Shown here piece after piece: positions 1-64,000 of a stretch of DNA of 64,000 nucleotides. Where the stretch lies: contig CAKRQU010000002.1 in the NCBI GenBank assembly GCA_934394585.1, forward strand, positions 51,874 to 115,873, written 5' to 3'. The notes below the pieces were generated by a model, which was not told where the DNA came from, ran no database searches, and worked only from the letters and a program-made list of their open reading frames with translations. This DNA is from an uncultured Eubacteriales bacterium. Its GTDB lineage: Bacteria > Bacillota > Clostridia > Oscillospirales > CAG-272. Numbering within the stretch: the first letter of the stretch is position 1; the number at the start of each line of letters is the position of its first letter. Made by a program: the position numbers and the translations under genes.

Positions 1-23
1 TGTACACTCTTGCGACATATTTC

Positions 24-878
24 ATGCGCGAGCGCTATGATGCGCAGAATATGATAAAAGTTACGGTGCCTTACGAACCGATACACGACTATGTACTGGA
101 TGCGAGAAGCAGAGGCTACAAAATAAGCCACATGGCTGTCGTGCTTGCGGCGTTTATCCGCACGATATCGGAATTTCCCGCGCTGAACAGATTTGTCGTA
201 AACAGTAAAATCTATGCGAGAAACGAGCTTTCCGCGGGAATGGTTGTGCTTCGTCCGGGCGACGCCGATCCTTCCATGAGCAAGATGTATTTCGATCTTT
301 ACGATACGATATTCACCGTAAACGAAAAAGTGGCAAAGTACATAGAGGACAATAACAAATCCTCGAGCCAGAATTCATCCGACGAGCTTTTTGCAAAGCT
401 TCTGCGCTTCCCTCTGCTCGTCCGCATGATAATGGCGATTTATCGCTTCGGCGACAAGCACGGACTCCTTCCGAAAAGCCTGCTCGATGCCAGTCCGTTT
501 CACAATTCGTTTGTAATAACAAACCTCGCCAGCATCAGAACAAATTACATATACCATCATGTTTACGGATTCGGCACCACGAGCATAATTCTTTCCATAG
601 GCACGAATATCGACACGCCGAAAATGAAAAACGGCGAGATAGTGCTCGAAAAGGAAATGCCTTTCGGCATAGTGATGGATGAAAGAATAGCAAACGGCAG
701 CTATTACGCAAACGCCTTTGCAAAAATGCAGAGATATCTGAAAAATCCCGCTCTTCTGGAAACGCCTCCGGAAACGGTGAATGTAGATTACGAATTTGAG
801 GGACTTTCCGAAAAATTCAAAAAAGAAAAAAAGAAAAAGAAAGACAAAAAGAAAAAGACGGAAGAAGAAACCGCCTGA
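24..878 (+). CDS. 2-oxoacid dehydrogenase E2-type acyltransferase catalytic-domain-like protein with Lys-rich tail
   Basis: 284-aa ORF. GIVMDERIANGSYYANAF aligns to the E2 DHRxxDG catalytic motif but has Glu in place of His. The frame is open back to position 3, so the real start may lie upstream of the window. Confidence 0.5.
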   Translation: MRERYDAQNMIKVTVPYEPIHDYVLDARSRGYKISHMAVVLAAFIRTISEFPALNRFVVNSKIYARNELSAGMVVLRPGDADPSMSKMYFDLYDTIFTVNEKVAKYIEDNNKSSSQNSSDELFAKLLRFPLLVRMIMAIYRFGDKHGLLPKSLLDASPFHNSFVITNLASIRTNYIYHHVYGFGTTSIILSIGTNIDTPKMKNGEIVLEKEMPFGIVMDERIANGSYYANAFAKMQRYLKNPALLETPPETVNVDYEFEGLSEKFKKEKKKKKDKKKKTEEETA

Positions 879-898
879 ACCGATCGGAGAAAAAAGGT

Positions 899-1174
899 AT
901 GAAAAACAGCACACGCACGGCATTTACGATAATAATTGCTGTGCTGTTTTTCTGCCTTTTTGCTTTTTCGGCTTTTACTCTGGCTTTTCATGAATGCTCG
1001 GATCTCGGTTGCTGCACGGTATGCAAAACATTCGGCACGTCGCACCACGTTTCGCAATCAGCCGTTTTGGCGGCGGCTGTTTTTGCGCTCGTTTCCGTAT
1101 GCGCGAAAATACGCGTCTGCAAAACGTCCGCGCGTTCATCGCTCGAAAGCCTGAATATAAAGCTTTCGGAATAG
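899..1174 (+). CDS. small hypothetical membrane protein with Cys/His cluster
   Basis: ATG at 899 preceded by AAAAGG. Hydrophobic N-terminal helix, then HECSDLGCCTVCKTFGTSHH, then a second hydrophobic stretch. Sits directly upstream of the zinc transporter genes. Confidence 0.3.
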   Translation: MKNSTRTAFTIIIAVLFFCLFAFSAFTLAFHECSDLGCCTVCKTFGTSHHVSQSAVLAAAVFALVSVCAKIRVCKTSARSSLESLNIKLSE

Positions 1175-1223
1175 ATTTTTTCATAAATCAAACACGCTTT
1201 TACATAAACGGAGGTTAAAATTT

Positions 1224-2165
1224 ATGAAAAAATCCATAAAAATAATCTGTGCGGTGCTTGCGACGGTGATTTTTCTCCTGCCGCTCTGCTCATGCGCGAA
1301 AACAAAAGAAAAAGGCAAAATAAAAATAGTATGCACGGCGCTTTCTCTCTACGATTTCACGCGCGAAATCGCGGGGGATAAGGCGGATATCGTCCTTCTC
1401 ACAAACGGCTCCGCCGATTACCACAGCTACGAGCCCACGGCGTCCGATATTCTGGAGATATCCGATTGCGATATTTTCGTATATATCGGCGGGGCGAGCG
1501 AAAAATGGGTGGACAAAGCCATTTCCGCTTCCGAAAACAATGCCGCAGTAAAGGTCTGCGCCATGTCTTTTACAGAAACGATCCCCGTCGGCGGTCACGA
1601 CGAGCATAAAGACGAACATGAGCACGATGAGGACGAAGCCGACGAGCATGTATGGACTTCTCTTTCAAATGCCGTGAAAATCGCAGGCAAAATAGGCGAA
1701 GCCGTCTGCAAAGCAGATCCCGCAAACGAAAGCTTTTACAAAGAAAATCTTTCCGCCTACGAAGAAAAACTGACGGCGCTCGATGCCGAATACAGAAAAT
1801 GCATTGAGGAAAGCCCGCTTCGCGAGCTTGTTTTCGCGGACAGATTTCCTTTTGCATACCTTGCAAAAGATTACGGCATAGAATGCCACGCGGCTTTCAG
1901 CGGATGCTCATCCGAATCGGAAGCAAGTTTTGAAGTAATAGCCTCTCTGATAGACGAGGTGAAAAGCAAAAAGCTCCCCGCCGTCATCATGATAGAGGGA
2001 AGCAAAGGCGATATAGCCGATACCGTATGCAAAGCCACCGGCGTGAAAAAGCTCGTGATGGATTCGTGTCAGAGCTCATCGCCAGAATCCATGCAAAAAG
2101 GCGACATATACTACTCCGCCATGGTGAAAAATCTCGCCGTTTTAAAGGAGGCACTCGGAAATTGA
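1224..2165 (+). CDS. znuA: metal (zinc-type) ABC transporter substrate-binding lipoprotein
   Basis: GGAGG RBS. Lipobox LPLCSC. Acidic His-rich loop GGHDEHKDEHEHDEDEADEH, typical of ZnuA/AdcA cluster-9 binding proteins. Confidence 0.8.
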   Translation: MKKSIKIICAVLATVIFLLPLCSCAKTKEKGKIKIVCTALSLYDFTREIAGDKADIVLLTNGSADYHSYEPTASDILEISDCDIFVYIGGASEKWVDKAISASENNAAVKVCAMSFTETIPVGGHDEHKDEHEHDEDEADEHVWTSLSNAVKIAGKIGEAVCKADPANESFYKENLSAYEEKLTALDAEYRKCIEESPLRELVFADRFPFAYLAKDYGIECHAAFSGCSSESEASFEVIASLIDEVKSKKLPAVIMIEGSKGDIADTVCKATGVKKLVMDSCQSSSPESMQKGDIYYSAMVKNLAVLKEALGN

Positions 2166-2845
2166 AATTGATAGAAGTAAAAAATCTGCGTCTTGCCTAT
2201 GACGGCGTGACGGTGCTGGACAATGTGAATTTCGATGTGGAAAGCGGCGATTATCTTTGCATAGTCGGCGAAAACGGTTCCGGAAAAAGCACGCTCATGC
2301 GCGCCCTTCTGGGACTGAAATCTGTTTCCGACGGTGAAATAGTGATGAGCAGGATAAAAAGCGCCGATATAGGTTATCTCCCGCAGAGAATAAACACGCG
2401 GCGCGATTTTCCCGCCTCCGTATACGAGGTGGTTATATCGGGATGCCGCGGGAAATCACTTTTTCATAATGCGTCGGATAAAAAAACAGCTATGGAAAAT
2501 ATAGCTCGCACCGGTCTTTCGGGAATGGAAAAGCGATGCTTTTCGGAGCTTTCCGGCGGTCAGGCTCAGCGCGTGCTCCTCGCCCGTGCGCTCTGTGCCG
2601 CAAAATCCATGATACTGCTCGATGAACCCGTGGCAGGGCTTGACCCCGACGCCACTGCCGAAATGTATTCCTGCATAGAAAAGCTGAATAAAGAAGGCAT
2701 AACCGTGATGATGATATCCCACGATATTGCTTCCGTAATGAAGTACGCGACGAAAATACTCCATATCGGAAACAATACATCTTTCTTTTGCGGCAAAGAG
2801 AAATATATAGAATATATTGAAAAGGCGGGAGGGGAAAGAAAATGA
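2162..2845 (+). CDS. znuC: metal ABC transporter ATP-binding protein
   Basis: Walker A GENGSGKST, signature LSGGQ, Walker B ILLDEP. Likely TTG start at 2162 overlapping the znuA stop (TTGA). The ORF-track start at 2027 lies inside znuA. Confidence 0.8.
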   Translation: MKLIEVKNLRLAYDGVTVLDNVNFDVESGDYLCIVGENGSGKSTLMRALLGLKSVSDGEIVMSRIKSADIGYLPQRINTRRDFPASVYEVVISGCRGKSLFHNASDKKTAMENIARTGLSGMEKRCFSELSGGQAQRVLLARALCAAKSMILLDEPVAGLDPDATAEMYSCIEKLNKEGITVMMISHDIASVMKYATKILHIGNNTSFFCGKEKYIEYIEKAGGERK

Positions 2846-3678
2846 ATATATTTGAAAAAATAGCGTATTATTTTTCGTTTTCCTTTACGCGGTATGCAGT
2901 GATAGCGGGTCTGCTTGTCGCGGTTTGCTCCTCGCTCATCGGCGTCAGCCTTGTTCTGAAACGTTATTCCATGATAGGCGACGGACTTTCCCATGTGGCT
3001 TTCGGTGCCATGGCGATAGCCTCCGTTTTCAGCCTCGCGCCGATGGCGGCAGCCATGCCCGTAACGATTGCCGCCGCGGTATTTCTGCTACGTGCAAAAG
3101 GCAGATTCAAAGGAGAAACCTCCATCGCGCTCATATCGGTTTCCGCGCTGGCGATAGGATATCTCATAATGAATATATTCCCGTCCTCGTCAAATACGGC
3201 TTCCGACGTGTGCACCACGCTTTTCGGTTCCACTTCCATTCTCACGCTCACCCGCTCGGAAGTATGGTTGTGCGTCGGTCTTTCTCTTGCCGTGGTAATA
3301 TTTTTCACCGTATTTTACAATAAAATATTTGCGATAACATTCGATGAGGAATTTGCGCGCGCCTCCGGCATGCCCACGGGCATTTACGATACGGCTTTTG
3401 CCGTGGTGATAGCCGTAGTGATAGTGCTTTCCATGAGCCTCGTGGGCGCGCTTCTCGTTTCCGCGCTGATAATCTTCCCCGCCATGACGGCAATGCAGAT
3501 ATTCAAAAGCTTCCGCAGCGTCACGATATGCGCAGTAGTCGTATCCGTTTCGTGCGCCGCGCTCGGGCTTATCGTCGCCATTCTCTACGGCACGCCGGTA
3601 GGCTCCACCATAGTCGCGGCGGATCTAATCCTGCTCATTGTATTTACCGTGATAGGAAAAATAAGGAGGCGCGCATGA
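2842..3678 (+). CDS. znuB: metal ABC transporter permease (ABC-3 family)
   Basis: 278-aa polytopic membrane protein. ATGA overlap with the upstream ATPase gene. Typical znuACB gene order. Confidence 0.8.
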   Translation: MNIFEKIAYYFSFSFTRYAVIAGLLVAVCSSLIGVSLVLKRYSMIGDGLSHVAFGAMAIASVFSLAPMAAAMPVTIAAAVFLLRAKGRFKGETSIALISVSALAIGYLIMNIFPSSSNTASDVCTTLFGSTSILTLTRSEVWLCVGLSLAVVIFFTVFYNKIFAITFDEEFARASGMPTGIYDTAFAVVIAVVIVLSMSLVGALLVSALIIFPAMTAMQIFKSFRSVTICAVVVSVSCAALGLIVAILYGTPVGSTIVAADLILLIVFTVIGKIRRRA

Positions 3679-4076
3679 AAAAAGTACTTTCTTTCATCTT
3701 TGCCGTGCTTATCTGCATTTTTCTCGTTTCGTGCGGCGGAGAAAAATCCGATATAGATCTGACAAAAATGAATGCCGCCATGCGGTATGCCACCGTGCTT
3801 TCCATGACGGAAAATCCGGAGGTTTATCTCGGAAGGACTGTCCTCATTTCAGGTAAATATATAAAAAATTATTACGAGCCGACCGAAAAATATTATCATT
3901 TCGTTTCCGGCTATGACGATACGGGTTGCTGCACATGGGGATATGAATTCATACTCGATGAAAATCTCTTTTCTTATCCCGAAGAAAATTCCAATGTCAC
4001 ACTCCGCGGGACCATACGCCAATATACGGAGCATGACGCAGTCTATTACTATATAGATGTGGATACGCTGAAATAA
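3675..4076 (+). CDS. hypothetical lipoprotein
   Basis: Internal ATG at 3675 overlaps the znuB stop (ATGA). Signal peptide with lipobox LVSCGG. No recognisable catalytic motif. Confidence 0.5.
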   Translation: MKKVLSFIFAVLICIFLVSCGGEKSDIDLTKMNAAMRYATVLSMTENPEVYLGRTVLISGKYIKNYYEPTEKYYHFVSGYDDTGCCTWGYEFILDENLFSYPEENSNVTLRGTIRQYTEHDAVYYYIDVDTLK

Positions 4077-4081
4077 AAAAT

Positions 4082-4110
4082 AAAAACCGCGAAAGCGGTT
4101 TTTATTTTTT
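4082..4110. terminator. bidirectional intrinsic terminator
   Basis: AAAAACCGC-GAAA-GCGGTTTTT hairpin flanked by A and T runs, between convergent genes. Confidence 0.7.
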
Positions 4111-4691
4111 TATTCGTCTTTTATATAGCCCTTTGCCACATTGTCGGCTATTATTTTCTCCACATAAGGATATATCGCAGGCAGTCCTTCCTTTACTACG
4201 GCTACGCGCCTGTATACGGCGGATTTCGTGACGCCGTTTTTCATCCAAGTAAATCCGTCGTTCAGCGCATTTGAGAGGAAAGGCTGAACTTTGTCGAGCG
4301 ACGCCGCATATTTTGCTTCGTTTGTCTGCTCTGCGTCAAATTCTTCCCAGAGCGCACGGAGCGGCTCCGCCTCTGGGCAAATCACAAAAAGCTTGTCCGC
4401 GGCTGCCTTTTCCCTTTCCGCCTTGTCCGCATAACCCACAGTATCGTATGCGAATGTATCGCCCGCATAAATTTCCACGAGATCGTGCACGAGAGTCATT
4501 TTCAGCACCTTTTCCATATTTATCGGAAACGGCGCATACTTTTCGAAAAGAACAGCCATGATGGCGAGATGCCATGAATGCTCCGCATCGTTTTCCCTGC
4601 GCGAGCCGTCGTATATGAGCGAGCGTCGCAGGACTGTTTTCATTTTATCAGCTTCTATTATAAAATCAAATACTTTTGATATATCGTCCAT
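4110..4691 (-). CDS. HD-domain phosphohydrolase (YfbR-like 5'-nucleotidase family)
   Basis: Motifs AEHSWHLA and LVHDLVEIYAGDT give the H...HD...D metal-binding pattern. Confidence 0.7.
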   Translation of the reverse strand: MDDISKVFDFIIEADKMKTVLRRSLIYDGSRRENDAEHSWHLAIMAVLFEKYAPFPINMEKVLKMTLVHDLVEIYAGDTFAYDTVGYADKAEREKAAADKLFVICPEAEPLRALWEEFDAEQTNEAKYAASLDKVQPFLSNALNDGFTWMKNGVTKSAVYRRVAVVKEGLPAIYPYVEKIIADNVAKGYIKDE

Positions 4692-4759
4692 TTCAAAAGC
4701 CCCCGAAAAATTTTATATTAAAGCCCGATGCAATGCGCAATCGGGCTTTATTTGCATAA

Positions 4760-5614
4760 TCAGACTCCCGAATAAGCGGAGAAACCGCCGTCCACTGGAA
4801 CCACTATTCCGTTTACAAAGCCTGCCGCGCCTTCGTCGCAAAGCCAGAGCAATGTTCCCACGAGATCACTCGGCTCTCCGAATTTCTCCATGGGCGTATT
4901 GCGTAGGATTTTGTGGCTTCTTTCCGTATAGCTGCCGTCGGGATTGGTGAGAAGAGTTCTGTTCTGATCGGTAAGGAAAAATCCGGGCGCTATCGCATTT
5001 ACGCGTATGCCCACTTTGGAAAAGTGAACGGCAAGCCACTGCGTGAAATTGGAAACAGCCGCCTTTGCTCCTGAATAAGCGGGAATTTTTGTGAGGGGCG
5101 TGAATGCATTCATGCTGGAAATATTCACTATGCAGCAGCCCTTCTTTTCAGCCATATCGCGTGCAAATGTCTGCGTGGGCATGAGTGTTCCGAGAAAATT
5201 GAGATTGAAAACAAATTCCACTCCCTTGGGGTCGAGATCGAAAAATGTGACAGCATCGCCCGCGCCTTTCAGATCTTCGGGGAAAAGATATTCTTTTGTG
5301 GTGGTGCCCTTCGGATTGTTTCCGCCGGCTCCGTTGAGAAGTATATCGCATGTGCCGAGCTTTTCGGTTATCAGCGCTCTTGCTTTTTCGAGACTTTCCC
5401 TGTCGAGCACATTTGCGCATACTGCGATGGCTGTGCCGCCCTCTGCCGTTATCGCGTCGGCAACTTTCTGCGCCGCTTCAAGACGCAGATCGCAAACGGC
5501 AACTTTTGCTCCGCAAGCGGCAAGCGCCTGCGCAAATTCCGAGCAAAGTATGCCTCCGCCACCCGTAACCACGGCCACTTTATCTTTCAGATCAATTTTA
5601 AAAGGCAATTTCAT
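4760..5614 (-). CDS. SDR-family oxidoreductase
   Basis: Rossmann motif VTGGGGILC, NGAG, and a YSGAK active-site motif (YxxxK). Confidence 0.75.
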   Translation of the reverse strand: MKLPFKIDLKDKVAVVTGGGGILCSEFAQALAACGAKVAVCDLRLEAAQKVADAITAEGGTAIAVCANVLDRESLEKARALITEKLGTCDILLNGAGGNNPKGTTTKEYLFPEDLKGAGDAVTFFDLDPKGVEFVFNLNFLGTLMPTQTFARDMAEKKGCCIVNISSMNAFTPLTKIPAYSGAKAAVSNFTQWLAVHFSKVGIRVNAIAPGFFLTDQNRTLLTNPDGSYTERSHKILRNTPMEKFGEPSDLVGTLLWLCDEGAAGFVNGIVVPVDGGFSAYSGV

Positions 5615-5688
5615 AATTTTATCTCCTTTCGGCGAAAGCCGATTATTTACATTTATATATTACACCTGTTTTTGTCCAAAGTCAATAG

Positions 5689-6339
5689 TCAGAGCGTATC
5701 AACAAGCTCGCCGAATTCTTTTGCGCTGTTTACGATATACTGCGCGCCCGTTTGCGCGAGAATATCGGCGGGACGATATCCCCAGCTTGCGCCCACGGTA
5801 ATAAATCCCGCGTTTCTGCCCGTTTTCATATCCACGTCGGAATCGCCTATATAAACGATTTCATCGGGTCTGCATCCCAGCGCGGCGGTCAGCGCAAAAG
5901 CGCTTGCGGGATCCGGCTTTCCGGGAAATTCCGGCCTTTTGCCCCACGGCTCGTCTATCATACCGGGGAAAAATTTATCGCATATAATTTTTACATTGCA
6001 ATCGTCTTTATTTGAAAGCACGGCTGTTTTCTTTCCGTCGGCTCTCAGTTTGCAGAGCAGCTCCGGTATGCCGTCGTAAGGTCTGGTCTTGTCCACCAGA
6101 TGATTTTTGTAGTGGTCCATATAAATATCCACGGCGCGCTTCTTTTCCTCCTCGGAAGGAAGCTGCTCCATGCACATTTTTATAAATTCGGGCGTGGAAA
6201 GATTTATCGCGCGCAAAACCTCCGCTTCCGTTATCGGCGGCAAACCGTATACGGCGCGTACCTCCGATATCGTGATGAGCAAATCGGGCATGGTATTTGT
6301 CAGAGTCCCGTCCAGATCGAAAATCACTGCTTTTATCAT
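5689..6339 (-). CDS. HAD-family hydrolase (phosphoglycolate phosphatase-like)
   Basis: N-terminal DxDGT motif (FDLDGTL), SNK, and GDSDVD motif IV. Confidence 0.75.
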   Translation of the reverse strand: MIKAVIFDLDGTLTNTMPDLLITISEVRAVYGLPPITEAEVLRAINLSTPEFIKMCMEQLPSEEEKKRAVDIYMDHYKNHLVDKTRPYDGIPELLCKLRADGKKTAVLSNKDDCNVKIICDKFFPGMIDEPWGKRPEFPGKPDPASAFALTAALGCRPDEIVYIGDSDVDMKTGRNAGFITVGASWGYRPADILAQTGAQYIVNSAKEFGELVDTL

Positions 6340-6519
6340 AATATATTATTCTCCCGTAAAACCGTTTTTTCTCAATTCACTATTTTAGCAGGAATTTTCT
6401 ATTTTGTCTATAGTAAAATGAAAATTCCGCTCACATTTCGTTGACTTTAGGCGAAATATATGTTATTCTATTAAAGTAAAATATAAAATCAGTGCAATTT
6501 GCGTAAAAGGAAAAAATAT

Positions 6520-7188
6520 ATGGAAAATAATTCTTTTGTAAAAGTTTACGTCGCGGATTATTCATCGTTTGATGATGAATTTCTCGCTTCTCATATCGGT
6601 GAAATCTCGGACGAGCGACGGGCACGCATAGAGAAAGCAGCCCGCGCGACGACAAAATATCAGCTTCTCGCATCGGGGCTTCTTGCAAAAAAGGCTCTAT
6701 TTGCGACATTCGGCATCGAAAATCCTTCATTTAAATGCAATGAGTACGGAAAACCTTATGTCGAGGGGCATGAAGATTGCTTTTTCAATATATCCCACAG
6801 CGAGGGAAAAATAGTATGCGCGGTTTCATCGGTGCAGTGCGGCACGGATATAGAAAAAATCGCGGCGCCCGCGCAGATGGATATGATAGCGGGAAAATTT
6901 TTCACCGTATATGAGCGCAATGCCATACTCCTCTCCGCAAATCCCGTGGAAGCCTTTGTCCGCCTCTGGACCCTGCGAGAAGCTTATGTAAAAATGCGCG
7001 GCAAGGGATTTGATATCCCGCTCGCTTCTCTTTCCTGCGTTTTTCCTCACGGGAAAGCGCATGTATTCGAATACGGCAAAGTATGCGAGGACGCATTTTT
7101 CCATGAAATACGCGATATTTACGGTTATCGCGCCTCTGTCTGCACGCTCGGCGAAACGGATTTTTCCATGGAAAAAACAGAGCTGTAA
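6520..7188 (+). CDS. 4'-phosphopantetheinyl transferase (Sfp type)
   Basis: FNISHSEG, GTDIEKI and WTLREAYVKMRGKG motifs. ATG at 6520 chosen over the upstream alternative at 6499. Confidence 0.75.
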   Translation: MENNSFVKVYVADYSSFDDEFLASHIGEISDERRARIEKAARATTKYQLLASGLLAKKALFATFGIENPSFKCNEYGKPYVEGHEDCFFNISHSEGKIVCAVSSVQCGTDIEKIAAPAQMDMIAGKFFTVYERNAILLSANPVEAFVRLWTLREAYVKMRGKGFDIPLASLSCVFPHGKAHVFEYGKVCEDAFFHEIRDIYGYRASVCTLGETDFSMEKTEL

Positions 7189-7216
7189 ATCAACCGCTTT
7201 TTATAACACATATAAA

Positions 7217-7246
7217 ATAAAATCACCGCCATGGCGGTGATTTTAT
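7217..7246. terminator. bidirectional intrinsic terminator
   Basis: AAAATCACCGCC/ATGGCGGTGATTTT palindrome between the convergent PPTase and ACP genes. Confidence 0.7.
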
Positions 7247-7259
7247 TTTATGTAATATT

Positions 7260-7493
7260 TTACTGCTGATTATTCTCTATATAGCGGACTATATCGCCCA
7301 CTGTTTTGAAGCCGACAATATCCTCATCGGAAATTATTATACCGTAATCCTGCTCTATATTCATGAGCATTTCAACTATGTCGAGAGAATCCGCTCCGAG
7401 ATCCTCCATAATATTTGTTTCTTCCGTGATGGAATCGATATCTACTCTGAGCTGCTTTGAGAGTATATCTTTTACAGATTCAAGCGCTGTCAT
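7260..7493 (-). CDS. acyl carrier protein
   Basis: 77 aa from the internal ATG at 7493 (GAAAGGA RBS). Phosphopantetheine attachment motif LGADSLD. Confidence 0.75.
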   Translation of the reverse strand: MTALESVKDILSKQLRVDIDSITEETNIMEDLGADSLDIVEMLMNIEQDYGIIISDEDIVGFKTVGDIVRYIENNQQ

Positions 7494-7591
7494 TGTTTTT
7501 TTTCCTTTCTGTAGGGTATTTTCTACTATTATAATACGTGCAATCGGAATTTGCAATACCATTTTCAAAAAAATTCCCGATTTTTTGGTGT

Positions 7592-8131
7592 TTATTTTTC
7601 GTCGCCGTAAAGCTCGGAAAGATATTCCCTGCGGATATTGCCGAAAACAAATTTCATGCTTTGCAGAAATTCCTCATTGGCTTCGAAAATAAGCTCGGTT
7701 TTCCTGCCGTTGAAATCGAGTATGAAAGCATACGGATTTTCGGGAAATATCGTGCGGCAGTAATTGAAGCGCGTGCGCACGTCGGGATGTTCTTTTTTGT
7801 ATTTGTCCTTTTCCTCTGCGGTTTTCGGATATTTTACTATTTCTATTCCCGTCTTCATCGAAACATTGCAGACCGTACTTATTTTTCCTCTCGTGCCCAT
7901 GGATCTGAAAACCACGAAATTTCCGTCCTCTACCGCATAAGTATAAACGGAAAGCGTATATCTGCACAAAATGAAAAGCGCCGCGCCGAGAAAAATCACT
8001 CCCGCCGCCTGTATCAGTCCCGCATAGTAGCGGCTGAGCGCAGAAAGGATAAAAAATATCACGGATGCCGCAAAAAGCAGGATGGCGATATTATCGGCTT
8101 TTGAATTTTTCGGCGGAGTGTATTTGTACAT
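7592..8131 (-). CDS. hypothetical membrane protein
   Basis: 179 aa. Two N-terminal hydrophobic helices followed by a soluble domain. No motif recognised. Confidence 0.4.
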   Translation of the reverse strand: MYKYTPPKNSKADNIAILLFAASVIFFILSALSRYYAGLIQAAGVIFLGAALFILCRYTLSVYTYAVEDGNFVVFRSMGTRGKISTVCNVSMKTGIEIVKYPKTAEEKDKYKKEHPDVRTRFNYCRTIFPENPYAFILDFNGRKTELIFEANEEFLQSMKFVFGNIRREYLSELYGDEK

Positions 8132-8222
8132 TTGGCTTTACCTCTTTATTTTTATTTTCGCTGTGACATTTGGCATGCTTATTTCATAATATAGATTAAA
8201 AACACCAAAAGGAGTGATTTTT

Positions 8223-8450
8223 ATGGAAATCAATCGCAAAACCATTGACGGGCTTCTCAGCCTCGACGATAAAACTCTCGCCGAAAAGGCGGAAAAAGTG
8301 GCACGTGCCGCAGGTCTTGGCGGGAATATACCCGACATAACAAAAATGCGCGCCATGCTTTCATCTGTGAGCGATGAAGACCTTCACCGCCTCGTTTCGG
8401 CGCTCGGCAAGGAACGCACGGAAAAAATGATACGTGAAATACAGGGGTGA
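8223..8450 (+). CDS. small hypothetical protein
   Basis: AAAGGAG RBS 8 nt upstream of ATG 8223. First of three tightly packed small ORFs. Confidence 0.35.
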   Translation: MEINRKTIDGLLSLDDKTLAEKAEKVARAAGLGGNIPDITKMRAMLSSVSDEDLHRLVSALGKERTEKMIREIQG

Positions 8451-8851
8451 GTGATTTGGCAAACGATTTTTCCGATAAACTGGATGCCGTTCTTTCAAAT
8501 CCCGAAATGATGGCGCAGATAAAGCGCCTCGCCGATACTATGACGGGAGCCGCCCAAGGCACCGACGAAAATGCAACTTCGCCCCCGCAAAAGGAAGGCG
8601 AAAAAGCCGACGCTCAAGCTGAAAGCGCGACAGTCGCCCCGGATATAACGGAAGCCGTATCCGCCATAGCTGCGCTGACAGGCGGCGACAGGCGCAGTAT
8701 ACGCGGCAGAGGAGCGCCGAGGAGAAATATGGCTCACAGCAAAGCGCTGCTTCTCGCCCTGAAACCGTATCTCGATGAAAAAAGATGTGAAAAAATAGAT
8801 AAACTGCTGAAAATGATGCAGCTTGCCGAAATGGCAGGATATTTTATGTAA
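8447..8851 (+). CDS. hypothetical protein
   Basis: GTG start overlaps the preceding stop (GTGA). Acidic, low-complexity middle and a conserved-looking C-terminal helix LLLALKPYLDEKRCEKIDKLL. Confidence 0.35.
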   Translation: MSDLANDFSDKLDAVLSNPEMMAQIKRLADTMTGAAQGTDENATSPPQKEGEKADAQAESATVAPDITEAVSAIAALTGGDRRSIRGRGAPRRNMAHSKALLLALKPYLDEKRCEKIDKLLKMMQLAEMAGYFM

Positions 8852-9239
8852 GGAGGCGATTTTTATTTACAGCAAAAATTACGGAAAAATACCAGACAAA
8901 CCCGATGAAGCGCCTCCCGTGCAGAAACGGGAATTCGCTTCCCCGCCGCCCGATTACGGCGGAAGCCTTTTCGATATGTCAAAGCCTTGCGAGGAGGCGT
9001 GTGAGCCGCAAAAATGTCCTCCGCCGCCCGAAGCAAAATGCTGCGAAAATATTCTGCGCGAAAAGCCTCCGGCGCCGAAATGCGAAAATCCCTGCGACGA
9101 AAACAAATCCGCGGGACTGCTCGGCAAAATATCAGCGGAAGATATACTTCTTTTCGGAGCGGCGCTTTTCCTGCTTTTTTCAAAGGATAATGACAATCTC
9201 ATCATCCTCGCGCTGCTCGTGCTTGTTATAATGATATGA
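8823..9239 (+). CDS. hypothetical Cys/Pro-rich protein with C-terminal membrane anchor
   Basis: CEEACEPQKCPPPPEAKCCEN region and a hydrophobic C-terminus. Start uncertain: a strong AGGAGG at about 8852 suggests a later, possibly non-canonical, start. Confidence 0.3.
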   Translation: MPKWQDILCKEAIFIYSKNYGKIPDKPDEAPPVQKREFASPPPDYGGSLFDMSKPCEEACEPQKCPPPPEAKCCENILREKPPAPKCENPCDENKSAGLLGKISAEDILLFGAALFLLFSKDNDNLIILALLVLVIMI

Positions 9240-10013
9240 TCACGTCCTGAAATCCACCGATGAAAAATCGTAATTCAGCTCGTAGCTGCCTATATCGTAT
9301 CTCGAAACAAGCGCGCCCTCGCAATATGTACGCACCGAGCGGACTATTCCGGAATCCTCGGAAATATGGACTTTATCGGTATAGGAAAGCGACGGGATGG
9401 TATATTCCACAATATATTCGTTATCGCGTTTATAGCAATCGGTCACGGTATATCCGCCGTTTGCAAAAAGGCAGAATGACGGTACATAAGCCACATTTTC
9501 AAAAGAATACGCTTCGCTGTATTCCGTGCTGAAAAGAAGCTCGTCATCGGCGGAAAAATACGAAACGGTTTTTCCGTCGCATACCACGCTGTATTTTTTC
9601 TGCTCCGTGCCTTCGTTATAATAAAGCTTGTATCTGTCGCCGTTTTTCCACAGACGCAGGTCGTCCTGAACAAAGCCGTCCGGCGTGGCAAACATCATAT
9701 ATACTTCCATATAGAAATCATCCGCGAAAGGATAGGCGGAAAGCAGCTTTGCCATGGCTTCACCGCCCGTTGGATCGGAAATGTATTCGTAATTTGCGTT
9801 TTCGCCGTCACGACCGGCAGGAGCGGAAGTTTCCTCCTGCGTGCCGCCGCGCGGAATATCGAAAAGTCCCGCCCGCGAAAGCCCGAATATCACCGTCGTG
9901 CAAACGAGGAAAAACGCAGCCACCAGCGTAAAAACGGAATAAAGCGACATCGCCCCGTTTGACGAAAGAAGTTTTTTTATTTTTTTCATCATGCGTTTTT
10001 CCTCCTTTATCAT
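9240..10013 (-). CDS. hypothetical membrane-anchored protein
   Basis: N-terminal signal-anchor helix and a beta-rich extracytoplasmic domain. No motif recognised. Confidence 0.4.
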   Translation of the reverse strand: MIKEEKRMMKKIKKLLSSNGAMSLYSVFTLVAAFFLVCTTVIFGLSRAGLFDIPRGGTQEETSAPAGRDGENANYEYISDPTGGEAMAKLLSAYPFADDFYMEVYMMFATPDGFVQDDLRLWKNGDRYKLYYNEGTEQKKYSVVCDGKTVSYFSADDELLFSTEYSEAYSFENVAYVPSFCLFANGGYTVTDCYKRDNEYIVEYTIPSLSYTDKVHISEDSGIVRSVRTYCEGALVSRYDIGSYELNYDFSSVDFRT

Positions 10014-10023
10014 ACAAAAATCA

Positions 10024-11055
10024 TCATGCGGATTTTCCTTTTCCCGAAATGATAAATATCATTGCCATATATGCCGTGGCAAGCAGCGCTATCAGCGCGC
10101 CGTAAACCATGCTGATATTCATCACCGCCGCGGCTATACAGTAAACCGCTGTCACCAGATATAAAGTAACGGCGGCTTTTTTCTGCGAATAGCCCGCGTA
10201 AAGCACCAGTCTGTGGTGTATATGTCCGCGGTCCGGCGAAAATATATTTTCCCGCTTCAGCGCGCGGCGCACCATGGCAAAAGCCGTATCAAAAACAGGC
10301 ACGGCAAATATCAGCGCCGGCACCGCTATGGAAACAAGCATGCGCGATTTCGTCAACCCTGTCACGGAAGCGCAGGCGAGCACATATCCGAGAAACATGG
10401 AACCCGTATCTCCCATAAAAACCGACGCGGGATTGCAGTTATACGGCAGAAAGCCGAGCGACGCGCCGAAAAGACAAAAGCACAGCACGGCGCATACATA
10501 ATTTCCCGCCGAGGCACAGAGCGCGGCGAGCGCGGCGGACGAAAGCGCGGATATGCCTCCCGCCAGTCCGTCTATACCGTCGATTATATTGAAAGCATTT
10601 ATCACGCCCGCTATCCACAAAACCGTCACCGGTACCGAGAAAACGCCCAGATTCAATATCCCGTGCGGCAGACCGACAAATTCCGTTTTTATTCCGCAAA
10701 CAGCCGTAAAAACAGCGACAGATACCTGCCCCGCGAGCTTCACAAAAGGATTCAGCGCCTTTATGTCATCGGCTATGCCGAGCGCACATATCATCATGCC
10801 GCCCGTGATGATGACGGCACATTCGCGCGGGAAAACCCCGTTTTGCGTAAACACGAGCACGCACGACAGCGCAAAAGCGACCGCTATGGCTATGCCTCCC
10901 ATGCGCGCCGTCGGATTTTTGTGCATACGCCGCCCGTCGCGCGGGATATCCACGGCGCCGACAAGGAAAGAAAGCCTGCGTGCCGCGGGTGTCATTACGG
11001 CGGAAAGCAGAAATGCCGCTCCCGCCGCAGAAAAGTATATTATATTATTCTGCAA
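10024..11055 (-). CDS. tagO: MraY/WecA-family polyprenyl-phosphate GlcNAc-1-phosphate transferase
   Basis: 343-aa polytopic protein with NAFNIIDGIDGLAGG and GDTGSMFLG motifs (GT4 MraY-like family). TTG start. Confidence 0.75.
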   Translation of the reverse strand: MQNNIIYFSAAGAAFLLSAVMTPAARRLSFLVGAVDIPRDGRRMHKNPTARMGGIAIAVAFALSCVLVFTQNGVFPRECAVIITGGMMICALGIADDIKALNPFVKLAGQVSVAVFTAVCGIKTEFVGLPHGILNLGVFSVPVTVLWIAGVINAFNIIDGIDGLAGGISALSSAALAALCASAGNYVCAVLCFCLFGASLGFLPYNCNPASVFMGDTGSMFLGYVLACASVTGLTKSRMLVSIAVPALIFAVPVFDTAFAMVRRALKRENIFSPDRGHIHHRLVLYAGYSQKKAAVTLYLVTAVYCIAAAVMNISMVYGALIALLATAYMAMIFIISGKGKSA

Positions 11056-11102
11056 AATATCTCCGTATCAAGGCGATGCGCGAAAAAACGCCGCCTTTCA
11101 GA

Positions 11103-12107
11103 TTATTTTGCCGCAAATCCCACCTTGCGGTAAACCTTTGACAGGGTTTTGTTTGCGAGATAAGACGCAAATTCCGCATTTTTCTTCATTATGGATTCGA
11201 GATAAGCTTTATCCGCCATAAGTCTGGCAAATTCAGCCTGAACGGGTGCGAGAGCGTCAGCACATGCTTCGCCTACGGCAAGTTTGAAATCTCCGTAGCC
11301 GCGCCCGTCAAATTCGCGCTCTGTATCCTCATCGCTCTTTCCCGTAAAGCAGGAATATATCGTCATCAGATTGTTTATTCCGTCCTTGCCGTCGGCGCGC
11401 TTTACCACGGTATCGCTGTCCGTCACGGCACGTTTGAATTTGCGTATGATATCGTCGCGCGAATCGAGCATATATACGCAAGCGTTTGCATTCTCGTCCG
11501 ATTTGCTCATTTTCTTTGTCGGATCGGCGAGAGAATTTATCTTTTTGCCTGTTTTCGGCGTATAAATTTCGGGCAGAGTGAATGTTTCGGAATAAATCTG
11601 ATTGAAACGCATGGCTATATCGCGCGTGATTTCAACATGCTGTTTCTGATCTATGCCGACGGGCACGAGATTTGTCTGGTAAAGCAGAATATCCGCCGCC
11701 ATCAGTGTAGGATAGGTGAAAAGTCCGGCATTTATATTTTGCGCGTTTTTTGCACTTTTATCCTTGAATTGCGTCATTCTGGAAAGCTCTCCGAACATTG
11801 TATAGCAATTCAGCACCCATGCAAGTTCGGCATGCGCGGGAACATGGCTCTGAACAAAAAGCACGTTTTTCTCGGGATCCAGTCCGCTCGCGATATAGAG
11901 AGCCAGCGTTTCATACGTGCGGCGACGAAGCTCGGCGGGATTTTGTCTTACAGTTATCGCGTGCATATCGGCTACGCAGTAAATGCTGTTGTATTCCGTT
12001 TCAAACGCTTTCCAGTTTCCTATGGCACCGAGATAGTTTCCTATCGTGAGATTGCCGCTCGGCTGAACGCCGGAAAATATGATTTTTTTGTCTTTTGAAA
12101 ATTCCAT
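11103..12107 (-). CDS. trpS: tryptophan--tRNA ligase
   Basis: Class I motifs: the GNYLGA segment (HIGH-region equivalent) and KMSKS. Typical length of 334 aa. Confidence 0.9.
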   Translation of the reverse strand: MEFSKDKKIIFSGVQPSGNLTIGNYLGAIGNWKAFETEYNSIYCVADMHAITVRQNPAELRRRTYETLALYIASGLDPEKNVLFVQSHVPAHAELAWVLNCYTMFGELSRMTQFKDKSAKNAQNINAGLFTYPTLMAADILLYQTNLVPVGIDQKQHVEITRDIAMRFNQIYSETFTLPEIYTPKTGKKINSLADPTKKMSKSDENANACVYMLDSRDDIIRKFKRAVTDSDTVVKRADGKDGINNLMTIYSCFTGKSDEDTEREFDGRGYGDFKLAVGEACADALAPVQAEFARLMADKAYLESIMKKNAEFASYLANKTLSKVYRKVGFAAK

Positions 12108-12162
12108 GGTCTTGTATTAAGGGAGTTTTCCCCTTTCCTTTCCCGGCAAAAGCCGTATAATA

Positions 12163-13368
12163 TCATTTCATAAATTCATGCGCAGCTTCGGCGAGGAGCT
12201 TTACGCCGCGCTCTATTTCGTCCTCGGACGGAGAGGAATAATTCATGCGGAATGCGTGCGAAGGCAGGCTCATATCCGCAGCAAAAGCAAAGCCCGGCAC
12301 CACAAAAACATCCTTTTGCGCGGCATATTTCGCAAAATCCGCGCTGTTATATTTCCCCGGCATCTCACACCAGAGGAAAAGTCCGCCCTCGGGGCGCGTA
12401 TGCGTCACGCTTTCGGGCATATATTCATCGAGCATATCCATCATCAGACGGCATTTCTTTCCGTAAAGCGCGCATATTCTGCTTATATGCGCATCCATAT
12501 CGTATTCGCAGAGCATTTTATAGCAAAGCTTCTGGAAAAAGAGATTTGTATGCACATCGGCGCACTGCTTCGCGTAAACCACGGGCTTCATGAAATCCTT
12601 CTGCGCCACGAGATAACCCATTCTCATGCCGGAAGAAAGAATTTTCGAAAACGAGCTGCAATATATGACCAGTCCGTCCTCATCGAGCGCCTTCAGCGTG
12701 GGAATGTCCTCGCCCGAAAAACGAAGCTCACCGTAAGGATTGTCCTCCAGAATGAAAACGCCGTATTTTTTGGCGAGAGAAAGAATTTCTTTTCTGCGGG
12801 CGAGCGATGTCGTTATTCCCGTAGGGTTCTGGAAAGCGGAAATAATATAGATGAATTTCGTATTTTTGTTTTCGCGCAGAGCTTTTTCGAGAAGCCCGAT
12901 ATCCATGCCCTCGTGCGTCATCGGTATGCCGACGAGCTTTGCCCCGTAAGAACGGAAGGAATTGAGCGCGCCGACAAAGCTCGGCGTTTCGCATATCACC
13001 GTATCGCCCTCGTTGCAAAGAGTGCGCGCGGTGAGGTCCAGTCCCTGCTGACCGCCCGTCAGGGTTATCAGCTCGTCGCCGTCCTTTATCATGCCGAATT
13101 TCTTTGAAAGACGTTCTTTTATTTTTTCGCGCAGAGGCTCATACCCCTCCGAAACTCCGTACTGAAACGCCTGCGGATCGGAAGCAAAAATCTCCGCCGA
13201 GGCTTTTGCCATCGCCTCCAGCGGGAATGTCGATGTATCGGGGTTTCCCGCGGAAAAGGCAATCACGTCTCTGCCGCTCGTGGCGGCGAGTATCTCTCTC
13301 ACCGCATTGCCTTTGAGAGATTTCATTTTTTCGGATAACATATTTGCCATATCAATGTACATTTTCAT
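12163..13368 (-). CDS. PLP-dependent aminotransferase (class I/II)
   Basis: About 400 aa. SFSKILSSGMRMGY carries the PLP-lysine motif (SxSK). Start ambiguous (GTG 13371 or ATG 13368). Confidence 0.75.
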   Translation of the reverse strand: MKMYIDMANMLSEKMKSLKGNAVREILAATSGRDVIAFSAGNPDTSTFPLEAMAKASAEIFASDPQAFQYGVSEGYEPLREKIKERLSKKFGMIKDGDELITLTGGQQGLDLTARTLCNEGDTVICETPSFVGALNSFRSYGAKLVGIPMTHEGMDIGLLEKALRENKNTKFIYIISAFQNPTGITTSLARRKEILSLAKKYGVFILEDNPYGELRFSGEDIPTLKALDEDGLVIYCSSFSKILSSGMRMGYLVAQKDFMKPVVYAKQCADVHTNLFFQKLCYKMLCEYDMDAHISRICALYGKKCRLMMDMLDEYMPESVTHTRPEGGLFLWCEMPGKYNSADFAKYAAQKDVFVVPGFAFAADMSLPSHAFRMNYSSPSEDEIERGVKLLAEAAHEFMK

Positions 13369-13581
13369 CACCGGATTTCTGAGTATTTCAAATTATATAA
13401 TAACAATAATTTAAGTATTTTTCAATAGAATTATATAAAAAATTTCGGTTTTTCGCGCACGAAAGGAGAATTTTCGGCGGAAGTCGCGAAAAATTACCAG
13501 ATTTTTTATATGGCTTTTTTCGCTTTTGCGGTTTATAATTTAAAATGGTATCCGCAAAAAAGCGAAAGTGAGGCGATTTTT

Positions 13582-14208
13582 ATGGAGCTTCGCATCATAG
13601 AGGACGATATGCTGAGAATCATGCTTACAGAGCTTGATATGATAAAATACGATATTGATTGCGATTCTCTCGACTATAAGAATACGAAAACAAGAAAAGC
13701 CGTGTGGGGCATACTCGACGAGGCGTACAGAAAAACGGGTTTTGACGCCGCCAAAGAGCGCGTATGCATAAAAATTTATCCCGACAAAAGCGGCGGCTGT
13801 AAAATCTACATAACAAAACTGCACGACAAGCTTCCGCCGGAAGACGAAATGAATTATTCCACCGTAAAAGAAAGACCCATGCAGGAAACGGGACCAAAAA
13901 AAGCCGCCGTATACGGTTTTGCCGATCTGGATTCGCTCATAAACGTATGCAGGCACCTCGGCAGATCCTCTTACGACGGAGAAAGCGGCGCTTATATCGG
14001 TTGCGAGAAAGATAAAAAACGTTTTTATCTCGTGATATACGAAGACCCCGCGCAAATACGCGGCAGGCAGAGCCGCCCCTCGAGAGAAAGTCTTTTTATA
14101 TGCGAATACGGCACAAAAATATCCGCGCCCGACGCGCTTTCTTACATAAAAGAGCACGGATGTGCGATATGCGAGGAAAATGCCGTTTCAAAACTCGCCG
14201 CGCTGTGA
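13582..14208 (+). CDS. mecA: adaptor protein MecA-like
   Basis: N-terminus MELRIIEDDMLRIMLTELDM resembles the MecA N-domain. C-terminal YLVIYED...CEYGTKI...IKEHGCAICEENAVSKL resembles the ClpC-binding domain. Internal ATG with GTGAGG RBS. Confidence 0.55.
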   Translation: MELRIIEDDMLRIMLTELDMIKYDIDCDSLDYKNTKTRKAVWGILDEAYRKTGFDAAKERVCIKIYPDKSGGCKIYITKLHDKLPPEDEMNYSTVKERPMQETGPKKAAVYGFADLDSLINVCRHLGRSSYDGESGAYIGCEKDKKRFYLVIYEDPAQIRGRQSRPSRESLFICEYGTKISAPDALSYIKEHGCAICEENAVSKLAAL

Positions 14209-14304
14209 AAAACCGAGATTTATTTTTGCAAACGTATAGATTTTTTTCGCGATTTATGGTAGTATATCTTTGAATACGACAAAAATCGGAGGATTACATA
14301 CAGT

Positions 14305-14868
14305 ATGGAAACAAAAACTCTGGAAGAAATAAAAAAAGAATGTGAAAACTGCCGCAGGTGCAGTCTGTGCGAAACAAGGACAAATACCGTTTTCGGCGCG
14401 GGAAATCCCCATGCCGACCTGATGTTTGTCGGCGAAGCACCCGGGGAAAAAGAGGATCTTTCCGGCATCCCATTTGTCGGCGCGGCGGGAAAGCTTTTTG
14501 ACAAATATCTCGCAGCCGTCGGCATTTCGCGCGATGAAGTATATATCGCCAATATGCTGAAATGCCGCCCGCCGAAAAACCGCGACCCGAAACCTGAGGA
14601 AGAGGATCTCTGCATAGATTATCTGCGCGAACAGGTGCGCGCCATATCGCCGAAACTGATCGTATGCCTCGGCAGAATATCGGCTATGCGCCTGATAAAG
14701 CCCGATTTCCGCATAACCGCGGAGCACGGCGTGTGGTTTGAACGCGGCGCTTTCTCCGTTTCCGCCGTATATCATCCCTCCGCTCTCCTTCGCGACCCGC
14801 GTAAAAAGGACGATATGCTCGCCGATATGTTGGAAATAAAAAAACGCCTCGATGCGCTGAAAAATTGA
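14305..14868 (+). CDS. uracil-DNA glycosylase, family 4
   Basis: 4Fe-4S Cys motif CRRCSLC and GAGNPHADLMFVGEAPGEKED are characteristic of family 4 UDG. Confidence 0.8.
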   Translation: METKTLEEIKKECENCRRCSLCETRTNTVFGAGNPHADLMFVGEAPGEKEDLSGIPFVGAAGKLFDKYLAAVGISRDEVYIANMLKCRPPKNRDPKPEEEDLCIDYLREQVRAISPKLIVCLGRISAMRLIKPDFRITAEHGVWFERGAFSVSAVYHPSALLRDPRKKDDMLADMLEIKKRLDALKN

Positions 14869-15010
14869 CGGCGACGTACGAAACGCCCGGAAATGCGGAT
14901 TTTTTGCTTTGTGTGAAAAATCCGCACTCTTTTTTGTAAAAAGCACTTGAAAATCGCTCGTTTTTATTGTATAATAATTCCAAATAATTTTTTTGCAAAG
15001 AGGTAATTTT

Positions 15011-16252
15011 ATGATCAAACTTTACGGTAATGCCATCGTGGGACAGTCCGGCGGACCTACGGCAGCAATAAACGCCACGCTTTCCGGCGTAATACGAGGC
15101 GCATTTGAGTGTGATCAGATTGACAAAATCTACGGCGCAATAAACGGTATAGAGGGCGTTCTGGAAAGAAAATTCTGTCTTTTGAACGATGTTATTTCCG
15201 GCGAAGGCGATTTCCGCCTGCTCGAAAACACTCCCGCAGCCGCGCTCGGCTCCTGCCGCAAAAAGCTGCCGAAAGATATGACCGGCGACAATCTCATCGT
15301 TTACGAGCAGATACTCGATGTTTTCCGCGATTACAATATCAGATATTTCTTCTATATCGGCGGAAACGATTCCATGGATACCGTGGCAAAGCTTTCCGAA
15401 TATATGGACAGCGTGGGATATGACATGCGCGTAATAGGCGTCCCCAAAACCATAGATAACGATCTCGTCGGCACCGACCATACCCCCGGTTTCGGTTCCG
15501 CCGCAAAATATATAGCCACCACCATGCAGGAAATAATACGCGATACGGCTGTTTACACGGTGAAAGCGGTGACAATAGTCGAGATAATGGGCAGAGATGC
15601 CGGCTGGCTCACGGCTTGCGCGGCGCTTCCCTCTCTTTGCACGGATACCGCGCCGGATCTCGTTTATCTGCCCGAGGTCACATTCGATTATGACGAATTT
15701 TTTGCCGATGTCGCAAAGGCACTGGAGGCTCATCCCAATGTGGTGGTAGCCGTTTCCGAGGGAATAAGACTGAAGGACGGCACTTACGTCGGAGAAGGCA
15801 CGCAGAGCGGCGCGACCGACGCTTTCGGTCACAAATATCTTGCCGGCACGGCAAAGGCTCTGGAGATCGCCGTGAAAGAAAAATTCGGCTGTAAGGTACG
15901 CTCGATAGAGCTGAATCTTCCCCAGCGTTGCGCATCGCATATCGCGTCGAAAACAGATCTCGACGAAGCCGTGATGATAGGAAAAGCGGCTGTAAAGAGC
16001 GCTTCCGAAGGCGAAACGGGCAAAATGATGATTTTTGTACGCGCTTCCGAAGGCGCATACGATATTCATACCGACAGCCTCGATATAAAGAATATCGCAA
16101 ATGCGGTACGCAGCGTACCCCGCGACTTTATAAACAAGCGCGGCAATAATGTGACAAAAGAATGCCTTGAGTACATTCATCCCCTCATCATGGGCGAAGT
16201 TTCGCAGATATACGAGGGCGGAATACCGAAGCATTTCGTGATAAAGAAATAA
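15011..16252 (+). CDS. pfp: diphosphate--fructose-6-phosphate 1-phosphotransferase (PPi-dependent PFK)
   Basis: GGPTAAINA, IGGNDS (Asp at the Gly104-equivalent position) and PKTIDND (Lys at the Gly124-equivalent position) are PPi-specificity signatures. MGR motif also present. Confidence 0.8.
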   Translation: MIKLYGNAIVGQSGGPTAAINATLSGVIRGAFECDQIDKIYGAINGIEGVLERKFCLLNDVISGEGDFRLLENTPAAALGSCRKKLPKDMTGDNLIVYEQILDVFRDYNIRYFFYIGGNDSMDTVAKLSEYMDSVGYDMRVIGVPKTIDNDLVGTDHTPGFGSAAKYIATTMQEIIRDTAVYTVKAVTIVEIMGRDAGWLTACAALPSLCTDTAPDLVYLPEVTFDYDEFFADVAKALEAHPNVVVAVSEGIRLKDGTYVGEGTQSGATDAFGHKYLAGTAKALEIAVKEKFGCKVRSIELNLPQRCASHIASKTDLDEAVMIGKAAVKSASEGETGKMMIFVRASEGAYDIHTDSLDIKNIANAVRSVPRDFINKRGNNVTKECLEYIHPLIMGEVSQIYEGGIPKHFVIKK

Positions 16253-16259
16253 AAAAACG

Positions 16260-16289
16260 GCAAGCGGAGCAAAACCGCTTGCTTTTTTT
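16260..16289 (+). terminator. intrinsic terminator after pfp
   Basis: GCAAGCGG-loop-CCGCTTGC stem followed by T7. Confidence 0.7.
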
Positions 16290-16309
16290 ATGCAAATCAA
16301 TCTGCACTA

Positions 16310-16338
16310 TTGACTTATTGCCTCGCGTGATGTATAAT
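16310..16338 (+). promoter_or_regulatory. sigma-A type promoter
   Basis: TTGACT-17 nt-TATAAT upstream of the FAD protein gene. Confidence 0.5.
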
Positions 16339-16392
16339 AATATGGTGCTTTTCGCACACAATACCGCCGCTTGCGGCAAACGGAGTGATAAA

Positions 16393-17769
16393 ATGAAATA
16401 CGATGTAATTATCATAGGTGCGGGTCCCGGCGGAATTTTTTCCGCTTATGAGCTGACAAAAACAATGCCTCAGCTCAAAATCGCCGTTTTTGAAACGGGG
16501 CATCCGCTCGAAAAACGTCATTGTCCCATCGATGGCGACAAGGTGAAAACCTGCATAGGCTGTAAAACCTGCTCGATAATGAGCGGATTCGGCGGAGCGG
16601 GCGCTTTTTCCGATGGTAAATACAATATAACAAACGATTTCGGCGGCACGCTGTATGAGCATATAGGCAAAAAACAGGCTCTCGACCTGATGAAATATGT
16701 GGACGAAATAAATATGCAGTTCGGCGGCGAGGGCACAAAGCTTTATACCACAGCCGGCTCGAAATTCAAAAAAATATGTATCCAGAATAAGCTCAATCTT
16801 CTCGAGGCATCCGTTCGTCATCTCGGCACGGATGTAAATTTCGTGGTTTTGAAAAATCTGTACGATTATCTGAAAGATCGCATGGATTTCTATTTCGATA
16901 CGCCTGTAAAGGATATTGCAAAAACACAATCCGGATATGCTGTGACTACCGACAAGGGTTCTTTTGAATGCACCGATTGTATAGTTTCCGTGGGCAGAAG
17001 CGGCAGCAAATGGATGGAAGAAATCTGCAAAAAAATGGGCATTCATACCAAATCAAACCGCGTGGATATCGGTGTCCGCGTGGAATTGCCAGCCGTGGTT
17101 TTCTCGCATCTCACAGACGAGCTTTATGAAAGCAAAATAATTTACCGCACGGAAAAATTCGAAGACAATGTGCGCACATTCTGCATGAATCCGCACGGTA
17201 TAGTCGTAAACGAAAATACAAACGGTATCGTCACCGTAAACGGTCACAGCTATGAAGACCCCAAAATGCAGACGGAAAATACAAATTTCGCGCTCCTCGT
17301 GTCAAAGCATTTTTCCGAGCCTTTTGAAGACAGCAACGGATACGGCGAAAGCATAGCCCGCCTTTCCAATATGCTCGGCGGAGGAGTAATAGTTCAGAGA
17401 TTCGGCGATCTTGTCCGCGGTCGTCGCAGCAATACAAAACGAATAGAAGAATCTTTCGTCACGCCCACTCTCGCTGCAACTCCGGGCGACCTCAGCCTCG
17501 TTCTTCCCAAAAGAATACTCGACGGCATAGTGGAAATGATTTATGCGCTCGATAAAATCGCCCCCGGAACAGCAAACGATGATACTCTGCTCTACGGCGT
17601 GGAAGTGAAATTTTATAATATGGAAGTCGCCACAAACGAATCTCTCGAAACGGAGTACAAAGGACTTTACATCATCGGCGACGGTTCCGGAATAACCCAC
17701 TCGCTTTCCCATGCATCCGCAAGCGGCGTTTATGTGGCGCGCAAAATAACGGAAGAAGCAAATCAGTAA
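16393..17769 (+). CDS. FAD-dependent oxidoreductase (COG2509-like)
   Basis: N-terminal dinucleotide fold YDVIIIGAGPGG. About 458 aa from the internal ATG at 16393. Confidence 0.7.
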   Translation: MKYDVIIIGAGPGGIFSAYELTKTMPQLKIAVFETGHPLEKRHCPIDGDKVKTCIGCKTCSIMSGFGGAGAFSDGKYNITNDFGGTLYEHIGKKQALDLMKYVDEINMQFGGEGTKLYTTAGSKFKKICIQNKLNLLEASVRHLGTDVNFVVLKNLYDYLKDRMDFYFDTPVKDIAKTQSGYAVTTDKGSFECTDCIVSVGRSGSKWMEEICKKMGIHTKSNRVDIGVRVELPAVVFSHLTDELYESKIIYRTEKFEDNVRTFCMNPHGIVVNENTNGIVTVNGHSYEDPKMQTENTNFALLVSKHFSEPFEDSNGYGESIARLSNMLGGGVIVQRFGDLVRGRRSNTKRIEESFVTPTLAATPGDLSLVLPKRILDGIVEMIYALDKIAPGTANDDTLLYGVEVKFYNMEVATNESLETEYKGLYIIGDGSGITHSLSHASASGVYVARKITEEANQ

Positions 17770-17779
17770 AATATCATAC

Positions 17780-17812
17780 AAAGTCCGCGCGATTTGCGCG
17801 GACTTTTATTTT
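17780..17812 (+). terminator. intrinsic terminator
   Basis: AGTCCGCGC-GATTT-GCGCGGACT stem followed by a T-rich run. Confidence 0.7.
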
Positions 17813-18167
17813 AAAGTTACGTTTTCTCCCGCCGGATAACGTGGTCGCGCTTTTTACCGACCAAAATCGAGGGCTTTTAACCCTTCTTTGCCAACTGAAT
17901 ACCATATTAACGCAACATCAAAGGCGGGCGCAATGCGCCCGCCTTTGATACAGGGGTATTTATAATGAAGAGAATTTAGCTGTATTGATAAACCGAAAGC
18001 AAAAATCCTGCGCACAATAACACGCGCAGACAAAACATTCTGCCGTGTACGGCACGCAAGCCTCGCAAAGCGCACAAGAATGCCTATCTGCCGAGAATAC
18101 GCTTGCTACGCAGCGGCAATTCAGCAAGCAACCGTATTGCCGCCCTTCGACGCCTTACTCTGCAAAT

Positions 18168-18485
18168 TTATACTATCAGCCCCGATAAACCGATACCGAC
18201 AAGCAGGGCGCACACGCAGAAAACGCCCGCGCCAAGATAAGCTCCAACGCGTGCAACGCGCTTCTTTTTCAGAGCGAAATTCACTTTTCTCACGGCTATT
18301 ATCACGCTCGCCACGACAAAGCAGAAACCATTACCCACGGCCGTGAAAATACAGGCAAAAAATGCCGCGACGATGGCAAAAAGTCTGCCGAGCAAACCGA
18401 TTTTCTTTTCGTGAGAGGGGCAAACCGCTTCAAAAATATAGATTTTTCCGCCTTCCATTATTTCCACGCCTTTTTCGGTAATCAT
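18168..18485 (-). CDS. small hypothetical membrane protein
   Basis: GGAGG RBS upstream of ATG 18485. Three predicted hydrophobic helices. Confidence 0.35.
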   Translation of the reverse strand: MITEKGVEIMEGGKIYIFEAVCPSHEKKIGLLGRLFAIVAAFFACIFTAVGNGFCFVVASVIIAVRKVNFALKKKRVARVGAYLGAGVFCVCALLVGIGLSGLIV

Positions 18486-18635
18486 ATCTGCCTCCGTTCT
18501 ATATTTGCGTATAAATTTTACCGTCAAATATAATTTACATCTTGATTATACTATGGCTTTCCCGATTTGTCAATACTTTTTTATAATTTTTTTGAAAAAT
18601 TTTACCGCGAAATATAAAATTTTATCAAAAAGTAC

Positions 18636-18664
18636 TTTACAAACGGGAATTTTTGTGATAGAAT
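18636..18664 (+). promoter_or_regulatory. sigma-A type promoter with TGn extended -10
   Basis: TTTACA-17 nt-(TGA)TAGAAT, 67 nt upstream of the XRE-S24 gene. Confidence 0.45.
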
Positions 18665-18730
18665 GCTTTTGTAATATAAATATGAAGTTTCCAAAAAAAT
18701 ATTCTCATTAAATTAAAATCGGAGGTTTTT

Positions 18731-19465
18731 ATGGACTGGCTGGACAGCATAAAAAGAATAAAAAAGGAAAAAGGGCTTACAAACGAGCAGCTTTCCGAAA
18801 TTTCGGGGATATCTCTCGGCACATTGAACAAGCTGCTTTCCGGCGCCACCGCCGACCCGAAGCTTTCCACGCTCTCTTCCCTGTCTCAGGCTTTTTCCTG
18901 CTCTTTTGACGAGCTTCTCGGAAAAAGCGCGCCCGATGTCTCCGCTTCCGGAAGTGAAACGATACGCAGATATTATGCGCTCGACGCAAGCGGAAAAGAA
19001 ACCGCCGATTATATTATAAATAAGGAATACAATCGCATCATCTCCGAGAAAAAGCCCGTCGCGGGCGAAAAAATGCGCGATGCCGCGAAAAAAATCCGCA
19101 CGATACGCCTGTTTTCCACGGCAGCGTCTGCCGGCACCGGCTCATATCTCTCCGGAAACGACTATACAAATATCTCGGTTTACAGCAATCCTACCACCGA
19201 TGCGGCTGATTTTGCCATACGCGTGCGCGGCAACAGTATGGAACCGAAATTCAGCGACGGGGATATACTCCTCGTTTCCGACCGCAAGCGCATTGAAATA
19301 GGTGAGCTCGGCATTTTTTCCGTAGATGGCGAAAGCTATTTCAAGCAGTACGGCGGAAACAGGCTCATCTCGCTGAATCCCGACTACAGTGATATTCCGC
19401 TTGATACAGCGGACAAAGCCGTATGCTTCGGCAAAGTTATCGGCAAGCTGAAAAAGCAGTCATGA
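18731..19465 (+). CDS. XRE-family HTH repressor with C-terminal S24 (LexA/CI-like) self-cleaving peptidase domain
   Basis: HTH segment LTNEQLSEISGISLGTLNKLLSG. S24 motif VRGNSMEPKFSDGDILLV with a downstream Lys (FKQY). Confidence 0.75.
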   Translation: MDWLDSIKRIKKEKGLTNEQLSEISGISLGTLNKLLSGATADPKLSTLSSLSQAFSCSFDELLGKSAPDVSASGSETIRRYYALDASGKETADYIINKEYNRIISEKKPVAGEKMRDAAKKIRTIRLFSTAASAGTGSYLSGNDYTNISVYSNPTTDAADFAIRVRGNSMEPKFSDGDILLVSDRKRIEIGELGIFSVDGESYFKQYGGNRLISLNPDYSDIPLDTADKAVCFGKVIGKLKKQS

Positions 19466-20346
19466 AATATCTCGACTTCTTTGATGTCGCGAGCGAAAAT
19501 GACGAAGCAAAATTTGTTCTTTCTTTCAATTACAAGGTGGAAATGACCTGCTTTTCCGAAAACGTCTACCCTTTTAAAATCTTTCCGGAAAAGTATTTTT
19601 CTCATGCCGATTTCGACGATATCACGGTGATTTACGGCGGAAACGGCTCCGGAAAATCCACATTTCTGAATATCATCGCGGAAAAGCTCGCCCTGATACG
19701 CAAAGCGCCTTTCAACCGCACCCCGTATTTTGACGAATATCTGTCGTTTTGCAAATACGGGCTGACAAAGGCTTTTCTCCCAAGTGAAAGCAGGATTATC
19801 ACGAGCGATGAAATATTTGATTTTCTGCTCGATCTGCGCGCGATAAATGACGGCGTGGATGCGCGCCGCGACGAGATTTTTTCAGAATACGAAAAGCTGA
19901 CGGATCCGGAGGCACCCCCTTTTCTCATGCGCGATCTGTCGCAATATGATGAACTACGGCGCAAAAACGAAGCGCGCCGCACCACAAAAAACAAGTATAC
20001 AAAGCGTCGCCTTCCCGAAAATGTGACCGAAAAATCAAACGGGGAAAGCGCTTTTCATTATTTCACAAACGAAATAAAAGAAAACGCGCTTTATCTGCTG
20101 GATGAGCCGGAAAACAGCCTTTCCGCCGCATATCAGACGGAACTGGCCGGCTTTATCGAGGATTCCGCGCGATTTTACGGATGCCAGTTTATAATAGCCA
20201 CGCACAGCCCTTTTCTGCTCGCCGTGAAAGGCGCAAAAATTTACGATCTGGACGCGCGCCCCGTTTGCGAAAAGCGCTGGACTGAGCTTGAAAACGTGCG
20301 CTTATATCACGATTTTTTTGAAAAGCACCGCGACGATTTTGAATAA
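19462..20346 (+). CDS. AAA/ABC-type ATPase (AAA_21-like)
   Basis: Walker A GGNGSGKST, Walker B LYLLDEPENSLS, and ATHSPFLL. ATGA overlap with the repressor gene. Confidence 0.7.
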   Translation: MKYLDFFDVASENDEAKFVLSFNYKVEMTCFSENVYPFKIFPEKYFSHADFDDITVIYGGNGSGKSTFLNIIAEKLALIRKAPFNRTPYFDEYLSFCKYGLTKAFLPSESRIITSDEIFDFLLDLRAINDGVDARRDEIFSEYEKLTDPEAPPFLMRDLSQYDELRRKNEARRTTKNKYTKRRLPENVTEKSNGESAFHYFTNEIKENALYLLDEPENSLSAAYQTELAGFIEDSARFYGCQFIIATHSPFLLAVKGAKIYDLDARPVCEKRWTELENVRLYHDFFEKHRDDFE

Positions 20347-20392
20347 ACCCCTCAAATAAAACCGCCTATTTTGTCAAATACCTCCCGTTTTA

Positions 20393-20421
20393 TTGACATA
20401 ATTCGATTTTTATGATAAAAT
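20393..20421 (+). promoter_or_regulatory. sigma-A type promoter of the ECF operon
   Basis: TTGACA-17 nt-TAAAAT. Confidence 0.5.
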
Positions 20422-20455
20422 TATATGAATAAACGGATAAATGGGTGGGTGTGCT

Positions 20456-22318
20456 ATGAAAAGTATCGATCAGGCAAAATTTACGCGCTTTTTTGCGCTC
20501 ATTTTATGCCTTACCATGCTTTTTACGCACTCCCTCCCTTTTTTTGCGCAAAAAGATGCCGATGCTCCTTCTGAAGAAGACATTTTAAATGTGGCGCGTG
20601 GAGTAATACAATATGAAAAATCGCGTTGCAATTGCCGCGCCGACTATCTCATCGACGGCGATATCGTTTCGGGCGCGGGGACTTCATCTTCCGATTGGCT
20701 TGCTTTTGCTATAGGAAGATTCGGCGCGGATGACAATTACGCCGGATATCTCGCCGTCGCGGAGGACTATATCTCCGCGCGATACAAAGAAGAAGGCAAA
20801 CTGAGCGCATACAAAGCCACGGAATGGCACAGGCTGATTCTCTCCGTGCTTTCCTGTGGCGGAAATCCGCTCGAAATCCGCGGCGACGGCGAAAAAATAA
20901 ATCTCGTAGCCGACGGAATATACAATCGCGACAGCGCGTCGCCTCTTGATAAGCAAGGGCTGAACGGGCTTATCTGGGCGCTCATCGCGCTCGACAGCCG
21001 TCGGTACAATGTGCCCGAAAACGCCTCGTATACGCGCGAAAGTATAATAGAAAAAATCCTCGGCGAGCAATCCGAGAGCGGCGATTTCCGCTCTGTCGGA
21101 AGCAATGCCGATGTCGATATCACGGCGATGGCGCTAACGGCACTCGCGCCGTATTACTATGACGATACTGTATATAGATATATACAAAAGTCTACCGGCG
21201 AAACCGTGTCCTCCACGGTAGGCGAAGCAATAGATTCCGCCATCGCGTGCCTCAGTGGAATGCAGACGGAAAACGGGGATTTCACAAGCTTCGGCACGCC
21301 GACTCTCGAAAGCACATGCCAAGTGACAGTTGCGTTATGCTCTCTCGGCATAGACCCTTTTTCCGACGGAAGATTTATCAAAAACGGAAATTCCGTATGG
21401 GATGCCATGCTGAGATACCGCACGGAAAACGGCGGTTTTTCGCATAAAGCGGGCGGCGGCACGGACAAGCTGGCAAGCATGCAGGCGCTTTATACTCTGG
21501 CTGCAATATGGCGGTATAAATCAGGCATGCGCGCTCTTTTCGACCTTTGCGACGAGATGAGCGCGGATATGCAAAAGCGCATTTCCGATATTGAGCTTCG
21601 CGTATCAAAAGCCGACAGTCTTTCCCTTGCGGAGATAAATTCCGCACTCTCGGATTACTTTTCGCTACCCGGCGACACTCGCCGCTATGTACGCAACCAA
21701 AAATTGCTTTTTGAAGCCGCAGAAGCCAAAAACGCTGATATAGCGGGTATAAAATCCGCCACCGCGGAAATACCGGATTTCTCTGCGATACCCACTGCAA
21801 AATCTTTTGATTTTGCAGATTCGGATATGAAAAAAGCTGATTCTCTGCCGGATATTCTGACAACAGAATATTACATTTCCGTAACAACTCTGCTCTATAA
21901 ACTCAATGCGTCCGGCGATTCCGACGGCATTAATATATACCGCGAAAAGCTCGAAAAAGCAAAAGCCGACATACTCGAAATCAAAAATAAAATAGCCGCG
22001 CTGAACAGGGATATATCGCTTCTCCCAGCTCCGTCCGCTCTCAGCCGCGATGACAGGCAGGCTATCGAAAGCATAGCAGAAAGATACAATGCGCTCGACG
22101 ATTACGACAAGCAATTTGTTTCGGATTATGACAGCGTGGAAATTCTCATGGCGCGCATAAATACGGCGCGGCGCACTGTTTTCCTGACAATATCTCTGAT
22201 TATCTGCGCCGCGGCAATATCCGCCCTGCTTATCCGGCGCATAAAGCGCAGAATAAGCAAAAAAGCGCGCGAAATGGACGAGCTCGCCGCCATGTATGAA
22301 AGCGAGGACGATGAATGA
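20456..22318 (+). CDS. secreted, C-terminally anchored prenyltransferase/terpene-cyclase-repeat (alpha/alpha toroid) protein
   Basis: Signal peptide. Repeated Q..(S/N)G(D/G)F motifs (QSESGDFRS, QTENGDFTSFG, RTENGGFSHK). C-terminal coiled coil, a TM helix and an RRIKRR stop-transfer. Confidence 0.6.
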   Translation: MKSIDQAKFTRFFALILCLTMLFTHSLPFFAQKDADAPSEEDILNVARGVIQYEKSRCNCRADYLIDGDIVSGAGTSSSDWLAFAIGRFGADDNYAGYLAVAEDYISARYKEEGKLSAYKATEWHRLILSVLSCGGNPLEIRGDGEKINLVADGIYNRDSASPLDKQGLNGLIWALIALDSRRYNVPENASYTRESIIEKILGEQSESGDFRSVGSNADVDITAMALTALAPYYYDDTVYRYIQKSTGETVSSTVGEAIDSAIACLSGMQTENGDFTSFGTPTLESTCQVTVALCSLGIDPFSDGRFIKNGNSVWDAMLRYRTENGGFSHKAGGGTDKLASMQALYTLAAIWRYKSGMRALFDLCDEMSADMQKRISDIELRVSKADSLSLAEINSALSDYFSLPGDTRRYVRNQKLLFEAAEAKNADIAGIKSATAEIPDFSAIPTAKSFDFADSDMKKADSLPDILTTEYYISVTTLLYKLNASGDSDGINIYREKLEKAKADILEIKNKIAALNRDISLLPAPSALSRDDRQAIESIAERYNALDDYDKQFVSDYDSVEILMARINTARRTVFLTISLIICAAAISALLIRRIKRRISKKAREMDELAAMYESEDDE

Positions 22319-22848
22319 AAAAAGATATCATCGCCATCCTTTCCGTAGTCCTGATAATAGCCGTACTCGCGTGCGGTGTGGAAATCCAGTCGGTAGACGA
22401 ATATTATCTCACGCATATCGACGACATAAAGCCCGATTCGAAAACGGTTTTTCTCAGCATAAGATGCGACAGCGTATTTGAAAACTACGATAAGCTGGAT
22501 TCTTCTTTGAAAAACAGCGCTTACATTCCCGAAAACGGCATAATTCTCGAAAAAGCGGAATACGTCCTGCGCGAAAACGATACTGTCTACGATATTCTCG
22601 ACCGCATACTGCGATACAATAAAATCATGTACGAGCGCCGCGGCTCTTCGGATTCTTCCGTATATATCGCGGGAATAAATTATCTTTACGAATATTCCTG
22701 CGGTCCGCTTTCCGGCTGGATGTACAGCGTAAACGGCGTTTTTTCGGATAAAAGCTGCACGGAATACGTGCTTTCCGACGGCGACGTGATAGAATGGGTC
22801 TATTCATGCGATCTCGGCAGAGATGTCGGCAAAAAAGGAGGGCAATAA
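22315..22848 (+). CDS. DUF4430 (transcobalamin-like C-terminal domain) protein
   Basis: N-terminal anchor. C-terminal SGWMYSVNG...YVLSDGDVIEWVYS matches the DUF4430 signature. ATGA overlap with the upstream gene. Confidence 0.7.
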   Translation: MKKDIIAILSVVLIIAVLACGVEIQSVDEYYLTHIDDIKPDSKTVFLSIRCDSVFENYDKLDSSLKNSAYIPENGIILEKAEYVLRENDTVYDILDRILRYNKIMYERRGSSDSSVYIAGINYLYEYSCGPLSGWMYSVNGVFSDKSCTEYVLSDGDVIEWVYSCDLGRDVGKKGGQ

Positions 22849-22853
22849 TCTAT

Positions 22854-23741
22854 ATGGAAAAACGCATTGCCTTTCACTGTTTTCACCCCGTTTCATCATT
22901 TATATATCTGCTCACGGTGATCGTCGTGGGAATGTTTATGACAAATCCGTTGGTTATATCGCTGATGCTTGTTTGCGGCGCATTATTTTGCGCGATGCTT
23001 CGCGGGAAAAAGTTTTTTTCGGATATTCCCTTTTATCTCGCGCTTTTTCTGATATTTTCTCTGGTAAATCCGCTTTTTTCTCATAACGGAGCCACTCCGC
23101 TTTTCTTTCTGAACGGCTATCCCGTCACGCTGGAGGCGATTTTTTACGGAATGAATATCTCCGCCGTGATGATATCCACGCTTATCTGGTGCACGGTGTT
23201 TTCCGCGGTGATGACAAGCGAAAGAATAATGTGCGTTTTCGGCAGAGTCCTGCCGAAAAGCTCACTGGTGATTTCCATGTCGCTCAGATTTCTGCCGCTT
23301 TTCAAAGCAAAATGGCATGAAATATCCGATGCGCAAAAGGCGCTCGGCTATTATTCAGAAAAGGGCTTCGTTTCAAAAATCACAAATTCCGCGAGGGTTT
23401 TCTCGTCACTTATATCATGGGCACTCGAAAATTCCGTCGATACGGGCGCCTCGATGAAGGCGCGCGGCTACGGTCTTGGCGGACGCACATCATTTTCGCT
23501 TTTCCGCTTCGGCGCGCGCGATGCCGTGCTGACGGCTTTTTCCGCCATACTGCTCGTGATATCGGCAGTGGGACTGAAAAGCGGATATTTCGCTTTTCAT
23601 TTCTACCCGCAGGCGGCAAATATAGATTTTTCGCCGAAAGCCGTAATATTTTACTCGGCAATGGCAATTTTACTGCTGATACCGTCATTTTTTGAAATAA
23701 AGGAGGCATTGTATTGGAGATACTTGCAGTCAAAAATCTGA
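22854..23741 (+). CDS. ecfT: ECF transporter transmembrane (T) component
   Basis: Polytopic, about 295 aa. CbiQ/EcfT-like Arg-containing coupling helices (SLRFLPLF...AQKARG). Confidence 0.75.
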   Translation: MEKRIAFHCFHPVSSFIYLLTVIVVGMFMTNPLVISLMLVCGALFCAMLRGKKFFSDIPFYLALFLIFSLVNPLFSHNGATPLFFLNGYPVTLEAIFYGMNISAVMISTLIWCTVFSAVMTSERIMCVFGRVLPKSSLVISMSLRFLPLFKAKWHEISDAQKALGYYSEKGFVSKITNSARVFSSLISWALENSVDTGASMKARGYGLGGRTSFSLFRFGARDAVLTAFSAILLVISAVGLKSGYFAFHFYPQAANIDFSPKAVIFYSAMAILLLIPSFFEIKEALYWRYLQSKI

Positions 23742-25393
23742 ATTTTTCATATCCCGACAGCAATGCCGCCGCATTGGAAAACGTAAATTTTTCCGTAAAA
23801 GAGGGCGAATTTATAGTGCTCTGCGGCGAAAGCGGCTGCGGAAAAACCACGCTGATGCGCCTTTTGAAACGCGAGCTTGCGCCGTTCGGCAAAAAAAGCG
23901 GCGAGATAAGCTTTTGCGGCAGGAATGAAACCGAGCTTTCCGATGCCGAAAGCGCCTGCGAAATAGGCTATGTAATGCAAAATCCCGAGGCGCAGACCGT
24001 GACCGACAAAGTATGGCACGAAATTTCCTTCGGAATGGAAAATCTCGGCTTTCCGCGCGACAAAATCCGCCTGCGCTCCGGAGAAATCGCCGCTTATTTC
24101 GGGATAGATACATGGTTTCGCGGCGATACGGCTACGCTTTCCGGCGGGCAAAAGCAAATCCTCGCGCTCGCTTCGGTGATAGCGCTTTCGCCGAAACTCC
24201 TTTTGCTTGACGAGCCGACTTCTCAGCTCGACCCGATAGCCGCCGCAAATTTCATTTCCGCCGTATGCAAATTAAACCGCGATTTCGGCATCACGGTGAT
24301 AATGGCGGAACACAGGCTCGGCGAGATTTTCCCTTATGCCGACCGCGTGGCTGTGATGGAAAAAGGCATGATAATCGCCTTTGATACGCCGCGCAAAATA
24401 TGTGAAACACTCGGCAATCACCGCATTTCGGCTGGCTTCCCTGCCGCTGCACAGATATATTCCGCTCTCGGAACATATTCCGCTCTCGGCACGCAGCAAT
24501 GCCCGCTCACGGTAAAGGAAGGCAAAAATTTTCTTTTGGCGCTCGACTTTTCAAAAGAAAAAATGCCGTCCCTTCACGAAAATCCGCGCACAGGCGACGA
24601 AATAGCCATAGAAACAAAAAATCTCTGGCTGAGATATGAGAAAAACACACCCGATATTCTGCGCGGCACAAATCTGTCGGTGCGCCGCGGGGAAATATTT
24701 TCCATACTCGGCGGAAACGGCACAGGCAAAACCACCCTGCTCCGCGCCATAAGCCGAACGGCAAAGCCGTATCGCGGCAAAATAACCGTTTTCGGCGAAA
24801 ATATCAAAAAAATCAGCGACGCGGCACTGCACAGGCATTGCATAGCGCTCCTGCCGCAAAATGCCGATACGCTTTTTATTTCCAAAACAGTGGAGGCGGA
24901 TTTTCTCGAAATATGCCGCGCCATGGGATACGACAAAGCAAAATCGATGGAAGAAACCGCAAAAATAAGCGAAAAATTCGGCATTTCGCCTCTCCTGCAA
25001 AAGCACCCCTACGATATTTCCGGCGGCGAAATGCAAAAATGCGCCATAGCGAAAATAATGCTGACAGAGCCGCGCATAATTCTTTTGGACGAGCCCACAA
25101 AAGGCATCGACGCTTTTGCGAAAAAAACTCTCGGAAATATCCTCCGCGAGCTTCAAAACGACGGCATAACCACGATAATCGTAACTCACGACACGGAATT
25201 TGCCGCATCCGTATCCGACAGATGTGCGCTTTTCTTTGACGGAGAGATACTTTCGCCCTCATCCCCGCGAGAATTTTTCAGCAGTACCGATTTTTATACC
25301 ACTGCCGCCTCACGCATATCACGCGGCTTTTTCAAAAATGCCGTCACCGTGCAGGATGTGGTTTTCCTTGCGAAAGAGGCGATAAAGAAATGA
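23714..25393 (+). CDS. ecfA: fused double ECF/ABC ATPase (EcfA-EcfA')
   Basis: Two complete ABC cassettes: GESGCGKTT / LSGGQ / LLLDEP, and GGNGTGKTT / ISGGE / ILLDEP. TTG start with AGGAGG RBS. Confidence 0.85.
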   Translation: MEILAVKNLNFSYPDSNAAALENVNFSVKEGEFIVLCGESGCGKTTLMRLLKRELAPFGKKSGEISFCGRNETELSDAESACEIGYVMQNPEAQTVTDKVWHEISFGMENLGFPRDKIRLRSGEIAAYFGIDTWFRGDTATLSGGQKQILALASVIALSPKLLLLDEPTSQLDPIAAANFISAVCKLNRDFGITVIMAEHRLGEIFPYADRVAVMEKGMIIAFDTPRKICETLGNHRISAGFPAAAQIYSALGTYSALGTQQCPLTVKEGKNFLLALDFSKEKMPSLHENPRTGDEIAIETKNLWLRYEKNTPDILRGTNLSVRRGEIFSILGGNGTGKTTLLRAISRTAKPYRGKITVFGENIKKISDAALHRHCIALLPQNADTLFISKTVEADFLEICRAMGYDKAKSMEETAKISEKFGISPLLQKHPYDISGGEMQKCAIAKIMLTEPRIILLDEPTKGIDAFAKKTLGNILRELQNDGITTIIVTHDTEFAASVSDRCALFFDGEILSPSSPREFFSSTDFYTTAASRISRGFFKNAVTVQDVVFLAKEAIKK

Positions 25394-26076
25394 AAAATTC
25401 CCGCTTTATACGATATGCGATAATACTCATCGTCATACCCGTCTGCATAGCGCTCGGAACCTTTGTTTTTGATAGTAAAGCTTATCTCTGGATATCGCTG
25501 TGCGTCACGCTGCTCGCCTGCGCGCCTTTTTTCATCTCGTTTGAAAATAAAAAAGCGGATACCCGTCTTACGGTGATACTCGCCGTGATGACGACGCTTT
25601 CCGTGCTCGGCAGATTTGCCTTTGCCGCAGTGCAGCATTTCAAACCCGTGGCAGCGATAGTCATCATCACCGGGATATATCTCGGCGCGGAATCGGGCTT
25701 TCTCTGCGGCGCGCTTTCCGCCGTGCTCTCCAATATTCTTTTCGGTCAGGGCCCGTGGACGCCTTTTCAGATGTTCGCATGGGGTTTTATCGGATTTGCG
25801 GCGGCGCTTTGCGGAAAAGCGCTCCGAAAAAGCAAAATCCTATTGTGCGCCTGCGGTGCCTTATCGGGAATATTCTTTTCTCTTTTCATGGATATCCAGA
25901 CAGTACTGCTGTGGGATGAAGGCTTTTCATTTTCGCGATATATCGCGGCAATAGCCGCTTCCCTGCCTGTAATGGCTGTATATGCCGCATCAAATGTGAT
26001 TTTTCTTTTATTGCTTTCAAAACCGATAGGAGAAAAACTCTCCCGCGTCATAAATAAATACGGAATAGGCAAATAA
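25390..26076 (+). CDS. ECF transporter substrate-capture (S) component-like membrane protein
   Basis: 228 aa with about 6 TM helices. Last gene of the ECF operon, with ATGA overlap to ecfA. Substrate unknown. Confidence 0.55.
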   Translation: MKNSRFIRYAIILIVIPVCIALGTFVFDSKAYLWISLCVTLLACAPFFISFENKKADTRLTVILAVMTTLSVLGRFAFAAVQHFKPVAAIVIITGIYLGAESGFLCGALSAVLSNILFGQGPWTPFQMFAWGFIGFAAALCGKALRKSKILLCACGALSGIFFSLFMDIQTVLLWDEGFSFSRYIAAIAASLPVMAVYAASNVIFLLLLSKPIGEKLSRVINKYGIGK

Positions 26077-26105
26077 TAAATTCATATAATAAAAAAGGAG
26101 CTGCC

Positions 26106-27026
26106 ATGAATCTTTTATATCTGAAATACGCCGTGGAAGTAGCGGCATGCGGTTCTATAAACAAAGCGGCGGAAAAGCTTTATATAGACCAGCCGAATCT
26201 CAGCCGTTCGATAAAGGAACTGGAATCCTCACTCGGCGTGACGATTTTCGAGCGTTCGGCGCGCGGAATGCGTCTTACGCCGGATGGCGAAGCGTTTTTG
26301 AAGCAGGCGGAAACCGTGCTTGTACAGGTGGACGCGCTGGAAAATATGTTTCGCCGCGATGTGATGCATAAAATGCGTTTTTCCGTTTCCGTTCCGCGGG
26401 CAAGCTATATTTCCGAAGCTTTCGCCGAATTTTCAAAACGTTTTTCCGCGCATGACCAGACGGAAATATATTATAAAGAAACAAATTCCATGCGGGCAAT
26501 AAAAAATATCCTGCAGGAAGATTATCGGCTCGGCATCGTCCGCTATGCGGAAAATTTCGATAAATATTATAAAGAAATGCTGAGCGAAAAAGGATTGGCT
26601 TACGAGCTTATCGCGGAATTTCGTTGCAATCTTATCATGAGCGAAAATTCGCCCCTCGCAAAAAAGGAAAAAATCACGCTCGCCGACCTCGATGACTATA
26701 TCGAAATCGCCCATGCCGATCCTTATGTTCCCTCCGTGCCCACGGATACGGTAAAAAAAGAAGAACTGCCCGAGGGCAATGCGCGCATTTTCATATTCGA
26801 GCGCGGAAGCCAGTTTGACCTGCTTTCCGAAAATCCGAATACGTTTATATGGGCTTCTCCCGTGCCGCAGGATCTGCTTTCTCGTTTCAATCTGGTGGAA
26901 CGCACCTGCGATGAAAACAAAAAAATATACAAAGATGTCATAATCCGCAGAAAAGATTACAAGCTGTCGGAGCTTGATTTGGCATTTATATCGGAGCTTT
27001 GCCGCGTAAAACGCAAATATTTTTAA
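26106..27026 (+). CDS. LysR-family transcriptional regulator
   Basis: N-terminal wHTH LKYAVEVAACGSINKAAEKLYIDQPNLSRSIKELE and a substrate-binding domain of typical length. Confidence 0.8.
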   Translation: MNLLYLKYAVEVAACGSINKAAEKLYIDQPNLSRSIKELESSLGVTIFERSARGMRLTPDGEAFLKQAETVLVQVDALENMFRRDVMHKMRFSVSVPRASYISEAFAEFSKRFSAHDQTEIYYKETNSMRAIKNILQEDYRLGIVRYAENFDKYYKEMLSEKGLAYELIAEFRCNLIMSENSPLAKKEKITLADLDDYIEIAHADPYVPSVPTDTVKKEELPEGNARIFIFERGSQFDLLSENPNTFIWASPVPQDLLSRFNLVERTCDENKKIYKDVIIRRKDYKLSELDLAFISELCRVKRKYF

Positions 27027-27146
27027 AAAATCTGTCGCTTTTGTAAACAAATCGGAAAGGCGCAAATATAAATATTGACTAAATAAAAAAATTGTGATAT
27101 ACTTGTAGGCAAGTCCGGAAGATTTCAGGCAAAAGGGAGTGATTTC

Positions 27147-27611
27147 ATGGCAGAAAAAAACACAAAAATCATAGCGCAAAACAGAAAAGCGCGCCACGAT
27201 TATTTTGTGGAAGATACTTATGAAGCGGGAATCGCTCTTTTCGGCACGGAAGTGAAATCGCTTCGTGCCGGCACTGTAAATCTGAAAGATTCTTACTGCT
27301 ATATCAAGGACGGAGAAATTTTCTCCACGGGCGTGCATATCAGCCCTTATGAAAAAGGCAATATTTTCAATCGCGATCCTCTTCGCGAAAGAAAGCTTCT
27401 CATGCACAAGCGCGAAATACTGAAGCTGAGTATGCTGACAAATAAAGAAGGCTATACGCTCGTCCCGCTTTCGCTCTATTTTTCGGGAAAGAATGTAAAA
27501 ATGGAGTTGGGCGTATGTCGCGGCAAAAAGCTTTGGGACAAACGCGAAACAGAAGCAAAAAAGCAAGCCGCGAGAGAAATAGACCGCTACGAGAGAGAAA
27601 GCAGAAAATAA
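27147..27611 (+). CDS. smpB: SsrA-binding protein
   Basis: [20 protein letters not shown] and LLMHKREI motifs. Immediately upstream of the tmRNA. Confidence 0.9.
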
Positions 27612-27614
27612 TAT

Positions 27615-27985
27615 GGGGCCGTAAAGGTTTCGACGGGGATTTTGCAGTACGGTAAGCGAGCGGAGATGCGGTACCTCCTTAAACAATCGCAAACTTAAAT
27701 ATAAACGCTAACAATAATAAAGTAGCAATGGCTGCCTAACGGCAGTGCCGCGGCTTTTCAGCCGCCCGTCGCTCCCTTGAGTATCACGGCTTGGGACTCG
27801 GCGTCATGCAGTGATGAACGTGAACGGAGATTTTTCTTGTTGTATCCGTCACGCATAAAACAGATACTTTTTATATAGCCTGTCTGTCGGCGATATAAAA
27901 AGGAATTTCAAAAGACATTCTGCGCTCGGAGAAAGCTGTATGAATAGGTTTTCGGACAGGGGTTCGACTCCCCTCGGCTCCACCA
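27615..27985 (+). ncRNA. ssrA: transfer-messenger RNA
   Basis: 5' GGGGCCGTAAAGGTTTCGACGGGG. 3' tRNA-like end GGACAGGGGTTCGACTCCCCTCGGCTCCACCA. Internal tag ORF ends ...AAC AAT AAT AAA GTA GCA ATG GCT GCC TAA (..NNNKVAMAA*, stop at 27737-27739). Confidence 0.9.
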
Positions 27986-28010
27986 GCGGCAAGTTGCCGC
28001 CACTAAATAG

Positions 28011-28036
28011 CAGAGGCATTTCGCCTCTGTTTTTTC
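28011..28036 (+). terminator. intrinsic terminator after ssrA
   Basis: CAGAGGC-ATTT-CGCCTCTG stem followed by T6. Confidence 0.7.
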
Positions 28037-28109
28037 TTTTTGGCAAGTAAAGCAAAAGCCCGCGGCTTTCGCCGTGGGCTTGTATGCTTATATTATGTAG
28101 GGGGTTGAA

Positions 28110-28514
28110 TTAGCCGTTGTTTTCAGTGGTTCCGGAGGAAGCAGTTTTAGGTGTATAATCGTACTTACCTTCGGTAGTAGATTTTTTAAGCAAGCCATAC
28201 GTAGTATCTGCAGCAGCTGTGCCCTTTGTAGCTTTAGCATCAAACTGACCTTTTGTTACTGTGAAGTAGTAATCACCGGACTGAATTTTAATTGTAATGT
28301 TGGCGAGATCTTCAGCGTAAGACTTACCATCAGCATCGTTAGAAGCAAGCCAATCATAGTACATATTTCTTGCTTCCTGAAGAGCCTTGGACTCATTAGC
28401 CTTAGCAATTACATTAGAGAATGTAGGAATGAGTACTGCTGCGAGGATAGCGATCACAGCGATGACGATGACAAGCTCTACGATGGTAAAGCCGCGCTTT
28501 TTGTTGTTTTTCAT
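28110..28514 (-). CDS. prepilin-type (type IV pilin-like) protein, short form
   Basis: MKNNKKRG/FTIVELVIVIAVIAILAAVLIP has the class III signal: Gly-1, Phe+1, Glu+5 and a hydrophobic helix. 134 aa. AAGGAG RBS. Confidence 0.8.
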   Translation of the reverse strand: MKNNKKRGFTIVELVIVIAVIAILAAVLIPTFSNVIAKANESKALQEARNMYYDWLASNDADGKSYAEDLANITIKIQSGDYYFTVTKGQFDAKATKGTAAADTTYGLLKKSTTEGKYDYTPKTASSGTTENNG

Positions 28515-28734
28515 GGTTTTTGTCTCCTTGTTTAAAAAATATTTTTTTATATTTACGCTTTGCAGCAGTAAATACCGATGTGATTAAGAGCGGAAAACCC
28601 GTAGGTCGATGCGGGCGATGCCGACGCCTGAAACCCCTAACCGACGGCGGCACCGACCCGTACCATAAACGCGTTTACCTGCTCCGCTCTTCTTTCGAAA
28701 ATGCCGAAAAAGGCAATTTCCCGTGAAAAAATTT

Positions 28735-28781
28735 AAGCAGGCAAACATGCACGAACAAATTTCGTGCATGTTTGCCTGCTT
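28735..28781 (-). terminator. perfect 21-bp hairpin with T-run (minus-strand sense)
   Basis: AAGCAGGCAAACATGCACGAA-CAAAT-TTCGTGCATGTTTGCCTGCTT. On the minus strand it is followed by AAATTTTTT. Confidence 0.6.
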
Positions 28782-28846
28782 ATCAGGTACATATTTTATT
28801 ATTTAAAAGCGCGACAAAAGAACTACTTAGAAAGCAGCATGAATAG

Positions 28847-28905
<59 letters not shown>

Positions 28906-28910
28906 AAGCG

Positions 28911-28940
28911 ATTATACACAACCTATTCCTCCTTTGTCAA
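28911..28940 (-). promoter_or_regulatory. consensus sigma-A promoter (proximal) firing into the GACA tract
   Basis: Minus strand: TTGACA (28940-28935), 18 nt, TATAAT (28916-28911). The repeat starts 5 nt after the -10. Confidence 0.6.
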
Positions 28941-28972
28941 TATTTTTTGCAAAAATTTCTGATTGCATTACA

Positions 28973-29001
28973 ATTATACACCGCTATCATATTTTTGTCA
29001 A
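28973..29001 (-). promoter_or_regulatory. consensus sigma-A promoter (distal)
   Basis: Minus strand: TTGACA (29001-28996), 17 nt, TATAAT (28978-28973). Confidence 0.55.
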
Positions 29002-29187
29002 TATGTTTTTGTATATTTTTTCTGCATTTTTGTTTTTTTGTTTCTTTGCCCAAAGATAGAGTGTACTTTTGCGAAAAAGTACCAAAAAAAGTTTTTCTCT
29101 TGCCCAAGAGAACGGGCGACCACAGTCGCCCGCTTCTTTATCCTGCTTTTTTTAAAAAGAAAAACACACTATCCTCGCATGGAGGGA

Positions 29188-29219
29188 CAAAAAACGTCGG
29201 AAAAATTCCGACGTTTTTT
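29188..29219. terminator. bidirectional intrinsic terminator
   Basis: AAAAAACGTCGG-AAAAATT-CCGACGTTTTTT, directly after the CotF-like gene stop. Confidence 0.65.
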
Positions 29220-29223
29220 GTAT

Positions 29224-29466
29224 TTATACGGTGAATTTCTGCTTTACGGTCTGAATTTTATTCCGGTCGGCGGGAGTGGTCTGATACCAGCCCTTTGCCG
29301 CCATTTTTCCGTATACGTTATCCTGCATACCGAGGCTTTCGCCGAGCGCATCGCCGAAAGCTTTATGCACATTTGCCGTGCAGGATTCTATTGTACCGTG
29401 CATATACAGATCGCATACTCCTTTTTCGAGGAGCAGCAGAGTTTCCATTAGATTTCTGTCGTCCAT
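29224..29466 (-). CDS. spore coat protein, CotF-family-like
   Basis: 80 aa. DRNLMETLLLLEKGVCDLYMHGTIES...HKAF resembles the Coat_F domain. GGAGGGGG RBS. Confidence 0.6.
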   Translation of the reverse strand: MDDRNLMETLLLLEKGVCDLYMHGTIESCTANVHKAFGDALGESLGMQDNVYGKMAAKGWYQTTPADRNKIQTVKQKFTV

Positions 29467-29481
29467 TTTATTTCCCCCTCC

Positions 29482-29655
29482 TCAGAGCAAACCGAGAAAG
29501 CTCTGATATATTTTATTATGCTTTTCCAGCATCACAGATACGAGATTTTTAAATTCCGGGTCCTGTAAATTTGCCATTGCTTCATCGCATTTTGTTTTGA
29601 AATATTTTTCGTGTCCGAGCGCGTCTTCCACATAAAGAAGTTCTTTTTCAGTCAT
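29482..29655 (-). CDS. small spore-coat-associated protein (CotF partner)
   Basis: 57-aa ORF below the track cutoff: MTEKELLYVEDALGHEKYFKTKCDEAMANLQDPEFKNLVSVMLEKHNKIYQSFLGLL. GGAGGTG RBS. Ends 15 nt before the CotF-like start. Confidence 0.5.
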   Translation of the reverse strand: MTEKELLYVEDALGHEKYFKTKCDEAMANLQDPEFKNLVSVMLEKHNKIYQSFLGLL

Positions 29656-29733
29656 GATTTTTTCACCTCCGCAAATAGTTTGCCGTTTGCGCCGGACTTT
29701 TATGCGGGCAAAAAATGTTTTTTTGCGGATTTT

Positions 29734-30444
29734 TCAGCCGAGATGTATCATATCATACATGCCGTAAAGCCCGCGGCTTTTTCGTGAAATAAAATCAGCC
29801 GCCGCCACGGCACCGCGCGCAAAAACGCTTCTCTCATGCACATCGTGAGAAAAAACAAGTGTTTCGCGCCCGTTTGATATCATCACCTCATGATATCCGA
29901 TTATTTTTCCTATGCGCACGCTGGAAATGCCGATATCGCCGCGCTGTCTTTTGCCGTCGCCGTTTCGCCCGCATACTATGTGCCCGCCGCGCGAAAGCTC
30001 TCTCGCGAGCATAAGTGCCGTTCCGCTGGGCGCATCCGCTTTTGCCGCATGATGTTTTTCCGTTATTTCTATCTCGGCATCGGGAAAAAGCGCCGCTGCC
30101 GCGCGTGCCGTTTCCAGAAGTACCGCTGCGCCGAAAGACATGTTTTCCGAATAAAAAACGGGAATGACAAGCGCCGCTTTCTTTATGGCGGCATGCTCCG
30201 CTTCCGATTGTCCCGTGGTGGCTATCACGCATGGGATTTTTTTCGATACGGCAAAAGAAAGCGTTCTCTCTGTCGCGCTGTGTGAAGAAAAATCTATTAT
30301 CACATCCGCTTTGCCGCCGTAATCGTAAATATCGCGAAAATGCGATTTTATATCCACAGATGCCGCTATATGCATACCGTCGCGCAGATTTGCCGCCACT
30401 TCTCTGCCCATTCTGCCGCAGGCACCAACAAGTATTATTTCCAT
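29734..30444 (-). CDS. dapB: 4-hydroxy-tetrahydrodipicolinate reductase
   Basis: MEIILVGACGRMGRE NAD-binding N-terminus. ITEKHHAAKADAPSGTA matches the E(x)HHxxKxDAPSGTA motif. Confidence 0.8.
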   Translation of the reverse strand: MEIILVGACGRMGREVAANLRDGMHIAASVDIKSHFRDIYDYGGKADVIIDFSSHSATERTLSFAVSKKIPCVIATTGQSEAEHAAIKKAALVIPVFYSENMSFGAAVLLETARAAAALFPDAEIEITEKHHAAKADAPSGTALMLARELSRGGHIVCGRNGDGKRQRGDIGISSVRIGKIIGYHEVMISNGRETLVFSHDVHERSVFARGAVAAADFISRKSRGLYGMYDMIHLG

Positions 30445-30523
30445 AAGCGTTTCTCCCGTATTTTCGTTTTTCTTGTGATTTTTATTCATTCTATGCCGCT
30501 TTTGCGAAAATTGTGCCTGCGTA

Positions 30524-30552
30524 TTGACAATATACCGTATTTAATATATAAT
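30524..30552 (+). promoter_or_regulatory. consensus sigma-A promoter
   Basis: TTGACA-17 nt-TATAAT, 105 nt upstream of the HPrK-like gene. Confidence 0.55.
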
Positions 30553-30656
30553 ATAAATATAAAGCCGATCATATCGGTACAGCAAAAACAAGCGCCGCGA
30601 GCGTAAATCACGCGGCAACACGTTATAAAACCAAATTTTTTAAAAAACAACTGATT

Positions 30657-31382
30657 ATGAAATACAAAAACACATATCTTTTTGCCGATATTTCCGTGGA
30701 GGCTTCGTTTTCGCACGGCTTTTTCGAAAAGCAATGCCGCGATTACATCACAAAAAAGAAGCCCGAAATTTTCATAGATATAACGGAAAGCGATATAAAA
30801 AACGAGGCGGCACGTTCCGAGGACAAAGGTTTTTCCGACGGATATTTCGAATCGCTCGCTTTTTATCGCAGATTTTGCGATGCCGTGGCGGAAAAAGGAA
30901 TAATACTTTTTCACAGTTGCGCCATAGCGGTGGACGGTTTTGCTTATCTTTTCGCCGCGCCCTCCGGCACGGGAAAAAGCACCCACGCCATGCTGTGGAA
31001 ACAGCTTCTCGGCGACAGGGCGCATATAATAAACGGCGACAAGCCGCTCATACGCGTGGCGCCGGATAAAATCACCGTTTACGGCACGCCGTGGGACGGA
31101 AAAGAACACCAAAGCGAAAATACCTCTGCGCCGATAGCCGGTATATGTCTGCTTTCCCGAGGGGAGAAAAACGAAATTCACCGCATCGGCGCAAGCGAAG
31201 CCATGCCGCTTTTATACAGGCAGACATACAGGACAAGCTCGGCGGCGGGGCTTTCGTTTGTAATGAAAAATCTCACCGAAGCGGCTGAAAAAATACCTCT
31301 CTGGCAGCTTTACTGCAATATTTCGCCCGAAGCCGCGAAAACATCATACAACGCCATGACAGGATCGGAGAAAAGAAAATGA
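30657..31382 (+). CDS. HPr-kinase-related P-loop kinase-like protein
   Basis: FAAPSGTGKSTHAMLW P-loop in an HPrK C-terminal-like context. 241 aa. No obvious RBS. Confidence 0.6.
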   Translation: MKYKNTYLFADISVEASFSHGFFEKQCRDYITKKKPEIFIDITESDIKNEAARSEDKGFSDGYFESLAFYRRFCDAVAEKGIILFHSCAIAVDGFAYLFAAPSGTGKSTHAMLWKQLLGDRAHIINGDKPLIRVAPDKITVYGTPWDGKEHQSENTSAPIAGICLLSRGEKNEIHRIGASEAMPLLYRQTYRTSSAAGLSFVMKNLTEAAEKIPLWQLYCNISPEAAKTSYNAMTGSEKRK

Positions 31383-31648
31383 AACTCAAAGAAGGACTCA
31401 TCATTACGGAATGCGGCGACGAATACATCGCCGTAGCCGCGGGAGAAGCGGGAAAAGCCTTTTCGGGCATGATAAAAATGAATAAAACCGCGGGCTTCAT
31501 AGCAAAGCAGCTTTCTCTTTGCGATACGGATATCTGCGATATCGTAAAAGCCGTGCTCGACAAATACGATGTGGATGAGAAAACCGCGCGCGAAAGCGTG
31601 GAAAAAGTGATAGCGGCTTTTAAAAAGCAGGGACTTATCGAAAAATGA
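31379..31648 (+). CDS. PqqD-family (RiPP recognition element-like) protein
   Basis: 89 aa. Overall pattern (G.EYI.V......F.....N.TA.FI...L....T...I...V...Y.VD......V...I......GLI) fits the PqqD family. ATGA overlap upstream. Confidence 0.55.
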   Translation: MKLKEGLIITECGDEYIAVAAGEAGKAFSGMIKMNKTAGFIAKQLSLCDTDICDIVKAVLDKYDVDEKTARESVEKVIAAFKKQGLIEK

Positions 31649-33186
31649 ATGAATTATACAATACAGAATCGGCGCTCGAAAAAGTCGGATTTGTAATTCA
31701 TACGATAAAAGGCACCAGCATGATGCCTCTGCTCGACCAGAATAAAGACGCCGTGCATCTCGTGCCGATAAAGGACGAGCCGAAAGTGAACGATATCGTG
31801 CTTTTACGCCGCGAAAACGGCGCGCTCGTGCTTCACCGCATAATAAAAATAAAAGACGGCATTTTTATCATACGCGGCGACAACTGCATAAGCAGTGAAA
31901 ACGTAGAGCGCAGGCAGATAATCGCGCGCGCCGATGCCGTATATAAAGACGGAAAATACATTCCATGCGACGATAAAAAGCTTTTGAAATATGCGAAAAA
32001 GCTGCCGCGCAGGTGGTTTTTCAGATATGTTCGCGCGCTTCCGGGCGCTGTATTCGCCCACATTTTCAAAAAAGAGAAAAAGTCCGCCAAAAGCGAAACG
32101 CGCACTGTGCCGGAGGAATTCCGCTTTCTCATAAAGCTGATTTCCGCGGCGATAGCGGGAAATAAAGTGACGGAATATCCGCAGGATATTTCTTTTCGCA
32201 GGCTTTTCGACATAGCGAAAGCGCAAAGCGTAGCCGCCACGGTTTTTTCCGCGCTGGATAAAGACAAAGTTCCCGCGGAAATCTATGCCGAATTTGAAAA
32301 GCATTATAATGCAAATCTGCGCAGAGAAATCCTTTTTGATGCGGAGCGCGAAGCCATCCTTTCCGAAATGGAAATGGCGGGCATAGCTTATCTGCCGCTG
32401 AAAGGCATTATTTTGAAAAATTTCTATCCGAAGCGCGGCATGCGTGAATTTTCGGACAATGATATACTATGCGACGGCGAAAAATCGCATGAAATCGCGC
32501 AGATAATGAAATCGCGCGGATTTGAAGCCGCCCTGTCGGACGGCGTCGCCGATTCGTTTCATAAAAAGCCGATATACAATTTCGAAATGCACCGCGAGCT
32601 TTTCGACCGCGATTTTCCGGCATACGCGGGCTTTGAAAATATTATGCAAAGAGCCGTGCGCGACAGTGGAAATTTCGGCTATCGCATGACGGATGAGGAT
32701 TTTTATGTTTATCAGGCGGCTCATTTTTATAAGCATTATTTTATGGGCGGCACGGGGATACGCTCCTTTGCGGATTTCATGCTGACGGAAAAATACGTCG
32801 CCGAAAAATCCGGTTTTGACAAGAAATATGCGGAAAATCTCATTTCAGAGTGTTCTCTTTCCGATTTTCTTTCAGCCGTAAAAAAAGCGACGCATTCGCT
32901 TTTTTCTCAGGCAGATGCGGATGATGAGTTGCTTTTGTATATTTATTCCAGCGGCACATACGGCTCTCTCGAAAACTATGTAAAAAACGGAGTGAAAGAA
33001 AAAGGCAGATTCCGCTATGCTCTCTCGCGGATATTTATGCCGTATCGCTTTATGAAGCTGCGCTTTCCGCTGCTTTCAAAGCTCCCATTTCTCCTGCCGT
33101 TTTTCTGGATAGCGAGATTTTTCATTTTCATATTCAGTGGAAAATACCGCAAAGCCACGCTGGACGCAATAAAGAAATCAAAATAA
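31645..33186 (+). CDS. fusion of S24/S26-type peptidase-like domain and NTP_transf_5-type nucleotidyltransferase
   Basis: N-terminus IKGTSMMPLL...LHRIIKI...IRGDN matches the Ser/Lys peptidase pattern. Central AYLPLKGIILKNFYPKRGMREFSDNDILC resembles the uncharacterised nucleotidyltransferase family. ATGA overlap upstream. Confidence 0.6.
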   Translation: MNELYNTESALEKVGFVIHTIKGTSMMPLLDQNKDAVHLVPIKDEPKVNDIVLLRRENGALVLHRIIKIKDGIFIIRGDNCISSENVERRQIIARADAVYKDGKYIPCDDKKLLKYAKKLPRRWFFRYVRALPGAVFAHIFKKEKKSAKSETRTVPEEFRFLIKLISAAIAGNKVTEYPQDISFRRLFDIAKAQSVAATVFSALDKDKVPAEIYAEFEKHYNANLRREILFDAEREAILSEMEMAGIAYLPLKGIILKNFYPKRGMREFSDNDILCDGEKSHEIAQIMKSRGFEAALSDGVADSFHKKPIYNFEMHRELFDRDFPAYAGFENIMQRAVRDSGNFGYRMTDEDFYVYQAAHFYKHYFMGGTGIRSFADFMLTEKYVAEKSGFDKKYAENLISECSLSDFLSAVKKATHSLFSQADADDELLLYIYSSGTYGSLENYVKNGVKEKGRFRYALSRIFMPYRFMKLRFPLLSKLPFLLPFFWIARFFIFIFSGKYRKATLDAIKKSK

Positions 33187-33191
33187 ATGTA

Positions 33192-33225
33192 AAAAGCAGG
33201 AAAACCTCTCGGTTTTCCTGCTTTT
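33192..33225. repeat. 34-bp direct repeat, left copy (itself a bidirectional terminator hairpin)
   Basis: AAAAGCAGGAAAACCTCTCGGTTTTCCTGCTTTT, identical to 34165-34198. Confidence 0.9.
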
Positions 33226-33315
33226 TGTTTGCGATGTGCTTTGTCCATGCGGGACAAAGGCGTACTTTTTTAAAAAAGTACCAAAAAGTTACTTTGTTCC
33301 ACGCGAGGGAACGAA

Positions 33316-34152
33316 GGTGTACTTTTGCGTGACCAAAAGTACCAAAAGTCAAAAAGAGGAAGGCATTCCTCTTTTCATCTCCTTCTGTCGCCTCGCGGCG
33401 ACCAGTGCGAACATACTGCCCAGACAGTCCGACCGTAGACTAAACCGGAAGTATGGTTCAAACCCCCGCACTTAACACGGGCTTTAGTCTGTTCAAGCCA
33501 GAACTAAACCTTCCCCCAACTCGATGTCCATCAAGCCATGCTTGCTCCGTCGGAGTTTAGTCTACAGTGGGAAGCATATCAAAAGCCATGGCGGGAGCCA
33601 ATTCACCCCGTCGAATCTGCTCGCTTTTTGCGGCGTACTTTGTTCGCACGCGCGGTATGGCTGATGATATGCGGAGAGATAGACAGAAGTTTTTTTGATT
33701 TGCTATATATAGCACATACTTGCCGCGCATTGCTTTCCGCGGCTAACTCGACGGGGTGCGAGGTAGTTTGCAAAGGAGGGCGAGGAGCCTTCCTTTGATG
33801 ACTTTTGCCGCGCTTTTTGTCAGTAAAAAGCGCGACCCCCGTCCTCCCCGTAGGGGATAAGAAACTTTTCCCGCTGACTCCGTCTCGGCGACGCCGTTCA
33901 GAGGTGGCTTCGCCACCCTGAACCCTCCTCTTTGTCAGTAAAAAGCGCGACCTCGTTTCTCGGTGGAGAAAGAAACTTGCACGGGCGACCGCAGTCGCCC
34001 GCCCCATCTTGGCAAAGAGAAACAATCCCTCACCCGACTTCGTCGGGAGCTCTGACCCTTTCTCGGCGAAGCCAAGCAACGTGCTTTGCACATTGCTTAA
34101 TTCCATTGCATAAGGAAATTTTTTGGTACTTTTGGTCACACAAAAGTACACC
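33316..34152. mobile_element. candidate non-autonomous (MITE-like) element bounded by 32-bp terminal inverted repeats
   Basis: GGTGTACTTTTGCGTGACCAAAAGTACCAAAA (33316-33347) matches the reverse complement of 34121-34152 at 31/32 positions. 837 bp with no credible ORF. Confidence 0.4.
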
Positions 34153-34164
34153 CTCCCCCTACAC

Positions 34165-34198
34165 AAAAGCAGGAAAACCTCTCGGTTTTCCTGCTTTT
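34165..34198. repeat. 34-bp direct repeat, right copy (bidirectional terminator hairpin)
   Basis: Identical to 33192-33225. Lies 4 nt from the stop of the epimerase gene. Confidence 0.9.
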
Positions 34199-34202
34199 AT
34201 TT

Positions 34203-35387
34203 TCAGTATTTTCTCCACACCATTTTATCCACTATGCCGGTATACGAACGGATTATCTTTACCACCTTGGTCGATACGTTTTCTTCCGTATAGTCGGGCA
34301 CGGGAATGCCGAGATCACCGCATTTATTCATTTCCACGGCGGTTTCCACTGCGCCGAGCAGATTTTTTTCATCTATCCCCGCGAGGATAAAGCAACCTTT
34401 TTCCATCGCCTCGGGGCGCTCGGTGGATGTTCTTATGCACACGGCAGGAAAAGCCTTTCCTATCGAGGTAAAAAACGAACTTTCTTCCGGCAATGTGCCG
34501 CTGTCGGAAACCACGGCAAAAGCATTCATCTGTAAATTATTGTAATCATGAAAACCGAGCGGCTCATGACGCGTCACGCGCTTATCGAGCACAAATCCGC
34601 TTTCATCAAGCCGTTTTTTGGAGCGCGGATGACAGGAATAAAGCACAGGCATATCATATTTTTTTGCAAGAGCGTTTATCGCGGAAAAAAGACTGGTGAA
34701 ATTCTTTTCCGTATCTATATTTTCTTCTCTGTGCGCCGAAAGGAGAATATAATTTTTCTTTTTCAGCCCGAGCCGCGATAAAATATCGCTTTTTTCTATA
34801 CTTTCCAGATTTGAATGGAGCACCTCCGCCATGGGAGAACCTATTACAAATGTGCGTTCCTTCGGCATGCCGCATTCCGCAAGATATCTGCGGGCATATT
34901 CGCTGTATGCCATATTCACATCGGAAATGATATCCACTATGCGCCTGTTTGTTTCCTCGGGCAGACATTCATCTTTGCATCTGTTCCCCGCTTCTATATG
35001 AAAAACAGGTATGTGCAGGCGCTTTGCCGCTATGGCGGAAAGGCAGGAATTTGTATCGCCGAGTATCAGCATGGCATCGGGTTTTACCGCCGACATCAGC
35101 TTATATGAGCAATTTATGATATTTCCCACCGTGGCGCCGAGATCATCGCCCACGGCATTCATATATACATCGGGAAGAGCCAGATCGAGATCGCGGAAAA
35201 ATATCCCGTTCAGATTGTAATCATAATTCTGCCCCGTATGTGCCAGAAGCGTATCGAAATATTTTTCGCATTTTTTTATCACTGCGCAAAGACGTATTAT
35301 CTCCGGACGCGTGCCGACTATAATAAGCAGCTTCAGCCTGCCGTCGTTTTTGAAACTTATATCCGAATAATCCGTTTTCATATCCAT
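34203..35387 (-). CDS. fnlC: UDP-N-acetylglucosamine 2-epimerase (non-hydrolysing), FnlC/CapG-like
   Basis: 394 aa, WecB-family pattern (GTRPEIIRL, LGDTNS, HIEAGNR, SDSG). Same operon as the CapE/CapF-like genes. Confidence 0.8.
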   Translation of the reverse strand: MDMKTDYSDISFKNDGRLKLLIIVGTRPEIIRLCAVIKKCEKYFDTLLAHTGQNYDYNLNGIFFRDLDLALPDVYMNAVGDDLGATVGNIINCSYKLMSAVKPDAMLILGDTNSCLSAIAAKRLHIPVFHIEAGNRCKDECLPEETNRRIVDIISDVNMAYSEYARRYLAECGMPKERTFVIGSPMAEVLHSNLESIEKSDILSRLGLKKKNYILLSAHREENIDTEKNFTSLFSAINALAKKYDMPVLYSCHPRSKKRLDESGFVLDKRVTRHEPLGFHDYNNLQMNAFAVVSDSGTLPEESSFFTSIGKAFPAVCIRTSTERPEAMEKGCFILAGIDEKNLLGAVETAVEMNKCGDLGIPVPDYTEENVSTKVVKIIRSYTGIVDKMVWRKY

Positions 35388-35389
35388 TT

Positions 35390-37114
35390 TCAGCCCTCCA
35401 GAAATATATTTTCGATAGAATTTATTTCATTTTCCGTCACGCCGCAGGAAAGCAGATATGAACGCGTCTGCTCCTTCAGCGTGGCTCCCTCATAATCGCG
35501 AAGCCCCTCGCGCATAGCGCGGATTTTGCCGAGAGTCATATTTGAAATACCGTATTCCTTATAGCAATCCTCCTCGGAAAGTCCCAGCATGGCTTCCAGA
35601 AGGAAGCATACTGTGCCGGTCCTGTCGCATCCGTAAGTGCAATGCAGATATACGGGATAATTTGAAGCATCGGCAAAATCGGAAAATATTTCATGTATTT
35701 TCTGCTTTCCGCTCTCGGTGAAAATCGCCATATACTGCGCCATGTCATAATATTTGTGTACCACGTTTTCGCCCAGCATATTTTTCCCGTTTACGGAAGG
35801 CGAACGCAGATCCATATCCGTATTTATGCCGAAGCTCTCGCGCATATCTTTTATTCCCGCTTCGGTAATGTGATAACCTTTTTCGATAGCCCCGTCAAGC
35901 TCTGTGCCGCGTAAAAGAAGTCCCTGACTTATTCTTCTGCCGTCAGTGGTTTTCCAGCCGCCTATATCGCGCACATTCGATATTCCGTCTATCGTGAGAA
36001 AACGCGGTGTCTCGGATGTTCTGAAAAATCCGTTTTTCGACAATGTTCCGTCGGACGTGTATGCCGTCACCCGATAATAATAAAATGTGCCCGCGCGCAG
36101 GTGAGAAAACGAAAATTCGCCTGCATTTTCGGCTATTTCATAGCTTGCAGCTCCCGTAAAAGAGGAGTTTTCCGCCACTTCCACGGTATAACGCAGAACA
36201 TTCTGCTCCGCGCCCGGTCCGTTTACGGAAAATCTCAGCGTCACTTTGTTTTCAAGATCCGTGCGCTCCCAATTCTGCGTGAAATGATACGGGATGACAT
36301 TGTCATACTTTCCGCTCATCAGATTGAGCTCGAGATACTGCCTTATTGCCTTTACCGTGATGAACGCATTTTCATTGTCGTTTATTACGACCAATTCCGC
36401 AGGCTTGGTTGTGGCGGTGGTTTCTGTAGTCGCTGTGGTAGTCGCCGTGGTTGTCGTCGCTGTGGTGGTAGTCGCCGTGGCTGTCGTCGCTGTAGTGGTA
36501 GTCGCCGTGGTTGTCGTCGCTGTGATGGTAGTCGCCGTGGTTGTCGTCGCTGTAGTGGTAGTCGCTGTGGTGGTCGCGACAGTTGTGGTTTCCGTGGGCG
36601 TCGTAGGAACCGTAGTTGCAGTTGTTTCCGTCGGTACGGTCGGAACCGTAGTTGCAGTTGTTTCCGTCGGTATCGTAGGCATTGTGACTGTCGTAGTCGT
36701 AGCCGTCGTTGATTTTGTTGTCGGTATCGTTTTTGCAGTCGATGTCGTTTCCGTAGTCGATGTAATCTCTGTCGTAGCCGTGGTTTCCGTAGCCGACGTG
36801 GTAGTCGCGACAGTCGTATCGGATGCAGTCGGCGTGGTGCTTGTCACCGTCGTTGCTGTTTCCGTAGTCGCTGTTGTCCCTGTAGCCGTAGTCGCTGTTG
36901 TCCCTGCAGCCGTGGTTACTGTAGTCGCCGTAGTCGCGGTTTCATTGGTTGTCGTGGTCGCGGTAACCGCTGTGGTATCATCTACGCCGCTTTTTCGTGT
37001 GGGTACAATCATAAAAGCTATCGAAATCATCAGCACTGCCGCGAGCGCCACAGTCATCAGTCTGTTTTTGGTTTTGAGTCGGGTATCTGCGTTTGTCTTG
37101 CCTTTGTTGCTCAT
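35390..37114 (-). CDS. membrane-anchored Thr/Ala-rich protein with C-terminal CX5R tyrosine-phosphatase-family domain
   Basis: N-terminal TM helix, then about 230 aa of T/A repeats, then ISNVRDIGG and HCTYGCDRTG (a C-x5-R-T P-loop, Y_phosphatase3-like). Confidence 0.65.
   Translation of the reverse strand: MSNKGKTNADTRLKTKNRLMTVALAAVLMISIAFMIVPTRKSGVDDTTAVTATTTTNETATTATTVTTAAGTTATTATGTTATTETATTVTSTTPTASDTTVATTTSATETTATTEITSTTETTSTAKTIPTTKSTTATTTTVTMPTIPTETTATTVPTVPTETTATTVPTTPTETTTVATTTATTTTATTTTATTITATTTTATTTTATTATATTTTATTTTATTTATTETTATTKPAELVVINDNENAFITVKAIRQYLELNLMSGKYDNVIPYHFTQNWERTDLENKVTLRFSVNGPGAEQNVLRYTVEVAENSSFTGAASYEIAENAGEFSFSHLRAGTFYYYRVTAYTSDGTLSKNGFFRTSETPRFLTIDGISNVRDIGGWKTTDGRRISQGLLLRGTELDGAIEKGYHITEAGIKDMRESFGINTDMDLRSPSVNGKNMLGENVVHKYYDMAQYMAIFTESGKQKIHEIFSDFADASNYPVYLHCTYGCDRTGTVCFLLEAMLGLSEEDCYKEYGISNMTLGKIRAMREGLRDYEGATLKEQTRSYLLSCGVTENEINSIENIFLEG
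36400..36975. repeat. in-frame degenerate tandem repeats encoding the Thr/Ala-rich linker
   Basis: Reiterated approximately 30-nt units such as GTCGCCGTGGTTGTCGTCGCTGTGGTGGTA. Protein repeats include TTATTTTA and PTVPTETTATTV. Confidence 0.7.
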
Positions 37115-37141
37115 ATCTCTGCTCCGATCATAAGTATTTTG

Positions 37142-38341
37142 TCAGACTATTTCTCCGAATGTATCGGGATTATCTTTATCAAAAGATTCGTTTGCCCACA
37201 TCACCGTAACAAGATCCTGCGTATCCGAAATATTTTTTATGCTGTGCGTATATCCGGGAAGCATATATACAGCCTCGATTTTATCGCCGGAAACTTCAAA
37301 TTCACGCACCTCGTCGGTTCCCGTTTTTCTTTCGCGTATCAGTGCTTTCCCCGATACCACGATGAAAAATTCCCATTTTGAATTATGCCTGTGCTGACCT
37401 TTTGTCACGCCCGGCTTTGTGATATTCACGGAAACCTGTCCGCATTTTTCGCTTTTGAAAAGCTCTGTAAAAGAGCCGCGCTCATCTTTATTCATTTTCA
37501 GCGCAAAAGCCGTTTTTTCCTCCGGCAGATACGAAACATACGTGCTGTACAGCTTTTTTGCGAAGCTTCCCTGCGGTATCTCCGGAATGACGAGCGTCTG
37601 CCGCTGCGCCTCAAAGCTTTCCAGCATATCCGCTATCTCGCCGAGCGTGACGCGATGCGTTGTCGGCACGGCGCAGAATCTGCCGTTTTTGCATGGCACG
37701 GCACGCACGCCGTCAAATTCGCATCTGTGCTCTTTTCCCTCCAGTGCATCGAGCATTTCCCGCACGAGATCGTCTATATAAAGCAGCTCCAGTTCTGTTT
37801 TACGGTCGTTTACCGTTATCGGCAGACCGTTTGCCGTATTGTGGCAGAAAGTCGCCACGGCACTGTTGTAATTCGGTCGGCACCATTTGCCGAATATATT
37901 GGGAAATCTGTATACAAGCACCTTGGCGCCGCTTTCTTTGCCGTAATCAAAGAAAAACTTTTCCCCCGCGAGCTTTGATGCACCGTATTCGCTACCCGCA
38001 TATCTGCCCTCCAGCGTCGCCTGAATGGAGCTTGATAACATAACGGGGCATTTGTTTTCGCATTTTTTCAGCTCGGAAAGAAGCTCGCCCGCAAAATCCG
38101 CATTTCCTTTTGCAAATTCGGATTTGTCGCGCGGGCGGTTCACTCCCGCAAAATTGAAAACAAAATCCGCTTCCCCGCAGAATTTCGTCAAAAGTTCTCT
38201 TTTTGTATCCGTATCATATTCGAAAATTTCATCTATTTTCAGCGCGGGTCTCGTCCTGTCTTTGCCGTCGCGGATATCTTTGAGAGCCAAAACAAAATTT
38301 TTCCCTACAAATCCCGCAGAGCCTGTAACAAGTATATTCAT
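37142..38341 (-). CDS. fnlB: NAD-dependent epimerase/reductase with C-terminal cupin, FnlB/CapF-like
   Basis: MNILVTGSAGFVGKN Rossmann N-terminus. C-terminal cupin-like domain (RGQHRHNSKWEFFIVVSG). ATGA overlap with the upstream gene. Confidence 0.75.
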   Translation of the reverse strand: MNILVTGSAGFVGKNFVLALKDIRDGKDRTRPALKIDEIFEYDTDTKRELLTKFCGEADFVFNFAGVNRPRDKSEFAKGNADFAGELLSELKKCENKCPVMLSSSIQATLEGRYAGSEYGASKLAGEKFFFDYGKESGAKVLVYRFPNIFGKWCRPNYNSAVATFCHNTANGLPITVNDRKTELELLYIDDLVREMLDALEGKEHRCEFDGVRAVPCKNGRFCAVPTTHRVTLGEIADMLESFEAQRQTLVIPEIPQGSFAKKLYSTYVSYLPEEKTAFALKMNKDERGSFTELFKSEKCGQVSVNITKPGVTKGQHRHNSKWEFFIVVSGKALIRERKTGTDEVREFEVSGDKIEAVYMLPGYTHSIKNISDTQDLVTVMWANESFDKDNPDTFGEIV

Positions 38342-39390
38342 CTGTCGCCTTCCGCCTTTGCCAGCTCTTCGCGTATATACGAAAGCGAAAGCAGCTTTTC
38401 TTTTACTTCGTCCGCGGAAAGAATGCGCGTATTATTGGAATTGAATTCGGTGAGCATATTTCGCTTTCTGTCGCCCTCGCTGAAATATTTGTCGTAATTG
38501 AGCCCGCGATTGTCCGCCGGAACACGGTAAAAATCGCCCATGTCCACCGCTTTTGCACATTCCTCGTTTGTCAGCAGGGTTTCATACATTTTTTCGCCGT
38601 GGCGGATGCCTATCACCTTTATTTCTTCCTCTTTGCCGCCGAAAACGGCGCAAACCGCCTTTGCCTGCGTCATTATAGTGCAGGCGGGAGCTTTCTGTAT
38701 CAGCAGATCGCCGTTTTCGCCGTGCTCGAAAGCGAAAATCACCAGATCCACCGCTTCATCGAGCGACATGATAAACCGCGTCATTTCAGGCTCGGTAACG
38801 GTTATGGGCAGTCCGTTTTTTATCTGATCTATCCACAGCGGGATTACGGAACCGCGACTGCACATCACGTTTCCGTAGCGGGTGCAGCAGATTTTTGTTT
38901 TTCCCGAATTTCTCGATCTCGCCACGGCTATTTTTTCCTCTATGGCTTTTGTTATGCCCATGGCGTTTATAGGATATGCTGCTTTATCCGTGGAAAGACA
39001 TATCACGCTTTCCACACCCGCTTCGATGGCTGCGGTAATGACATTGTCCGTACCGATGACATTTGTGCGCACAGCCTCCATCGGGAAAAATTCGCAGCTG
39101 GGCACCTGCTTCAGCGCCGCCGCATGAAATACGAGATTCACGCCGTGCATGGCACTTCTCACCGATTGCAGATCGCGCACATCGCCTATATAAAATTTTA
39201 TTTTGTCCGCCGCCTCGGGCATTTTCGCCTGAAATTCATGGCGCATATCATCCTGCTTTTTTTCATCGCGCGAAAAAATGCGTATTTCACCTATATCCGT
39301 TTTCAGAAAACGGTTCAAAACAGCGTTTCCGAAAGAGCCTGTCCCTCCCGTAATCATCAGAGTTTTACCTGCAAAAAGACTTTTTTTCAT
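38338..39390 (-). CDS. fnlA: UDP-GlcNAc 4,6-dehydratase/5-epimerase, FnlA/CapE-like
   Basis: LMITGGTGSFGNAVLNRFL...IRIFSRDEKKQDDMR is the characteristic CapE/FnlA N-terminus. Confidence 0.8.
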   Translation of the reverse strand: MKKSLFAGKTLMITGGTGSFGNAVLNRFLKTDIGEIRIFSRDEKKQDDMRHEFQAKMPEAADKIKFYIGDVRDLQSVRSAMHGVNLVFHAAALKQVPSCEFFPMEAVRTNVIGTDNVITAAIEAGVESVICLSTDKAAYPINAMGITKAIEEKIAVARSRNSGKTKICCTRYGNVMCSRGSVIPLWIDQIKNGLPITVTEPEMTRFIMSLDEAVDLVIFAFEHGENGDLLIQKAPACTIMTQAKAVCAVFGGKEEEIKVIGIRHGEKMYETLLTNEECAKAVDMGDFYRVPADNRGLNYDKYFSEGDRKRNMLTEFNSNNTRILSADEVKEKLLSLSYIREELAKAEGDR

Positions 39391-40691
39391 GTTTTGTTCT
39401 CCTTTTGTTTTATCATTCGGATAATGGTTTTCGGATTAAGCGCGCGATATATCAGCTTTATCACCGGTCTTATCGGTTTCATGATAAAGCAGAGCGCAAA
39501 ATTTGTGAAAAACTGCGTAGCCACGGTGGCTATGGCGGCGCCTTCCGCTCCGAGCAGAGGAATCAGGGCAAAATTTCCCGCTACATTGAAAAGCGCACCG
39601 GAAAGATTTATTATCCACAGATATTTATGCTTTCCCTGCGCGAGCATCCATACATTCCGCACGGAACCCATATAAGAAAAAGCGGAATACCATGTTATTA
39701 TCCGCAGTATCGGCACGGAAGCGGCATAATCGGAGCCGTAAAGCAAAGCTGTGACGGGGCGCGCGAGCAATGTGAGAAAAACGCTCTGAAATAGCCCCAT
39801 ATAGATTATTATCGAATAAAGCAAAGAAACATTTTTTTCGAAAGCCTCTTCGCTTTGCTTTTTGCTTTCGAATATGACGGGGCGGAGCGAATCTATCACC
39901 GCGGCAAAAACAAAGGATGTCACGCCCGCGCAGGTGAGCGCCGCGCTGTAAAAGCCCGTCGCTTCATCGCCTGTCATGGTTTTTATCATTATTTTGTCTG
40001 TCTGGGAAAAAATCGTCACCATCATTCCCGATATTATGTAATACCGGCTTTTTGAAAAAAGCTCTTTCCCGAGCGAAAAGGAAAAAGAAAGCTTTTGCGT
40101 GCCTATTTTCCCGTATATGAAAAGAAGCGTCGCTGATATGATGAAAAGGTCGAAAGCGGATGTTATCGCAAACCAGCACACGCCTTTTTTCGTGACGAGC
40201 AGGAATATTTTATATGCAGCCACTATGATATAAGCGCAAAGTGAAGTCACCGACGTATATTTTGAAAGAAGCTTTGCCTGATACCAATACTGTATCATTT
40301 CCGTGGTATGGAAAACAAGCGATATGCTGTACAGCGCACAAACGATAAAAGTGTCCTTTTCCGATGCGTTCGCTATGGAAACAAAAGCAAGGCATCCGCC
40401 GATGCAAAGAAAGCTCGTCACGGCGCTCATCACGAGCGACGTTCCGAGTGTTTTGCCCTCGCGCTCCGGATGCGATACTATTTCCTCCACCAGCACATTT
40501 CGGAAACCGAGCTGTGCTATCGGAACGGCAAAAGCCACCACGGATGCGGCATAGTTTATGAGCCCGTAGTCTGAAGGACCGAGATATCGCGCCGATATCA
40601 TGCCGATGACAAGGCTGATGAGCGACTGCGCTATCCTGCATGCTATTATCCATGACGCATTTTTTACTACTTTATTTTTGAAAATGCTCAT
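39387..40691 (-). CDS. wzx: Wzx-type polysaccharide flippase (MOP superfamily)
   Basis: 434 aa with about 12-14 TM helices. Lies within the glycan operon. Confidence 0.75.
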   Translation of the reverse strand: MSIFKNKVVKNASWIIACRIAQSLISLVIGMISARYLGPSDYGLINYAASVVAFAVPIAQLGFRNVLVEEIVSHPEREGKTLGTSLVMSAVTSFLCIGGCLAFVSIANASEKDTFIVCALYSISLVFHTTEMIQYWYQAKLLSKYTSVTSLCAYIIVAAYKIFLLVTKKGVCWFAITSAFDLFIISATLLFIYGKIGTQKLSFSFSLGKELFSKSRYYIISGMMVTIFSQTDKIMIKTMTGDEATGFYSAALTCAGVTSFVFAAVIDSLRPVIFESKKQSEEAFEKNVSLLYSIIIYMGLFQSVFLTLLARPVTALLYGSDYAASVPILRIITWYSAFSYMGSVRNVWMLAQGKHKYLWIINLSGALFNVAGNFALIPLLGAEGAAIATVATQFFTNFALCFIMKPIRPVIKLIYRALNPKTIIRMIKQKENKT

Positions 40692-40808
40692 TTATATAAA
40701 ATTTCTCCGAAATCAAATCAGCCGGATTTTCTCCGTTGCCCGCCGCACGCCGCGTGGAGGCTTTGATTTTGTGCGGCTTCCGACACGCTTTCGCGTGCCG
40801 GATTTCAA

Positions 40809-42080
40809 TTATTCCAGTATAAGCTTGCCGTCCGCGCCGAACGTGTATGTTCCCGCGGGGAGGAGTTTATTTGTATATGTGATATGCTTTGTGCAGTTCT
40901 TCACCGCTGTGAGGGTAGCACCGGAAATGTAATAATAGCTTCCGTCCGTATCCTTTACGAGACCTGCGTAAGTTGGTACATCATCCACATAGTAGCGGAT
41001 TTCACCGTCGGCGTCTTTTACTATGCCCTGCTTCATCACCATCTTGCCGTCCGCGCCGAACGTATATGTTCCTGCGGGCAGGAGTCTGTTTGTATAAGTG
41101 ATATACTTCGAGCAGTTCTTCACCGCCGTGAGAGTAGCGCCGGAAATGTAATAGTAGTTTCCGTCCGTATCCTTTACGAGACCTGCGTAAGTGGGTACAT
41201 CGTCCACATAGTAGCGGATTTCACCGTCGGCGTCTTTTACTATGCCCTGTTTCATCACCATCTTGCCGTCCGCGCCGAACGTGTATGTTCCCGCGGGCAG
41301 GAGTCTGTTTGTATAAGTGATATACTTCGAGCAGTTCTTCACCGCCGTGAGAGTAGCGCCGGAAATGTAATAGTAGTTTCCGTCCGTATCCTTTACGAGA
41401 CCTGCGTAAGTGGGTACATCGTCCACATAGTAGCGGATTTCACCGTCGGCGTCTTTTACTATGCCCTGTTTCATCACCATCTTGCCGTCCGCGCCGAACG
41501 TGTATGTTCCCGCGGGCAGGAGTCTGTTTGTATAAGTGATATACTTCGAGCAGTTCTTCACCGCCGTGAGAGTAGCGCCGGAAATGTAATAGTAGTTTCC
41601 GTCCGTATCCTTTACGAGACCTGCGTAAGTGGGTACATCGTCCACATAGTAGCGGATTTCACCGTCGGCGTCTTTTACTATGCCCTGTTTCATCACCATC
41701 TTGCCGTCCGCGCCGAACGTGTATGTTCCCGCGGGCAGGAGTCTGTTTGTATAAGTGATATACTTCGAGCAGTTCTTCACCGCCGTGAGAGTAGCGCCGG
41801 AAATGTAATAGTAGCTGCCGTCCGTATCCTTTACCAGACCCGCGTAAGTGGGTACATCGTCCACATAGTAGCGGACTTCGCCATCGGCGTCTTTTACTAT
41901 GCCCTGTTTCATCACCATTCTGCCGTCCGCGCCGAACGTGTATGTTCCTGCGGGGAGAAGCTTATTTGTATATGTTATATGCTTTGTGCAGTTCTTTACG
42001 GCTCTGAAATCGTTTCCGCTGATATAGAGATATCTGCCGTCGGCATCTTTTACCAGACCCGCATAAACAGCCATGCCGTC
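40809..42080. repeat. 219-bp in-frame tandem repeats (5 full units plus a degenerate one)
   Basis: Units phase at 41261, 41480 and 41699. 41261-41479 and 41480-41698 are identical by eye, and neighbouring units differ at a few positions. Confidence 0.9.
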
Positions 42081-45000
42081 GTTTGCATAATAGATATCGC
42101 CGTTTGCCATGGTTACCACGCCGGTAGCCGTGGTTTTGCCTATCAGCACGCCGTCGGCTGTAAACTCATATATACCGGGGGCTTTTCCCGCGGATTCATA
42201 GAGAGCCGCAGTGCCTTCAGTGCGATAGCCTGCCGTATCGAAATTATATGTTTTGCCGTCTATCACTTTCCAAGCGGCATATCCGGCAAAGGACGCTCTG
42301 TAATAATCGGGACCGTAGTAATATCTGTATCCGGTGGCGTTATGATACCACATACCGGAAACGAGTTTGCCGTTTGATTCAAATGTGAATGTCACTCTGC
42401 CGTTGTTGAAAGATTCGACATTTGTCTTTGTATGCGGATCGAAATAATACCATGCGTCGTCTATCTGCTTCCAGCCTTCGGAAAGAACGCCTATCTGCGA
42501 ATAGCTGTATTTGCCGTCTGTCTCGATAAGACCCGTGTATTTTATTCTGCCCGCGCAGACGCCGTCGGTACCGAAATCGTAATAGAAACCTTCTATTTTC
42601 TGAATTCCGTTGAGCTTTTTGCCGTTCAGATAGTAGGAATCATTTACCCATCCGTCGGAAACGGCAACGCCGTTCACATAGGTTTTGCCGTCTGTCCAGA
42701 GACCGCTGAAGATATCTCCGCATTCGCCGCATCTGAGAATACCGTCTGTGATTGCATAGCTGTGTCCTTTTGCCTCGAGCGTAGTGCCCCAATCCACCAC
42801 GGAATTGCATACGTCGCAGAATGTTCTGCCTGTATATCCGCTTTCCGTGCAGGTAGCGGCTTTATCTTCCACAGCATGTGCGGAATGTATGTGACCGCCG
42901 TCCCATGCATTGAAATAAGCCTTGCCTTCGGCAGTGGATATCATATCCTTTGCCATTTTGTACATTTCGGTATCCACCTGCGGACCTTCGCCCGAGAATG
43001 TATCGGTTGTTCCGTCCGTAAATACCACTATGCCGCGGTCTATTTCCATGCTGATATCGACGGGCCAGAATTCTTTCATGCTTTTGAACTGAGCATAAGT
43101 GAAAGCTTCGCTTCCCTTCTTTGTTCCGCTCGTGTAGGTATAGCCTGTTTTCAGCTCCCATGTACGTATCGGGAGAGAAGCGAGAACGGCTTCGCCCGTG
43201 CTGTCGTTTTCGCCTGTGCGCGTGATTGTTATCGTGGCTATATTTTCATCGTCCTGTATGGAGTAGGAAGCGGTGAAGCCTTTTGCCGTCGTAAGATGGG
43301 CGAGCTCCCATCTGCTCATATTGTTGAGGTCGATATCTACCGTAACGCTCTGCACCTTTTCTATATCAGTGGCGACCACATCGACATACCATACGGAGCC
43401 GAGTTTTATTTTATCCAGAGAAGGATCGTGAGCCACTACCTTTACAGTGGATTTTCCGGAGCCGGCATTTACATTTACCGTGCGTATCACAGAAGCATAA
43501 TTGCCCTGATTGTCGCATACGGAAAATTTGATATGGTGCAATCCGTCCGCCAGCACAACATCGGAAACAGACATCACGCCGTCCTTGAATGTGCAGGGGA
43601 ATTCCACGCCGTCTATATATGCCTTTGCCGTAGCGGCATTGATACCCGTGAAGTTAGTTTTGCTTGTATTGTCGGCAACTTTCACGCCGAAGCTGAGAGT
43701 ATTGTCGCTGACAGTCTGACCGTTCAGCGAAGCGGCATCGGACATGGAAGGCGTAGCATAAGTCACGTCGCCGAATACGGGCGCTTCTCTGTCGTCCACC
43801 GCATCGGAATAGTCCACCGTGATATCGTCCACATACATCACGTATCTGCCGTTATAGGATTTGTGCTGATTGTAATAGTAACCGTAGCTTGCGCCGTCGC
43901 GGTCGGAAATGTAAAACTGTACGATATAGCCCTTATGCAGATAAAGTCCCGCATAAGCATTGAGATCTATCGAAAGATAGTGCCAGCCGGGCTCGCTATA
44001 CTGATTTACAAATCCCGTAGTGGAAGCGACACCGTCCGCGAGCGTATTTGTGATCAGGGAATCCCCCTTGACGTATTCGCCGGCATCGTTTTTGACGAGA
44101 GGAAATACTGTGTAGCGAATCCAAGTGGAAACATCCTCGTCGGAAATATAAATCCACATGCCGAGTCTTGTGGCGTTTTCAAAGGTTTTCTCGTCTCCGT
44201 TGTAAAGCAGAGCTGTCATCATATAGCCGGATTCCAGCGAATTGCCGTAATTTATATCAAGCGCCATGGCACCGTTTCCGCTGTGAACTTTGCCGGTCGC
44301 CGATGTCACATGATATACTCTTCCTTCGGGAAGCGTATAATTGTACGGTTCATAGCTGAGTACAAAATCGCTGACATTTCCGTCCTCGAAATCGAATATC
44401 ACTTCGCTGCCTTTGCCGAGAGATATCTGCGATACCGCGGTAACATCCGTGCCGATAAATTTTGCCGTGATCGTGCTGGATGTGCCGCTGTCGGCAGCGG
44501 TGAAAGTAAGTCCGTTTACCGTACCGACAGTATTGTCGGAAAGCGTGAATGCAATATCGGAAGCTTTGAATTTGACTGTATTGAGCCCGTAAGTGGCTGT
44601 GAGCGAGAGAGCAACCGTTTTTCCGAAAGGAACAGTCATTTTTGCGCTGTTGAAAGCGATGCTCTGCGGAATAACGCAATGAACCGTGAGCGAGCCGACT
44701 TCTTTTCCGTCGTACATGGCGGTGACGGTAACATCGCCTGCCGCAGTCGCCGTGAGGACACCGTTTTCATAAGTGCCGTTTGTCGTCACATAAGAAATAT
44801 CATCGGGTATGGCAGCCGATGTGCCCGCAGGGGAAACGCCTGCCACCGTCACATTAACGGATGTGCCGGGAGTGATGTATTCTTCCTCCGCACCCATGGT
44901 GACATGGTCGAAAGAATTTGAGGGAACCGCCGTGGAAGCGATGATGAGACCCGAGGAAATAGAGCGCTCGGAACCGTCGGAGGGACGGTTTATAACTTCC

Positions 45001-45875
45001 ACTTCATCGGAACCTTCCGGACGGGAAGCAAATGTTGTGGAGCCGCCGCCGTCGAGATTTATCGCCGCGACGCAGCCTGCCTCGAGCATTATCTGCGCCA
45101 GCTCATGCATGGAACCGCCGCAGGAAAAAGGCTCCTGACGTCCGTCGAGGACCATCATCACTACCTTGCCCTCGGCTGTTATACCCACGCATGTGCGGGA
45201 ATGTCTGTCTGTATTGTAAGAACCGGATGCACCTGCCGTTACGTCCTTGCCGTCGCGGACGAGCCACTGAGAGCCTGCCGCAGCCTGCCATATCGTGCTG
45301 TTGCCGTTTTCATCCACATAATTGCCGATGTTTTTGGCATAGTCGATAACTGCGGTTTTGCCGTCCTTCAGTATGGCAAAGAAATTGTCGTAGCTTACCG
45401 TGCCGAATGATACGCCGTCGATATATGTAATGCCGATGGGTTGTCCCGTCTGCATATTATAGAAGGAGGCATTCACGCCCGCCACTACATTATAATATTC
45501 GCTGATAAAATTCGGATCGTCGGGATTGCTGTACTTTTTATTTGCGTAAGCAATCTGCGCTGTCAGCTTGTCCATACCCATGGTGCCGTTTTCGTGCTGC
45601 TTGAGATAAGATGTCTGGACGAAAACATCGTCGCGGGTGATGTCCGCGGTGGCAACATAGTAAACCATCTGCTTGCCGTCGGAGGCATAAGCATAATTGA
45701 TATACTGTTCCACACCGGGAGCGAGCTGAGACGGTGTACTTTTAAATACATCGTGTGTTTCCGATTCAAAATCTCTGTTGTATGCCGCAAATAAGCCGAG
45801 AGGCAGTAATCCCGCAAGCATGGCAACACAGAGAATGAGAGCCGGAAGCTTTTTCAGTGAATTTCTGAATTTCAT
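40809..45875 (-). CDS. large secreted surface protein: phosphodiester glycosidase (NAGPA-like) domain, Ig-like domains, cell-wall-binding-type repeats and 73-aa tandem repeats
   Basis: Start moved to ATG 45875 (AAGGAGAAG RBS; signal peptide MKFRNSLKKLPALILCVAMLAGLLPLG). DRHSRTCVGI...VLDGRQ...AINLDGGGSTTF matches the phosphodiester glycosidase domain. YYFD/YYY aromatic repeats toward the C-terminus. Confidence 0.75.
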   Translation of the reverse strand: MKFRNSLKKLPALILCVAMLAGLLPLGLFAAYNRDFESETHDVFKSTPSQLAPGVEQYINYAYASDGKQMVYYVATADITRDDVFVQTSYLKQHENGTMGMDKLTAQIAYANKKYSNPDDPNFISEYYNVVAGVNASFYNMQTGQPIGITYIDGVSFGTVSYDNFFAILKDGKTAVIDYAKNIGNYVDENGNSTIWQAAAGSQWLVRDGKDVTAGASGSYNTDRHSRTCVGITAEGKVVMMVLDGRQEPFSCGGSMHELAQIMLEAGCVAAINLDGGGSTTFASRPEGSDEVEVINRPSDGSERSISSGLIIASTAVPSNSFDHVTMGAEEEYITPGTSVNVTVAGVSPAGTSAAIPDDISYVTTNGTYENGVLTATAAGDVTVTAMYDGKEVGSLTVHCVIPQSIAFNSAKMTVPFGKTVALSLTATYGLNTVKFKASDIAFTLSDNTVGTVNGLTFTAADSGTSSTITAKFIGTDVTAVSQISLGKGSEVIFDFEDGNVSDFVLSYEPYNYTLPEGRVYHVTSATGKVHSGNGAMALDINYGNSLESGYMMTALLYNGDEKTFENATRLGMWIYISDEDVSTWIRYTVFPLVKNDAGEYVKGDSLITNTLADGVASTTGFVNQYSEPGWHYLSIDLNAYAGLYLHKGYIVQFYISDRDGASYGYYYNQHKSYNGRYVMYVDDITVDYSDAVDDREAPVFGDVTYATPSMSDAASLNGQTVSDNTLSFGVKVADNTSKTNFTGINAATAKAYIDGVEFPCTFKDGVMSVSDVVLADGLHHIKFSVCDNQGNYASVIRTVNVNAGSGKSTVKVVAHDPSLDKIKLGSVWYVDVVATDIEKVQSVTVDIDLNNMSRWELAHLTTAKGFTASYSIQDDENIATITITRTGENDSTGEAVLASLPIRTWELKTGYTYTSGTKKGSEAFTYAQFKSMKEFWPVDISMEIDRGIVVFTDGTTDTFSGEGPQVDTEMYKMAKDMISTAEGKAYFNAWDGGHIHSAHAVEDKAATCTESGYTGRTFCDVCNSVVDWGTTLEAKGHSYAITDGILRCGECGDIFSGLWTDGKTYVNGVAVSDGWVNDSYYLNGKKLNGIQKIEGFYYDFGTDGVCAGRIKYTGLIETDGKYSYSQIGVLSEGWKQIDDAWYYFDPHTKTNVESFNNGRVTFTFESNGKLVSGMWYHNATGYRYYYGPDYYRASFAGYAAWKVIDGKTYNFDTAGYRTEGTAALYESAGKAPGIYEFTADGVLIGKTTATGVVTMANGDIYYANDGMAVYAGLVKDADGRYLYISGNDFRAVKNCTKHITYTNKLLPAGTYTFGADGRMVMKQGIVKDADGEVRYYVDDVPTYAGLVKDTDGSYYYISGATLTAVKNCSKYITYTNRLLPAGTYTFGADGKMVMKQGIVKDADGEIRYYVDDVPTYAGLVKDTDGNYYYISGATLTAVKNCSKYITYTNRLLPAGTYTFGADGKMVMKQGIVKDADGEIRYYVDDVPTYAGLVKDTDGNYYYISGATLTAVKNCSKYITYTNRLLPAGTYTFGADGKMVMKQGIVKDADGEIRYYVDDVPTYAGLVKDTDGNYYYISGATLTAVKNCSKYITYTNRLLPAGTYTFGADGKMVMKQGIVKDADGEIRYYVDDVPTYAGLVKDTDGSYYYISGATLTAVKNCTKHITYTNKLLPAGTYTFGADGKLILE

Positions 45876-45946
45876 TTTCTTCTCCTTGTTTTTTTGGAAT
45901 TTTAAATTTTTATATAAACGCCGCGATGGGCGGTTATACCGTTTTT

Positions 45947-46789
45947 TTACTTTTTGTATTTTTCTTTCGCTCCTGAATGCTTTGTATAATCCGTATACGG
46001 GCGCGAAAGATCGCATACGGTGTAGTAATGGTGACCCTTTTGGGCTTCTATCGGAATATCGGCGCGCCAGTTTCCGTATTTCTGCGAGAGATATTCGTCA
46101 TATCTCTCGGGTATGCGAACAGTAAGCCCCTCAAAGTGCGCTTCCGCGCCTTTTCCGTACTGCTCACGTGGGGCGTATTCCAGCTTTCCCTGCCAGTTTC
46201 CGTGATTGCACCATACTGCGCTTTTGTCGCTGGGATATTTTGATATCTCTGCTTCGAGGCGACGGGCAAATTCCGCGCTTTTCCCGCGAAAGCCGATCAG
46301 CCTTTGCACCCGTGCGAGAAGTGCCGCTTTTTTGGAATACCGCACGGAAAAGCAACACAGAGTTTTCATCGCGAATTTTCTTTTTTCGCGCTCTGTGCGC
46401 GCTTTTTCCTTTTCGATTTCCGGATAGCCGTCCAGCGGAAATACATCTATGTAAACGCCGTGGCAGATATCCAGCTCCGCCATGCTTTTTTCTATATACG
46501 TGGTGCGCGTATCGCGTATTTTGGAAAATATCATCGGAAAGGCGGGGTCTGTCCTGTAATTCTGCAAAAAGCAGTACCCGGGCAGAAACTCCTTTGCCCT
46601 GCGGCAGAATATTTCGTAATCGGCGCGCGGCAGAGCCACGTCTATATCATCGTCCCACGGGATAAACCCGCCGTATTTTGCCGCCCCGAGCGCGGAACCG
46701 CATACGAGAAAATACGTCAGCCCCAGCTTTTCGCATACATTTATGAAATTTTCCAAGAGACAAAGCTCGGTGCGCTGCAAATCATTCAT
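45947..46789 (-). CDS. licD: LicD-family phosphotransferase
   Basis: LVCGSALGAAKYGGFIPWDDDIDVALPRADY is the LicD signature. ATG at 46789 chosen. Confidence 0.7.
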   Translation of the reverse strand: MNDLQRTELCLLENFINVCEKLGLTYFLVCGSALGAAKYGGFIPWDDDIDVALPRADYEIFCRRAKEFLPGYCFLQNYRTDPAFPMIFSKIRDTRTTYIEKSMAELDICHGVYIDVFPLDGYPEIEKEKARTEREKRKFAMKTLCCFSVRYSKKAALLARVQRLIGFRGKSAEFARRLEAEISKYPSDKSAVWCNHGNWQGKLEYAPREQYGKGAEAHFEGLTVRIPERYDEYLSQKYGNWRADIPIEAQKGHHYYTVCDLSRPYTDYTKHSGAKEKYKK

Positions 46790-47978
46790 TATATAAATCT
46801 CCGTACAATTCAATATACTCCGCAAAACGTGCGTCGCCGTCAAACCTGCGTGCATTTCCGACGCAGTCGCTTTTTTTGAAAATTTTATTTTCGCAGGCGT
46901 TTTTTATCGCCGCTGCAAAGGCGGAAATATCATCCCGCGCGACCGCTATTCCGCTTTTTTCGTCTATGCACTCGGGACTCCCGCCCGAATCGAAAGTCAC
47001 TACGGGGATGCCGCAGGCATTTGCCTCGGCATTTACCAGACCGAGAACTTCGTCCCTCGTGGGATTTGCGAAAACATCCGCTCCGCGATAAATCGCGGCG
47101 AGCGCCTCGCGGCTCTCCGTGCGGCGTATTTTTATTATGCTCTCCGGCAGTTCTTTTTCCGTATATTCGTCCGTTCCCACGGCGACCACTCTGTATTTTT
47201 CGCCGAGAAGCTCCGGCAGGCGGGCGAAAATATCGATTCCCTTTCGCCTGCTCCACGGAGAAGCCACTCCGAGCACGGTATATCTGCCTTCCTCTCTGCG
47301 CGCTTCCCCCTCCGCCCTGAAAACGGAAAGGTCTATCCCGTTGTATATCACGCGGGAAGGATATGCGCAGAGAAACGATTTTTCAAGCTCGCCCGCAAGC
47401 CAGCGCGAGGGGCATACGAATGTGATATCCAGCCCGTCGCCGTAAAGGCGCTTTTTCATTTCGAAAAGCTCCGCGCTCCTGTCCCTGCTCGCCGCGGGAT
47501 ATTCCCCGTATTGCGGGCAGTCACCGCAGCCTTTTTCCCATTTACGGCAATCTGCCATGCAGAAATACGGGCAATGCCCCGTAAAAGCCCAGCAGTCGTG
47601 CAGAGTCCAAACGGTTTTTATCCGCGCCTTTTTCAGCCATCCGAAGAAAATCGGCAGGTTTATCACGCTGTTGTGCAGATTGTGCAGGTGTATTATATCG
47701 GGCGACACATTTTCTATTTTCCGTATCAGGCTGTGCGTAGCCATGCGCGCAGCCTTTCCGTCATATCCCGTGATGTAGGCTATCCTCGAAGATGCGGCAA
47801 CGGAAAGCCACGGACCGAAAAAGTAATGCCCTTCCGTATTTTTCATGCCGAGCGTATCGCGCGATCGCGGAGAAGCCGTCACTGCCTCTATCCCGTTTTT
47901 GCGGGCGAGCGCCGCGATGCCCTCCATTATGCCGCCGGTACTTCCGCCGCGGCATGAATTTATTTCGAATATTTTCAA
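46782..47978 (-). CDS. glycosyltransferase (GT-B, GT4-like)
   Basis: TTG start at 47978 overlaps the upstream stop (TTGA), giving MKIFEINS... Paralogous to 50487-51686. Contains WTLHDCWAFTGHC and a C-terminal E(x7)E-type region. Confidence 0.7.
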   Translation of the reverse strand: MKIFEINSCRGGSTGGIMEGIAALARKNGIEAVTASPRSRDTLGMKNTEGHYFFGPWLSVAASSRIAYITGYDGKAARMATHSLIRKIENVSPDIIHLHNLHNSVINLPIFFGWLKKARIKTVWTLHDCWAFTGHCPYFCMADCRKWEKGCGDCPQYGEYPAASRDRSAELFEMKKRLYGDGLDITFVCPSRWLAGELEKSFLCAYPSRVIYNGIDLSVFRAEGEARREEGRYTVLGVASPWSRRKGIDIFARLPELLGEKYRVVAVGTDEYTEKELPESIIKIRRTESREALAAIYRGADVFANPTRDEVLGLVNAEANACGIPVVTFDSGGSPECIDEKSGIAVARDDISAFAAAIKNACENKIFKKSDCVGNARRFDGDARFAEYIELYGDLYNE

Positions 47979-49279
47979 ATGCGGGTACCGACCTCTCTTT
48001 TGCCGAATCCGTAAAAACGCATCAGCAAAGCGATATAAAGCAATCTGAACCATACCTCCGACTGGATGAATATGCTCCAGCACGAGCTCATGGAAATGAA
48101 ATAAATCGCCTCTGCCAGCAGGCATACATTCATATACGAAGCTTTTCTTTTTCCCGCGTCGTAAACCGCATTTGCTATCCCCGAAATAATGAGCGGAAAT
48201 ACCGCAAGCCCGAGATATCCCATATCGCGGAAATGATAATAAAACAGCGTCGGAAAAGCATTGAATTTTATTCCCGCTCCGATATAAATCGCATTGTCGA
48301 AAAGATTGTTTGCAAAAACGGACGAAAGCAGCGGTACTGTACGCCCCGAAAGATAATAAAGGAAAATATTTATTATCTCGAAAAATCCGCGGAATGTCAT
48401 CACGCCGAAAGTGCGGTCCGTAAGACCGAAGGTATGCGGATTTTGCAGAGCTTCATCGAAAATATGGATACCGCCGACAAAATAAGTTATACCGCCGCCG
48501 AGAAAATCGGTTTCGCCGTCATTGGTGCGCAGGGCTATATTGACAAAAGCAAAAACGACAGCCGCGAGTATCAGCAGATTTCGCTTTGCCGCACTTATCG
48601 GCGCCGCGCCTGTTTTTCTCTTTATGCGGGAATATATCACCAGAAAAACGATGAGCATATAGAATACGCTGAGGCGTCCGCCCGTGATAAGCGTTATCAC
48701 CGCCATATTAATAAAAGAAACGAGATAATATTTCTTTTTTATCGCCCCGTCGAGGGCAGCCACCGTTCCCACGATGAAATTTGCATAAGCAAACGGGAAT
48801 ATGCCGTAGGAAATATACAGCATACGCTCGAATGTGCTCATGAATGCGGAGCCGTCTTCATAAGTTCCGCTTGTGTATATCCTGCGGACAATATACCAGT
48901 TTCCGTCCAGTATATAAACAAACATTCTGCTGAGCAGTACGAGAAGGAAAACGCTCACGATTATCTGGACGGCAAGAAAGCGCTTATTTGTCCTGTGAGC
49001 ATCCGCATTTATCGCGCAGCTCTCCGCGCTTTTTTCCACGCGTTTTCTTTTTCCGAAATGAAGGAGGAGAAAACCGATATTATAGAAAATAATGCCTATC
49101 GTAAGTATAATATATACATTGCTTTCCGGACGGAAAAGCCCCGCAATATTTATCGCGTCGAAAAGAAGCACAAGAAACCATATCCCGTTGAAAAAGCATC
49201 CGGGATAGAAAATATCTTTATGCATCATATAGAAAAGAAAGGCAAAAACAAATGCCGTAAGTAAAGGTATAATATACAT
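47975..49279 (-). CDS. wzy: putative Wzy-type polysaccharide polymerase
   Basis: 434 aa, highly hydrophobic polytopic protein with no other match. Position within the Wzx/Wzy-type operon. Confidence 0.55.
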   Translation of the reverse strand: MYIIPLLTAFVFAFLFYMMHKDIFYPGCFFNGIWFLVLLFDAINIAGLFRPESNVYIILTIGIIFYNIGFLLLHFGKRKRVEKSAESCAINADAHRTNKRFLAVQIIVSVFLLVLLSRMFVYILDGNWYIVRRIYTSGTYEDGSAFMSTFERMLYISYGIFPFAYANFIVGTVAALDGAIKKKYYLVSFINMAVITLITGGRLSVFYMLIVFLVIYSRIKRKTGAAPISAAKRNLLILAAVVFAFVNIALRTNDGETDFLGGGITYFVGGIHIFDEALQNPHTFGLTDRTFGVMTFRGFFEIINIFLYYLSGRTVPLLSSVFANNLFDNAIYIGAGIKFNAFPTLFYYHFRDMGYLGLAVFPLIISGIANAVYDAGKRKASYMNVCLLAEAIYFISMSSCWSIFIQSEVWFRLLYIALLMRFYGFGKREVGTRI

Positions 49280-49294
49280 TTTCTGTTCCTTACA

Positions 49295-50461
49295 TCAGTT
49301 TTCTTTTATCAGCTTCAGTATTTTTCCCGCCTGAGTGCGGCTGTTTTTTTCTTTTGCTATGAACTGCGCGGCGCGGCGCGCCTTTGATATGTAAAACCCG
49401 CTTTCGTCATTACATACTTTCTCTATCGCGCGCGCCATATCCCGCGCGGTATCTCCGTCTATATAATTTATATAGTCATCGTATTCCGCGGGAATGCCGT
49501 CGAGCCTGTATCCGAGAAAAGGCTTTCCGGAAGCGAGATATTCCATCGTTTTGGAGGGAAAGCTGTATTTCGTATATTCGCCGTGAGCGGGGCGCGGATT
49601 TATCAGCAGTGCCGCTTCATCGCGCAGCTTTTCCACCTGCTCTTTCGGTATATAGCCGAGAAATTTTATGCGACAGTCCTTTTCAGCCGCTTTCTTTATT
49701 TCGGGCACGACATCGCCGTCGCCGCACAAAATAAGGCGGAAATCTTCATCTTTTATCTGCGAAAAAGCTGCCAGCAATGTTTTTATGCCGAATTTTTCAT
49801 GCAGTGCACCGGCATAAAATACGGTTTTTCCCGCGGGCTCGGTCGGCACGGGAATATCCCCGCCGTATATTCCTTCCACCACGGTATACGGGCGATCGCC
49901 CACGCAAAGAGGCTCGCGCATCGCTTCCGTGAGCAAAACAAATCTGTCTGCACGCGCCATGGCGGAATATATCATTTTGTTGTTTACTTTGCGCATCAGC
50001 CTTTTTATCATACCTGTTTTGCCGAGGTCGTAATATTCGGGCAGATCCGTGACTATCAGCGTCACGGCACAGCTTTTGTCTATGTTTTTTACGGCGCGAA
50101 GAAACGGCATGTATGTCGAATAAATCACTATTTCTTCATCGCGCAGAGAGGAAAGCAGACGTTTTATTTTTCTTTTGCGTGAAATCTGCTTCAGAAAAGG
50201 AATATTTATGCCGCCTATATTTGTATGAACAGCGCCGCCGTATTCCCATTTCCCGCCTTTTATGAAAAGCCCGCGGTAATGTTTCGGGAAAGTGCCTACG
50301 GGAAGGCAGTTTATCAGGCGAACGTTTTCGCCGCAGGAAATAAGCCCGTCGATGCATCCCCACTGAAAGGAATTTATCTGATTTTGCATGAAGCCGCCGC
50401 GGCTTTTTCTGTATATTTCGGCTTCCGAGCCTTTCGGATAAAGCAGACTTAAAAATACCAC
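49295..50461 (-). CDS. glycosyltransferase (GT4-like)
   Basis: GTG start with AAGGAGGG RBS. C-terminal FPSKTMEYLASGKP is the EX7E-type motif region. Confidence 0.7.
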   Translation of the reverse strand: MVFLSLLYPKGSEAEIYRKSRGGFMQNQINSFQWGCIDGLISCGENVRLINCLPVGTFPKHYRGLFIKGGKWEYGGAVHTNIGGINIPFLKQISRKRKIKRLLSSLRDEEIVIYSTYMPFLRAVKNIDKSCAVTLIVTDLPEYYDLGKTGMIKRLMRKVNNKMIYSAMARADRFVLLTEAMREPLCVGDRPYTVVEGIYGGDIPVPTEPAGKTVFYAGALHEKFGIKTLLAAFSQIKDEDFRLILCGDGDVVPEIKKAAEKDCRIKFLGYIPKEQVEKLRDEAALLINPRPAHGEYTKYSFPSKTMEYLASGKPFLGYRLDGIPAEYDDYINYIDGDTARDMARAIEKVCNDESGFYISKARRAAQFIAKEKNSRTQAGKILKLIKEN

Positions 50462-50486
50462 CCGTTCACCCTCCTTTCCGTGAAAA

Positions 50487-51686
50487 TCATTTGTTTTCGT
50501 ACATCAGAATATATTCGTGAAATTTTCTGTTTTTTTCAAATTCCGCCGCCCTTGCCATACATGCTCCCGCAGAAGGCGGATTGCAAGCCATCTTTTTTAT
50601 TTCGTCGCACAGCGCGCCGATATCCCCGGTCGGTACGACAGCGCCGCATTCTGCGGATATTATTTCCGGCATAGCCGTATTGTCGTAAACTATCACGGGC
50701 GTGCCGCAGGCGAGCGCCTCCGGTATCACCAAACCCATGGCTTCCTCTCGGCTCAGATTAAGAAAGATATCCGCCGCGGAATATATCGCTGCCAGCTCTG
50801 TCATGCTGCCTGTTTTCGGAGTGCAGACTATGCTTTCCGGTACGGCTTCCGCCTGCCTGTCGCTTACTCCCGCCATCACTATGCGGTATCCTTTGCCTAT
50901 CGCTTTGCCGAGCTTTATAAAATCCGAAAAGCCCTTTTTCTCGCTCCATGCGCCTGCCGCGCCGAGCAGCATTTTTTCGTTTTCGGCTATATTGTGTTCC
51001 TTTCGGAAATCGCTTTCTGTCGGCTTGAATATATCAAAATCTATGCCGTTGTATATAACCTTTATTTCATAGCACGAAAGAAACGATTCCTTTGCACGCG
51101 CGGCAAGCCAGTGCGAAGGCGCCGTGAGCGTCATATCAGGTATTCCGGTAAAAAGCGCCTTTTTTTGCGCATAATTTTTCGCGGAATTTCCGAAAACCAG
51201 ACATGATGGATATTCCCTCTTCTGCGGACATTTCCCGCATCCGTTTTTCCATCCGTCGCACGCGGCGGCGGTAAAGTGAGCGCAATGCCCGGTAAACGCC
51301 CAGCAATCGTGCAGAGTCCATATTATCCTTTTTTTGCAGGTGCGCAGATATGAGAAAAGAATTTTTAAATTTATATAATATCCGTGGATATTATGCAGAT
51401 GGATCACATCGGGGTCGTACTTTTTCACCCATTCTATAAAACGGCGCGTCGCCGCGGCGCTCCCGCCTCCGTGCGCATCGAAAAAGCGCGTTTTCAGCGC
51501 ATGAAGCTTCACATCAAAATCATTTCCTATGCGAACGGCATATTTTTTATATTCGTCGGGGACAATCCCTCTGCCGTAGGCTATTTTGCATTCATGCCCC
51601 GCGCCGACAGCCATATCGGCTATGTCGGTACATATTCTTCCCGTGCTGCCCACGCCGCAAACGGAATTTATCATAAGTATTTTCAT
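50487..51686 (-). CDS. glycosyltransferase (GT4-like), paralog of 46782-47978
   Basis: MKILMINSVCGVGSTGR N-terminus, WTLHDCWAFTGHC and EAMGLVIPEALACGTPV. Confidence 0.7.
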   Translation of the reverse strand: MKILMINSVCGVGSTGRICTDIADMAVGAGHECKIAYGRGIVPDEYKKYAVRIGNDFDVKLHALKTRFFDAHGGGSAAATRRFIEWVKKYDPDVIHLHNIHGYYINLKILFSYLRTCKKRIIWTLHDCWAFTGHCAHFTAAACDGWKNGCGKCPQKREYPSCLVFGNSAKNYAQKKALFTGIPDMTLTAPSHWLAARAKESFLSCYEIKVIYNGIDFDIFKPTESDFRKEHNIAENEKMLLGAAGAWSEKKGFSDFIKLGKAIGKGYRIVMAGVSDRQAEAVPESIVCTPKTGSMTELAAIYSAADIFLNLSREEAMGLVIPEALACGTPVIVYDNTAMPEIISAECGAVVPTGDIGALCDEIKKMACNPPSAGACMARAAEFEKNRKFHEYILMYENK

Positions 51687-51701
51687 AGCCGCAAAGCTCC
51701 T

Positions 51702-52907
51702 TTATCCGCGCATGATTATTTCATACGCTTTTTCTGCCGTATAATTTTTTTCGAGATATGCGAAAGCATTTTCGCCGAGCGCCTTTATTTCGTTTTCGCT
51801 CATGGCAAGAAAAGCATCGACCGCCGCCGCAAATTTGTTTTCGTCATCGCTTTCGCACGAAATGCCGAAATTGCCCGCCGTTATCACGTCGCCGATATCT
51901 GTATTTTTATCCGTACATGAAAGCACGGGTATGCGCGCCTGCATATACGAAAGCAATCTGGAAGGAAAATTAGGCACGGTAAACCGACTGTCGAGAAATA
52001 TCATTCCCACATCGCACACGGCTGTCAGTTTTTCGAAATCCGCACGTGGAAGCGCGGGCAAAAGCGCCGCGTTTTCCGGCTTTTCCTCATCGAAAAATCT
52101 TCTCAGCGCGCCGTATTCCGTTCCGCTTCCGACGATTAGGAAAAATGCATTTTTCCTCGTGCGCACGGCACGAAGGCATTTTTCGACAAAAGGTATTCCC
52201 TGCGGTCTGCCGAGATTTCCGCCGTATATGAAAACGGTCCGCTCCTCCGGTATGCCGTATTTTTTGCGGACTGCCGCGCGCGTTTCCGCGTCTTTTTGCA
52301 TATATTCCGGCTCTATGCTGTTCGGACAGACCGTCACTCTTTCGCCCGATATTTCCGGATTGTTTTGCAAAAGAAATCTTACATTTGCCTGCGACATGCA
52401 GCCTATTTTATCCGATATGCGGTAAAGTTCCTTTTCATTTTTGCGGAAATATCGGTAAATAAACGATTTTATCCCCGTTTTGCTCATCATGCCGAGATCC
52501 GCGGCGTTCTGCGGGAAAATATCTTTCAGCAGCAGATATGTTTTCGCGCCGTCGCGCTTTTTCACAAATCGCACCGCGCCGCAAAGCGTTATCGGCGGCG
52601 TGGAATAAAGCACCATATCAAATTTCACATTGCCGAAATATTTTTTTACGGCGGATATGAAGCTGTGTCCCACCGTGAGCGTGGATATGCCTTTTTCTAT
52701 GATATTTGTTTTCTGCATATTGCCGATTTTCAGCTTCAGCATACGGGAATTTTCCGTCAGGCGAGTTTTCTTTCCGGTGCGCCTTTCCGATGGGGATATG
52801 CAATAGACATCATGCCCGTTTTTTATGAATTCGCGCAGCAGATCGCAATATATATTCCGCTCGGAAAAAGAAGAAAAATCAAGCAAAGTAAGAAAAAGTA
52901 TATTCAT
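51702..52907 (-). CDS. glycosyltransferase (GT4, WbuB-like)
   Basis: MNILFLTLLDF...NIYCDLLREF N-terminus is typical of WbuB-type L-FucNAc transferases. Co-occurs with the fnlABC-like genes. Confidence 0.7.
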   Translation of the reverse strand: MNILFLTLLDFSSFSERNIYCDLLREFIKNGHDVYCISPSERRTGKKTRLTENSRMLKLKIGNMQKTNIIEKGISTLTVGHSFISAVKKYFGNVKFDMVLYSTPPITLCGAVRFVKKRDGAKTYLLLKDIFPQNAADLGMMSKTGIKSFIYRYFRKNEKELYRISDKIGCMSQANVRFLLQNNPEISGERVTVCPNSIEPEYMQKDAETRAAVRKKYGIPEERTVFIYGGNLGRPQGIPFVEKCLRAVRTRKNAFFLIVGSGTEYGALRRFFDEEKPENAALLPALPRADFEKLTAVCDVGMIFLDSRFTVPNFPSRLLSYMQARIPVLSCTDKNTDIGDVITAGNFGISCESDDENKFAAAVDAFLAMSENEIKALGENAFAYLEKNYTAEKAYEIIMRG

Positions 52908-53503
52908 TTTATTCTCCTGCAGGGCACACCGACATAAGTCCCCGCTTCGTTTATATCATGCAGTACGAGCGCACCCGCACCGACCACGGTACTGCCGCAT
53001 ACGGTAATATTGTTTACCACCGTGGCACCTGCGCCGATGAATGTATTTTCGCCCAGTATCACAGTCCCCGCGAGATGCGCGCCTACCGAAACATGGGAAA
53101 AATCGCCCACGCGGCAATCATGGTCTGCGGAAGCGCAGGTATTTATTATCACGCCCGCGCCGATTACGGCATCGGGATTTATCACGGCGCCTGCGGCGAC
53201 AAATGTACCCGCGCCGATTACGGCGCTTTTCGCGACAACGCTTTTCGGATGGACGAGAGTTATCACTTTTTCGCCGTGATCGGAAAGCCGCCGCATTATG
53301 CTTTCTCTCGCCGTGCCGTTTCCGACAGCCACGAAAAAGTCGCTTCCGGAATATTCGGGAAAATCGGATACCGTACCGGAAACGGGTAGTCCCGCGCCTT
53401 TTCCGTCATCGAGAAAAAGCACATCGTCGTAGCCGCAAAGACGCGCCGCGTCCGCGCAGACTTTCCCGTGCCCGCCGGCACCTATTATGACAAGTCTTTT
53501 CAT
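52904..53503 (-). CDS. sugar N-acetyltransferase, NeuD/PglD-family hexapeptide-repeat protein
   Basis: MKRLVIIGAGGHGKV N-terminal domain and a left-handed beta-helix hexapeptide region (IGAG.. repeats). Confidence 0.75.
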   Translation of the reverse strand: MKRLVIIGAGGHGKVCADAARLCGYDDVLFLDDGKGAGLPVSGTVSDFPEYSGSDFFVAVGNGTARESIMRRLSDHGEKVITLVHPKSVVAKSAVIGAGTFVAAGAVINPDAVIGAGVIINTCASADHDCRVGDFSHVSVGAHLAGTVILGENTFIGAGATVVNNITVCGSTVVGAGALVLHDINEAGTYVGVPCRRIK

Positions 53504-54144
53504 AATTCAACCTTTTCCGCGCTTTTTTCGGCGCTGCCCGTAAATTCTTCCATTGTCGCGCTCGTGGCGCTGTTTATGCCCTTTCGGCAAAGCACGGCTT
53601 TCACCGTGCCGAAAAGTATTTTCACGTCGAGAGCAAAGCTGACATTTTTCACATAATAAACATCGAGCAAAAAACGCTCCTCAAACGAAACCGCGTTTCT
53701 GCCGTGTATCTGCGCATATCCGGTAATGCCCGGGCGCACATCGTGGCGACGCCGCTGCTCCTCCGTATAAAGAGGCAGATATTTCACCAGCAGAGGGCGC
53801 GGACCCACAAGCGACATGGAGCCGAAAAGCACATTTAAAAGCTCGGGCAGCTCATCGAGCGATGCGGAGCGCAGAAATCTGCCGTAAGCATTCAGCCGCT
53901 TTTCATCGGGAAGCAAAACTCCGTTTTCTTTTTTGTTGCTCATGGTGCGGAATTTTATCATGCTGAAAATCCGCTCGTTTCCGTTTTTGTCCTTTTTGCC
54001 GGGGCGTTTCTGTATGAAAAACGGATTTCCCCGCATGAAAACCGCGCCGCATACCGACAGTATTATCAAAAGCGGCGAAAGCACCGCCAGCGCGACAAAC
54101 GAAATTACAATATCGAAAAATCTTTTGAAAAAATGCAGATACAT
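53500..54144 (-). CDS. polyprenyl-phosphate sugar-phosphate transferase (PglC/WbaP-C-terminal type initiating enzyme)
   Basis: Single re-entrant N-terminal helix, DELPQ-like DELPEL, and PGITGYAQI. Confidence 0.8.
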   Translation of the reverse strand: MYLHFFKRFFDIVISFVALAVLSPLLIILSVCGAVFMRGNPFFIQKRPGKKDKNGNERIFSMIKFRTMSNKKENGVLLPDEKRLNAYGRFLRSASLDELPELLNVLFGSMSLVGPRPLLVKYLPLYTEEQRRRHDVRPGITGYAQIHGRNAVSFEERFLLDVYYVKNVSFALDVKILFGTVKAVLCRKGINSATSATMEEFTGSAEKSAEKVEL

Positions 54145-54153
54145 CGCAAAACC

Positions 54154-55386
54154 TCACGAAAAACAGCGGCGCACTATCTCTATTATGATATCCTGCTGTT
54201 CCTCTGTCATTTTATTGTCGCTGGGAAGGCAAAGCCCGCGTGCAAATATATCCGCACCTGTGTCATCGCCTTTTCCCTCTATGTATGCGTTTGTGCGCGC
54301 ACGCCCGTTTCCGCTCTCGGTGATAAACCCATTCATGCGGTAAAACGGCTGGAGATGCATGGGTTTCCAGATAGGACGCCCCTCGGCATTGTATTTTGCC
54401 AATGTTTCCAGTATTTCCGTGGGGCAGGTTTTTCCCGCCTCTTTTATATAGCAGGCTTCGCTGTCGCTCCTCACCTGCTTTGCCATCGCTTCCCTGTCTA
54501 TCAGAAGGCAGGAAAGCCAGAAATTCGGCTCGCTCTTTTCCGCGTCGAAAGGATTCATGCTGCAGGGCAGATCGGCAAATCCCGCTTTATATCTCTCGTA
54601 TATCGCCTTTTTCTGCGCGATATGCTCGTAAAGATGCGGTATCTGCCCGCGGACCACGCCCGCCGTGACATTGCTCATGCGGTAATTGTAGCCTATTTCC
54701 TCATGCTGATACCATGGCGCATTTTCTCTGCTCTGCGTGGACCATTTGCGCGCCTTGTTTGCCGCGTCTCTATCGTCTGTCAGAATCATGCCGCCGCATG
54801 AACCCGTGATTATTTTATTTCCGTTGAAGGAAATCGCATTGTATTTTCCGAATGTGCCCGTCTGCCTGCCGAGATAAGTCGCCCCCAGCGATTCCGCCGC
54901 GTCTTCTATAAGCACGGCGCCGTGCGCGGCACATATTTTTGCTATTTCGTCAAGCTTTGCGGGCGTGCCGTAAAGATTTGCGCAAACCACCGCTTTCGTA
55001 TCGGGATAAATTTCAAATGCCTTTTCCAGCGCCTTCGGGCTCATATTCCATGTATCGCGCTCCGTATCTATGAAAACGGGCACGCCGCCCTCGTAAACTA
55101 TCGGGTTTACCGTGGCGCTGAAAGTCATGTCGGAAGCAAAAACCATATCTCCGCGCTTCACTCCCGCCAGCTTCATGCACAGGTGCAGCGCCGCCGTACC
55201 GCAGGAAAGCGCCACGGCATTTCCGGCGCCCGTCAGCTCCGATATGAGCCGCTCCGTTTCGTTTATGTTTTCACCTACGGTAGACATCCAGTTTGTTTCG
55301 TATGCCTCTGCCATATATTTCATTTCTTCACCGTGCATTGTCGGCGAGGAAAGGTAAATTTTCTTTTCAAAAGGCTTTATTTCCAT
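54154..55386 (-). CDS. DegT/DnrJ/EryC1-family sugar aminotransferase (PglE/EpsN-like)
   Basis: About 410 aa. SFNGNKIIT carries the PLP-Lys motif (SFxxxK). Lies next to the PglD/PglC-like genes. Confidence 0.8.
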   Translation of the reverse strand: MEIKPFEKKIYLSSPTMHGEEMKYMAEAYETNWMSTVGENINETERLISELTGAGNAVALSCGTAALHLCMKLAGVKRGDMVFASDMTFSATVNPIVYEGGVPVFIDTERDTWNMSPKALEKAFEIYPDTKAVVCANLYGTPAKLDEIAKICAAHGAVLIEDAAESLGATYLGRQTGTFGKYNAISFNGNKIITGSCGGMILTDDRDAANKARKWSTQSRENAPWYQHEEIGYNYRMSNVTAGVVRGQIPHLYEHIAQKKAIYERYKAGFADLPCSMNPFDAEKSEPNFWLSCLLIDREAMAKQVRSDSEACYIKEAGKTCPTEILETLAKYNAEGRPIWKPMHLQPFYRMNGFITESGNGRARTNAYIEGKGDDTGADIFARGLCLPSDNKMTEEQQDIIIEIVRRCFS

Positions 55387-55464
55387 GGTTTTTCGCACCT
55401 CTTTTTTTCGTCGCTGCGCTGTCCGCGGCGAGATGGCAATAATATTGCTTTATAATTATACTAT

Positions 55465-55493
55465 ATAATATCATACAGCCGCCGCTATGTCAA
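55465..55493 (-). promoter_or_regulatory. candidate sigma-A promoter of the glycan operon
   Basis: Minus strand: TTGACA (55493-55488), 17 nt, TATTAT (55470-55465). Confidence 0.5.
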
Positions 55494-55515
55494 GAGCTTT
55501 CGTTTCATATAAAAA

Positions 55516-55548
55516 ATTCCGCCGTTTTGCACAAAACGACGGAAATTT
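55516..55548 (-). terminator. intrinsic terminator after the NUDIX gene
   Basis: TTCCGTCGTTTT-GTGC-AAAACGGCGGAA stem with one mismatch, followed by T6 (minus-strand sense). Confidence 0.55.
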
Positions 55549-55620
55549 ACTTTTGTATTTATATAAGTATTACAAAATATTACTTTATATTACAATATAT
55601 TTTTATACAGCATAAAAAGT

Positions 55621-56238
55621 TTATTCAAAAAGCACTTTCCATTGCGGATTTTCGCATGCGTCAAAGCACATCCGTATCTGCTCCGCGGTATTTTTCTCAT
55701 TGGCAAGCTCTGTCGGAAGCTCGTCTTTTCCGAAATAACGGCTGCCCGTGGTTTCGGTATTTTCGCAAAATTCTCCGCCGACAAGCTCGCAGAGCACGAA
55801 AATTTTTATCACGCCGAAAGCGTAATTTTGTACATTATGCCTGCGCCAGTCCTGCACGGCGATGAGGCGTTCCGCCTTCACGTCGAGCCCCGCTTCTTCC
55901 TTTACCTCTTTTTCCGTATTGGAAGCCACGGACATATCCGCATCGCACCAGCCGCCCGGGAGCGACCATGTGCCGTTTTTTTCATGCACGAGAAGGATTT
56001 TTCCGTTTTTGAAAACAGCCGCGCGCGTATCGGTTTTAGGCGTTTGATATCCCGTTTCGCCGCAGAAAATATCGCGTATTTTGCCAATCGGTATATCCGT
56101 GCGCCACGAAAGCATTTCCGCGGAAATCGTGCGCAGCTGCTCGTATCTTTCCCTGTCGAATACGTTTTTGCCGTAGGTGAGTCCCGCCTGCGCTATGCTT
56201 TGTATTTTCATCGCCCAGTCAAGTATTTTATCGTTCAT
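55621..56238 (-). CDS. NUDIX hydrolase with N-terminal NUDIX-associated domain
   Basis: Nudix box GGWCDADMSVASNTEKEVKEEAG (GX5EX7REUXEEXGU-like). ATG 56238 preferred over TTG 56268. Confidence 0.7.
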   Translation of the reverse strand: MNDKILDWAMKIQSIAQAGLTYGKNVFDRERYEQLRTISAEMLSWRTDIPIGKIRDIFCGETGYQTPKTDTRAAVFKNGKILLVHEKNGTWSLPGGWCDADMSVASNTEKEVKEEAGLDVKAERLIAVQDWRRHNVQNYAFGVIKIFVLCELVGGEFCENTETTGSRYFGKDELPTELANEKNTAEQIRMCFDACENPQWKVLFE

Positions 56239-56269
56239 TTCGCTTTTCCCCGCTTTTTTGTGATGCAAA

Positions 56270-56695
56270 TCAGCCGAAATTTCTTTTTCTCATTTCATCA
56301 TATTTCCGCTCTATCACGGAAAATCCCGCTTCGATATCGTCCGTATCGTAAACTGCGCTTTCCATGGGGCAAAGCCCCGTTTTGTCGCGGTTCATTATTC
56401 TCTCGGTTTTTTCCGCGCAGGAAACGGCTATGCCGTGCATGAGAAGAATATTTTCAGCCGCCGTGGAAATCACCCCGGCATAAATTTCCTTTATGCCCGC
56501 CTTTATGAAAAGCATAGCCGCGGATTTTCCCACCACCCTGTCGGCGGCGGAATATCCGACAAATCTTTTGCCTTCGCGCAGGAAATCCAGCATCGGCGCC
56601 ACGCCGCGCTTGTCGCTTGTGATGACGATACCGTCGCGGCAGAGCGCGAGTGTGTGACCGATAAGAGCCTCTTTTGCCTTTTCGATATCAGTCAT
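56270..56695 (-). CDS. DUF1893 (TM1506-like) protein
   Basis: HTLALCRDG...DKRGVAPML...VGKSAAML...GLCPME pattern. Start at ATG 56695 (AAGGA RBS). Confidence 0.6.
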   Translation of the reverse strand: MTDIEKAKEALIGHTLALCRDGIVITSDKRGVAPMLDFLREGKRFVGYSAADRVVGKSAAMLFIKAGIKEIYAGVISTAAENILLMHGIAVSCAEKTERIMNRDKTGLCPMESAVYDTDDIEAGFSVIERKYDEMRKRNFG

Positions 56696-57272
56696 TTTTC
56701 GCATCCTTGTCAATAAGATATTTCAGTCCGATAACGGCGAGCGGAACTATCACAGCCTGAAGAGCAAGTCCCACCAGACCTGTCTTTATCTGCGAGAAAA
56801 TCATCGCGGGCGTAAAGGGAGTTACATTTGCGAAAATTACGACGAGGAGCATGAAAAATGCTCTTCCGCTCACCTCGGCGAGAATAACCGCAGGGAAAGC
56901 CATCATCGGATTTTTCTCTATTTTATTTGCAAAAAGTCCCGAAACCGCCGCGAAAAGCGCAAGCTCCGCCATCATAAAAGGCAGACGCGCGAGTGCGGGC
57001 ATGGGAGAAGAAACAGCGGATGTGATGATATAGCTGACAAGAGGCGATGCCACGCCTATGCCTATTCCCCAGCTCGTGCCGAGAATACAACCGCCGAGAA
57101 GAACCGGCAGATACATTGGCAAAAGCATAATTCCCGCGCCCGCGCCGAAAGCCAGATGAGCTATCTGCGGCAGAATAACGGCGAGAGCCACTATTCCCAT
57201 GGATATAAGGGTTTTTACTGTAATTCTGGTGCGAAAAGCAACCTGTTTTCTTTCAAGTACATTCTCAATCAT
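56688..57272 (-). CDS. ECF-type S-component-like membrane protein (vitamin/precursor uptake, NiaX-like)
   Basis: 194 aa with 5-6 TM helices. LPQIAH...LLPMYLPVLLGG...ASPLVSYI pattern. AGGAG RBS. Confidence 0.55.
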   Translation of the reverse strand: MIENVLERKQVAFRTRITVKTLISMGIVALAVILPQIAHLAFGAGAGIMLLPMYLPVLLGGCILGTSWGIGIGVASPLVSYIITSAVSSPMPALARLPFMMAELALFAAVSGLFANKIEKNPMMAFPAVILAEVSGRAFFMLLVVIFANVTPFTPAMIFSQIKTGLVGLALQAVIVPLAVIGLKYLIDKDAKND

Positions 57273-57417
57273 TTTGTTTTCTCTCCTTTATTGAAATATT
57301 CGGAAATCGTTTTCATTTTATTCTGCTGTTTTACGTCAAAAGGACAATGTTTGCCGCCCATGCCGAGCCCCGGCGGATTTATCATTTCCGTGCCCTTGGG
57401 GAGCTTTCTCGATGTCA

Positions 57418-58536
57418 TCATTTCCCTTCAAACTCCTTTGCCACTTCTTTCAGCAAATTGCGTATAGGCAGCTTCTGCGGGCAGGATTTTTCGCATTTTC
57501 CGCAGGCTATGCATTCGGAAGCTTTGCCGCCGTTTTTCGTACATACTTCGCCGTAATAATAATCCGAATTCCAGTCGTGATAAACACGTTTTGCATTCAT
57601 GCAGGAGAAAAGATCCGGTATCGGTATATGTTTCGGGCAACCGTCCGTGCAGTAGCGGCACGCCGTGCAGGGGATAAGATGCTTTGAGCGGAATATTTTG
57701 CAGACCTGCGAAACCGCTTCTCTTTCCTTTTCGTCAAGCGGCTTGAAATCTTTCATATAAGAAAGATTGTCCTTTATCTGCTCCATATTGCTCATGCCGG
57801 ACAAAACCATGAAAATACCATCAAATCCGGCGGCAAAACGCACGGCATAGCTTGCATAGCTTCCGCCGTTAAGCCCGTCGAAAACTTTCTTTGCGTCATC
57901 CGGCAGTTTTACGAGATTTCCGCCCTTTACCGGTTCCATCACTATTATCGGTTTGCCGTGCTTGCGGCAAACTTCATAACATTTTTCGGACTGCACCGCG
58001 GGATCGTCAAAATCCACATAATTCAGCTGTATCTGTACCGCTTCCACCTGCGGATATTGCGTGAGTATCATATCGAGCACATCGGCGCTGTCATGAAAAG
58101 AAATTCCCACGTGGCGTACTTTACCTTCGGCTTTCAGTTCAAAAGCCTTTTCATAAGCATGGCATTTTTTGAATTTCTCAAAAATACGCCTGTTCTGCGC
58201 ATGCATCAGATAAAAATCAAAATATTCCACACCGCAGGCTTCCAGCTGCTTTTCAAAAAACGGACGTATATCATCCTCGCTCTCAAAATACGGTGCCGTC
58301 AGTTTATCCGTGAGGATATATTTATCCCTCGGATAACGCGAAGTAAGCGCCGCTTTTATCGCCGTTTCGCTTTTGCCACCGAGATATCCGTGCGCCGTAT
58401 CAAAATAATTGAAACCCTCGGATAAAAACAAATCCACCATTTCTGAAAATTCCGCTATATTCACGTCATCGCCATTCATCGGCAGACGCATACAACCGAA
58501 ACCGAAATTCTTTTTCACATTCTCAAAATAATTCAT
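57418..58536 (-). CDS. aldo/keto reductase with C-terminal 4Fe-4S ferredoxin-type domain
   Basis: AKR fold (FDTAHGY, HD..). C-terminal Cys clusters CTACRYCTDGCP and CIACGKCEKSCP. Confidence 0.8.
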   Translation of the reverse strand: MNYFENVKKNFGFGCMRLPMNGDDVNIAEFSEMVDLFLSEGFNYFDTAHGYLGGKSETAIKAALTSRYPRDKYILTDKLTAPYFESEDDIRPFFEKQLEACGVEYFDFYLMHAQNRRIFEKFKKCHAYEKAFELKAEGKVRHVGISFHDSADVLDMILTQYPQVEAVQIQLNYVDFDDPAVQSEKCYEVCRKHGKPIIVMEPVKGGNLVKLPDDAKKVFDGLNGGSYASYAVRFAAGFDGIFMVLSGMSNMEQIKDNLSYMKDFKPLDEKEREAVSQVCKIFRSKHLIPCTACRYCTDGCPKHIPIPDLFSCMNAKRVYHDWNSDYYYGEVCTKNGGKASECIACGKCEKSCPQKLPIRNLLKEVAKEFEGK

Positions 58537-58562
58537 TTTCCGTCCTTTCCGCTTTTTTGCTT

Positions 58563-58955
58563 TTATTTTTTACATTCGTCCGCATTCCATGTCAGATTGC
58601 CCGTTTCCATGGCAATCTCATATCTTGCTATTTTGTAATTCAGCCTTTCGAGCATCACATCTATTTTGTTTTTCTGCTCGATCAGCTTTTCCCGCTGCTC
58701 CTGCAAAAGCGCAAGCCGCGCGGCAAAAGTGGCATCCCCCATGCGATAAAGCTTCACATATTCTATTATCGCCTCTATGGGAAGCCCCGCATTTCTCATG
58801 CAAAGTACAAGTTCGATCCAACTCATATCTTCCGGCGTATAGTCGCGTATTCCGCTCACTGTGCGTGAAACTGGAGGAATCATGCCTATACGCTCATAAT
58901 ATCTGAGAGTATCGCCGGAAATGCCGTATTTTTCACTCACTTCTTTTACAGTCAT
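58563..58955 (-). CDS. MerR-family transcriptional regulator
   Basis: MTVKEVSEKYGISGDTLRYYERIGMI wHTH plus a coiled-coil dimerisation helix. Confidence 0.85.
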   Translation of the reverse strand: MTVKEVSEKYGISGDTLRYYERIGMIPPVSRTVSGIRDYTPEDMSWIELVLCMRNAGLPIEAIIEYVKLYRMGDATFAARLALLQEQREKLIEQKNKIDVMLERLNYKIARYEIAMETGNLTWNADECKK

Positions 58956-58968
58956 ATATGCACCTGCC

Positions 58969-58999
58969 TTTCAATAGCATTATAAACCTTTGAGTATAC
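58969..58999 (-). promoter_or_regulatory. MerR-type promoter/operator with 19-bp spacer containing a dyad
   Basis: Minus strand: TTGACT-TTGAGTATACTCAAAGGTT-TATAAT. The spacer holds the palindrome CTTTGAGTATACTCAAAG. Confidence 0.65.
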
Positions 59000-59043
59000 T
59001 CAAAGTCAATAGGTAAAATAAAATTTTTTTATTTTTTGCGAGA

Positions 59044-59077
59044 AAATAAAAAAAATCCCCCTCCGCATGGGAGGGGG
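59044..59077 (-). terminator. intrinsic terminator after the large pilin-like gene
   Basis: CCCCCTCCC-ATGC-GGAGGGGG hairpin followed by a T-run (minus-strand sense). Confidence 0.7.
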
Positions 59078-59100
59078 TGTATGTGGGTTTAGCTTGAAAA

Positions 59101-60993
59101 TCAGGCTTTATATTTAGCGTCTACATTACCGTTAAATGTACCGCCGGTAATAAATCCTGTGCAGTTCTCGCTGTAAACAGCGTTGGAGCCGCCGTTGATA
59201 GTTGTAAATGTACCGCCGGAAACAGCCAGTTTCACTTTTGCAATAGAGTCTTCATCGTTATTCTGGGGATTGCTCTGGTGAAGTGCGGTGTAGCCCTTGA
59301 TTGTGCCGCCTGTAACAGTAAGCTCTGTGGGTAGCTTCGTAGTGTGCTGTGCCACTGCAATGCCGGCGCCTATTGTAGTTGCGCCATTGCCATTGGATTC
59401 GACTTCTGTCGGAACACCGTTACCTGTAATTGTGCCGCCGGTAACATTGAGCTTGCCTGCGCGAAGCTCGATACCTGTGTGACCGCCTGTGATCGTGCCG
59501 CTAGTGGTATACTCGGCATAGCCTGCGCCGTATATACCGTGACCTGTGCCGGTAAGAACAGCGGATTCATAAATATTGACTTTAATTGCGGGATTTACAC
59601 TAATATTCGCTCCGTTCACATAAAGACCAGCTCCGACACTACCGCTGGCATCATTTACGCCAGTCAACGTGCCGTAAACATTTATTACAAGAGCATAATC
59701 GTTGCCACTGTATTGACTTTTGGGGTTAACCAATATGCCTGACCACCCCTTGAGTGTCACATCCTTGTCAATGGTCACAACAGCAGGATTTGAAGCCTTA
59801 TGATCTACCACAATCGGAGAATAATTGGAAACCGCTTCCTGCATCGTGCCCTTGCCTGTAACTGTCAGTTCGCCCATATACAATCTAATGAATTTATTTT
59901 CATTGAATGTAATAGTGTGACCGTTCAAATCCAAGGTGAGTTTCAAGCTTGAATTGTTCATCTTCGCACCGTCAGATGTGAAATCTCTCAATACAGTAAT
60001 GGTATCACCGCTTTTCGCACCATATACAGCAGAGGACAGTGAGAAATAATTCTTGCCGTTTACGCTTGCAACAGGAGCATCAAAAGTTATATCAAAAGTT
60101 GAAAAACTTGCTGTATTGAAAGTTACCTTACCGCTGCTCTGGTAGGAACTGCTGATCAGCGAGCCCTCGTGGTAAACCTTCACATTTGACAGGTCTTCGC
60201 CAACACCAATTTCGACCGTAAAAGTTGTGCCCGCATTAGCAGTAACAACGTTTCCGTCCTTATCGAGCAGCTTGATATCATAAGAATAGTACACTTCATT
60301 GTTGCCGACTTTTACCACACTGCTTGATTTTGGAGTAAGTTTGAATGTATATTCACCATCAGCCAGAGATCCTGCGGGAGCAGTCAAAGCAGCTTCCGCG
60401 CGATTTACCGTGAATGTCGTTGCTTTCGTAGAATCAACAGTCTTGGTCACATTTACATTAAACCCTGTTCCTGCGCCGCCTGTAAAGCCTGCTGCTATAT
60501 CATAATCTGCAAAAACAGCCATTTCTTCCCGCTTGAAACCGAGCGTAGCTACAGTGCCGCTTTCTCCGTTGAGCGTGTCGCTCTTACGCCAGTCAGCCAT
60601 TTCTCCTGTAAAGTTTGTAAGCGCACTGGCTTTAACGAGATTTTCGCATATATTTCTTGCTTTATCTGCAAAAGTAGCGCCATCTCCGAGCTGTACAGGG
60701 TTGTTTATATAAGCAACTACTTTGCTCTCGCTCGCATCATATCCGTGTATATATGCTTCGTCGCCTTTTTTCGTCACGATTACGAGGTCTGCCGCGTCGT
60801 CGCCGCCGCTGAGTATGTTGGCGAGCATTTCCGTCACGAGGTTTTTCGCATCGGAAAGAGCCGCAGCTTCGTTTGCTTTTTTCACGAGGTTTGCATAAGT
60901 CGGGATCAGCACAGCAGCAAGTATGGCGATGACTGCGATGACGATGACTAATTCAACAATCGTGAAACCGCGCTTTTGATTGTTTCTTTTCAT
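59101..60993 (-). CDS. prepilin-type N-terminal domain fused to a large beta-helix-like adhesin domain
   Basis: MKRNNQKRG/FTIVELVIVIAVIAILAAVLIP class III signal. About 580 further residues rich in G/T/N with reiterated TGG.I.G / VTGGTI segments, suggesting a parallel beta-helix. Confidence 0.75.
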   Translation of the reverse strand: MKRNNQKRGFTIVELVIVIAVIAILAAVLIPTYANLVKKANEAAALSDAKNLVTEMLANILSGGDDAADLVIVTKKGDEAYIHGYDASESKVVAYINNPVQLGDGATFADKARNICENLVKASALTNFTGEMADWRKSDTLNGESGTVATLGFKREEMAVFADYDIAAGFTGGAGTGFNVNVTKTVDSTKATTFTVNRAEAALTAPAGSLADGEYTFKLTPKSSSVVKVGNNEVYYSYDIKLLDKDGNVVTANAGTTFTVEIGVGEDLSNVKVYHEGSLISSSYQSSGKVTFNTASFSTFDITFDAPVASVNGKNYFSLSSAVYGAKSGDTITVLRDFTSDGAKMNNSSLKLTLDLNGHTITFNENKFIRLYMGELTVTGKGTMQEAVSNYSPIVVDHKASNPAVVTIDKDVTLKGWSGILVNPKSQYSGNDYALVINVYGTLTGVNDASGSVGAGLYVNGANISVNPAIKVNIYESAVLTGTGHGIYGAGYAEYTTSGTITGGHTGIELRAGKLNVTGGTITGNGVPTEVESNGNGATTIGAGIAVAQHTTKLPTELTVTGGTIKGYTALHQSNPQNNDEDSIAKVKLAVSGGTFTTINGGSNAVYSENCTGFITGGTFNGNVDAKYKA

Positions 60994-61266
60994 AAATCTT
61001 TTTCTCCTTTAATAATAAAAATTTTATTTACATTTCCCCATTGCCGGGGTAAATACCATAGTTATTTCGCGGCGACCGTGCCGCAGGGCAAACCCTCCAC
61101 CGCTTCGCGGTCTGTGCCGCGCAAGGCAAACACCGTAAAATGACAATCCCTCAGTCGCCTGCGGCGACAGCTCCCTTTGCACAAAGGAGCCGAGCAACGT
61201 GCTTCGCACATTGCTTAATTTCCTTACGCAATGGTGCCAAAATTGGGCGAAAATCCGCAAAAAATT

Positions 61267-61312
61267 AAGCAGGCAGAGCTGCACGAAAAAATTCGTGCAG
61301 CTCTGCCTGCTT
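61267..61312 (-). terminator. perfect 21-bp hairpin with T-run (minus-strand sense), second copy
   Basis: AAGCAGGCAGAGCTGCACGAA-AAAA-TTCGTGCAGCTCTGCCTGCTT. On the minus strand it is followed by AATTTTTT. Confidence 0.6.
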
Positions 61313-61374
61313 ATCAGTTAAATATATTTAATTTTTGTGCGACAAAAGAATCGCTTACAAAGCGATATAAATAG

Positions 61375-61453
<79 letters not shown>

Positions 61454-61458
61454 AAGCG

Positions 61459-61488
61459 ATTGTACATGACCCATTCCCCCTTTGTCAA
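61459..61488 (-). promoter_or_regulatory. consensus-like sigma-A promoter (proximal) firing into the GACA tract
   Basis: Minus strand: TTGACA (61488-61483), 18 nt, TACAAT (61464-61459). The repeat starts 5 nt later. Confidence 0.6.
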
Positions 61489-61531
61489 GCGTTTTTTGCA
61501 AAAATTGTCATTATGTCTTCCGACAACACAC

Positions 61532-61560
61532 ATTATACTATTACATTGCAAAAATGTCAA
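61532..61560 (-). promoter_or_regulatory. consensus sigma-A promoter (distal)
   Basis: Minus strand: TTGACA (61560-61555), 17 nt, TATAAT (61537-61532). Confidence 0.55.
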
Positions 61561-61730
61561 TGCTTTTTTTAACTTTTTGTCATTTTTATTCTTTATCTTG
61601 TTTTTCGGCTGCCAAATCGGCATTTTTGCCGCTCGAACCGACTGCCTTCGATTTTGTTTGTTTCGGCATTCGTTTCCTCCTTTCGCCTTTACAAGTGAAG
61701 CCTCCGCAGGCTCCACAAATGTCGATTTAA

Positions 61731-63533
61731 TTATGCTCTTTTTCTCTTACGGATGATGAATACAACTACAGTCGCGCCCACTCCGAGAGCAACGACACCG
61801 ATGATGATCCAGACCCATACATTGGTTGAGCCGGTCGGGGGAGAAACGATCCCCGCTTCCACCTTGAATTTGGTGGTGGCATCACCGCTTGCCGTACGAA
61901 TGGTAAGGGTGTGTTCGCCTTCTGCCAGCGTTGCGAGGTAGCTTGCTTTCAGCTGAATGATGATGCTGCCTTCGCGCTTTTCATAATTCTCGGCAGTAAT
62001 GGTCTTGCCGTCTACCAGCACTTCGACAAAGTCGGAGAATGCCGCGTCTGACTTGAAGGTCAGTCCGTTTTCATCGCCCTTGCTCCACTTGGCATTTCTG
62101 CCGTCTGTGATGCTCGGTGCGAGCTTGTCGATGGAAACGGTCGTCTTTTTGTAACCGCAGACCTTGCATTCCTCATGCTTTGCTCCGGCTTCGGTGACAG
62201 TGGCTTCCTTGTCGATCTTCCATTCAAAAGCGTGATCTGCTTCGTCGCCTTTCGTTTTGCAGACCGTGCATTCGTGCCAGTGCTTACTGCCGTTGCTTAC
62301 CCATACGGTTCCCCAGCTGTGTGCCAGTGCCTCACCGGACTCAAAGGTTTCCGTTCCCTTTTCACCGCAAGAGCAGGAGTAGTAGTATACTGCCTTTGCC
62401 GTACAGGTTGCCGCACTCTTGAGGTATTTCACGTCGGTATTCTTTTCGGTGTAGCTGTGAATATGACCGGTTGCCTCTTTGATTACATATCCGCAAACCG
62501 TACAGGTCTGAGGTGTTGTCTCTGTTGCTGCCGCACCGGGTGTATGAGCCGCTTCGTCCTTCTTATTTCCGCAGGCGGAACACTCGTGCCAGTGCTTTGA
62601 GCTGTTCTTCGACCACGTGGTCCTGTAAGTATGAGCCTCGAGATCGCCGGACTCAAAAGTTTTCGTTCCCTTTTCACCGCAAGAGCAGGAGTAGTAGTAT
62701 ACTGCCTTTTCCGTGCAGGTAGCAGCTGACTTGAGATATTTTTCGTTCGTATTCTTCTGATTGAAGTTGTGCGTATGACCAAGAGCGGCTTTTATGACAT
62801 ATCCGCAGATGGTGCAAGTCTGAGGTGTTGTCTCGGTTGCTGCCGCACCGGGCGTATGTGCCGCTTCGTCTTTCTTGTTTCCGCAGACGGAACATTCGTG
62901 CCAGTGCTTGCTCTTATCTTTCGACCACTCGGTCTTGTAGTTATGTGCCGCAAGCTCGCCGTATTTCTGACCGCAGATGGTACAGGTTGCTTTGTCCTTG
63001 CAGGTTGCCGTGCCGCCCGTGTGGTCGGACGTCTTCTTGCCGCAGACATCGCAGTTGTGATCCTTGTTTGCGTCTGCGTGCGCCGCTACGTCCTTTTTAT
63101 CTCCGCAGACGGAGCACTCATGCCAATGGTTTGCACTGTCTGTCGACCACTCGGTCTTGTATACGTGACCTGCGAGGTCGCCGTATTTCTGACCGCATAT
63201 TGAGCAGGTTGCTTTTTCCTTGCAGGTTGCCGTGCCGCCCGTGTGGTCGGACGTCTTCTTGCCGCAGACATCGCAGTTGTGATCCTTGTTTGCGTCTGCG
63301 TGCGCCGCTACGTCCTTTTTATCTCCGCAGACGGAGCACTCATGCCAATGGTTTGCACTGTCTGTCGACCACTCGGTCTTGTATACGTGACCTGCGAGGT
63401 CGCCGTATTTCTGACCGCATATTGAGCAGGTTGCTTTTTCCTTGCAGGTTGCCGTACCGCCCGTGTGGTCGGACGTCTTCTTTCCGCAGACATCGCAGAA
63501 GTGATCGTTGTCATTGTCTTTGTGCGCTGCCAA
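61731..63533 (-). CDS. Cys/His-rich repeat surface protein with C-terminal SPxTG-type sorting signal; N-terminus unresolved
   Basis: Reiterated modules H.C.VCGKK...C.EKATC.ICG...W(S/T)....HWHECS.CG. C-terminus VSPPTGSTN, then a hydrophobic helix, then RKRKRA. The only in-frame start is TTG 63533, while the frame stays open to 63650. Confidence 0.6.
   Translation of the reverse strand: MAAHKDNDNDHFCDVCGKKTSDHTGGTATCKEKATCSICGQKYGDLAGHVYKTEWSTDSANHWHECSVCGDKKDVAAHADANKDHNCDVCGKKTSDHTGGTATCKEKATCSICGQKYGDLAGHVYKTEWSTDSANHWHECSVCGDKKDVAAHADANKDHNCDVCGKKTSDHTGGTATCKDKATCTICGQKYGELAAHNYKTEWSKDKSKHWHECSVCGNKKDEAAHTPGAAATETTPQTCTICGYVIKAALGHTHNFNQKNTNEKYLKSAATCTEKAVYYYSCSCGEKGTKTFESGDLEAHTYRTTWSKNSSKHWHECSACGNKKDEAAHTPGAAATETTPQTCTVCGYVIKEATGHIHSYTEKNTDVKYLKSAATCTAKAVYYYSCSCGEKGTETFESGEALAHSWGTVWVSNGSKHWHECTVCKTKGDEADHAFEWKIDKEATVTEAGAKHEECKVCGYKKTTVSIDKLAPSITDGRNAKWSKGDENGLTFKSDAAFSDFVEVLVDGKTITAENYEKREGSIIIQLKASYLATLAEGEHTLTIRTASGDATTKFKVEAGIVSPPTGSTNVWVWIIIGVVALGVGATVVVFIIRKRKRA
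63063..63506. repeat. two near-identical 222-bp (74-aa) in-frame tandem units; diverged units flank them
   Basis: The 222-nt period is shown by duplicated antisense ORF ends at 63203 and 63425 and by the duplicated protein block DH.CDVCGKKTSDHTGGTATCKEKATCSICGQKYGDLAGHVYKTEWSTDSANHWHECSVCGDKKDVAAHADANK. Confidence 0.85.
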
Positions 63534-63700
63534 GTCCTTCTTATCTCCGCAGGTGCACTCGTGCCAATGGTTTGTCTCGTCGGTTGACCAAGTGGTATTG
63601 TAAGCATGCGTGTGAGGCTTATCCTCCCAGATTGCGTATAATGTTAGCCCTCACCACGGGTGCTTTTCATAATCCTTTTCATTTTCATCCGATCACCGCC

Positions 63701-64000
63701 TTACATAATTCCGCTAAGGGAGTTCATCAGCACCTGCCCGATGACTGCAATGTAGATGAGCAAAAAGCACATCATCAGCGCCATCGACAGCTTCTTGACC
63801 TTGCGCGGCACAGTGTTTGCCTGTGCTTTGAGGTTCAGCCGCTGAAGCTCCTTGAACTTCATGGAAAGCGATGTCCAGAGTGCCGTTGTATCCGCAGAAT
63901 TCTCCACGGTTTCCAATGCCCTTACGACCTCGCTCAGCCACGCCGAGCCGATTCGTTTGTCAAGGGAATCCAAGGCGTTGCGGATATTACCGCTGCTTCG
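63701..64000 (-). CDS. C-terminal part of a type II secretion system F-domain (TadB/TadC-like) protein, partial
   Basis: Frame open to the window edge. C-terminal pattern (charged helix ...KAQANTVPRKVKK, then the final TM helix LSMALMMCFLLIYIAVIGQVLM) resembles T2SSF/Tad platform proteins. Confidence 0.45.
   Translation of the reverse strand, partial: RSSGNIRNALDSLDKRIGSAWLSEVVRALETVENSADTTALWTSLSMKFKELQRLNLKAQANTVPRKVKKLSMALMMCFLLIYIAVIGQVLMNSLSGIM

Follow-up and report, generated by a model that had tools for sequence, protein, structure and literature searches.

A precise insertion between duplicated terminators

What is the DNA that separates two convergent genes when both of them end at the same terminator? 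In the window (the whole 64-kb stretch of DNA analysed here), an NTP_transf_5 gene on the plus strand (31645-33186) and a UDP-GlcNAc 2-epimerase gene on the minus strand (34203-35387) face each other, with stop codons 5 nt and 4 nt, respectively, from two copies of one sequence (33192-33225 and 34165-34198). The preliminary description took this sequence to be a bidirectional terminator repeated perfectly in direct orientation, and our analysis agrees on both counts. The 34-nt sequence AAAAGCAGGAAAACCTCTCGGTTTTCCTGCTTTT occurs exactly twice in the window with 0 mismatches (0 of 100 shuffles gave matches), and each copy is a terminator-like hairpin with a 15-16-bp stem, a 4-nt loop, an A-tract and a T-tract, hence its bidirectional look. 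The duplicated 34 bp is derived from the target, and its limits are exactly the two feet of the terminator palindrome.

The 939 bp between the two copies (33226-34164) are absent from eight other strains, recovered from eight other samples. These strains have one terminator and 43 bp between the genes, in flanks 97.8-100% identical to those of the window; a comparison proposed earlier, the search for empty sites with a single terminator, was thus answered in eight strains. In the nearest empty allele (L002/L005) the flanks are 100% aligned (2226 and 1836 bp) and the 939-bp block is missing. The seven further empty strains have flanks 97.8-98.4% identical, and in six of the seven the terminator is a variant (AAAGCC); the window has the AAAACC form at both ends of the insert, as do the nearest empty strains. 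Two other contigs (L003 and L006) end within the element. The 939-bp insertion is therefore derived and precise.

Recombination between the 34-bp direct repeats would yield exactly the empty sequence, so the occupied state might instead be ancestral and the empty alleles deletions. However, none of the eight other strains has the insert; seven of them show 1.6-2.2% flank divergence and six of these the other terminator variant, so that this scenario would need repeated independent precise deletions; it also leaves the origin of the duplication unexplained. We find it scarcely credible. Perfect 34-bp direct repeats around the insert, with one copy in the empty allele, are also what the remnant of an integrative element (CIME-like) would show after site-specific recombination, the repeats being attL and attR, and 34 bp is a plausible length for an attachment-site core. 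Yet no recombinase lies in or adjoining the insert, the limits of the repeat are those of the palindrome of a host terminator, and other copies of the inserted DNA (see below) are scattered over many unrelated sites. None of the other family copies and loci compared contains the 34-bp sequence, indicating that the element does not carry it. A CIME-like origin is thus very improbable.

Modular architecture of the insert

The preliminary description treated the 939 bp as one element with 32-bp terminal inverted repeats. It is instead a mosaic, made of a 519-bp basic unit (33319-33837) together with partial units and mini-modules. The inverted repeats do exist and are slightly longer than described (35 nt, 94% complementary, 33313-33347 and 34121-34155), and each arm contains the palindrome GTACTTTT-N8-AAAAGTAC (4 matches vs 0.02 expected). 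They are not, however, the termini of the inserted DNA, but lie inside it by 87 nt and 9 nt, and the outermost ends (TGTTTGCGATG... and ...CCCCCTACAC) are not inverted repeats. The part of the insert homologous to the repeat family described below is 33284-34155; for the segments 33226-33283 and 34156-34164 we found no homologue among the 243 loci compared.

The left junction (33226-33318) is an array of a small hairpin (33239-33259), a short-loop GTAC hairpin (33262-33281) followed by CAAAAAG, and another small hairpin (33292-33316). The two tandem units of small hairpin plus GTAC palindrome noted earlier are accordingly present (33239-33259 with 33262-33281, and 33292-33316 with 33319-33342). 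The basic unit, all of whose parts we assign to the minus strand, has its first end at 33319-33375, where hairpin A' (GTAC type, 33319-33342), an invariant 9-mer (33343-33351, CAAAAGTCA on the plus strand) and hairpin B' (33352-33375) follow each other; hairpin B' and the UUUUUGACUUUUG after it look like an intrinsic terminator on the minus strand. For this end, the family model shows positions 470-534 as an inverted repeat of positions 19-70. The adjoining conserved 3' module (33376-33440) contains the hairpin GTCGCCTCGCGGCGAC and was delimited by nhmmer matches, found in many loci at family-model positions ~405-560, and by homology to three loci (L020, L014 and L095). Within this module, the GTGCGAACA box (33405-33413) is complementary to TGTTCGCAC, which lies at 33641-33649. 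The central domain (33428-33572), closed by an 18-nt pairing of 33428-33445 with 33555-33572, is variable across the family; the coverage profile of the insert shows it in only about 8 close copies. In the conserved 5' module, or P1 domain (33605-33757), a 13-bp long-range stem formed by 33605-33617 and 33745-33757 surrounds inner stems as well as the near-invariant blocks ACC(A/G)CGCGTGCGAACA and GAGCAGATTCG. Hairpin B (33771-33797), TGACTTTTG (33799-33807) and hairpin A (GCGC type, 33809-33834) form the other end of the basic unit (33771-33834).

Beyond the basic unit lies a second GCGC-type hairpin A in direct repeat (33870-33949, minus strand), interrupted just past its TGAC loop by a ~58-nt mini-module (~33875-33931, GAGGAGGGTTCAGGGTGGCGAAGCCACCTCTGAACGGCGTCGCCGAGACGGAGT on the minus strand). 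The same interruption recurs in about 10 of 100 aligned copies and in loci L121 and L122. A small hairpin module, GGGCGACCGCAGTCGCCC (33981-34002), is found also at 29113-29131 and in L121-L123. Another mini-module (34022-34104), which in gut copies sits within the loop of hairpin B, has a second match in the window at 61143-61220 (76.5% identity), upstream of a pilin-like gene. The right arm of the inverted repeat (34121-34155), with its GTAC hairpin (34126-34149), completes the mosaic. The window also holds a solo family end on the plus strand (29060-29135), composed of a GTAC hairpin, CAAAAAAAG and two small hairpins; it is located upstream of a pilin-like gene and has the module order of the left end of the L123 copy.

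The insert had been described as lacking any credible open reading frame (ORF). This holds in that we treat it as non-coding, although a 187-codon ORF does exist (minus strand, 34166-33603, TTG start; 167 aa from an ATG) and is predicted by gene callers. Neither the 187/167-aa ORF nor two other ORFs matched Pfam, R, K, S and T are abundant in the translation, its 54 database "homologues" are of very unequal lengths (16-100% coverage), and 1-nt indels fall inside the ORF among aligned copies; for these reasons we consider it non-coding. It served merely as a handle for retrieving other copies.

A dispersed repeat family

A search for other copies, also proposed earlier, turned up several in the metagenome from which the window comes, and a great many in gut metagenomes. 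The source metagenome has at least 5 further copies, at unrelated loci (83-90% identity), and at least 120 family stretches were found in metagenome contigs, mostly labelled human gut. Many contigs have 2-14 family matches, and many matches lie at contig ends. The terminal hairpin was detected in metagenome-assembled genomes labelled Ruminococcus, Acutalibacteraceae, Oscillibacter, Christensenellaceae and Lachnospiraceae. Of 149 copies, 107 consist of the 5' module only. With respect to neighbouring genes, 31 copies are in convergent, 33 in tandem and 20 in divergent contexts, and show no orientation bias. The family is thus multicopy, nested and dispersed over all kinds of intergenic space. 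A cis-regulatory leader or 3'-UTR element was rejected on the basis of this unbiased orientation and context, and a CRISPR-like array because the stretches between hairpins are conserved units, not variable spacers. A phage or plasmid origin was discarded as well: blastn searches with the insert gave no match in the phage and plasmid collections, and pattern scans of viral contigs gave nothing, or chance matches without hairpin context.

Four conserved strings of the family were found in no paper's full text, and the strings looked for in the first 200 of 408 supplementary files of a catalogue of structured RNAs from the human microbiome (PMC8040213) were absent there too. We take the family to be a previously undescribed modular repeat of uncultured gut Eubacteriales/Oscillospirales.

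We found neither a transposase nor a recombinase next to the copies examined. No cluster of recurrent ORFs occurs near copies in more than 6 of the 243 loci, and Pfam searches assigned the ORFs adjoining hairpins in two loci (L016 and L070) to housekeeping genes. Pairs of end hairpins 1-4 kb apart, as in a parent insertion sequence, were not seen among the loci compared, and no parent insertion sequence was found in the 243 loci, the viral contigs, or the phage and plasmid records. Nor did other copies examined have long flanking direct repeats of the target type.

Terminal hairpins and long-range pairing

At the ends of the units is a hairpin whose structure is constrained; its loop is conserved, and a 9-mer tail follows it. 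The boundary reads as the covarying hairpin G(TA/CG)CTTTT-N-NNTGAC-N'-AAAAG(TA/CG)C, then the invariant CAAAAGTCA, then a second hairpin. The loci compared contain 213 distinct copies of hairpin A, 24-28 nt long, in mosaics and arrays. The loop-closing pair is Watson-Crick in 209 of them (CG 98, GC 93, TA 16, AT 2), and the base of the stem is GTAC/GTAC in 150 and GCGC/GCGC in 58, with only 5 mixed. The loop is NNTGAC in about 85% of the copies, and the tail CAAAAGTCA is present in 166.

These ends raise the possibility of a palindrome element of the IS200/IS605 or REP/RAYT type, moved as single-stranded DNA by a HUH/Y1 transposase that recognises a hairpin and a short motif. In the hairpin it is the structure that is conserved, not the sequence, and both the loop and the 9-nt single-strand tail are fixed; the hairpins are subterminal (36 and 15 nt from the insert ends) and the true ends have no terminal inverted repeats; and the strongly intergenic, terminator-adjacent habit is like that of REP/BIME. 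In IS200/IS605 elements, however, the end hairpins are direct on one strand, whereas here they are inverted, the loops GCGTGACC and GGTCACAC being reverse complements. To our knowledge IS200/IS605 insertion makes no target duplication, and here there is one of 34 bp. Moreover, the comparison of recurrent ORFs and the scans of neighbouring genes showed neither Y1_Tnp nor TnpB near any copy. We consider this type of element unlikely.

Inside the units lies a domain whose long-range pairing is compensated. Both long-range pairings proposed earlier are present, the first in extended form (33428-33445 with 33555-33572, 18 nt, 89%) and the second as given (33604-33614 with 33748-33758, 11 nt, 100%). 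As to covariation, one of them covaries: CACCCCGTCGA/TCGACGGGGTG is replaced by GCGTGCACGA/TCGTGCACGC in the other subfamily. Between subfamilies the P1 stem is fully compensated, with 6 of its 13 pairs changed on both sides, and 98.1% of the cells are paired, compared with 13-56% when the partners are slid. In the central stem, a five-copy alignment shows that, on the minus strand, most changes in paralogues amount to G·U wobbles.

A structured RNA or a mobile repeat

The pairing suggests another reading, in which the unit is primarily the gene of a multicopy structured non-coding RNA, transcribed from the minus strand, with its start near hairpin A (33834) and its end at the terminator formed by hairpin B' (33352), and mobility is secondary. 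Candidates would be a regulatory RNA, or a guide or scaffold RNA for an enzyme encoded elsewhere. In favour of an RNA gene are the compensated P1 stem and one inner stem with a compensated pair, single-stranded blocks that are invariant over 100 distinct copies, the hairpin and U-run that end the minus-strand unit, and the wobbles just described. The minus-strand consensus fold is also slightly better (-32.6 vs -30.0 kcal/mol), and the minus-strand folding z-score is -4.5; but the plus strand folds equally well (z = -5.0), and neither the z-scores nor the consensus folds of forward and reverse alignments decided the strand. By eye, no sigma-70-like promoter is kept in the family consensus; a single promoter-like site lies in 33000-34400, no more than in shuffles; and where the window group has an AT-rich box, the gut group has a different sequence. 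The compensated stem represents one split between two clades, and the many copies cut down to the 5' module occur in any orientation and context. The element is also dispensable in eight strains.

No Rfam family was matched. The large RNA families considered gave no match, neither those against which the preliminary description had advised a check (ROOL, GOLLD, OLE, raiA, group I and II introns) nor HEARO. At the gathering score, only a tmRNA and an HDV-like ribozyme were found in the whole window, both elsewhere; at E<=10, the insert region gave only chance terminator-like matches; and eight related loci gave 0 matches. There is no tRNA or tmRNA in the insert region. A group II intron had been considered since many units end in GTGCGCTGACGG after a hairpin, and was rejected when no intron domains were found by Rfam in the eight related loci. 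What supports the earlier suggestion of a structured RNA is a conserved folded core with a covarying stem, which may be RNA or folded DNA. Overall, we regard an RNA gene as possible, though not likely.

Instead, the 939 bp are probably a non-coding, non-autonomous modular repeat, similar to MITE, BOX and BIME elements, whose insertion would have followed a staggered cleavage at the feet of the terminator palindrome; IS1630 provides the precedent. The MITE-like insertion into a terminator first put forward for this locus is supported by the empty sites in eight strains and by the multicopy family. The mobile-repeat mechanism could work as follows. The terminal hairpin, through its NNTGAC loop and CAAAAGTCA, would be recognised by an enzyme encoded in trans. 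Opposite strands would be cut at the palindrome ends, either by this enzyme or by a host activity directed at the extruded palindrome, and filling in of the 34-nt stagger would leave an intact terminator for each convergent gene. Since each gene would keep its own terminator, we propose that the insertion is nearly neutral. The folded core may serve the propagation of the element itself, as a single-stranded DNA recognition structure or as RNA, rather than the neighbouring genes. Nested insertions into hairpin loops, together with recombination among modules, would then produce the arrays and mosaics.

Of all copies examined, this one alone has a clean direct repeat at its flanks, so the staggered-cut step rests on a single event. 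Other presence/absence differences (L213/L232 vs L168, and L237 vs L193) are bounded by family modules and could reflect unequal recombination rather than transposition. The conserved internal blocks and the compensated stem would fit a functional RNA gene as well.

A bolder version of the mobile-repeat reading, which we hold to be rather doubtful, is that the family represents a new class of non-autonomous elements, in which the folded core (the P1 domain with hairpin A and CAAAAGTCA) acts, as RNA or single-stranded DNA, as the partner of a trans-encoded, hairpin-recognising enzyme that cuts palindromes and terminators at both feet. If true, this would be a structure-targeted, possibly nucleic-acid-guided mode of transposition, so far undescribed, and would explain the nested insertions into hairpin loops. 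The duplication of a whole intrinsic terminator, with one copy kept by each of two convergent genes, shows how the tightest intergenic space may be colonised at little cost. The combination of a constrained end hairpin, a compensated stem and no nearby transposase makes the family a target in the search for a hairpin-recognising enzyme or a new RNA. In practical terms, the family is abundant in uncultured Clostridia of the human gut; gene callers produce spurious "hypothetical proteins" by the dozens on its copies, and metagenome assemblies break there.

Comparison with known systems

Several large structured RNAs are linked to mobile DNA, namely HEARO/IS605 omega RNA, ROOL, GOLLD and IS110 bridge RNA. 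In common with them, the family has a folded non-coding domain, conserved and several hundred nucleotides long, that accompanies mobile DNA. It differs in that its RNA status is putative, it has no Rfam match, and no TnpB, IscB or IS110 recombinase is adjacent.

A classical MITE begins and ends with inverted repeats, is flanked by a short target duplication of constant length, and can be traced to a parent insertion sequence. Like MITEs (e.g. Correia elements), the family is non-autonomous, non-coding, multicopy and strain-polymorphic, and folds into long hairpins. Inverted-repeat ends are found only on the 519-bp basic unit, however, and the ends of the 939-bp insert, which is long for a MITE, are not complementary. 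In addition, the 34-bp duplication occurs at one copy, with none comparable at others, and no recognisable parent insertion sequence was found among the 243 loci searched.

In REP/BIME systems with a RAYT, a Y1 transposase gene is flanked by the palindromes in the same genome; we found no RAYT-type gene in the window neighbourhood or the loci scanned. The family does have the REP/BIME feature of imperfect palindromes of 20-40 nt that are highly repeated, intergenic and mosaic-forming (hairpin A, 24-28 nt). Pneumococcal BOX/RUP/SPRITE and enterobacterial BIME/REP and ERIC elements are non-coding, intergenic, multicopy, modular (boxA-boxB(n)-boxC; REP mosaics) and hairpin-rich; some are terminator-like, and they cluster and insert into each other (PMC10969869; PMC3049150). 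The family described here is likewise non-coding, intergenic, multicopy, modular, hairpin-rich and nested. Its units, in contrast, are much larger, with conserved domains of 220 nt and 520 nt and long-range pairing, and have a distinctive end (a hairpin with NNTGAC loop, CAAAAGTCA, a second hairpin); no sequence similarity is expected.

IS1630 is an autonomous element, with a transposase gene and 27-bp terminal inverted repeats. The insert reported here has no gene and no inverted repeats at its true ends, and its duplication is seen at one copy only; an IS30-family transposase and its terminal inverted repeats are absent from the insert, which has no coding capacity. In "insertion with long target duplication", DNA lacking its own mobility genes lies between direct repeats of >30 bp, of which the empty genome has a single copy (Furuta, Abe and Kobayashi 2010, PMC2853133). 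Our insert also lacks mobility genes and lies between >30-bp repeats that are single in the empty allele, although those inserts are single-copy restriction-modification units of several kb, and here we have a multicopy non-coding repeat whose target is a perfect palindrome. In Mycoplasma fermentans, IS1630 (IS30 family) duplicates a whole terminator-like inverted repeat of its target; the duplication, unusually long at 16-26 bp, takes its length from the palindrome (PMC3317919; PMC2853133). By the pattern of this one insertion event our case is analogous, the duplication being the whole palindromic terminator, here of 34 bp.

Insertion into a terminator between convergent genes

The 34-nt sequence AAAAGCAGGAAAACCTCTCGGTTTTCCTGCTTTT occurs exactly twice in the 64-kb window, at 33192-33225 and 34165-34198, as the preliminary description had it, and a 34-nt match was found in 0 of 100 shuffled sequences. 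Both copies form a terminator-like hairpin with an A-tract 5' and a T-tract 3'. The stop codon of a PF14907 nucleotidyltransferase gene (31645..33186, plus strand) lies 5 nt from the left copy, and that of a UDP-GlcNAc 2-epimerase gene (34203..35387, minus strand) 4 nt from the right copy. The inverted repeat described within the 939-bp insert as 32 bp long is present, but spans 35 nt with 94% complementarity (33313-33347 and 34121-34155); the two long-range pairings claimed for the core were both found in the sequence. The insert had been said to have no credible ORF. For the only long ORF in it (minus strand, 34166..33603), Pfam gave no match and the translation is of low complexity. The database "homologues" of this ORF cover 16-100% of it and vary widely in length, and 1-nt indels fall inside it between paralogous copies. 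These observations rule it out as a gene, and on these sequence grounds we treated it as non-coding.

Exact look-up of both flanking proteins located the same locus in other samples. The version in Logan run ERR7746349 matches the window at 100% identity over 2226 and 1836 bp of flank, and has one terminator and 43 bp between the genes. Seven further strains from seven other samples (flanks 97.8-98.4% identical over 2770 bp) are all empty, six of them with a variant terminator (AAAGCC instead of AAAACC). The occupied allele was found in the window's contig, ERZ27286994 and ERZ28613653; in the last, both contigs of the locus (L003 and L006) stop within the element at its 5' module boundary (window 33606 and 33658), as would be expected if the assembly graph branches at a multicopy module. 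Since eight other strains are empty with a single terminator, the empty state is ancestral, and the insertion real and derived. The gain amounts to exactly 973 bp, made up of the 939 bp and one copy of the terminator. No other family copy carries the duplicated 34 bp, which derive from the target and not from the element; they span the terminator palindrome from foot to foot.

A large family of modular repeats

The spurious ORF, used as protein query, returned 54 "proteins". In their contigs the core (window ~33284-33844) recurs within the same sample with 83-90% identity, downstream of HPr and CarD genes, a UvrD/PcrA helicase gene and spoIIID. The core pattern GCGTGCGAACA-N10-30-GAGCARATTCG matched at least 120 stretches in the metagenome collection; among the matches listed, most of those with a label came from human gut, and many shared a contig with others or lay at a contig end. 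There was no match to the pattern in viral contigs, nor to the insert in phage and plasmid collections. With a profile HMM from five copies, nhmmer detected 346 pieces, spread over 128 loci. MAGs labelled Ruminococcus, Acutalibacteraceae, Oscillibacter, Christensenellaceae and Lachnospiraceae also contain the terminal hairpin motif; the results of that search include chance matches in AT-rich phyla. With paralogues in its own sample and these metagenome stretches, the insert, first described as MITE-like, is a member of a large repeat family.

On the window minus strand, a unit begins with a less conserved lead-in (...CATAAAG-AACTTTTCTTTTATC in the gut group, one of the subfamilies), followed by hairpin A, G(TA/CG)CTTTT-N-[NNTGAC]-N'-AAAAG(TA/CG)C, the 9-mer CAAAAGTCA (in 166/213 copies), hairpin B (at least five different versions, each internally complementary) and the P1 domain, ~155 nt closed by a 13-bp stem and containing the near-invariant blocks ACC(A/G)CGCGTGCGAACA and GAGCAGATTCG. 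In most gut copies a short hairpin and GTGCGCTGACGG come next; the alternative is a central domain, variable across the family, with a "3' module" whose last parts are hairpin B', then TGACTTTTG, then hairpin A', an inverted repeat of the unit start.

The basic unit in the window spans 33319-33837 (519 bp), and the rest of the insert consists of further family pieces. On one side these are a second GCGC hairpin (33870-33949) split by a 58-nt mini-module directly after the TGAC loop, a module with a small hairpin (33981-34002), a mini-module (34022-34104) with another occurrence upstream of a pilin-like gene (61143-61220), and hairpin A for the third time (34126-34149). The opposite side (33226-33318) has two small hairpins and a short-loop GTAC hairpin. 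Since the same mini-modules occupy hairpin A or B loops in ~10% of gut copies, these loops seem to serve repeatedly as insertion points. Most copies are truncated (107 of 149 5' modules have no recognisable 3' module within 2.5 kb), and tandem arrays exist with a period of 390-640 nt. Complete, truncated and 220-nt "short" units are arrayed head to tail at two loci (L014 1-300, L240 2400-3700), and one 14-kb locus has up to 14 family hits. A solo family end (window 29060-29135; GTAC hairpin, CAAAAAAAG and two small hairpins) sits in the long non-coding region upstream of a small pilin-like gene. In another Clostridia MAG, an 853-bp element (L103 6755-7607) has ~85-nt inverted repeats ending in the family-type GTACTTTT..AAAAGTAC and CAAAAG hairpin; its interior, with a small ORF, is unrelated, so the end hairpin is common to otherwise different elements.

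Structural conservation

Hairpin A is constrained as a hairpin and not as a sequence: among 213 distinct copies, its loop-closing pair is Watson-Crick (CG, GC, TA or AT) in 209 and its stem base GTAC/GTAC or GCGC/GCGC in 208. One of the two long-range pairings, that of P1, also covaries. Between the window group (n=5) and the gut group (n=95), 6 of the 13 P1 stem pairs are altered on both sides, a compensation that is essentially one split between two clades, and one pair of an inner stem is likewise altered. Overall, 98.1% of cells are paired, against 13-56% with partners slid by 1-3 columns, and the number of pairs with double changes is ten, compared with 4.7 ± 1.3 for shuffled data.

Folding is much more stable than in shuffled sequences on either strand (z = -4.5 and -5.0), and the consensus fold, at -32.6 and -30.0 kcal/mol for the two strands, shows barely any strand preference. 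The fold may matter in RNA or, as a cruciform or in single strands, in DNA. No conserved sigma-70 promoter was seen in the family consensus. G·U wobbles in the paralogues' central stem and a terminator-like 3' end hint weakly at the minus strand. Neither the repeat family nor the insert, which had been suggested to carry a structured RNA, matched any Rfam family.

Genomic context and mode of spread

Repeat blocks lie in 31 convergent, 33 tandem and 20 divergent intergenic regions, with no link found between their orientation and the neighbouring genes. No ORF cluster recurs next to copies in more than 6 of 243 loci, and the neighbour genes scanned are housekeeping genes. The unbiased context and orientation argue against a cis-regulatory role, and the lack of a recurrent cluster, with the housekeeping neighbours, against an element-borne transposase.

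Comparison of alleles shows that the insertion was precise and recent, and that its duplication stems from the target and ends at the feet of a perfect palindrome. A simple cut-and-paste origin is at odds with the true insert ends, which are not inverted repeats, and with the lack of a target-type direct repeat at any other family copy. The target would have been cut on opposite strands at both palindrome ends, either by a symmetric enzyme acting directly on duplex DNA or after cruciform extrusion, and the 34-nt stagger would then have been filled in. Palindrome-duplicating insertion has a precedent in IS1630 of Mycoplasma fermentans (IS30 family), whose 16-26-bp duplications comprise an entire terminator-like inverted repeat of the target (1999 work as cited in PMC3317919; also PMC2853133). 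Target duplications of more than 30 bp without a mobility gene at the insertion are on record (PMC2853133).

Gut strains differ by the presence or absence of a single unit at two more places, with flanks 97-99% identical (L213 4005-4477 and L232 5702-6047 vs L168 693-720; L237 6912-7361 vs L193 2535-2580). These differences are bounded by diverged ~45-bp copies of a family module, or replace a 44-bp stretch, and may be recombinational. The family probably spreads by rare insertion together with module-level recombination and duplication.

Other features of the window

At 40711-40777 on the minus strand, Rfam model RF02682 identifies an HDV-like ribozyme of the F. prausnitzii type with 55.7 bits, which exceeds the gathering score. 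It is flanked by the stop of an ORF of 1735 aa with a NAGPA domain (40809..46016, minus) and by a Polysacc_synt flippase ORF (39387..40691, minus). A 219-bp (73-aa) unit is repeated in tandem about 5.7 times (40824-42066, 88-95% identity) in the C-terminal part of the 1735-aa ORF; these are therefore coding repeats. Other tandem repeats (62332-63602, period ~222 or 312 bp, 81-89% identity) lie within a 600-aa ORF (61731..63533, minus) with only weak Pfam hits. Two N_methyl (type IV pilin-like) genes, 28110..28514 and 59101..60993 (both minus), are each preceded at a distance of a few hundred nt by a long (GTCT)n run, of ~15 copies at ~28847-28906 and ~20 at ~61376-61454; these runs are candidate phase-variation sites, and the regions upstream of the two genes are homologous (28727-28957 vs 61259-61506, 78%). 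A tmRNA gene (27615-27985, plus strand, 186.5 bits, tag peptide ANNNKVAMAA) is directly 3' of smpB (27147..27611); going by the name of the SmpB protein cluster, the organism of the window belongs to the uncultured Eubacteriales.

Comparison with known systems

The conserved strings of the family were found neither in the full text of papers nor in a structured-RNA catalogue, of whose 408 supplementary files the first 200 were covered. The family differs from IS200/IS605 elements in hairpin orientation and in the presence of a duplication, which IS200/IS605 insertion is not known to make. It is closest in behaviour to modular intergenic repeats (BOX/RUP/SPRITE, and enterobacterial BIME/REP) and to MITEs. 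It departs from the definition of the latter in its ends and in having no short duplication of fixed length, and no parent insertion sequence was found among 243 loci or in viral contigs, phage records or plasmid records. The pneumococcal BOX, RUP and SPRITE repeats cluster and insert into one another (PMC10969869). We class the family as abundant, rich in structure and hitherto undescribed; its copy in the window is unusual in the duplication of a whole terminator.

Follow-up and report, generated by a model that had tools for sequence, protein, structure and literature searches.

A modular type IV pilin with a predicted beta-helix cargo and a short paralog, each behind a (GACA)n-containing leader, in an uncultured member of the gut Clostridia

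The window analysed here, that is, the whole 64,000-nucleotide stretch of contig CAKRQU010000002.1 from an uncultured Eubacteriales bacterium, carries two prepilin genes on its minus strand. The open reading frame at 59101-60993 is present as had been noted earlier and encodes a protein of 630 aa, which is identical to a protein (P0001) in the NCBI/ENA collections; the other gene encodes a protein of 134 aa. When all six frames of the window were inspected, the G[FM][TS]xxE motif was found in a pilin context twice, in these two proteins only. The genes and their parts are located as follows.

59101-60993, minus strand: gene of the 630-aa modular prepilin, with carrier module, Ig-like domain and beta-helix cargo (open reading frame, N_methyl, TIGR02532, AF2)
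60967-60993, minus strand: class III signal leader MKRNNQKRG, predicted prepilin-peptidase cut after Gly9 (F+1, E+5; sequence)
60469-60966, minus strand: carrier pilin module, alpha1 helix (residues 12-62) and conserved alpha/beta head (residues 63-172; DSSP on AF2 models)
60079-60456, minus strand: Ig-like beta-sandwich linker, residues 180-305, first of the two transferable cargo domains (AF2 strands, mostly at pLDDT >90)
59119-60069, minus strand: parallel beta-helix cargo, residues 309-625 (repeated short strands in AF2, pLDDT >90 over about 310-520)
28110-28514, minus strand: gene of the 134-aa short prepilin, candidate backbone (major) subunit (N_methyl, TIGR02532)

The prepilin character that a sequence-only reading of this DNA had assigned to both proteins was borne out. 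In the 630-aa protein, the basic leader MKRNNQKRG, with Gly(-1), is followed by FTIVELVIVIAVIAILAAVLIP, with Phe(+1), Glu(+5) and then a hydrophobic stretch, and the 134-aa protein starts with MKNNKKRG/FTIVEL, so that each bears a class III signal. The Pfam model N_methyl (PF07963, InterPro IPR012902; cut-off 21.2 bits) matched the long protein with 29.7 bits and the short one with 33.6 bits, and TIGR02532 (cut-off 16.3 bits) with 25.7 and 27.8 bits, respectively. We infer that the 630-aa protein is cleaved by a prepilin peptidase after Gly9. Solved pilins from the PDB (geopilin, PilA, PilE) aligned to its residues 5-82 with E-values down to 2.8e-09, the alignments starting at residues 5-10. 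Both proteins scored far under the cut-offs of the PilA, GspG, ComGC and further equivalog models, and no pilin subtype could therefore be assigned. The short pilin has more than 5,000 homologs; among the 120 matches listed, most are 112-147 aa long and a few reach 203 aa.

The two pilins share 25 of 25 consecutive residues from R8 to T32 (RGFTIVELVIVIAVIAILAAVLIPT) and 35 of 50 residues from RGFT on, and BLASTP aligned them with 56% identity over 80 aa (E 2e-25). The near-identity, which had been put at about 45 residues, was thus slightly overstated, since it covers residues 1-32 and the likeness fades from there to about residue 80. At the same time, the same codon is used at only 8 of the 35 identical residues, and along the run of 25 shared residues third positions match in only 24%, which is effectively saturation. 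Because of this low third-position match at identical residues, the two pilins are, as judged from their sequences, old paralogs under strong purifying selection, as had been proposed from their many synonymous differences, and not a recent copy.

According to the AF2 model of the full 630-aa protein (pLDDT 85.8, pTM 0.74), three domains follow one another. Residues 1-175 form the carrier module, in which the alpha1 helix (12-62), sought as a check by structure prediction, is followed by strands 70-76, 79-86 and 91-95, a helix at 108-121 and more strands of an alpha/beta head; the N-module modelled by itself (pLDDT 83.8) had the architecture seen in the full model. Foldseek found no match of the carrier head among the PDB pilins (best E 0.17), so its description as a complete pilin fold rests on secondary structure and the alpha1 match. 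Foldseek searches of the PDB and BFVD with the whole model and with the N-module likewise had no match at E <= 0.001. The Ig-like domain (180-305) matched no Pfam family, and neither the body alone nor the head alone had a match in Pfam or PDB sequence searches. The beta-helix resembled AlgG, polygalacturonases, pertactin, tapirin and phage pectate-lyase-like proteins, all of these fold matches being weak (E no lower than 0.001-0.02, TM no higher than 0.35). Profile searches had also been proposed as a check; N_methyl matched both pilins, but the Beta_helix and pectate-lyase models of Pfam missed the body, and the beta-helix assignment therefore rests on the structure model together with the weak fold matches.

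The model thus agrees with the view of the long protein as a fusion of a pilin with a large adhesin-like body rich in beta structure. A beta-helix was indeed predicted, at residues 309-625, but the approximately 580 residues of beta-helix-like repeats assumed earlier also took in the head (63-172) and the Ig-like domain (180-305) that lie before it. Moreover, the globular domain does not appear to have been replaced: a full head lies before the cargo and extends to about residue 172, and the break in homology falls at residue 181. By its sequence features and its predicted structure, we class the 630-aa protein, which comes from a probably Oscillospiraceae-like lineage, as a modular type IV pilin, in which an Ig-like spacer and a parallel beta-helix are grafted on the carrier C-terminus.

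Carrier and cargo were found in other combinations as well. Cargo residues 181-630 align with residues 209-657 of another protein (P0005) at 72% identity, with no similarity upstream of the junction at 181, and the group to which the latter belongs (P0002-P0028) has an N-terminus with a SipW-type signal (TIGR04088, 20.4 bits; cut-off 19) and Peptidase_M73. The 630-aa protein therefore combines a pilin module with a C-terminal module that occurs also outside pilins, which is the defining feature of a modular pilin. The carrier module, in turn, is common to more than 80 proteins (approximately 44-83% identity) with Beta_helix, LRR_5, Big_2 or Cys-rich bodies, and at least five further kinds of cargo are borne by it. 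A search with the head only gave 49 clusters, mostly proteins of 390-892 aa, in which the head always lies at residues ~60-170. Two carrier pilins of 388 aa (P0039) and 713 aa (P0078) are found at one and the same syntenic locus, although their bodies are unrelated. When GTDB genomes were scanned with the 630-aa protein, two short-pilin loci only were obtained, both in one Subdoligranulum MAG.

On this comparative evidence, carrier and cargo are separable evolutionary units. Two aspects are new here: the same cargo is also present, as the alignments indicate, on SipW/TasA-type N-termini in other gut bacteria, and the carrier head is, by the same kind of evidence, a small family of 49 clusters that nearly always comes with varied cargo, including differing cargo at one syntenic locus. 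The fusion itself had been called unusual; modular pilins, however, are already known as a widespread class (Raynaud et al. 2021), and since the protein class is known, the 630-aa protein alone is of moderate interest.

Each of the two pilin genes lies downstream of a leader cassette, the parts of which are as follows.

61258-61560, minus strand: leader cassette of the 630-aa gene (promoters, tract, hairpins; RNA fold, covariation)
61532-61560 and 61459-61488, minus strand: sigma70-like promoters P1 and P2 of this cassette
61375-61453, minus strand: perfect (GACA)19.75 tract
61350-61366 and 61266-61313, minus strand: small hairpin, and terminator hairpin with T-run
61318-61467, minus strand: putative leader ORF MYNRL(TDRQ)n..., spanning the tract, with its stop 5 nt before the terminator hairpin
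60994-61257, minus strand: G+C-rich, poorly conserved spacer from the terminator to the ribosome-binding site (62% identity, many gaps)
28726-29001, minus strand: leader cassette of the 134-aa gene (78% identity to the cassette above, tract excluded)
28973-29001 and 28911-28940, minus strand: sigma70-like promoters P1 and P2 of this cassette
28847-28905, minus strand: perfect (GACA)14.75 tract
28822-28838 and 28734-28782, minus strand: small hairpin and terminator hairpin
28827-28919, minus strand: putative leader ORF VYNRL(TDRQ)n..., with its stop 45 nt before the terminator hairpin

The claim that the two genes share one control cassette was confirmed: two promoters, (GACA)n, a small hairpin and a terminator precede each gene, and the copies are 78% identical outside the tract, against 24% at the synonymous third positions of the pilin genes. 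P2 reads TTGACA-N18-TAyAAT (11/12 match) and ends 5 nt ahead of the tract, and the terminator hairpins have 21-22 bp. The leader RNA of the 630-aa gene folds with -80.6 kcal/mol (z -7.45). Apart from the two GACA tracts, the 64 kb window has no simple-sequence repeat with a unit of 2-7 and at least 6 copies. Through these tracts, both pilin genes show one hallmark of phase variation by simple-sequence repeats (SSRs), namely a long perfect repeat in the leader of a surface-structure gene. The spacer measures 265 nt at the 630-aa gene and 211, 149 and 67 nt in other cassettes, and TATAAA-like motifs occur in these spacers. No Rfam family matched the spacer of the 630-aa gene, and permissive Rfam scans of both leaders gave merely spurious miRNA-type matches to the terminator hairpin; we therefore rejected the idea that the leaders contain a riboswitch or another RNA of known family, and a GEMM-like motif that had been spotted by eye on the opposite strand found no support. 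At the gathering score, Rfam detected only a tmRNA and an HDV-like ribozyme in the window, both outside the pilin leaders.

The cassette is kept upstream of pilin-module genes in other assemblies, and there the tract differs in length. An identical 713-aa pilin is preceded by tracts of n = 15 (L036 and L037), ~14 with two substitutions (L035) and ~6 (L038), an allelic 388-aa pilin by n = 8 and 8 (L031 and L032), and the pilin of another lineage by n = 2 (L029); across leaders, perfect (GACA)n ranges over n = 2-19. The equal lengths within the pairs L031/L032 and L036/L037 were counted against hypervariability of the tract, and contigs L001 and L038 break off at the tract. Compensatory pairs were found in the terminator (six), in the small hairpin (two) and in the stem flanking the tract (one, plus six one-sided changes); since many pairs are G-U, the structure appears to act as RNA on the pilin-sense strand. 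Every cassette found, from four sequence lineages, lay immediately in front of a pilin-module or short-pilin gene; in one locus (L038), a different promoter ends 2 nt ahead of the tract, and one carrier-pilin gene (P0115) has no cassette. The TasA-type relatives of the cargo also have no (GACA)n cassette (L034), so that it is the pilin carrier, rather than the cargo, that the cassette travels with. In L035-L037, the gene of an 820-aa neighbour is preceded by another AAGCAGGCA motif, which was a chance match with no cassette. A scan of JGI metagenomes with the tract flank GACAGACAGACAGACCTATT returned 21 matches, all of them unrelated microsatellites, the pattern being too narrow because the flank is GACCTGTATT in the second cassette lineage; a scan of IMG/VR with the left flank of the tract returned 0 matches.

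The (GACA)n leader, described here for the first time, is in our reading a conserved structured element ahead of pilin genes, and it suggests phase variation, because the copy number differs between strains with identical pilins. The tract may switch both pilin genes on and off at random. Alternatively, the cassette could be an independent small-RNA gene, comprising P2, a 5' (GACA)n tail and the terminator, while the pilin genes have a promoter of their own; the length of the tract would then leave pilin expression unaffected. The position of the promoters (P2 at 5 nt and the L038 promoter at 2 nt from the tract) would fit such a gene, as would the strong terminator and the 67-265 nt of poorly conserved spacer with TATAAA-like motifs that part the cassette from the pilin gene. 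We nevertheless regard this as doubtful, since the cassette has its place directly upstream of pilin-module or short-pilin genes only, in all four lineages, and the covariation and G-U pairs reach upstream of the P2 start, so that P1 transcripts appear to be selected as well.

As for the manner in which a leader-borne tract could act on the pilin gene, one detailed scheme can be drawn from the putative leader ORF, whose reading frame puts the stop either 1-6 nt or 40-45 nt ahead of the terminator (in-silico geometry). In this new kind of phase switch, the Shine-Dalgarno sequence and start codon would be sequestered by the tract stem, and n modulo 3 would set the place where ribosomes stop; they would halt 40-45 nt before the terminator or reach its base and disrupt the hairpin, which would amount to slipped-strand phase variation by way of translation-coupled attenuation. 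We put this scheme forward as a long shot. If it were true, there would be several switches per genome, one per pilin gene, giving a gut commensal a stochastic combinatorial repertoire of pilus-displayed cargo, and these cargo modules would also be exchanged with TasA-type fibres.

Genes for a prepilin peptidase, an ATPase or a platform protein were found neither in the window nor within 10 kb of eight related loci, and no scanned ORF of the window has a pilB/pilC/pilD-type domain, in agreement with the earlier remark that no assembly genes adjoin either pilin gene. A Tad-type T2SSF fragment had been reported at 63701-64000, at the window end. This identity is unsupported at threshold: the fragment matched no Pfam or NCBIfam model, T2SSF (PF00482) included, its homologs are proteins of 73-157 aa (100-157 aa for whole-fragment matches) that have no Pfam domains, and the best T2SSF match, in one 52%-identical homolog (P0266; E 0.056, 13.8 bits against 25.2), stays below the threshold. 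The filament machine for these pilins is thus assumed.

On this assumption, and because their alpha1N parts are identical (25/25 residues), both pilins would be cut by one prepilin peptidase and fit one filament core. The 134-aa pilin would build the filament shaft, and the 630-aa pilin would enter the filament rarely or at the tip, where the beta-helix would be displayed as a ligand-binding adhesin, glycans being the most probable ligand. Each gene would be controlled by its own leader with one or two near-consensus promoters, a stem with the perfect (GACA)n tract as its apical loop, the small hairpin and the strong terminator. Slipped-strand mispairing would alter the tract length, and this in turn would turn read-through into the downstream pilin gene on or off, or adjust its level, and because tract length would set this read-through, a population could show differing pilin/adhesin combinations. 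This explanation as a whole, a cargo-carrying pilin co-assembled with a short pilin behind a tract-controlled leader, is the one that we favour with moderate confidence.

The class III signal and the alpha1 helix could instead serve only as an export signal and membrane anchor, with the cleaved 630-aa protein remaining in the membrane or envelope as an unpolymerised monomer or a short stub and acting as a surface enzyme or binder. We consider this unlikely, although no assembly genes lie near any locus examined and class III signals are known from surface proteins that form no filaments (PMC3047682). The archaeal sugar-binding proteins of the Sulfolobus bindosome and a T2SS-like pseudopilus would be precedents. 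A second T4P set of C. perfringens, for which a role in secretion and a link to a SipW/TasA-like operon have been proposed (PMC11580942), would fit as well, because the present cargo occurs on SipW-type N-termini too. However, the carrier has, beyond a helix, a conserved 110-residue head at a constant position; the identical alpha1N of the short paralog is under extreme purifying selection, as would be needed for co-packing in the core; and the modular pilins that have been characterised are assembled into pili (PMC8179133). That the pilin carries a polysaccharide-active enzyme (lyase, hydrolase or epimerase) in place of an adhesin is rather improbable, for although the best fold matches of the modelled beta-helix include the AlgG epimerase, GH28 polygalacturonases, isopullulanase and phage "pectate lyase superfamily" tail proteins, and modular pilins with peptidase modules were noted by Raynaud et al. 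(PMC8179133), these matches are all weak, the non-enzymatic binders pertactin and tapirin match about equally well, and the body has no catalytic Pfam family even at E 10 and no PDB sequence relative.

To our knowledge, hardly any work exists on the type IV filaments of uncultured gut Clostridia. If the carrier pilins display interchangeable cargo, the modular-pilin idea would be extended to abundant gut commensals, and two fibre systems would be linked by shared effector modules, as these occur on SipW/TasA-type carriers too. If the leader really switches genes, it would represent a rare case of SSR phase variation in gut Firmicutes and provide a handle on surface-adhesin variation within the host.

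The concept of modular pilins and the model of their display at the tip were set out by Raynaud et al. (2021; PMC8179133), with S. sanguinis PilB (vWA) and PilC (lectin), CofB and ComZ (beta-solenoid) as examples. The 630-aa pilin resembles these proteins in that a class III signal and a pilin module come first and a short linker then leads to a bulky module of a kind not confined to pili, and in that the grafted cargo is highly diverse and adhesion at the tip is proposed. Unlike in the S. sanguinis pilins, the cargo consists of an Ig-like domain and a beta-helix with no database signature, and the carrier head has no structural match. Moreover, in comparison with the S. sanguinis pilins as described, the pilin genes of the window are orphans, far from a pil locus, with a repeat-tract leader, and their cargo is common to SipW/TasA-type proteins.

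A similar division of labour is known from the tapirins of Caldicellulosiruptor (NF051896; bioRxiv 10.1101/359786), in which a conserved N-part, presumably for association with the cell surface or T4P, is combined with a variable C-terminal beta-helix that binds polysaccharide; the tapirin C-domain 6n2c was one of the weak fold matches of the beta-helix. Tapirin genes, however, adjoin a T4P locus, unlike the pilin genes of the window, and with the NF051896 model (cut-off 600 bits) there was no match to the 630-aa protein and only 19.3 bits, over the helix, for the 134-aa pilin, so that neither is classed as a tapirin.

The likeness to the TasA/CalY/BsaA fibre subunits (PMC9674648; PMC11580942) lies in the 72%-identical cargo relatives, which bear the SipW-dependent N-terminus (TIGR04088, Peptidase_M73). 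Because of this TasA-type N-terminus, the same effector is apparently displayed on a second secreted fibre-forming scaffold; the 630-aa protein itself, unlike the TasA fibre subunits, has no TasA-like part, and fibre formation by the N-domain of the relatives is putative. Finally, the leader can be compared with the (ATCTTTC)n repeat in the 5'-UTR of H. influenzae hmw1A (PMC12721329), which is likewise a long perfect repeat in the transcribed leader of an adhesin gene, placed in a conserved RNA hairpin; its copy number varies between strains, as that of the GACA tract appears to do. In contrast to hmw1A, the window has a tetranucleotide as the unit and belongs to a Gram-positive gut commensal, and its tract is predicted to be the loop of the hairpin and not an arm, with a terminator after it and a putative leader ORF across it.

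The window contains exactly two prepilin-type ORFs:
28110-28514, minus strand: 134-aa (short) pilin
59101-60993, minus strand: 630-aa (long) pilin

The curated cut-offs of Pfam N_methyl (29.7 bits for the 630-aa and 33.6 bits for the 134-aa protein against 21.2) and TIGR02532 are passed by both, which upholds their description as pilins in the sequence-only reading, and solved pilins (geopilin, PilA, PilE) align with residues 5-82 (best E 2.8e-09). The two proteins have 25 consecutive residues in common (RGFTIVELVIVIAVIAILAAVLIPT), are identical at 35 of 50 residues counted from RGFT and show 56% identity across 80 residues in BLASTP (E 2e-25). The same codon is used at only 8 of these 35 identical residues, and the 24% identity at third positions of the 25 identical codons is effectively saturation. 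Saturated synonymous sites together with an identical alpha1N segment indicate old paralogs with alpha1N under extreme purifying selection, in agreement with the earlier proposal. Packing of both proteins into a single filament core would need such an identical alpha1N; the 134-aa pilin would be the shaft subunit and the 630-aa pilin a minor or tip subunit. By its sequence matches, the 134-aa pilin is a member of a very large short-pilin family (>5,000 homologue matches; among the 120 listed, mostly 112-147 aa, with a few up to 203 aa).

The AlphaFold2 model of the 630-aa pilin, built on 58 homologs (pLDDT 85.8, pTM 0.74), has the following parts:
residues 12-62: alpha1 helix of 51 residues
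residues 63 to about 172: compact alpha/beta head (strands 70-76, 79-86 and 91-95; helix 108-121; more strands to ~172)
residues 172-175: low-confidence hinge
residues 180-305: beta-sandwich
residues 309-625: long series of short, regularly repeated strands

The same architecture was obtained for the N-terminal 178 residues modelled separately (pLDDT 83.8). Because the head is visible in both models, the globular domain has not been replaced by an adhesin, as had been supposed; in the models a complete N-terminal module is followed by the additional domains. A Foldseek search with the head matched no solved pilin (best E 0.17), and its predicted pilin fold is based on secondary structure. For the body, searches of Pfam families and PDB sequences gave no relative; in fold it weakly resembles parallel beta-helix proteins such as AlgG, polygalacturonases, pertactin, tapirin and phage pectate-lyase-like tail proteins. 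A tapirin identity was rejected on a search with the tapirin family model, and the protein is not a member of the TasA family.

Homologues of the 630-aa pilin fall into two disjoint sets, matching either only its cargo (the appended domains) or only its carrier (the N-terminal pilin module). The cargo set, P0002-P0028 (654-921 aa), matches residues 181-630 with 65-74% identity; in P0005, the 72% identity across 451 residues starts exactly at residue 181, and no similarity is found N-terminal of it. The N-termini of this set carry a SipW-dependent-type signal (TIGR04088, 20.4 bits against a cut-off of 19) and also match the start of Peptidase_M73 (camelysin/TasA family). TasA-type proteins build fibres by donor-strand exchange (PMC9674648), and in Clostridium perfringens type IV pilus genes are functionally linked with a SipW/TasA-like operon (PMC11580942). 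The carrier set comprises >80 proteins (372-892 aa) with residues 1 to ~175 in common at roughly 44-83% identity and with differing bodies (Beta_helix/NosD/Pectate_lyase_3, LRR_5, Big_2 or Cys/His-rich repeats). A search of 1.84 billion representative proteins with the head (residues 60-178) gave only 49 clusters, always matching at residues ~60-170 of the target; 41 of the 49 hits have lengths of 390-892 aa, and a few others, of 177-211 aa, are stand-alone proteins. Moreover, one syntenic locus, with the gene of an 820-aa Cys-rich surface protein upstream and GerE, SBP_bac_8 and YhhN genes downstream, codes in different strains for either a 388-aa pilin (P0039; loci L031-L033) or a 713-aa pilin (P0078; L035-L038), whose carriers are 56% identical and whose bodies are unrelated. 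The disjoint homologue sets and this difference in cargo at one locus place the 630-aa pilin in a specialised carrier-pilin family with exchangeable cargo.

As previously stated, no assembly genes lie beside either pilin gene; T2SSE, T2SSF, Peptidase_A24 and PilM/N/O domains were absent from every window ORF scanned, and eight related loci have the same orphan arrangement. The supposed T2SSF fragment at 63701-64000 is not supported at the family cut-off: it has no family match itself, and its full-length matches are proteins of 100-157 aa, one with a sub-threshold T2SSF match. In another contig, a DUF4320 gene follows the homologue of this gene. At 63534-63700 there is a 14-codon stub (MKMKRIMKSTRGEG*) where, in locus L044, a DUF4320 gene follows a small membrane protein gene. 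The gene upstream of the 630-aa pilin (61731-63533, minus strand) codes for a 600-aa protein with Cys/His-rich repeats (HxW...H.C..CG), a PPTGS motif at the C-terminus and a transmembrane tail; in its present form the ORF lacks an N-terminal signal peptide, unlike the syntenic 820-aa gene (L031, L035-37), and together with the stub region suggests a rearrangement or 5' truncation. Its repeats are also the cargo of carrier pilins P0053 and P0115. Housekeeping genes occupy the first 18 kb of the window, and the 31 kb separating the pilin genes hold smpB/tmRNA, an ECF transporter, dapB and a large surface-polysaccharide cluster (glycosyltransferases, flippase, epimerases, LicD and a 1,735-aa NAGPA/choline-binding protein). 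Other observations in the window were:
27147-27985, plus strand: smpB, then the tmRNA gene (RF00023, 186.5 bits), convergent with the 134-aa pilin gene, whose 3' end is ~125 nt away
35390-37114, minus strand: 574-aa protein inside the polysaccharide cluster, with a C-terminal tyrosine-phosphatase domain (Y_phosphatase3) and an N-terminal half coded by 15-, 30- and 36-nt tandem repeats (36435-36926)
40711-40777, minus strand: HDV-like ribozyme of Faecalibacterium prausnitzii type (RF02682, 55.7 bits against 44), between the 1,735-aa protein and flippase genes
40824-41996 and 62335-63574: long, nearly perfect in-frame tandem repeats in two surface-protein genes (219 nt x5.4 in the 1,735-aa gene; 222 and 312 nt in the Cys-rich gene)

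The common control cassette attributed to both pilin genes was found again, with the same elements in the same order, here in pilin sense (minus strand):
P1: consensus promoter TTGACA-N17-TATAAT (12/12) in both cassettes
P2: second promoter-like site TTGACA-N18-TAyAAT, its spacer holding AAGGrGG and then an RTG codon
tract: CGCTT, then perfect (GACA)n of 19.75 units (630-aa gene) or 14.75 units (134-aa gene)
small hairpin: 7 bp, then UUCUUUUGU and an A-rich stretch
terminator: 21-22 bp hairpin with a T-run, after the A-rich stretch
spacer: 211-265 nt from terminator to pilin ribosome-binding site, poorly conserved and G+C-rich

The two cassettes share 78% identity when the tract is left out, against 24% at synonymous third positions of the neighbouring coding sequence, so the non-coding cassette is under selection. 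Apart from the two GACA tracts, the window contains no simple-sequence repeat (unit 2-7, at least 6 copies), and neither cassette matches an Rfam family. In the spacer of the 630-aa gene (60994-61257, minus strand), a G+C-rich block of ~100 nt (GGCACrGACCGCGAAGCGGyGGAGGG..TTTGCCC..GCGGCACGGTCGCCGC), also without an Rfam match, is conserved in L029 (9850-10000), differs in the 134-aa leader and is missing in the L031-type cassette.

The cassette also precedes carrier-pilin genes in other assemblies, with the following tract lengths (n):
L029, 474-aa pilin: n=2
L031 and L032, P0039: n=8
L036 and L037, P0078: n=15
L035, P0078: n about 14, two substitutions
L038, P0078: n about 6, different promoter abutting the tract

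Thus, copy number differs between strains coding for the identical 713-aa protein, and two contigs terminate at the tract. L038 (1-60) is the same locus as L035-37 with a different left flank (CTTGACTTATGCCGCAACAGGCATTATAAT-CC) abutting the ~6-unit tract at the contig end; either the promoter has truly been swapped in this variant, or the sequence has been joined to a different cassette from that genome. The TasA-type relatives and the carrier-pilin gene P0115 lack the cassette. Two short-pilin genes of a Subdoligranulum MAG, located on separate contigs (L006 9000-10000, L007 2630-3628), have a near-identical upstream region of ~500 nt, which differs from the GACA cassette (terminator-like hairpin, promoter CTTGACT-N17-TATAAT, GGTGACAGAATGTGTATTCTGTCTAC palindrome); in this clade it may be usual for pilin paralogs to have a private control region in common.

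Across five cassettes, RNAalifold and explicit pair counts revealed 6 compensatory pairs in the terminator, 2 in the small hairpin and 1, with six one-sided changes, in a stem formed from the two sides of the tract (AAUAGGUC with GACCUAUU; CAGGUC with GACCUG in a second lineage), besides an invariant helix (GACAAAGGA with UyCUUUUGUy). Overall, 97.7% of cells were paired versus 34-42% with partners slid, and the many G-U pairs place the RNA on the pilin-sense strand. The leader of the 630-aa gene is predicted to fold at -80.6 kcal/mol (z -7.45).

A candidate leader ORF, (M/V)YNRL(TDRQ)n..., runs from the conserved RTG through the tract. Beyond it, a conserved TAA 40-45 nt ahead of the terminator ends one frame; the second stops at the terminator base in 4/4 lineages (TGA in CTGAUAAGCAGG, or UAA) and the third 5-6 nt before the terminator in 3/4 lineages. 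With such frame-specific stops, n modulo 3 would set whether ribosomes translating the ORF get as far as the terminator and disrupt it; the leader of the 630-aa gene (n=19) is in a reaching frame and that of the 134-aa gene (n=14) in an early-stop frame. That a repeat-driven attenuation switch of this kind controls the repertoire of pilus-displayed cargo is a speculative proposal, and we consider it rather unlikely. The tract forms the apical loop of the flanking stem in the predicted fold, and its length may act as a rheostat tuning the stability of that stem, for which the 5'-UTR repeat of Haemophilus influenzae hmw1A (PMC12721329) is a comparable case. The cassette may also be a separate small RNA transcribed from P2.

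The architecture of the 630-aa pilin is that named "modular pilin" by Raynaud et al., who described >1,200 such proteins in 264 architectures and proposed that they present effector modules at the pilus tip (PMC8179133); the protein is a new member of this known class. Beyond the class as described are the dedicated family of carrier heads, the cargo shared with SipW/TasA-type proteins at 72% identity and, for a Gram-positive gut commensal, the conserved structured leader with its putatively hypervariable tetranucleotide tract.

Follow-up and report, generated by a model that had tools for sequence, protein, structure and literature searches.

Two pilin genes and their leaders

The window, i.e., the whole stretch of 64,000 nucleotides that was analyzed, carries two pilin genes on its minus strand. 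The larger one (59101–60993) encodes a type IV pilin-like protein of 630 aa with the N-terminus KRGFTIVEL... and a match to Pfam PF07963 (N_methyl), and the small one (28110–28514) encodes a protein of 134 aa. Read in gene sense, the upstream regions of both genes have the same order: promoters, an (AGAC)n repeat, a small hairpin, a terminator-like hairpin, a variable stretch, and an AT-rich segment that precedes the ribosome-binding site. The consensus promoters of the large pilin gene are TTGACA-17-TATAAT at 61560–61532 and TTGACA-18-TACAAT at 61488–61459, and the alignment revealed a homolog of the second one (TTGACA-18-TACAAT) in front of the small pilin gene. The (AGAC)n repeat lies at 61375–61453 in the large pilin region and at 28847–28905 in the small one. 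The hairpin that resembles an intrinsic terminator (61266–61313, minus strand) comprises 20 bp followed by UUUUUU. Its counterparts, with a covarying upper stem, were found at 28734–28782 and in L005 and L249/L250, two sets of related pilin loci from other organisms that have the same upstream architecture. The stretch between this hairpin and the ribosome-binding site is ~75 nt in L249, ~150 nt in L005, ~215 nt in the small pilin leader, and ~270 nt in the large pilin leader.

An earlier note on this DNA had described the large pilin leader as structured and as sharing a covarying module with a non-coding region at 33.3–34.15 kb. The structured module is present, but it is not intrinsic to the leader. 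L005 aligned to 60466–61120 (86% identity) and to 61257–61385 (95% identity) without the intervening 61121–61256, and the module is therefore located within a repeat-derived insert of ~136 nt (61121–61256, minus strand). This insert is also missing from the small pilin leader and from L249/L250, so that three homologous leaders lack it. As neither L005 nor L249 is an ortholog of the window locus, in spite of their homology, the "insertion" denotes a comparison of paralogous or heterologous leaders. Parts of the insert matched copies of the repeat elsewhere, with 77% identity over 100 nt in L165/L224 and 98% identity over 49 nt in L139.

The GC-rich helices that the earlier note had placed at 61075–61150 and counted as part of the shared finding need to be separated from it. 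Those at 61058–61120 (minus strand) are native to the pilin leader: they are ~90% conserved in the L005 leader, which has no module, and thus do not belong to the shared element; no repeat locus contained a match to them. In addition, the note had called this segment "upstream." Because the pilin is encoded on the minus strand, the segment is downstream in the mRNA, and the sequences had been quoted in antisense.

No sigma-70-like promoter was found on the minus strand between the terminator-like hairpin, which in mRNA sense immediately precedes the insert, and the pilin ATG. The insert should therefore lie within the pilin transcript. In the predicted fold, the module alone reaches approximately −36 kcal/mol, and its hairpins form independently within the leader and leave the ribosome-binding site untouched. 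Most likely, the insert is a mere passenger in the leader, whose 5′ untranslated region thereby gains three stable, autonomous hairpins on the sense strand. These hairpins may alter mRNA stability or read-through, and no sign of pilin-specific regulation was seen. The contig behind L004 breaks off inside the large pilin leader.

The shared module and the element at 33.2–34.2 kb

The plus-strand sequences quoted in the earlier note were found in place, and the similarity between the two regions was confirmed by blastn, which aligned 61143–61220 with 34022–34102 at 76.5% identity over 81 nt (E ~1e-10). The local alignment of the leader copy with the element copy scored 68, compared to at most 28 for shuffled sequences. 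A 28-nt pattern derived from the second hairpin occurred exactly twice in the window and not at all in 100 shuffles.

The module consists of three hairpins. In the leader, the conserved 11-mer ACAATCCCTCA and hairpin 1 occupy 61143–61168 (minus strand). Hairpin 1 is GTCGCC-TGC-GGCGAC in the leader (61154–61168) and CCCGAC-TTC-GTCGGG in the element (34033–34047). Three of its six pairs thus carry double substitutions, and all six remain paired. Its flanks are the same in both copies, with the 11-mer on one side and AGCTC on the other. The covariation claimed for this hairpin is thus upheld, and five stems are now known: besides these two, GCCGCC/GGCGTC (with one mismatch), GTCAGC/GCTGAC, and GTCGC/GCGAC. 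In the leader copy, the middle hairpin (61170–61190, minus strand) reads GCTCCCTTTG-CAC-AAAGGAGC on the plus strand. Variants that preserve its structure occur in L139, L076, and L137, and three stems of this hairpin are known. Hairpin 2 of the leader copy (61192–61216, minus strand) has 10–11 bp and a GAA loop, and it corresponds to 34074–34098 in the element. Its plus-strand C·A mismatch corresponds to a U·G wobble on the minus strand, where the hairpin also folds better. The module copy in the element (34022–34102, minus strand) comprises the 11-mer (34022–34032), hairpin 1, a unit flank (34061–34073), and hairpin 2. The 18 nt past the module in the leader (61216–61234) matched 34103–34120 in reverse complement only. 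A short relic with a motif-like inverted repeat and the hairpin CGGGCGAC-CACA-GTCGCCCG is located at 29058–29133 (plus strand), ~0.55 kb from the small pilin gene.

The suggestion that the 33.3–34.15 kb region is a mobile element gained support from an empty site. L002 matches the window with 100% identity over 28993–33225 and 34165–36635 but lacks the 973 bp at 33226–34198. In L002, a single copy of the 34-bp hairpin AAAAGCAGGAAAACCTCTCGGTTTTCCTGCTTTT joins both flanks. In contrast, the window, L001, and L003 represent the filled site, with 939 additional bp and a second copy of the hairpin. The inserted DNA is thus an ORF-less composite element of 939 bp plus one of the two 34-bp direct repeats (33192–33225 and 34165–34198). 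The 34-bp hairpin is a bidirectional terminator between the convergent genes for a 513-aa protein and an epimerase; owing to its duplication on either side of the element, each of these genes keeps a terminator. The element at 33.2–34.2 kb therefore represents an insertion polymorphism, as genomes that are otherwise identical differ in its presence. The empty allele could alternatively have arisen by deletion between the two 34-bp repeats. The synteny of orthologous epimerase loci in related species differed and was uninformative about the insertion site. Both copies of the module in the window adjoin terminators, the element being located at the duplicated intrinsic terminator and the leader insert just after the terminator hairpin.

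The element is closed by terminal inverted repeats of 33–35 nt that are 94% identical by blastn. The left one (33313–33347, plus strand) carries the motif GTACTTTTG-loop-CAAAAGTAC-CAAAA, and the right one is located at 34121–34155 on the minus strand. The open reading frames within the element are mechanical only (79–187 aa), and a 167-aa gene called within it in L001 had no Pfam match. No recombinase or transposase was found within 4–5 kb of either window copy. Nor did the element contain a convincing promoter, and none was found at its minus-strand start. The predicted fold of the ~840-nt element reached −374 kcal/mol on the minus strand and −349 kcal/mol on the plus strand, with z of approximately −13 for both, and its two ends pair with each other over ~32 bp in this fold. 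The left core of the element was recovered in 13 distinct copies from several genera. Their consensus fold was better on the minus strand (−26.4 kcal/mol) than on the plus strand (−13.9 kcal/mol), but RNAalifold gave a weak consensus structure with few compensatory pairs.

A dispersed family of structured repeats

Hairpin 2 belongs to a unit of ~49 nt. In plus-strand orientation, the unit consists of the flank CCCTGTCTCGGCGACGCC, an imperfect hairpin of 25 nt, and AATTCC; on the window minus strand, it reads GGGGAATT, the 11-bp hairpin with one conserved U·G wobble, and then GGCGUCGCCGAGACAGGG. A second unit within the element (33877–33932, minus strand) comprises the flank TCTCGGCGACGCC and the 13-bp hairpin GTTCAGAGGTGGC-TTC-GCCACCCTGAAC, where an A·C on the plus strand corresponds to a G·U wobble on the minus strand. 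Many metagenome contigs that are otherwise unrelated to the window contained copies with 94–100% identity to this second unit.

The earlier note had also proposed that hairpin 2 is conserved and that a covariance analysis should be performed. For this, 62 distinct 52-nt units were aligned without gaps in the minus-strand orientation of the window. Standard pairs made up 99.3% of the cells of the 11-bp helix, and 9 of the 11 pairs showed double-sided (compensatory) changes, although the retrieval pattern had fixed the loop and two closing pairs and the filter had demanded four outer pairs, so that only the middle five pairs are unbiased by selection. Double changes were observed in four of these five. 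Over the whole helix, 125 cells carried double changes (35 in shuffles), and the covariation score was 0.536 compared to 0.200 after shuffling, with none of 500 shuffles reaching the observed value. Sliding the partner by one to three columns reduced the pairing to 11–57%. The pair 15–27 was U·G in 57 of the 62 units, which corresponds to a C·A mismatch on the opposite strand. The retention of this wobble indicates that the structure is strand-specific, and the structured strand in the window is the minus strand, i.e., the pilin-sense and G-rich strand. The constraint thus falls on a single-stranded hairpin of one strand. As G·T is tolerated in single-stranded DNA in the same way as in RNA, the sequence itself does not separate these two forms.

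Homologs of the unit were first encountered in genome loci of Candidatus Apopatosoma intestinale and an uncultured Ruminococcus sp. The search for copies beyond the window, also suggested in the earlier note, then recovered the flank and loop pattern at no fewer than 120 metagenome loci, mostly human gut assemblies among the matches listed; many of these contigs may come from one species, so that locus counts are not independent. The note had named a dispersed repeat with random substitutions as an outcome that would speak against it. The unit is dispersed, but its substitutions preserve the pairing. An exact scan of species-representative genomes and viral contigs with the window's own hairpin-2 sequence gave no matches. 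The units occur singly, in either orientation, or in tandem arrays of two to six identical copies with a period of 49–50 nt (e.g., in L194, L144, L120, and L186). At least 204 units in at least 159 clusters were counted, of which 135 were intergenic among the matches listed. Their positions were somewhat biased toward the downstream side of co-oriented genes (64 vs 37, p ~0.009), a comparison in which the data are not independent.

Larger parts of the module recur as well. The L165/L224 copy, located upstream of a co-oriented start codon, contains the entire module, from the 11-mer and hairpin 1 through the spacer to hairpin 2 and the AATT... stretch after it. The L139 match to the leader copy covers hairpin 1 and the middle hairpin, and further module variants are present in L076, from a goat-gut Oscillospiraceae, and in L137. 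The modules are combined differently in the window element, L113, L047, L055, and L165, and units in both orientations can occur within one element. The module is thus part of a family of hairpin repeats that carry no genes, occur in multiple copies, and are common in gut Clostridia. No relevant literature was found on such repeats of gut Clostridia.

The terminal motif has a wider distribution. It was detected at 111 or more loci in species-representative genomes, with fewer than one match expected by chance according to our own estimate. The hosts listed include Clostridia, Bacteroidaceae, Alistipes, Balneola, Gammaproteobacteria, and, from the candidate phyla radiation, Gracilibacteria, Peribacteria, Levybacteria, and Saccharibacteria. 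Across these phyla, the motif keeps the form GTACTTTTG-loop-CAAAAGTAC-CAAAA-X′, in which the loop would pair with X′, almost letter for letter. The loop was complementary to the bases directly after CAAAA at 66% of positions (32% in shuffles), the stem occurred in the compensatory variants GTTC...GAAC and CTAC...GTAG, and a hairpin of variable length followed downstream. Among the matches listed, the motif was often present several times per genome and frequently at contig ends, and at 11 loci, including one in an Alistipes genome, it formed inverted pairs 420–830 bp apart. It was rare in viral contigs (eight matches).

Neither the repeats nor the motif could be assigned to a known family. At the gathering threshold, Rfam detected only a tmRNA and an HDV-like ribozyme in the whole window, both elsewhere. 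At E values up to 5–10, nothing credible was found on the element, the leader, or a candidate-phyla copy of the motif, with only spurious miRNA-type matches on the terminator hairpin. Rfam also found nothing at the motif in 18 motif loci. The leader scored against no riboswitch family at E values up to 5 and did not match RF01786, and ARAGORN identified no tRNA-like gene at 28–35 kb. Using blastn, neither the element nor the motif matched the phage and plasmid collections, and no relevant literature was found on the motif sequence. Clustering of the neighboring open reading frames revealed no gene family accompanying the motif at the genome loci listed (at least 111) and no recurrent real protein near the copies at these or the metagenome loci listed (at least 120). 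When the window and 1.87 Mb of fetched loci were searched with tblastn, a RAYT-like open reading frame was found only in Balneola (L009/L093), near a copy of the terminal motif. Several other candidates were rejected. A group II intron was dismissed since there was no D5/D6 match, and a CRISPR array because the tandem units are identical throughout, without variable spacers. The motif did not fit a sigma-54 or Bacteroidetes promoter in spacing and taxon range, and the consensus of a parS or dif-like site was unmatched.

Competing explanations and likeness to known repeats

That the two window copies are merely similar by chance, as GC-rich or low-complexity hairpin regions, can practically be dismissed. 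There are only two copies in the window and they share only 76.5% identity, but the E value of the match, the 28-nt pattern that shuffling never reproduced, and the dozens of homologs elsewhere are incompatible with coincidence. It is also very improbable that the module is a pilin-specific cis-regulatory leader, such as a riboswitch or attenuator, that a mobile element happens to share. The conserved and unusual upstream region with its promoters, (AGAC)n repeat, and intrinsic terminator would suit such a role, and there is a precedent in Clostridioides difficile, where pilA1 is controlled by a c-di-GMP-II riboswitch and where the long pilin leader likewise includes an intrinsic terminator. 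However, the module is no conserved part of pilin leaders and matches no riboswitch family (E up to 5). Its absence from the small pilin leader, L005, and L249/L250, in which the remaining leader is conserved, largely refutes this explanation, and in many contigs the module adjoins unrelated genes.

A third possibility, which we regard as improbable though less so than the pilin-specific one, is that the ~840-nt composite is the gene of a large structured non-coding RNA on the minus strand, in which the module would form a domain and of which the leader copy would be a fragment. Its extreme predicted stability, the pairing of its ends, the 13 copies of the left core with their better minus-strand fold, and the covarying loop-to-downstream pairing of the terminal motif are all in line with such a gene. 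Against it stand the minus-strand start without a promoter, the mosaic content with sizes of 420–830 bp, the scarcity of compensatory pairs in the core, and the lack of an Rfam match; moreover, its presence or absence between identical strains indicates that the element is dispensable.

The strongest competitor, possible but still rather doubtful, is a functional module acting at the RNA level, whose hairpins would serve in transcripts as stabilizers, as barriers to processing or exonucleases, or as insulators. REP/BIME located in 3′ untranslated regions, as well as BOX elements, have been proposed to act in this way. The leader copy would then modulate the stability of the pilin mRNA or the read-through past the upstream terminator. 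The wobble conserved on the pilin-sense strand agrees with this, as do the promoter-free position of the insert within the pilin transcript and the L165/L224 copy that, as at the pilin, precedes a co-oriented start codon. The skew of the units toward positions downstream of co-oriented genes would likewise fit a REP-like role after gene ends, but this is a modest bias among contigs that lack independence. Furthermore, both unit orientations occur inside one element, and the element, enclosed by bidirectional terminators and without a convincing promoter of its own, may be hardly transcribed.

The composite elements, ORF-less, 0.4–0.9 kb in size, and closed by inverted repeats, could also be mobile structured nucleic acids with strand asymmetry that form a class not described before, which we consider unlikely. 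A widespread enzyme acting in trans could then recognize the terminal motif, or the motif could belong to an RNA that is guide-like or processes itself, and the units would be its cargo. The motif would be of wider interest if it turned out to be an RNA or the site of a common enzyme.

The module, with its three hairpins, is probably derived from a modular repeat family of uncultured gut Clostridia (Oscillospiraceae-like metagenome-assembled genomes) that is present in multiple copies and carries no genes, and its leader copy is probably a passenger. The ~49-nt units combine with other hairpin modules into composites of 0.4–0.9 kb closed by inverted repeats of ~33 nt. Selection would act on the single-stranded hairpin of one strand, and the repeats would spread or persist most likely through a single-stranded DNA intermediate, recognized by its shape and the conserved flank. 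An enzyme encoded elsewhere in the genome would handle this intermediate, and a secondary effect at the RNA level would be expected wherever a copy is transcribed.

The best reading of the family is that of dispersed structured intergenic repeats of the REP/BIME or BOX type, new as a family. As in REP/BIME of Enterobacteria and Pseudomonas, the repeats are short imperfect palindromes in many copies, extragenic and often located after gene ends or between convergent genes. Their stems vary while keeping the pairing, G·T/G·U mismatches make the hairpin strand-specific, clusters are mosaic, and there is no open reading frame of their own. The 25-nt hairpin falls within the 20–40 nt by which extragenic REP palindromes are defined. 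In contrast to REP, the hairpin feet are AATT and GGCG rather than a GTAG/GTGG tetranucleotide, and the conserved part is the flank GGCGUCGCCGAGACAGGG of 18–19 nt. Direct tandem arrays of identical 49-nt units and a Clostridia host also set the family apart from REP/BIME. REPINs, which are doublets of REP, are mobilized by RAYT Y1 transposases. The likeness to BOX of Streptococcus pneumoniae (boxA-boxB(n)-boxC) lies in distinct hairpin modules, of which the middle one is repeated in tandem in variable number (one to six here) and is 45 nt long in BOX compared to ~49 nt in this family. The ends of the composites are inverted repeats, the positions are intergenic and include the 5′ regions of surface or competence genes, and the host is a member of the Firmicutes in both cases. 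This likeness is one of architecture, with no apparent sequence relationship and with differences in host and GC content; moreover, the composites described here are larger (0.4–0.9 kb), are accompanied by a duplicated terminator hairpin of 34 bp, and have a terminal motif that is common to different phyla.

MITEs such as the Correia elements of Neisseria and the pneumococcal RUP are similarly ORF-less, shorter than 1 kb, bounded by terminal inverted repeats, and polymorphic between strains, and they insert into transcribed leaders, where expression can change. However, the duplication observed here comprises the whole 34-bp terminator hairpin and not 2–10 bp of target, and it does not resemble the short target duplications of ordinary transposons. 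The internal content is mosaic, the units also stand alone, and no autonomous parent element with matching ends was found among the neighbor proteins of the loci listed or in the phage and plasmid collections. With PATEs derived from IS200/IS605 and further elements whose mobility involves hairpins of single-stranded DNA, the family shares strand-specific imperfect hairpins, the lack of a usual target duplication, and a structured G-rich strand, which is taken to be the lagging-strand template. Those elements differ in having no terminal inverted repeats and in requiring a Y1 transposase, none of which was found nearby, and a conserved cleavage tetranucleotide was not identified in this family.

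With regard to annotation, these results mean that a dispersed repeat is no longer mistaken for a pilin riboswitch or leader. They also account for breaks at such sites in the assemblies of these gut Clostridia, for example at the end of the L004 contig, and they define a structure-constrained repeat family in abundant uncultured gut bacteria. The family is clearly asymmetric between strands, amplified in tandem, and variably inserted beside terminators from strain to strain, which offers a handle for strain typing, and the repeats are a possible source of variation in the expression of surface genes such as those of type IV pilins.

Further copies and arrangement of the hairpin repeats

After hairpin 2 (61192-61216 in the leader copy, 34074-34098 in the copy within the 33.2-34.2 kb element), the next 18 nt have opposite orientations in these two larger repeat copies. 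Segments 61216-61234 and 34103-34120 match only as reverse complements, which indicates that the loop of a small hairpin is flipped between the copies. In L165 and L224, two metagenome loci with the complete module, this segment is oriented as in the leader copy. The repeat family is also represented in the window by two short fragments, one at 17843-17872, containing GGTCGCGCTTTTTAC..., and one at 29058-29133, with a motif-like inverted repeat and the CGGGCGAC hairpin. The 17.8-kb fragment is directly preceded by an intrinsic terminator, as are the two larger copies. On metagenome contigs, 2-6 identical hairpin units of 49-50 nt each form tandem arrays (L194, 6540-6790; L144, 9859-10027; L120, 129-275; L186, 4768-4850), and the only labelled source of these contigs is human gut. 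A consensus promoter was located directly downstream of some of the arrays (L120).

Terminal motif of the 33.2-34.2 kb element

A motif of the form GTACTTTTG-loop-CAAAAGTAC-CAAAA, in which the loop bases are complementary to those after CAAAA, occurs in the window at 33262-33288, 33318-33350, 34121-34155, and 29062-29092. It is kept in many bacterial phyla (loci L006-L116), where it is intergenic and often present in several copies. Neither an associated gene nor an Rfam family was found for this motif. Two Balneola loci (L009 and L093) carry an ORF for an IS200-like/RAYT-like Y1 transposase (MPKTYSSVWLHIVWSTK...) ~1.7 kb from a motif copy; no other such ORF was found in any of the retrieved loci.

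The large pilin and neighboring genes

The large pilin (59101-60993, minus strand) is a fusion protein. Its N-terminal ~28% shares 82-83% identity with pilins that have different C-termini (P0030, P0031), and its C-terminal ~71% shares ~70% identity with proteins (P0002-P0028) that have no Pfam hit to N_methyl, the pilin N-terminus. On its upstream side, the promoter region of this gene is adjoined by a 600-residue ORF (61731-63533, minus strand). This ORF is made up of long repeats in which CxxC and HWHEC motifs are frequent, and it has a C-terminal membrane anchor. The small pilin gene has its 3' end ~125 nt from a tmRNA gene (27615-27985, plus strand; 186.5 bits), which is itself closely preceded by smpB. 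Elsewhere in the window, an HDV-like ribozyme (40711-40777, minus strand; Rfam HDV-F-prausnitzii, 55.7 bits) directly adjoins a tandem array of 5.4 copies of a 219-nt repeat (40824-41996).

Upstream region of the pilin genes

A conserved region lies upstream of both pilin genes (61257-61490 and 28727-28945) and in other organisms (L005, 2690-2850; L249/L250, ~1180-1420). It contains promoters and an (AGAC)n repeat, together with a hairpin of 7 bp, an AU-rich segment, and an intrinsic terminator of 20 bp. The terminator stem has a conserved base (AAGCAGGCA/UGCCUGCUU) and a covarying upper part. No Rfam family matched this region, which resembles an attenuator or a small RNA ahead of the pilin gene. 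The perfect tetranucleotide repeat is located directly 3' of the consensus promoter (61375-61453 for the large and 28847-28905 for the small pilin, both in minus-strand sense), with ~20 and ~15 copies, respectively, compared to ~9 in L249/L250 and ~2.5 in L005. This simple repeat, with which the pilin leader begins, is hypervariable and could give rise to phase-variable or graded expression.
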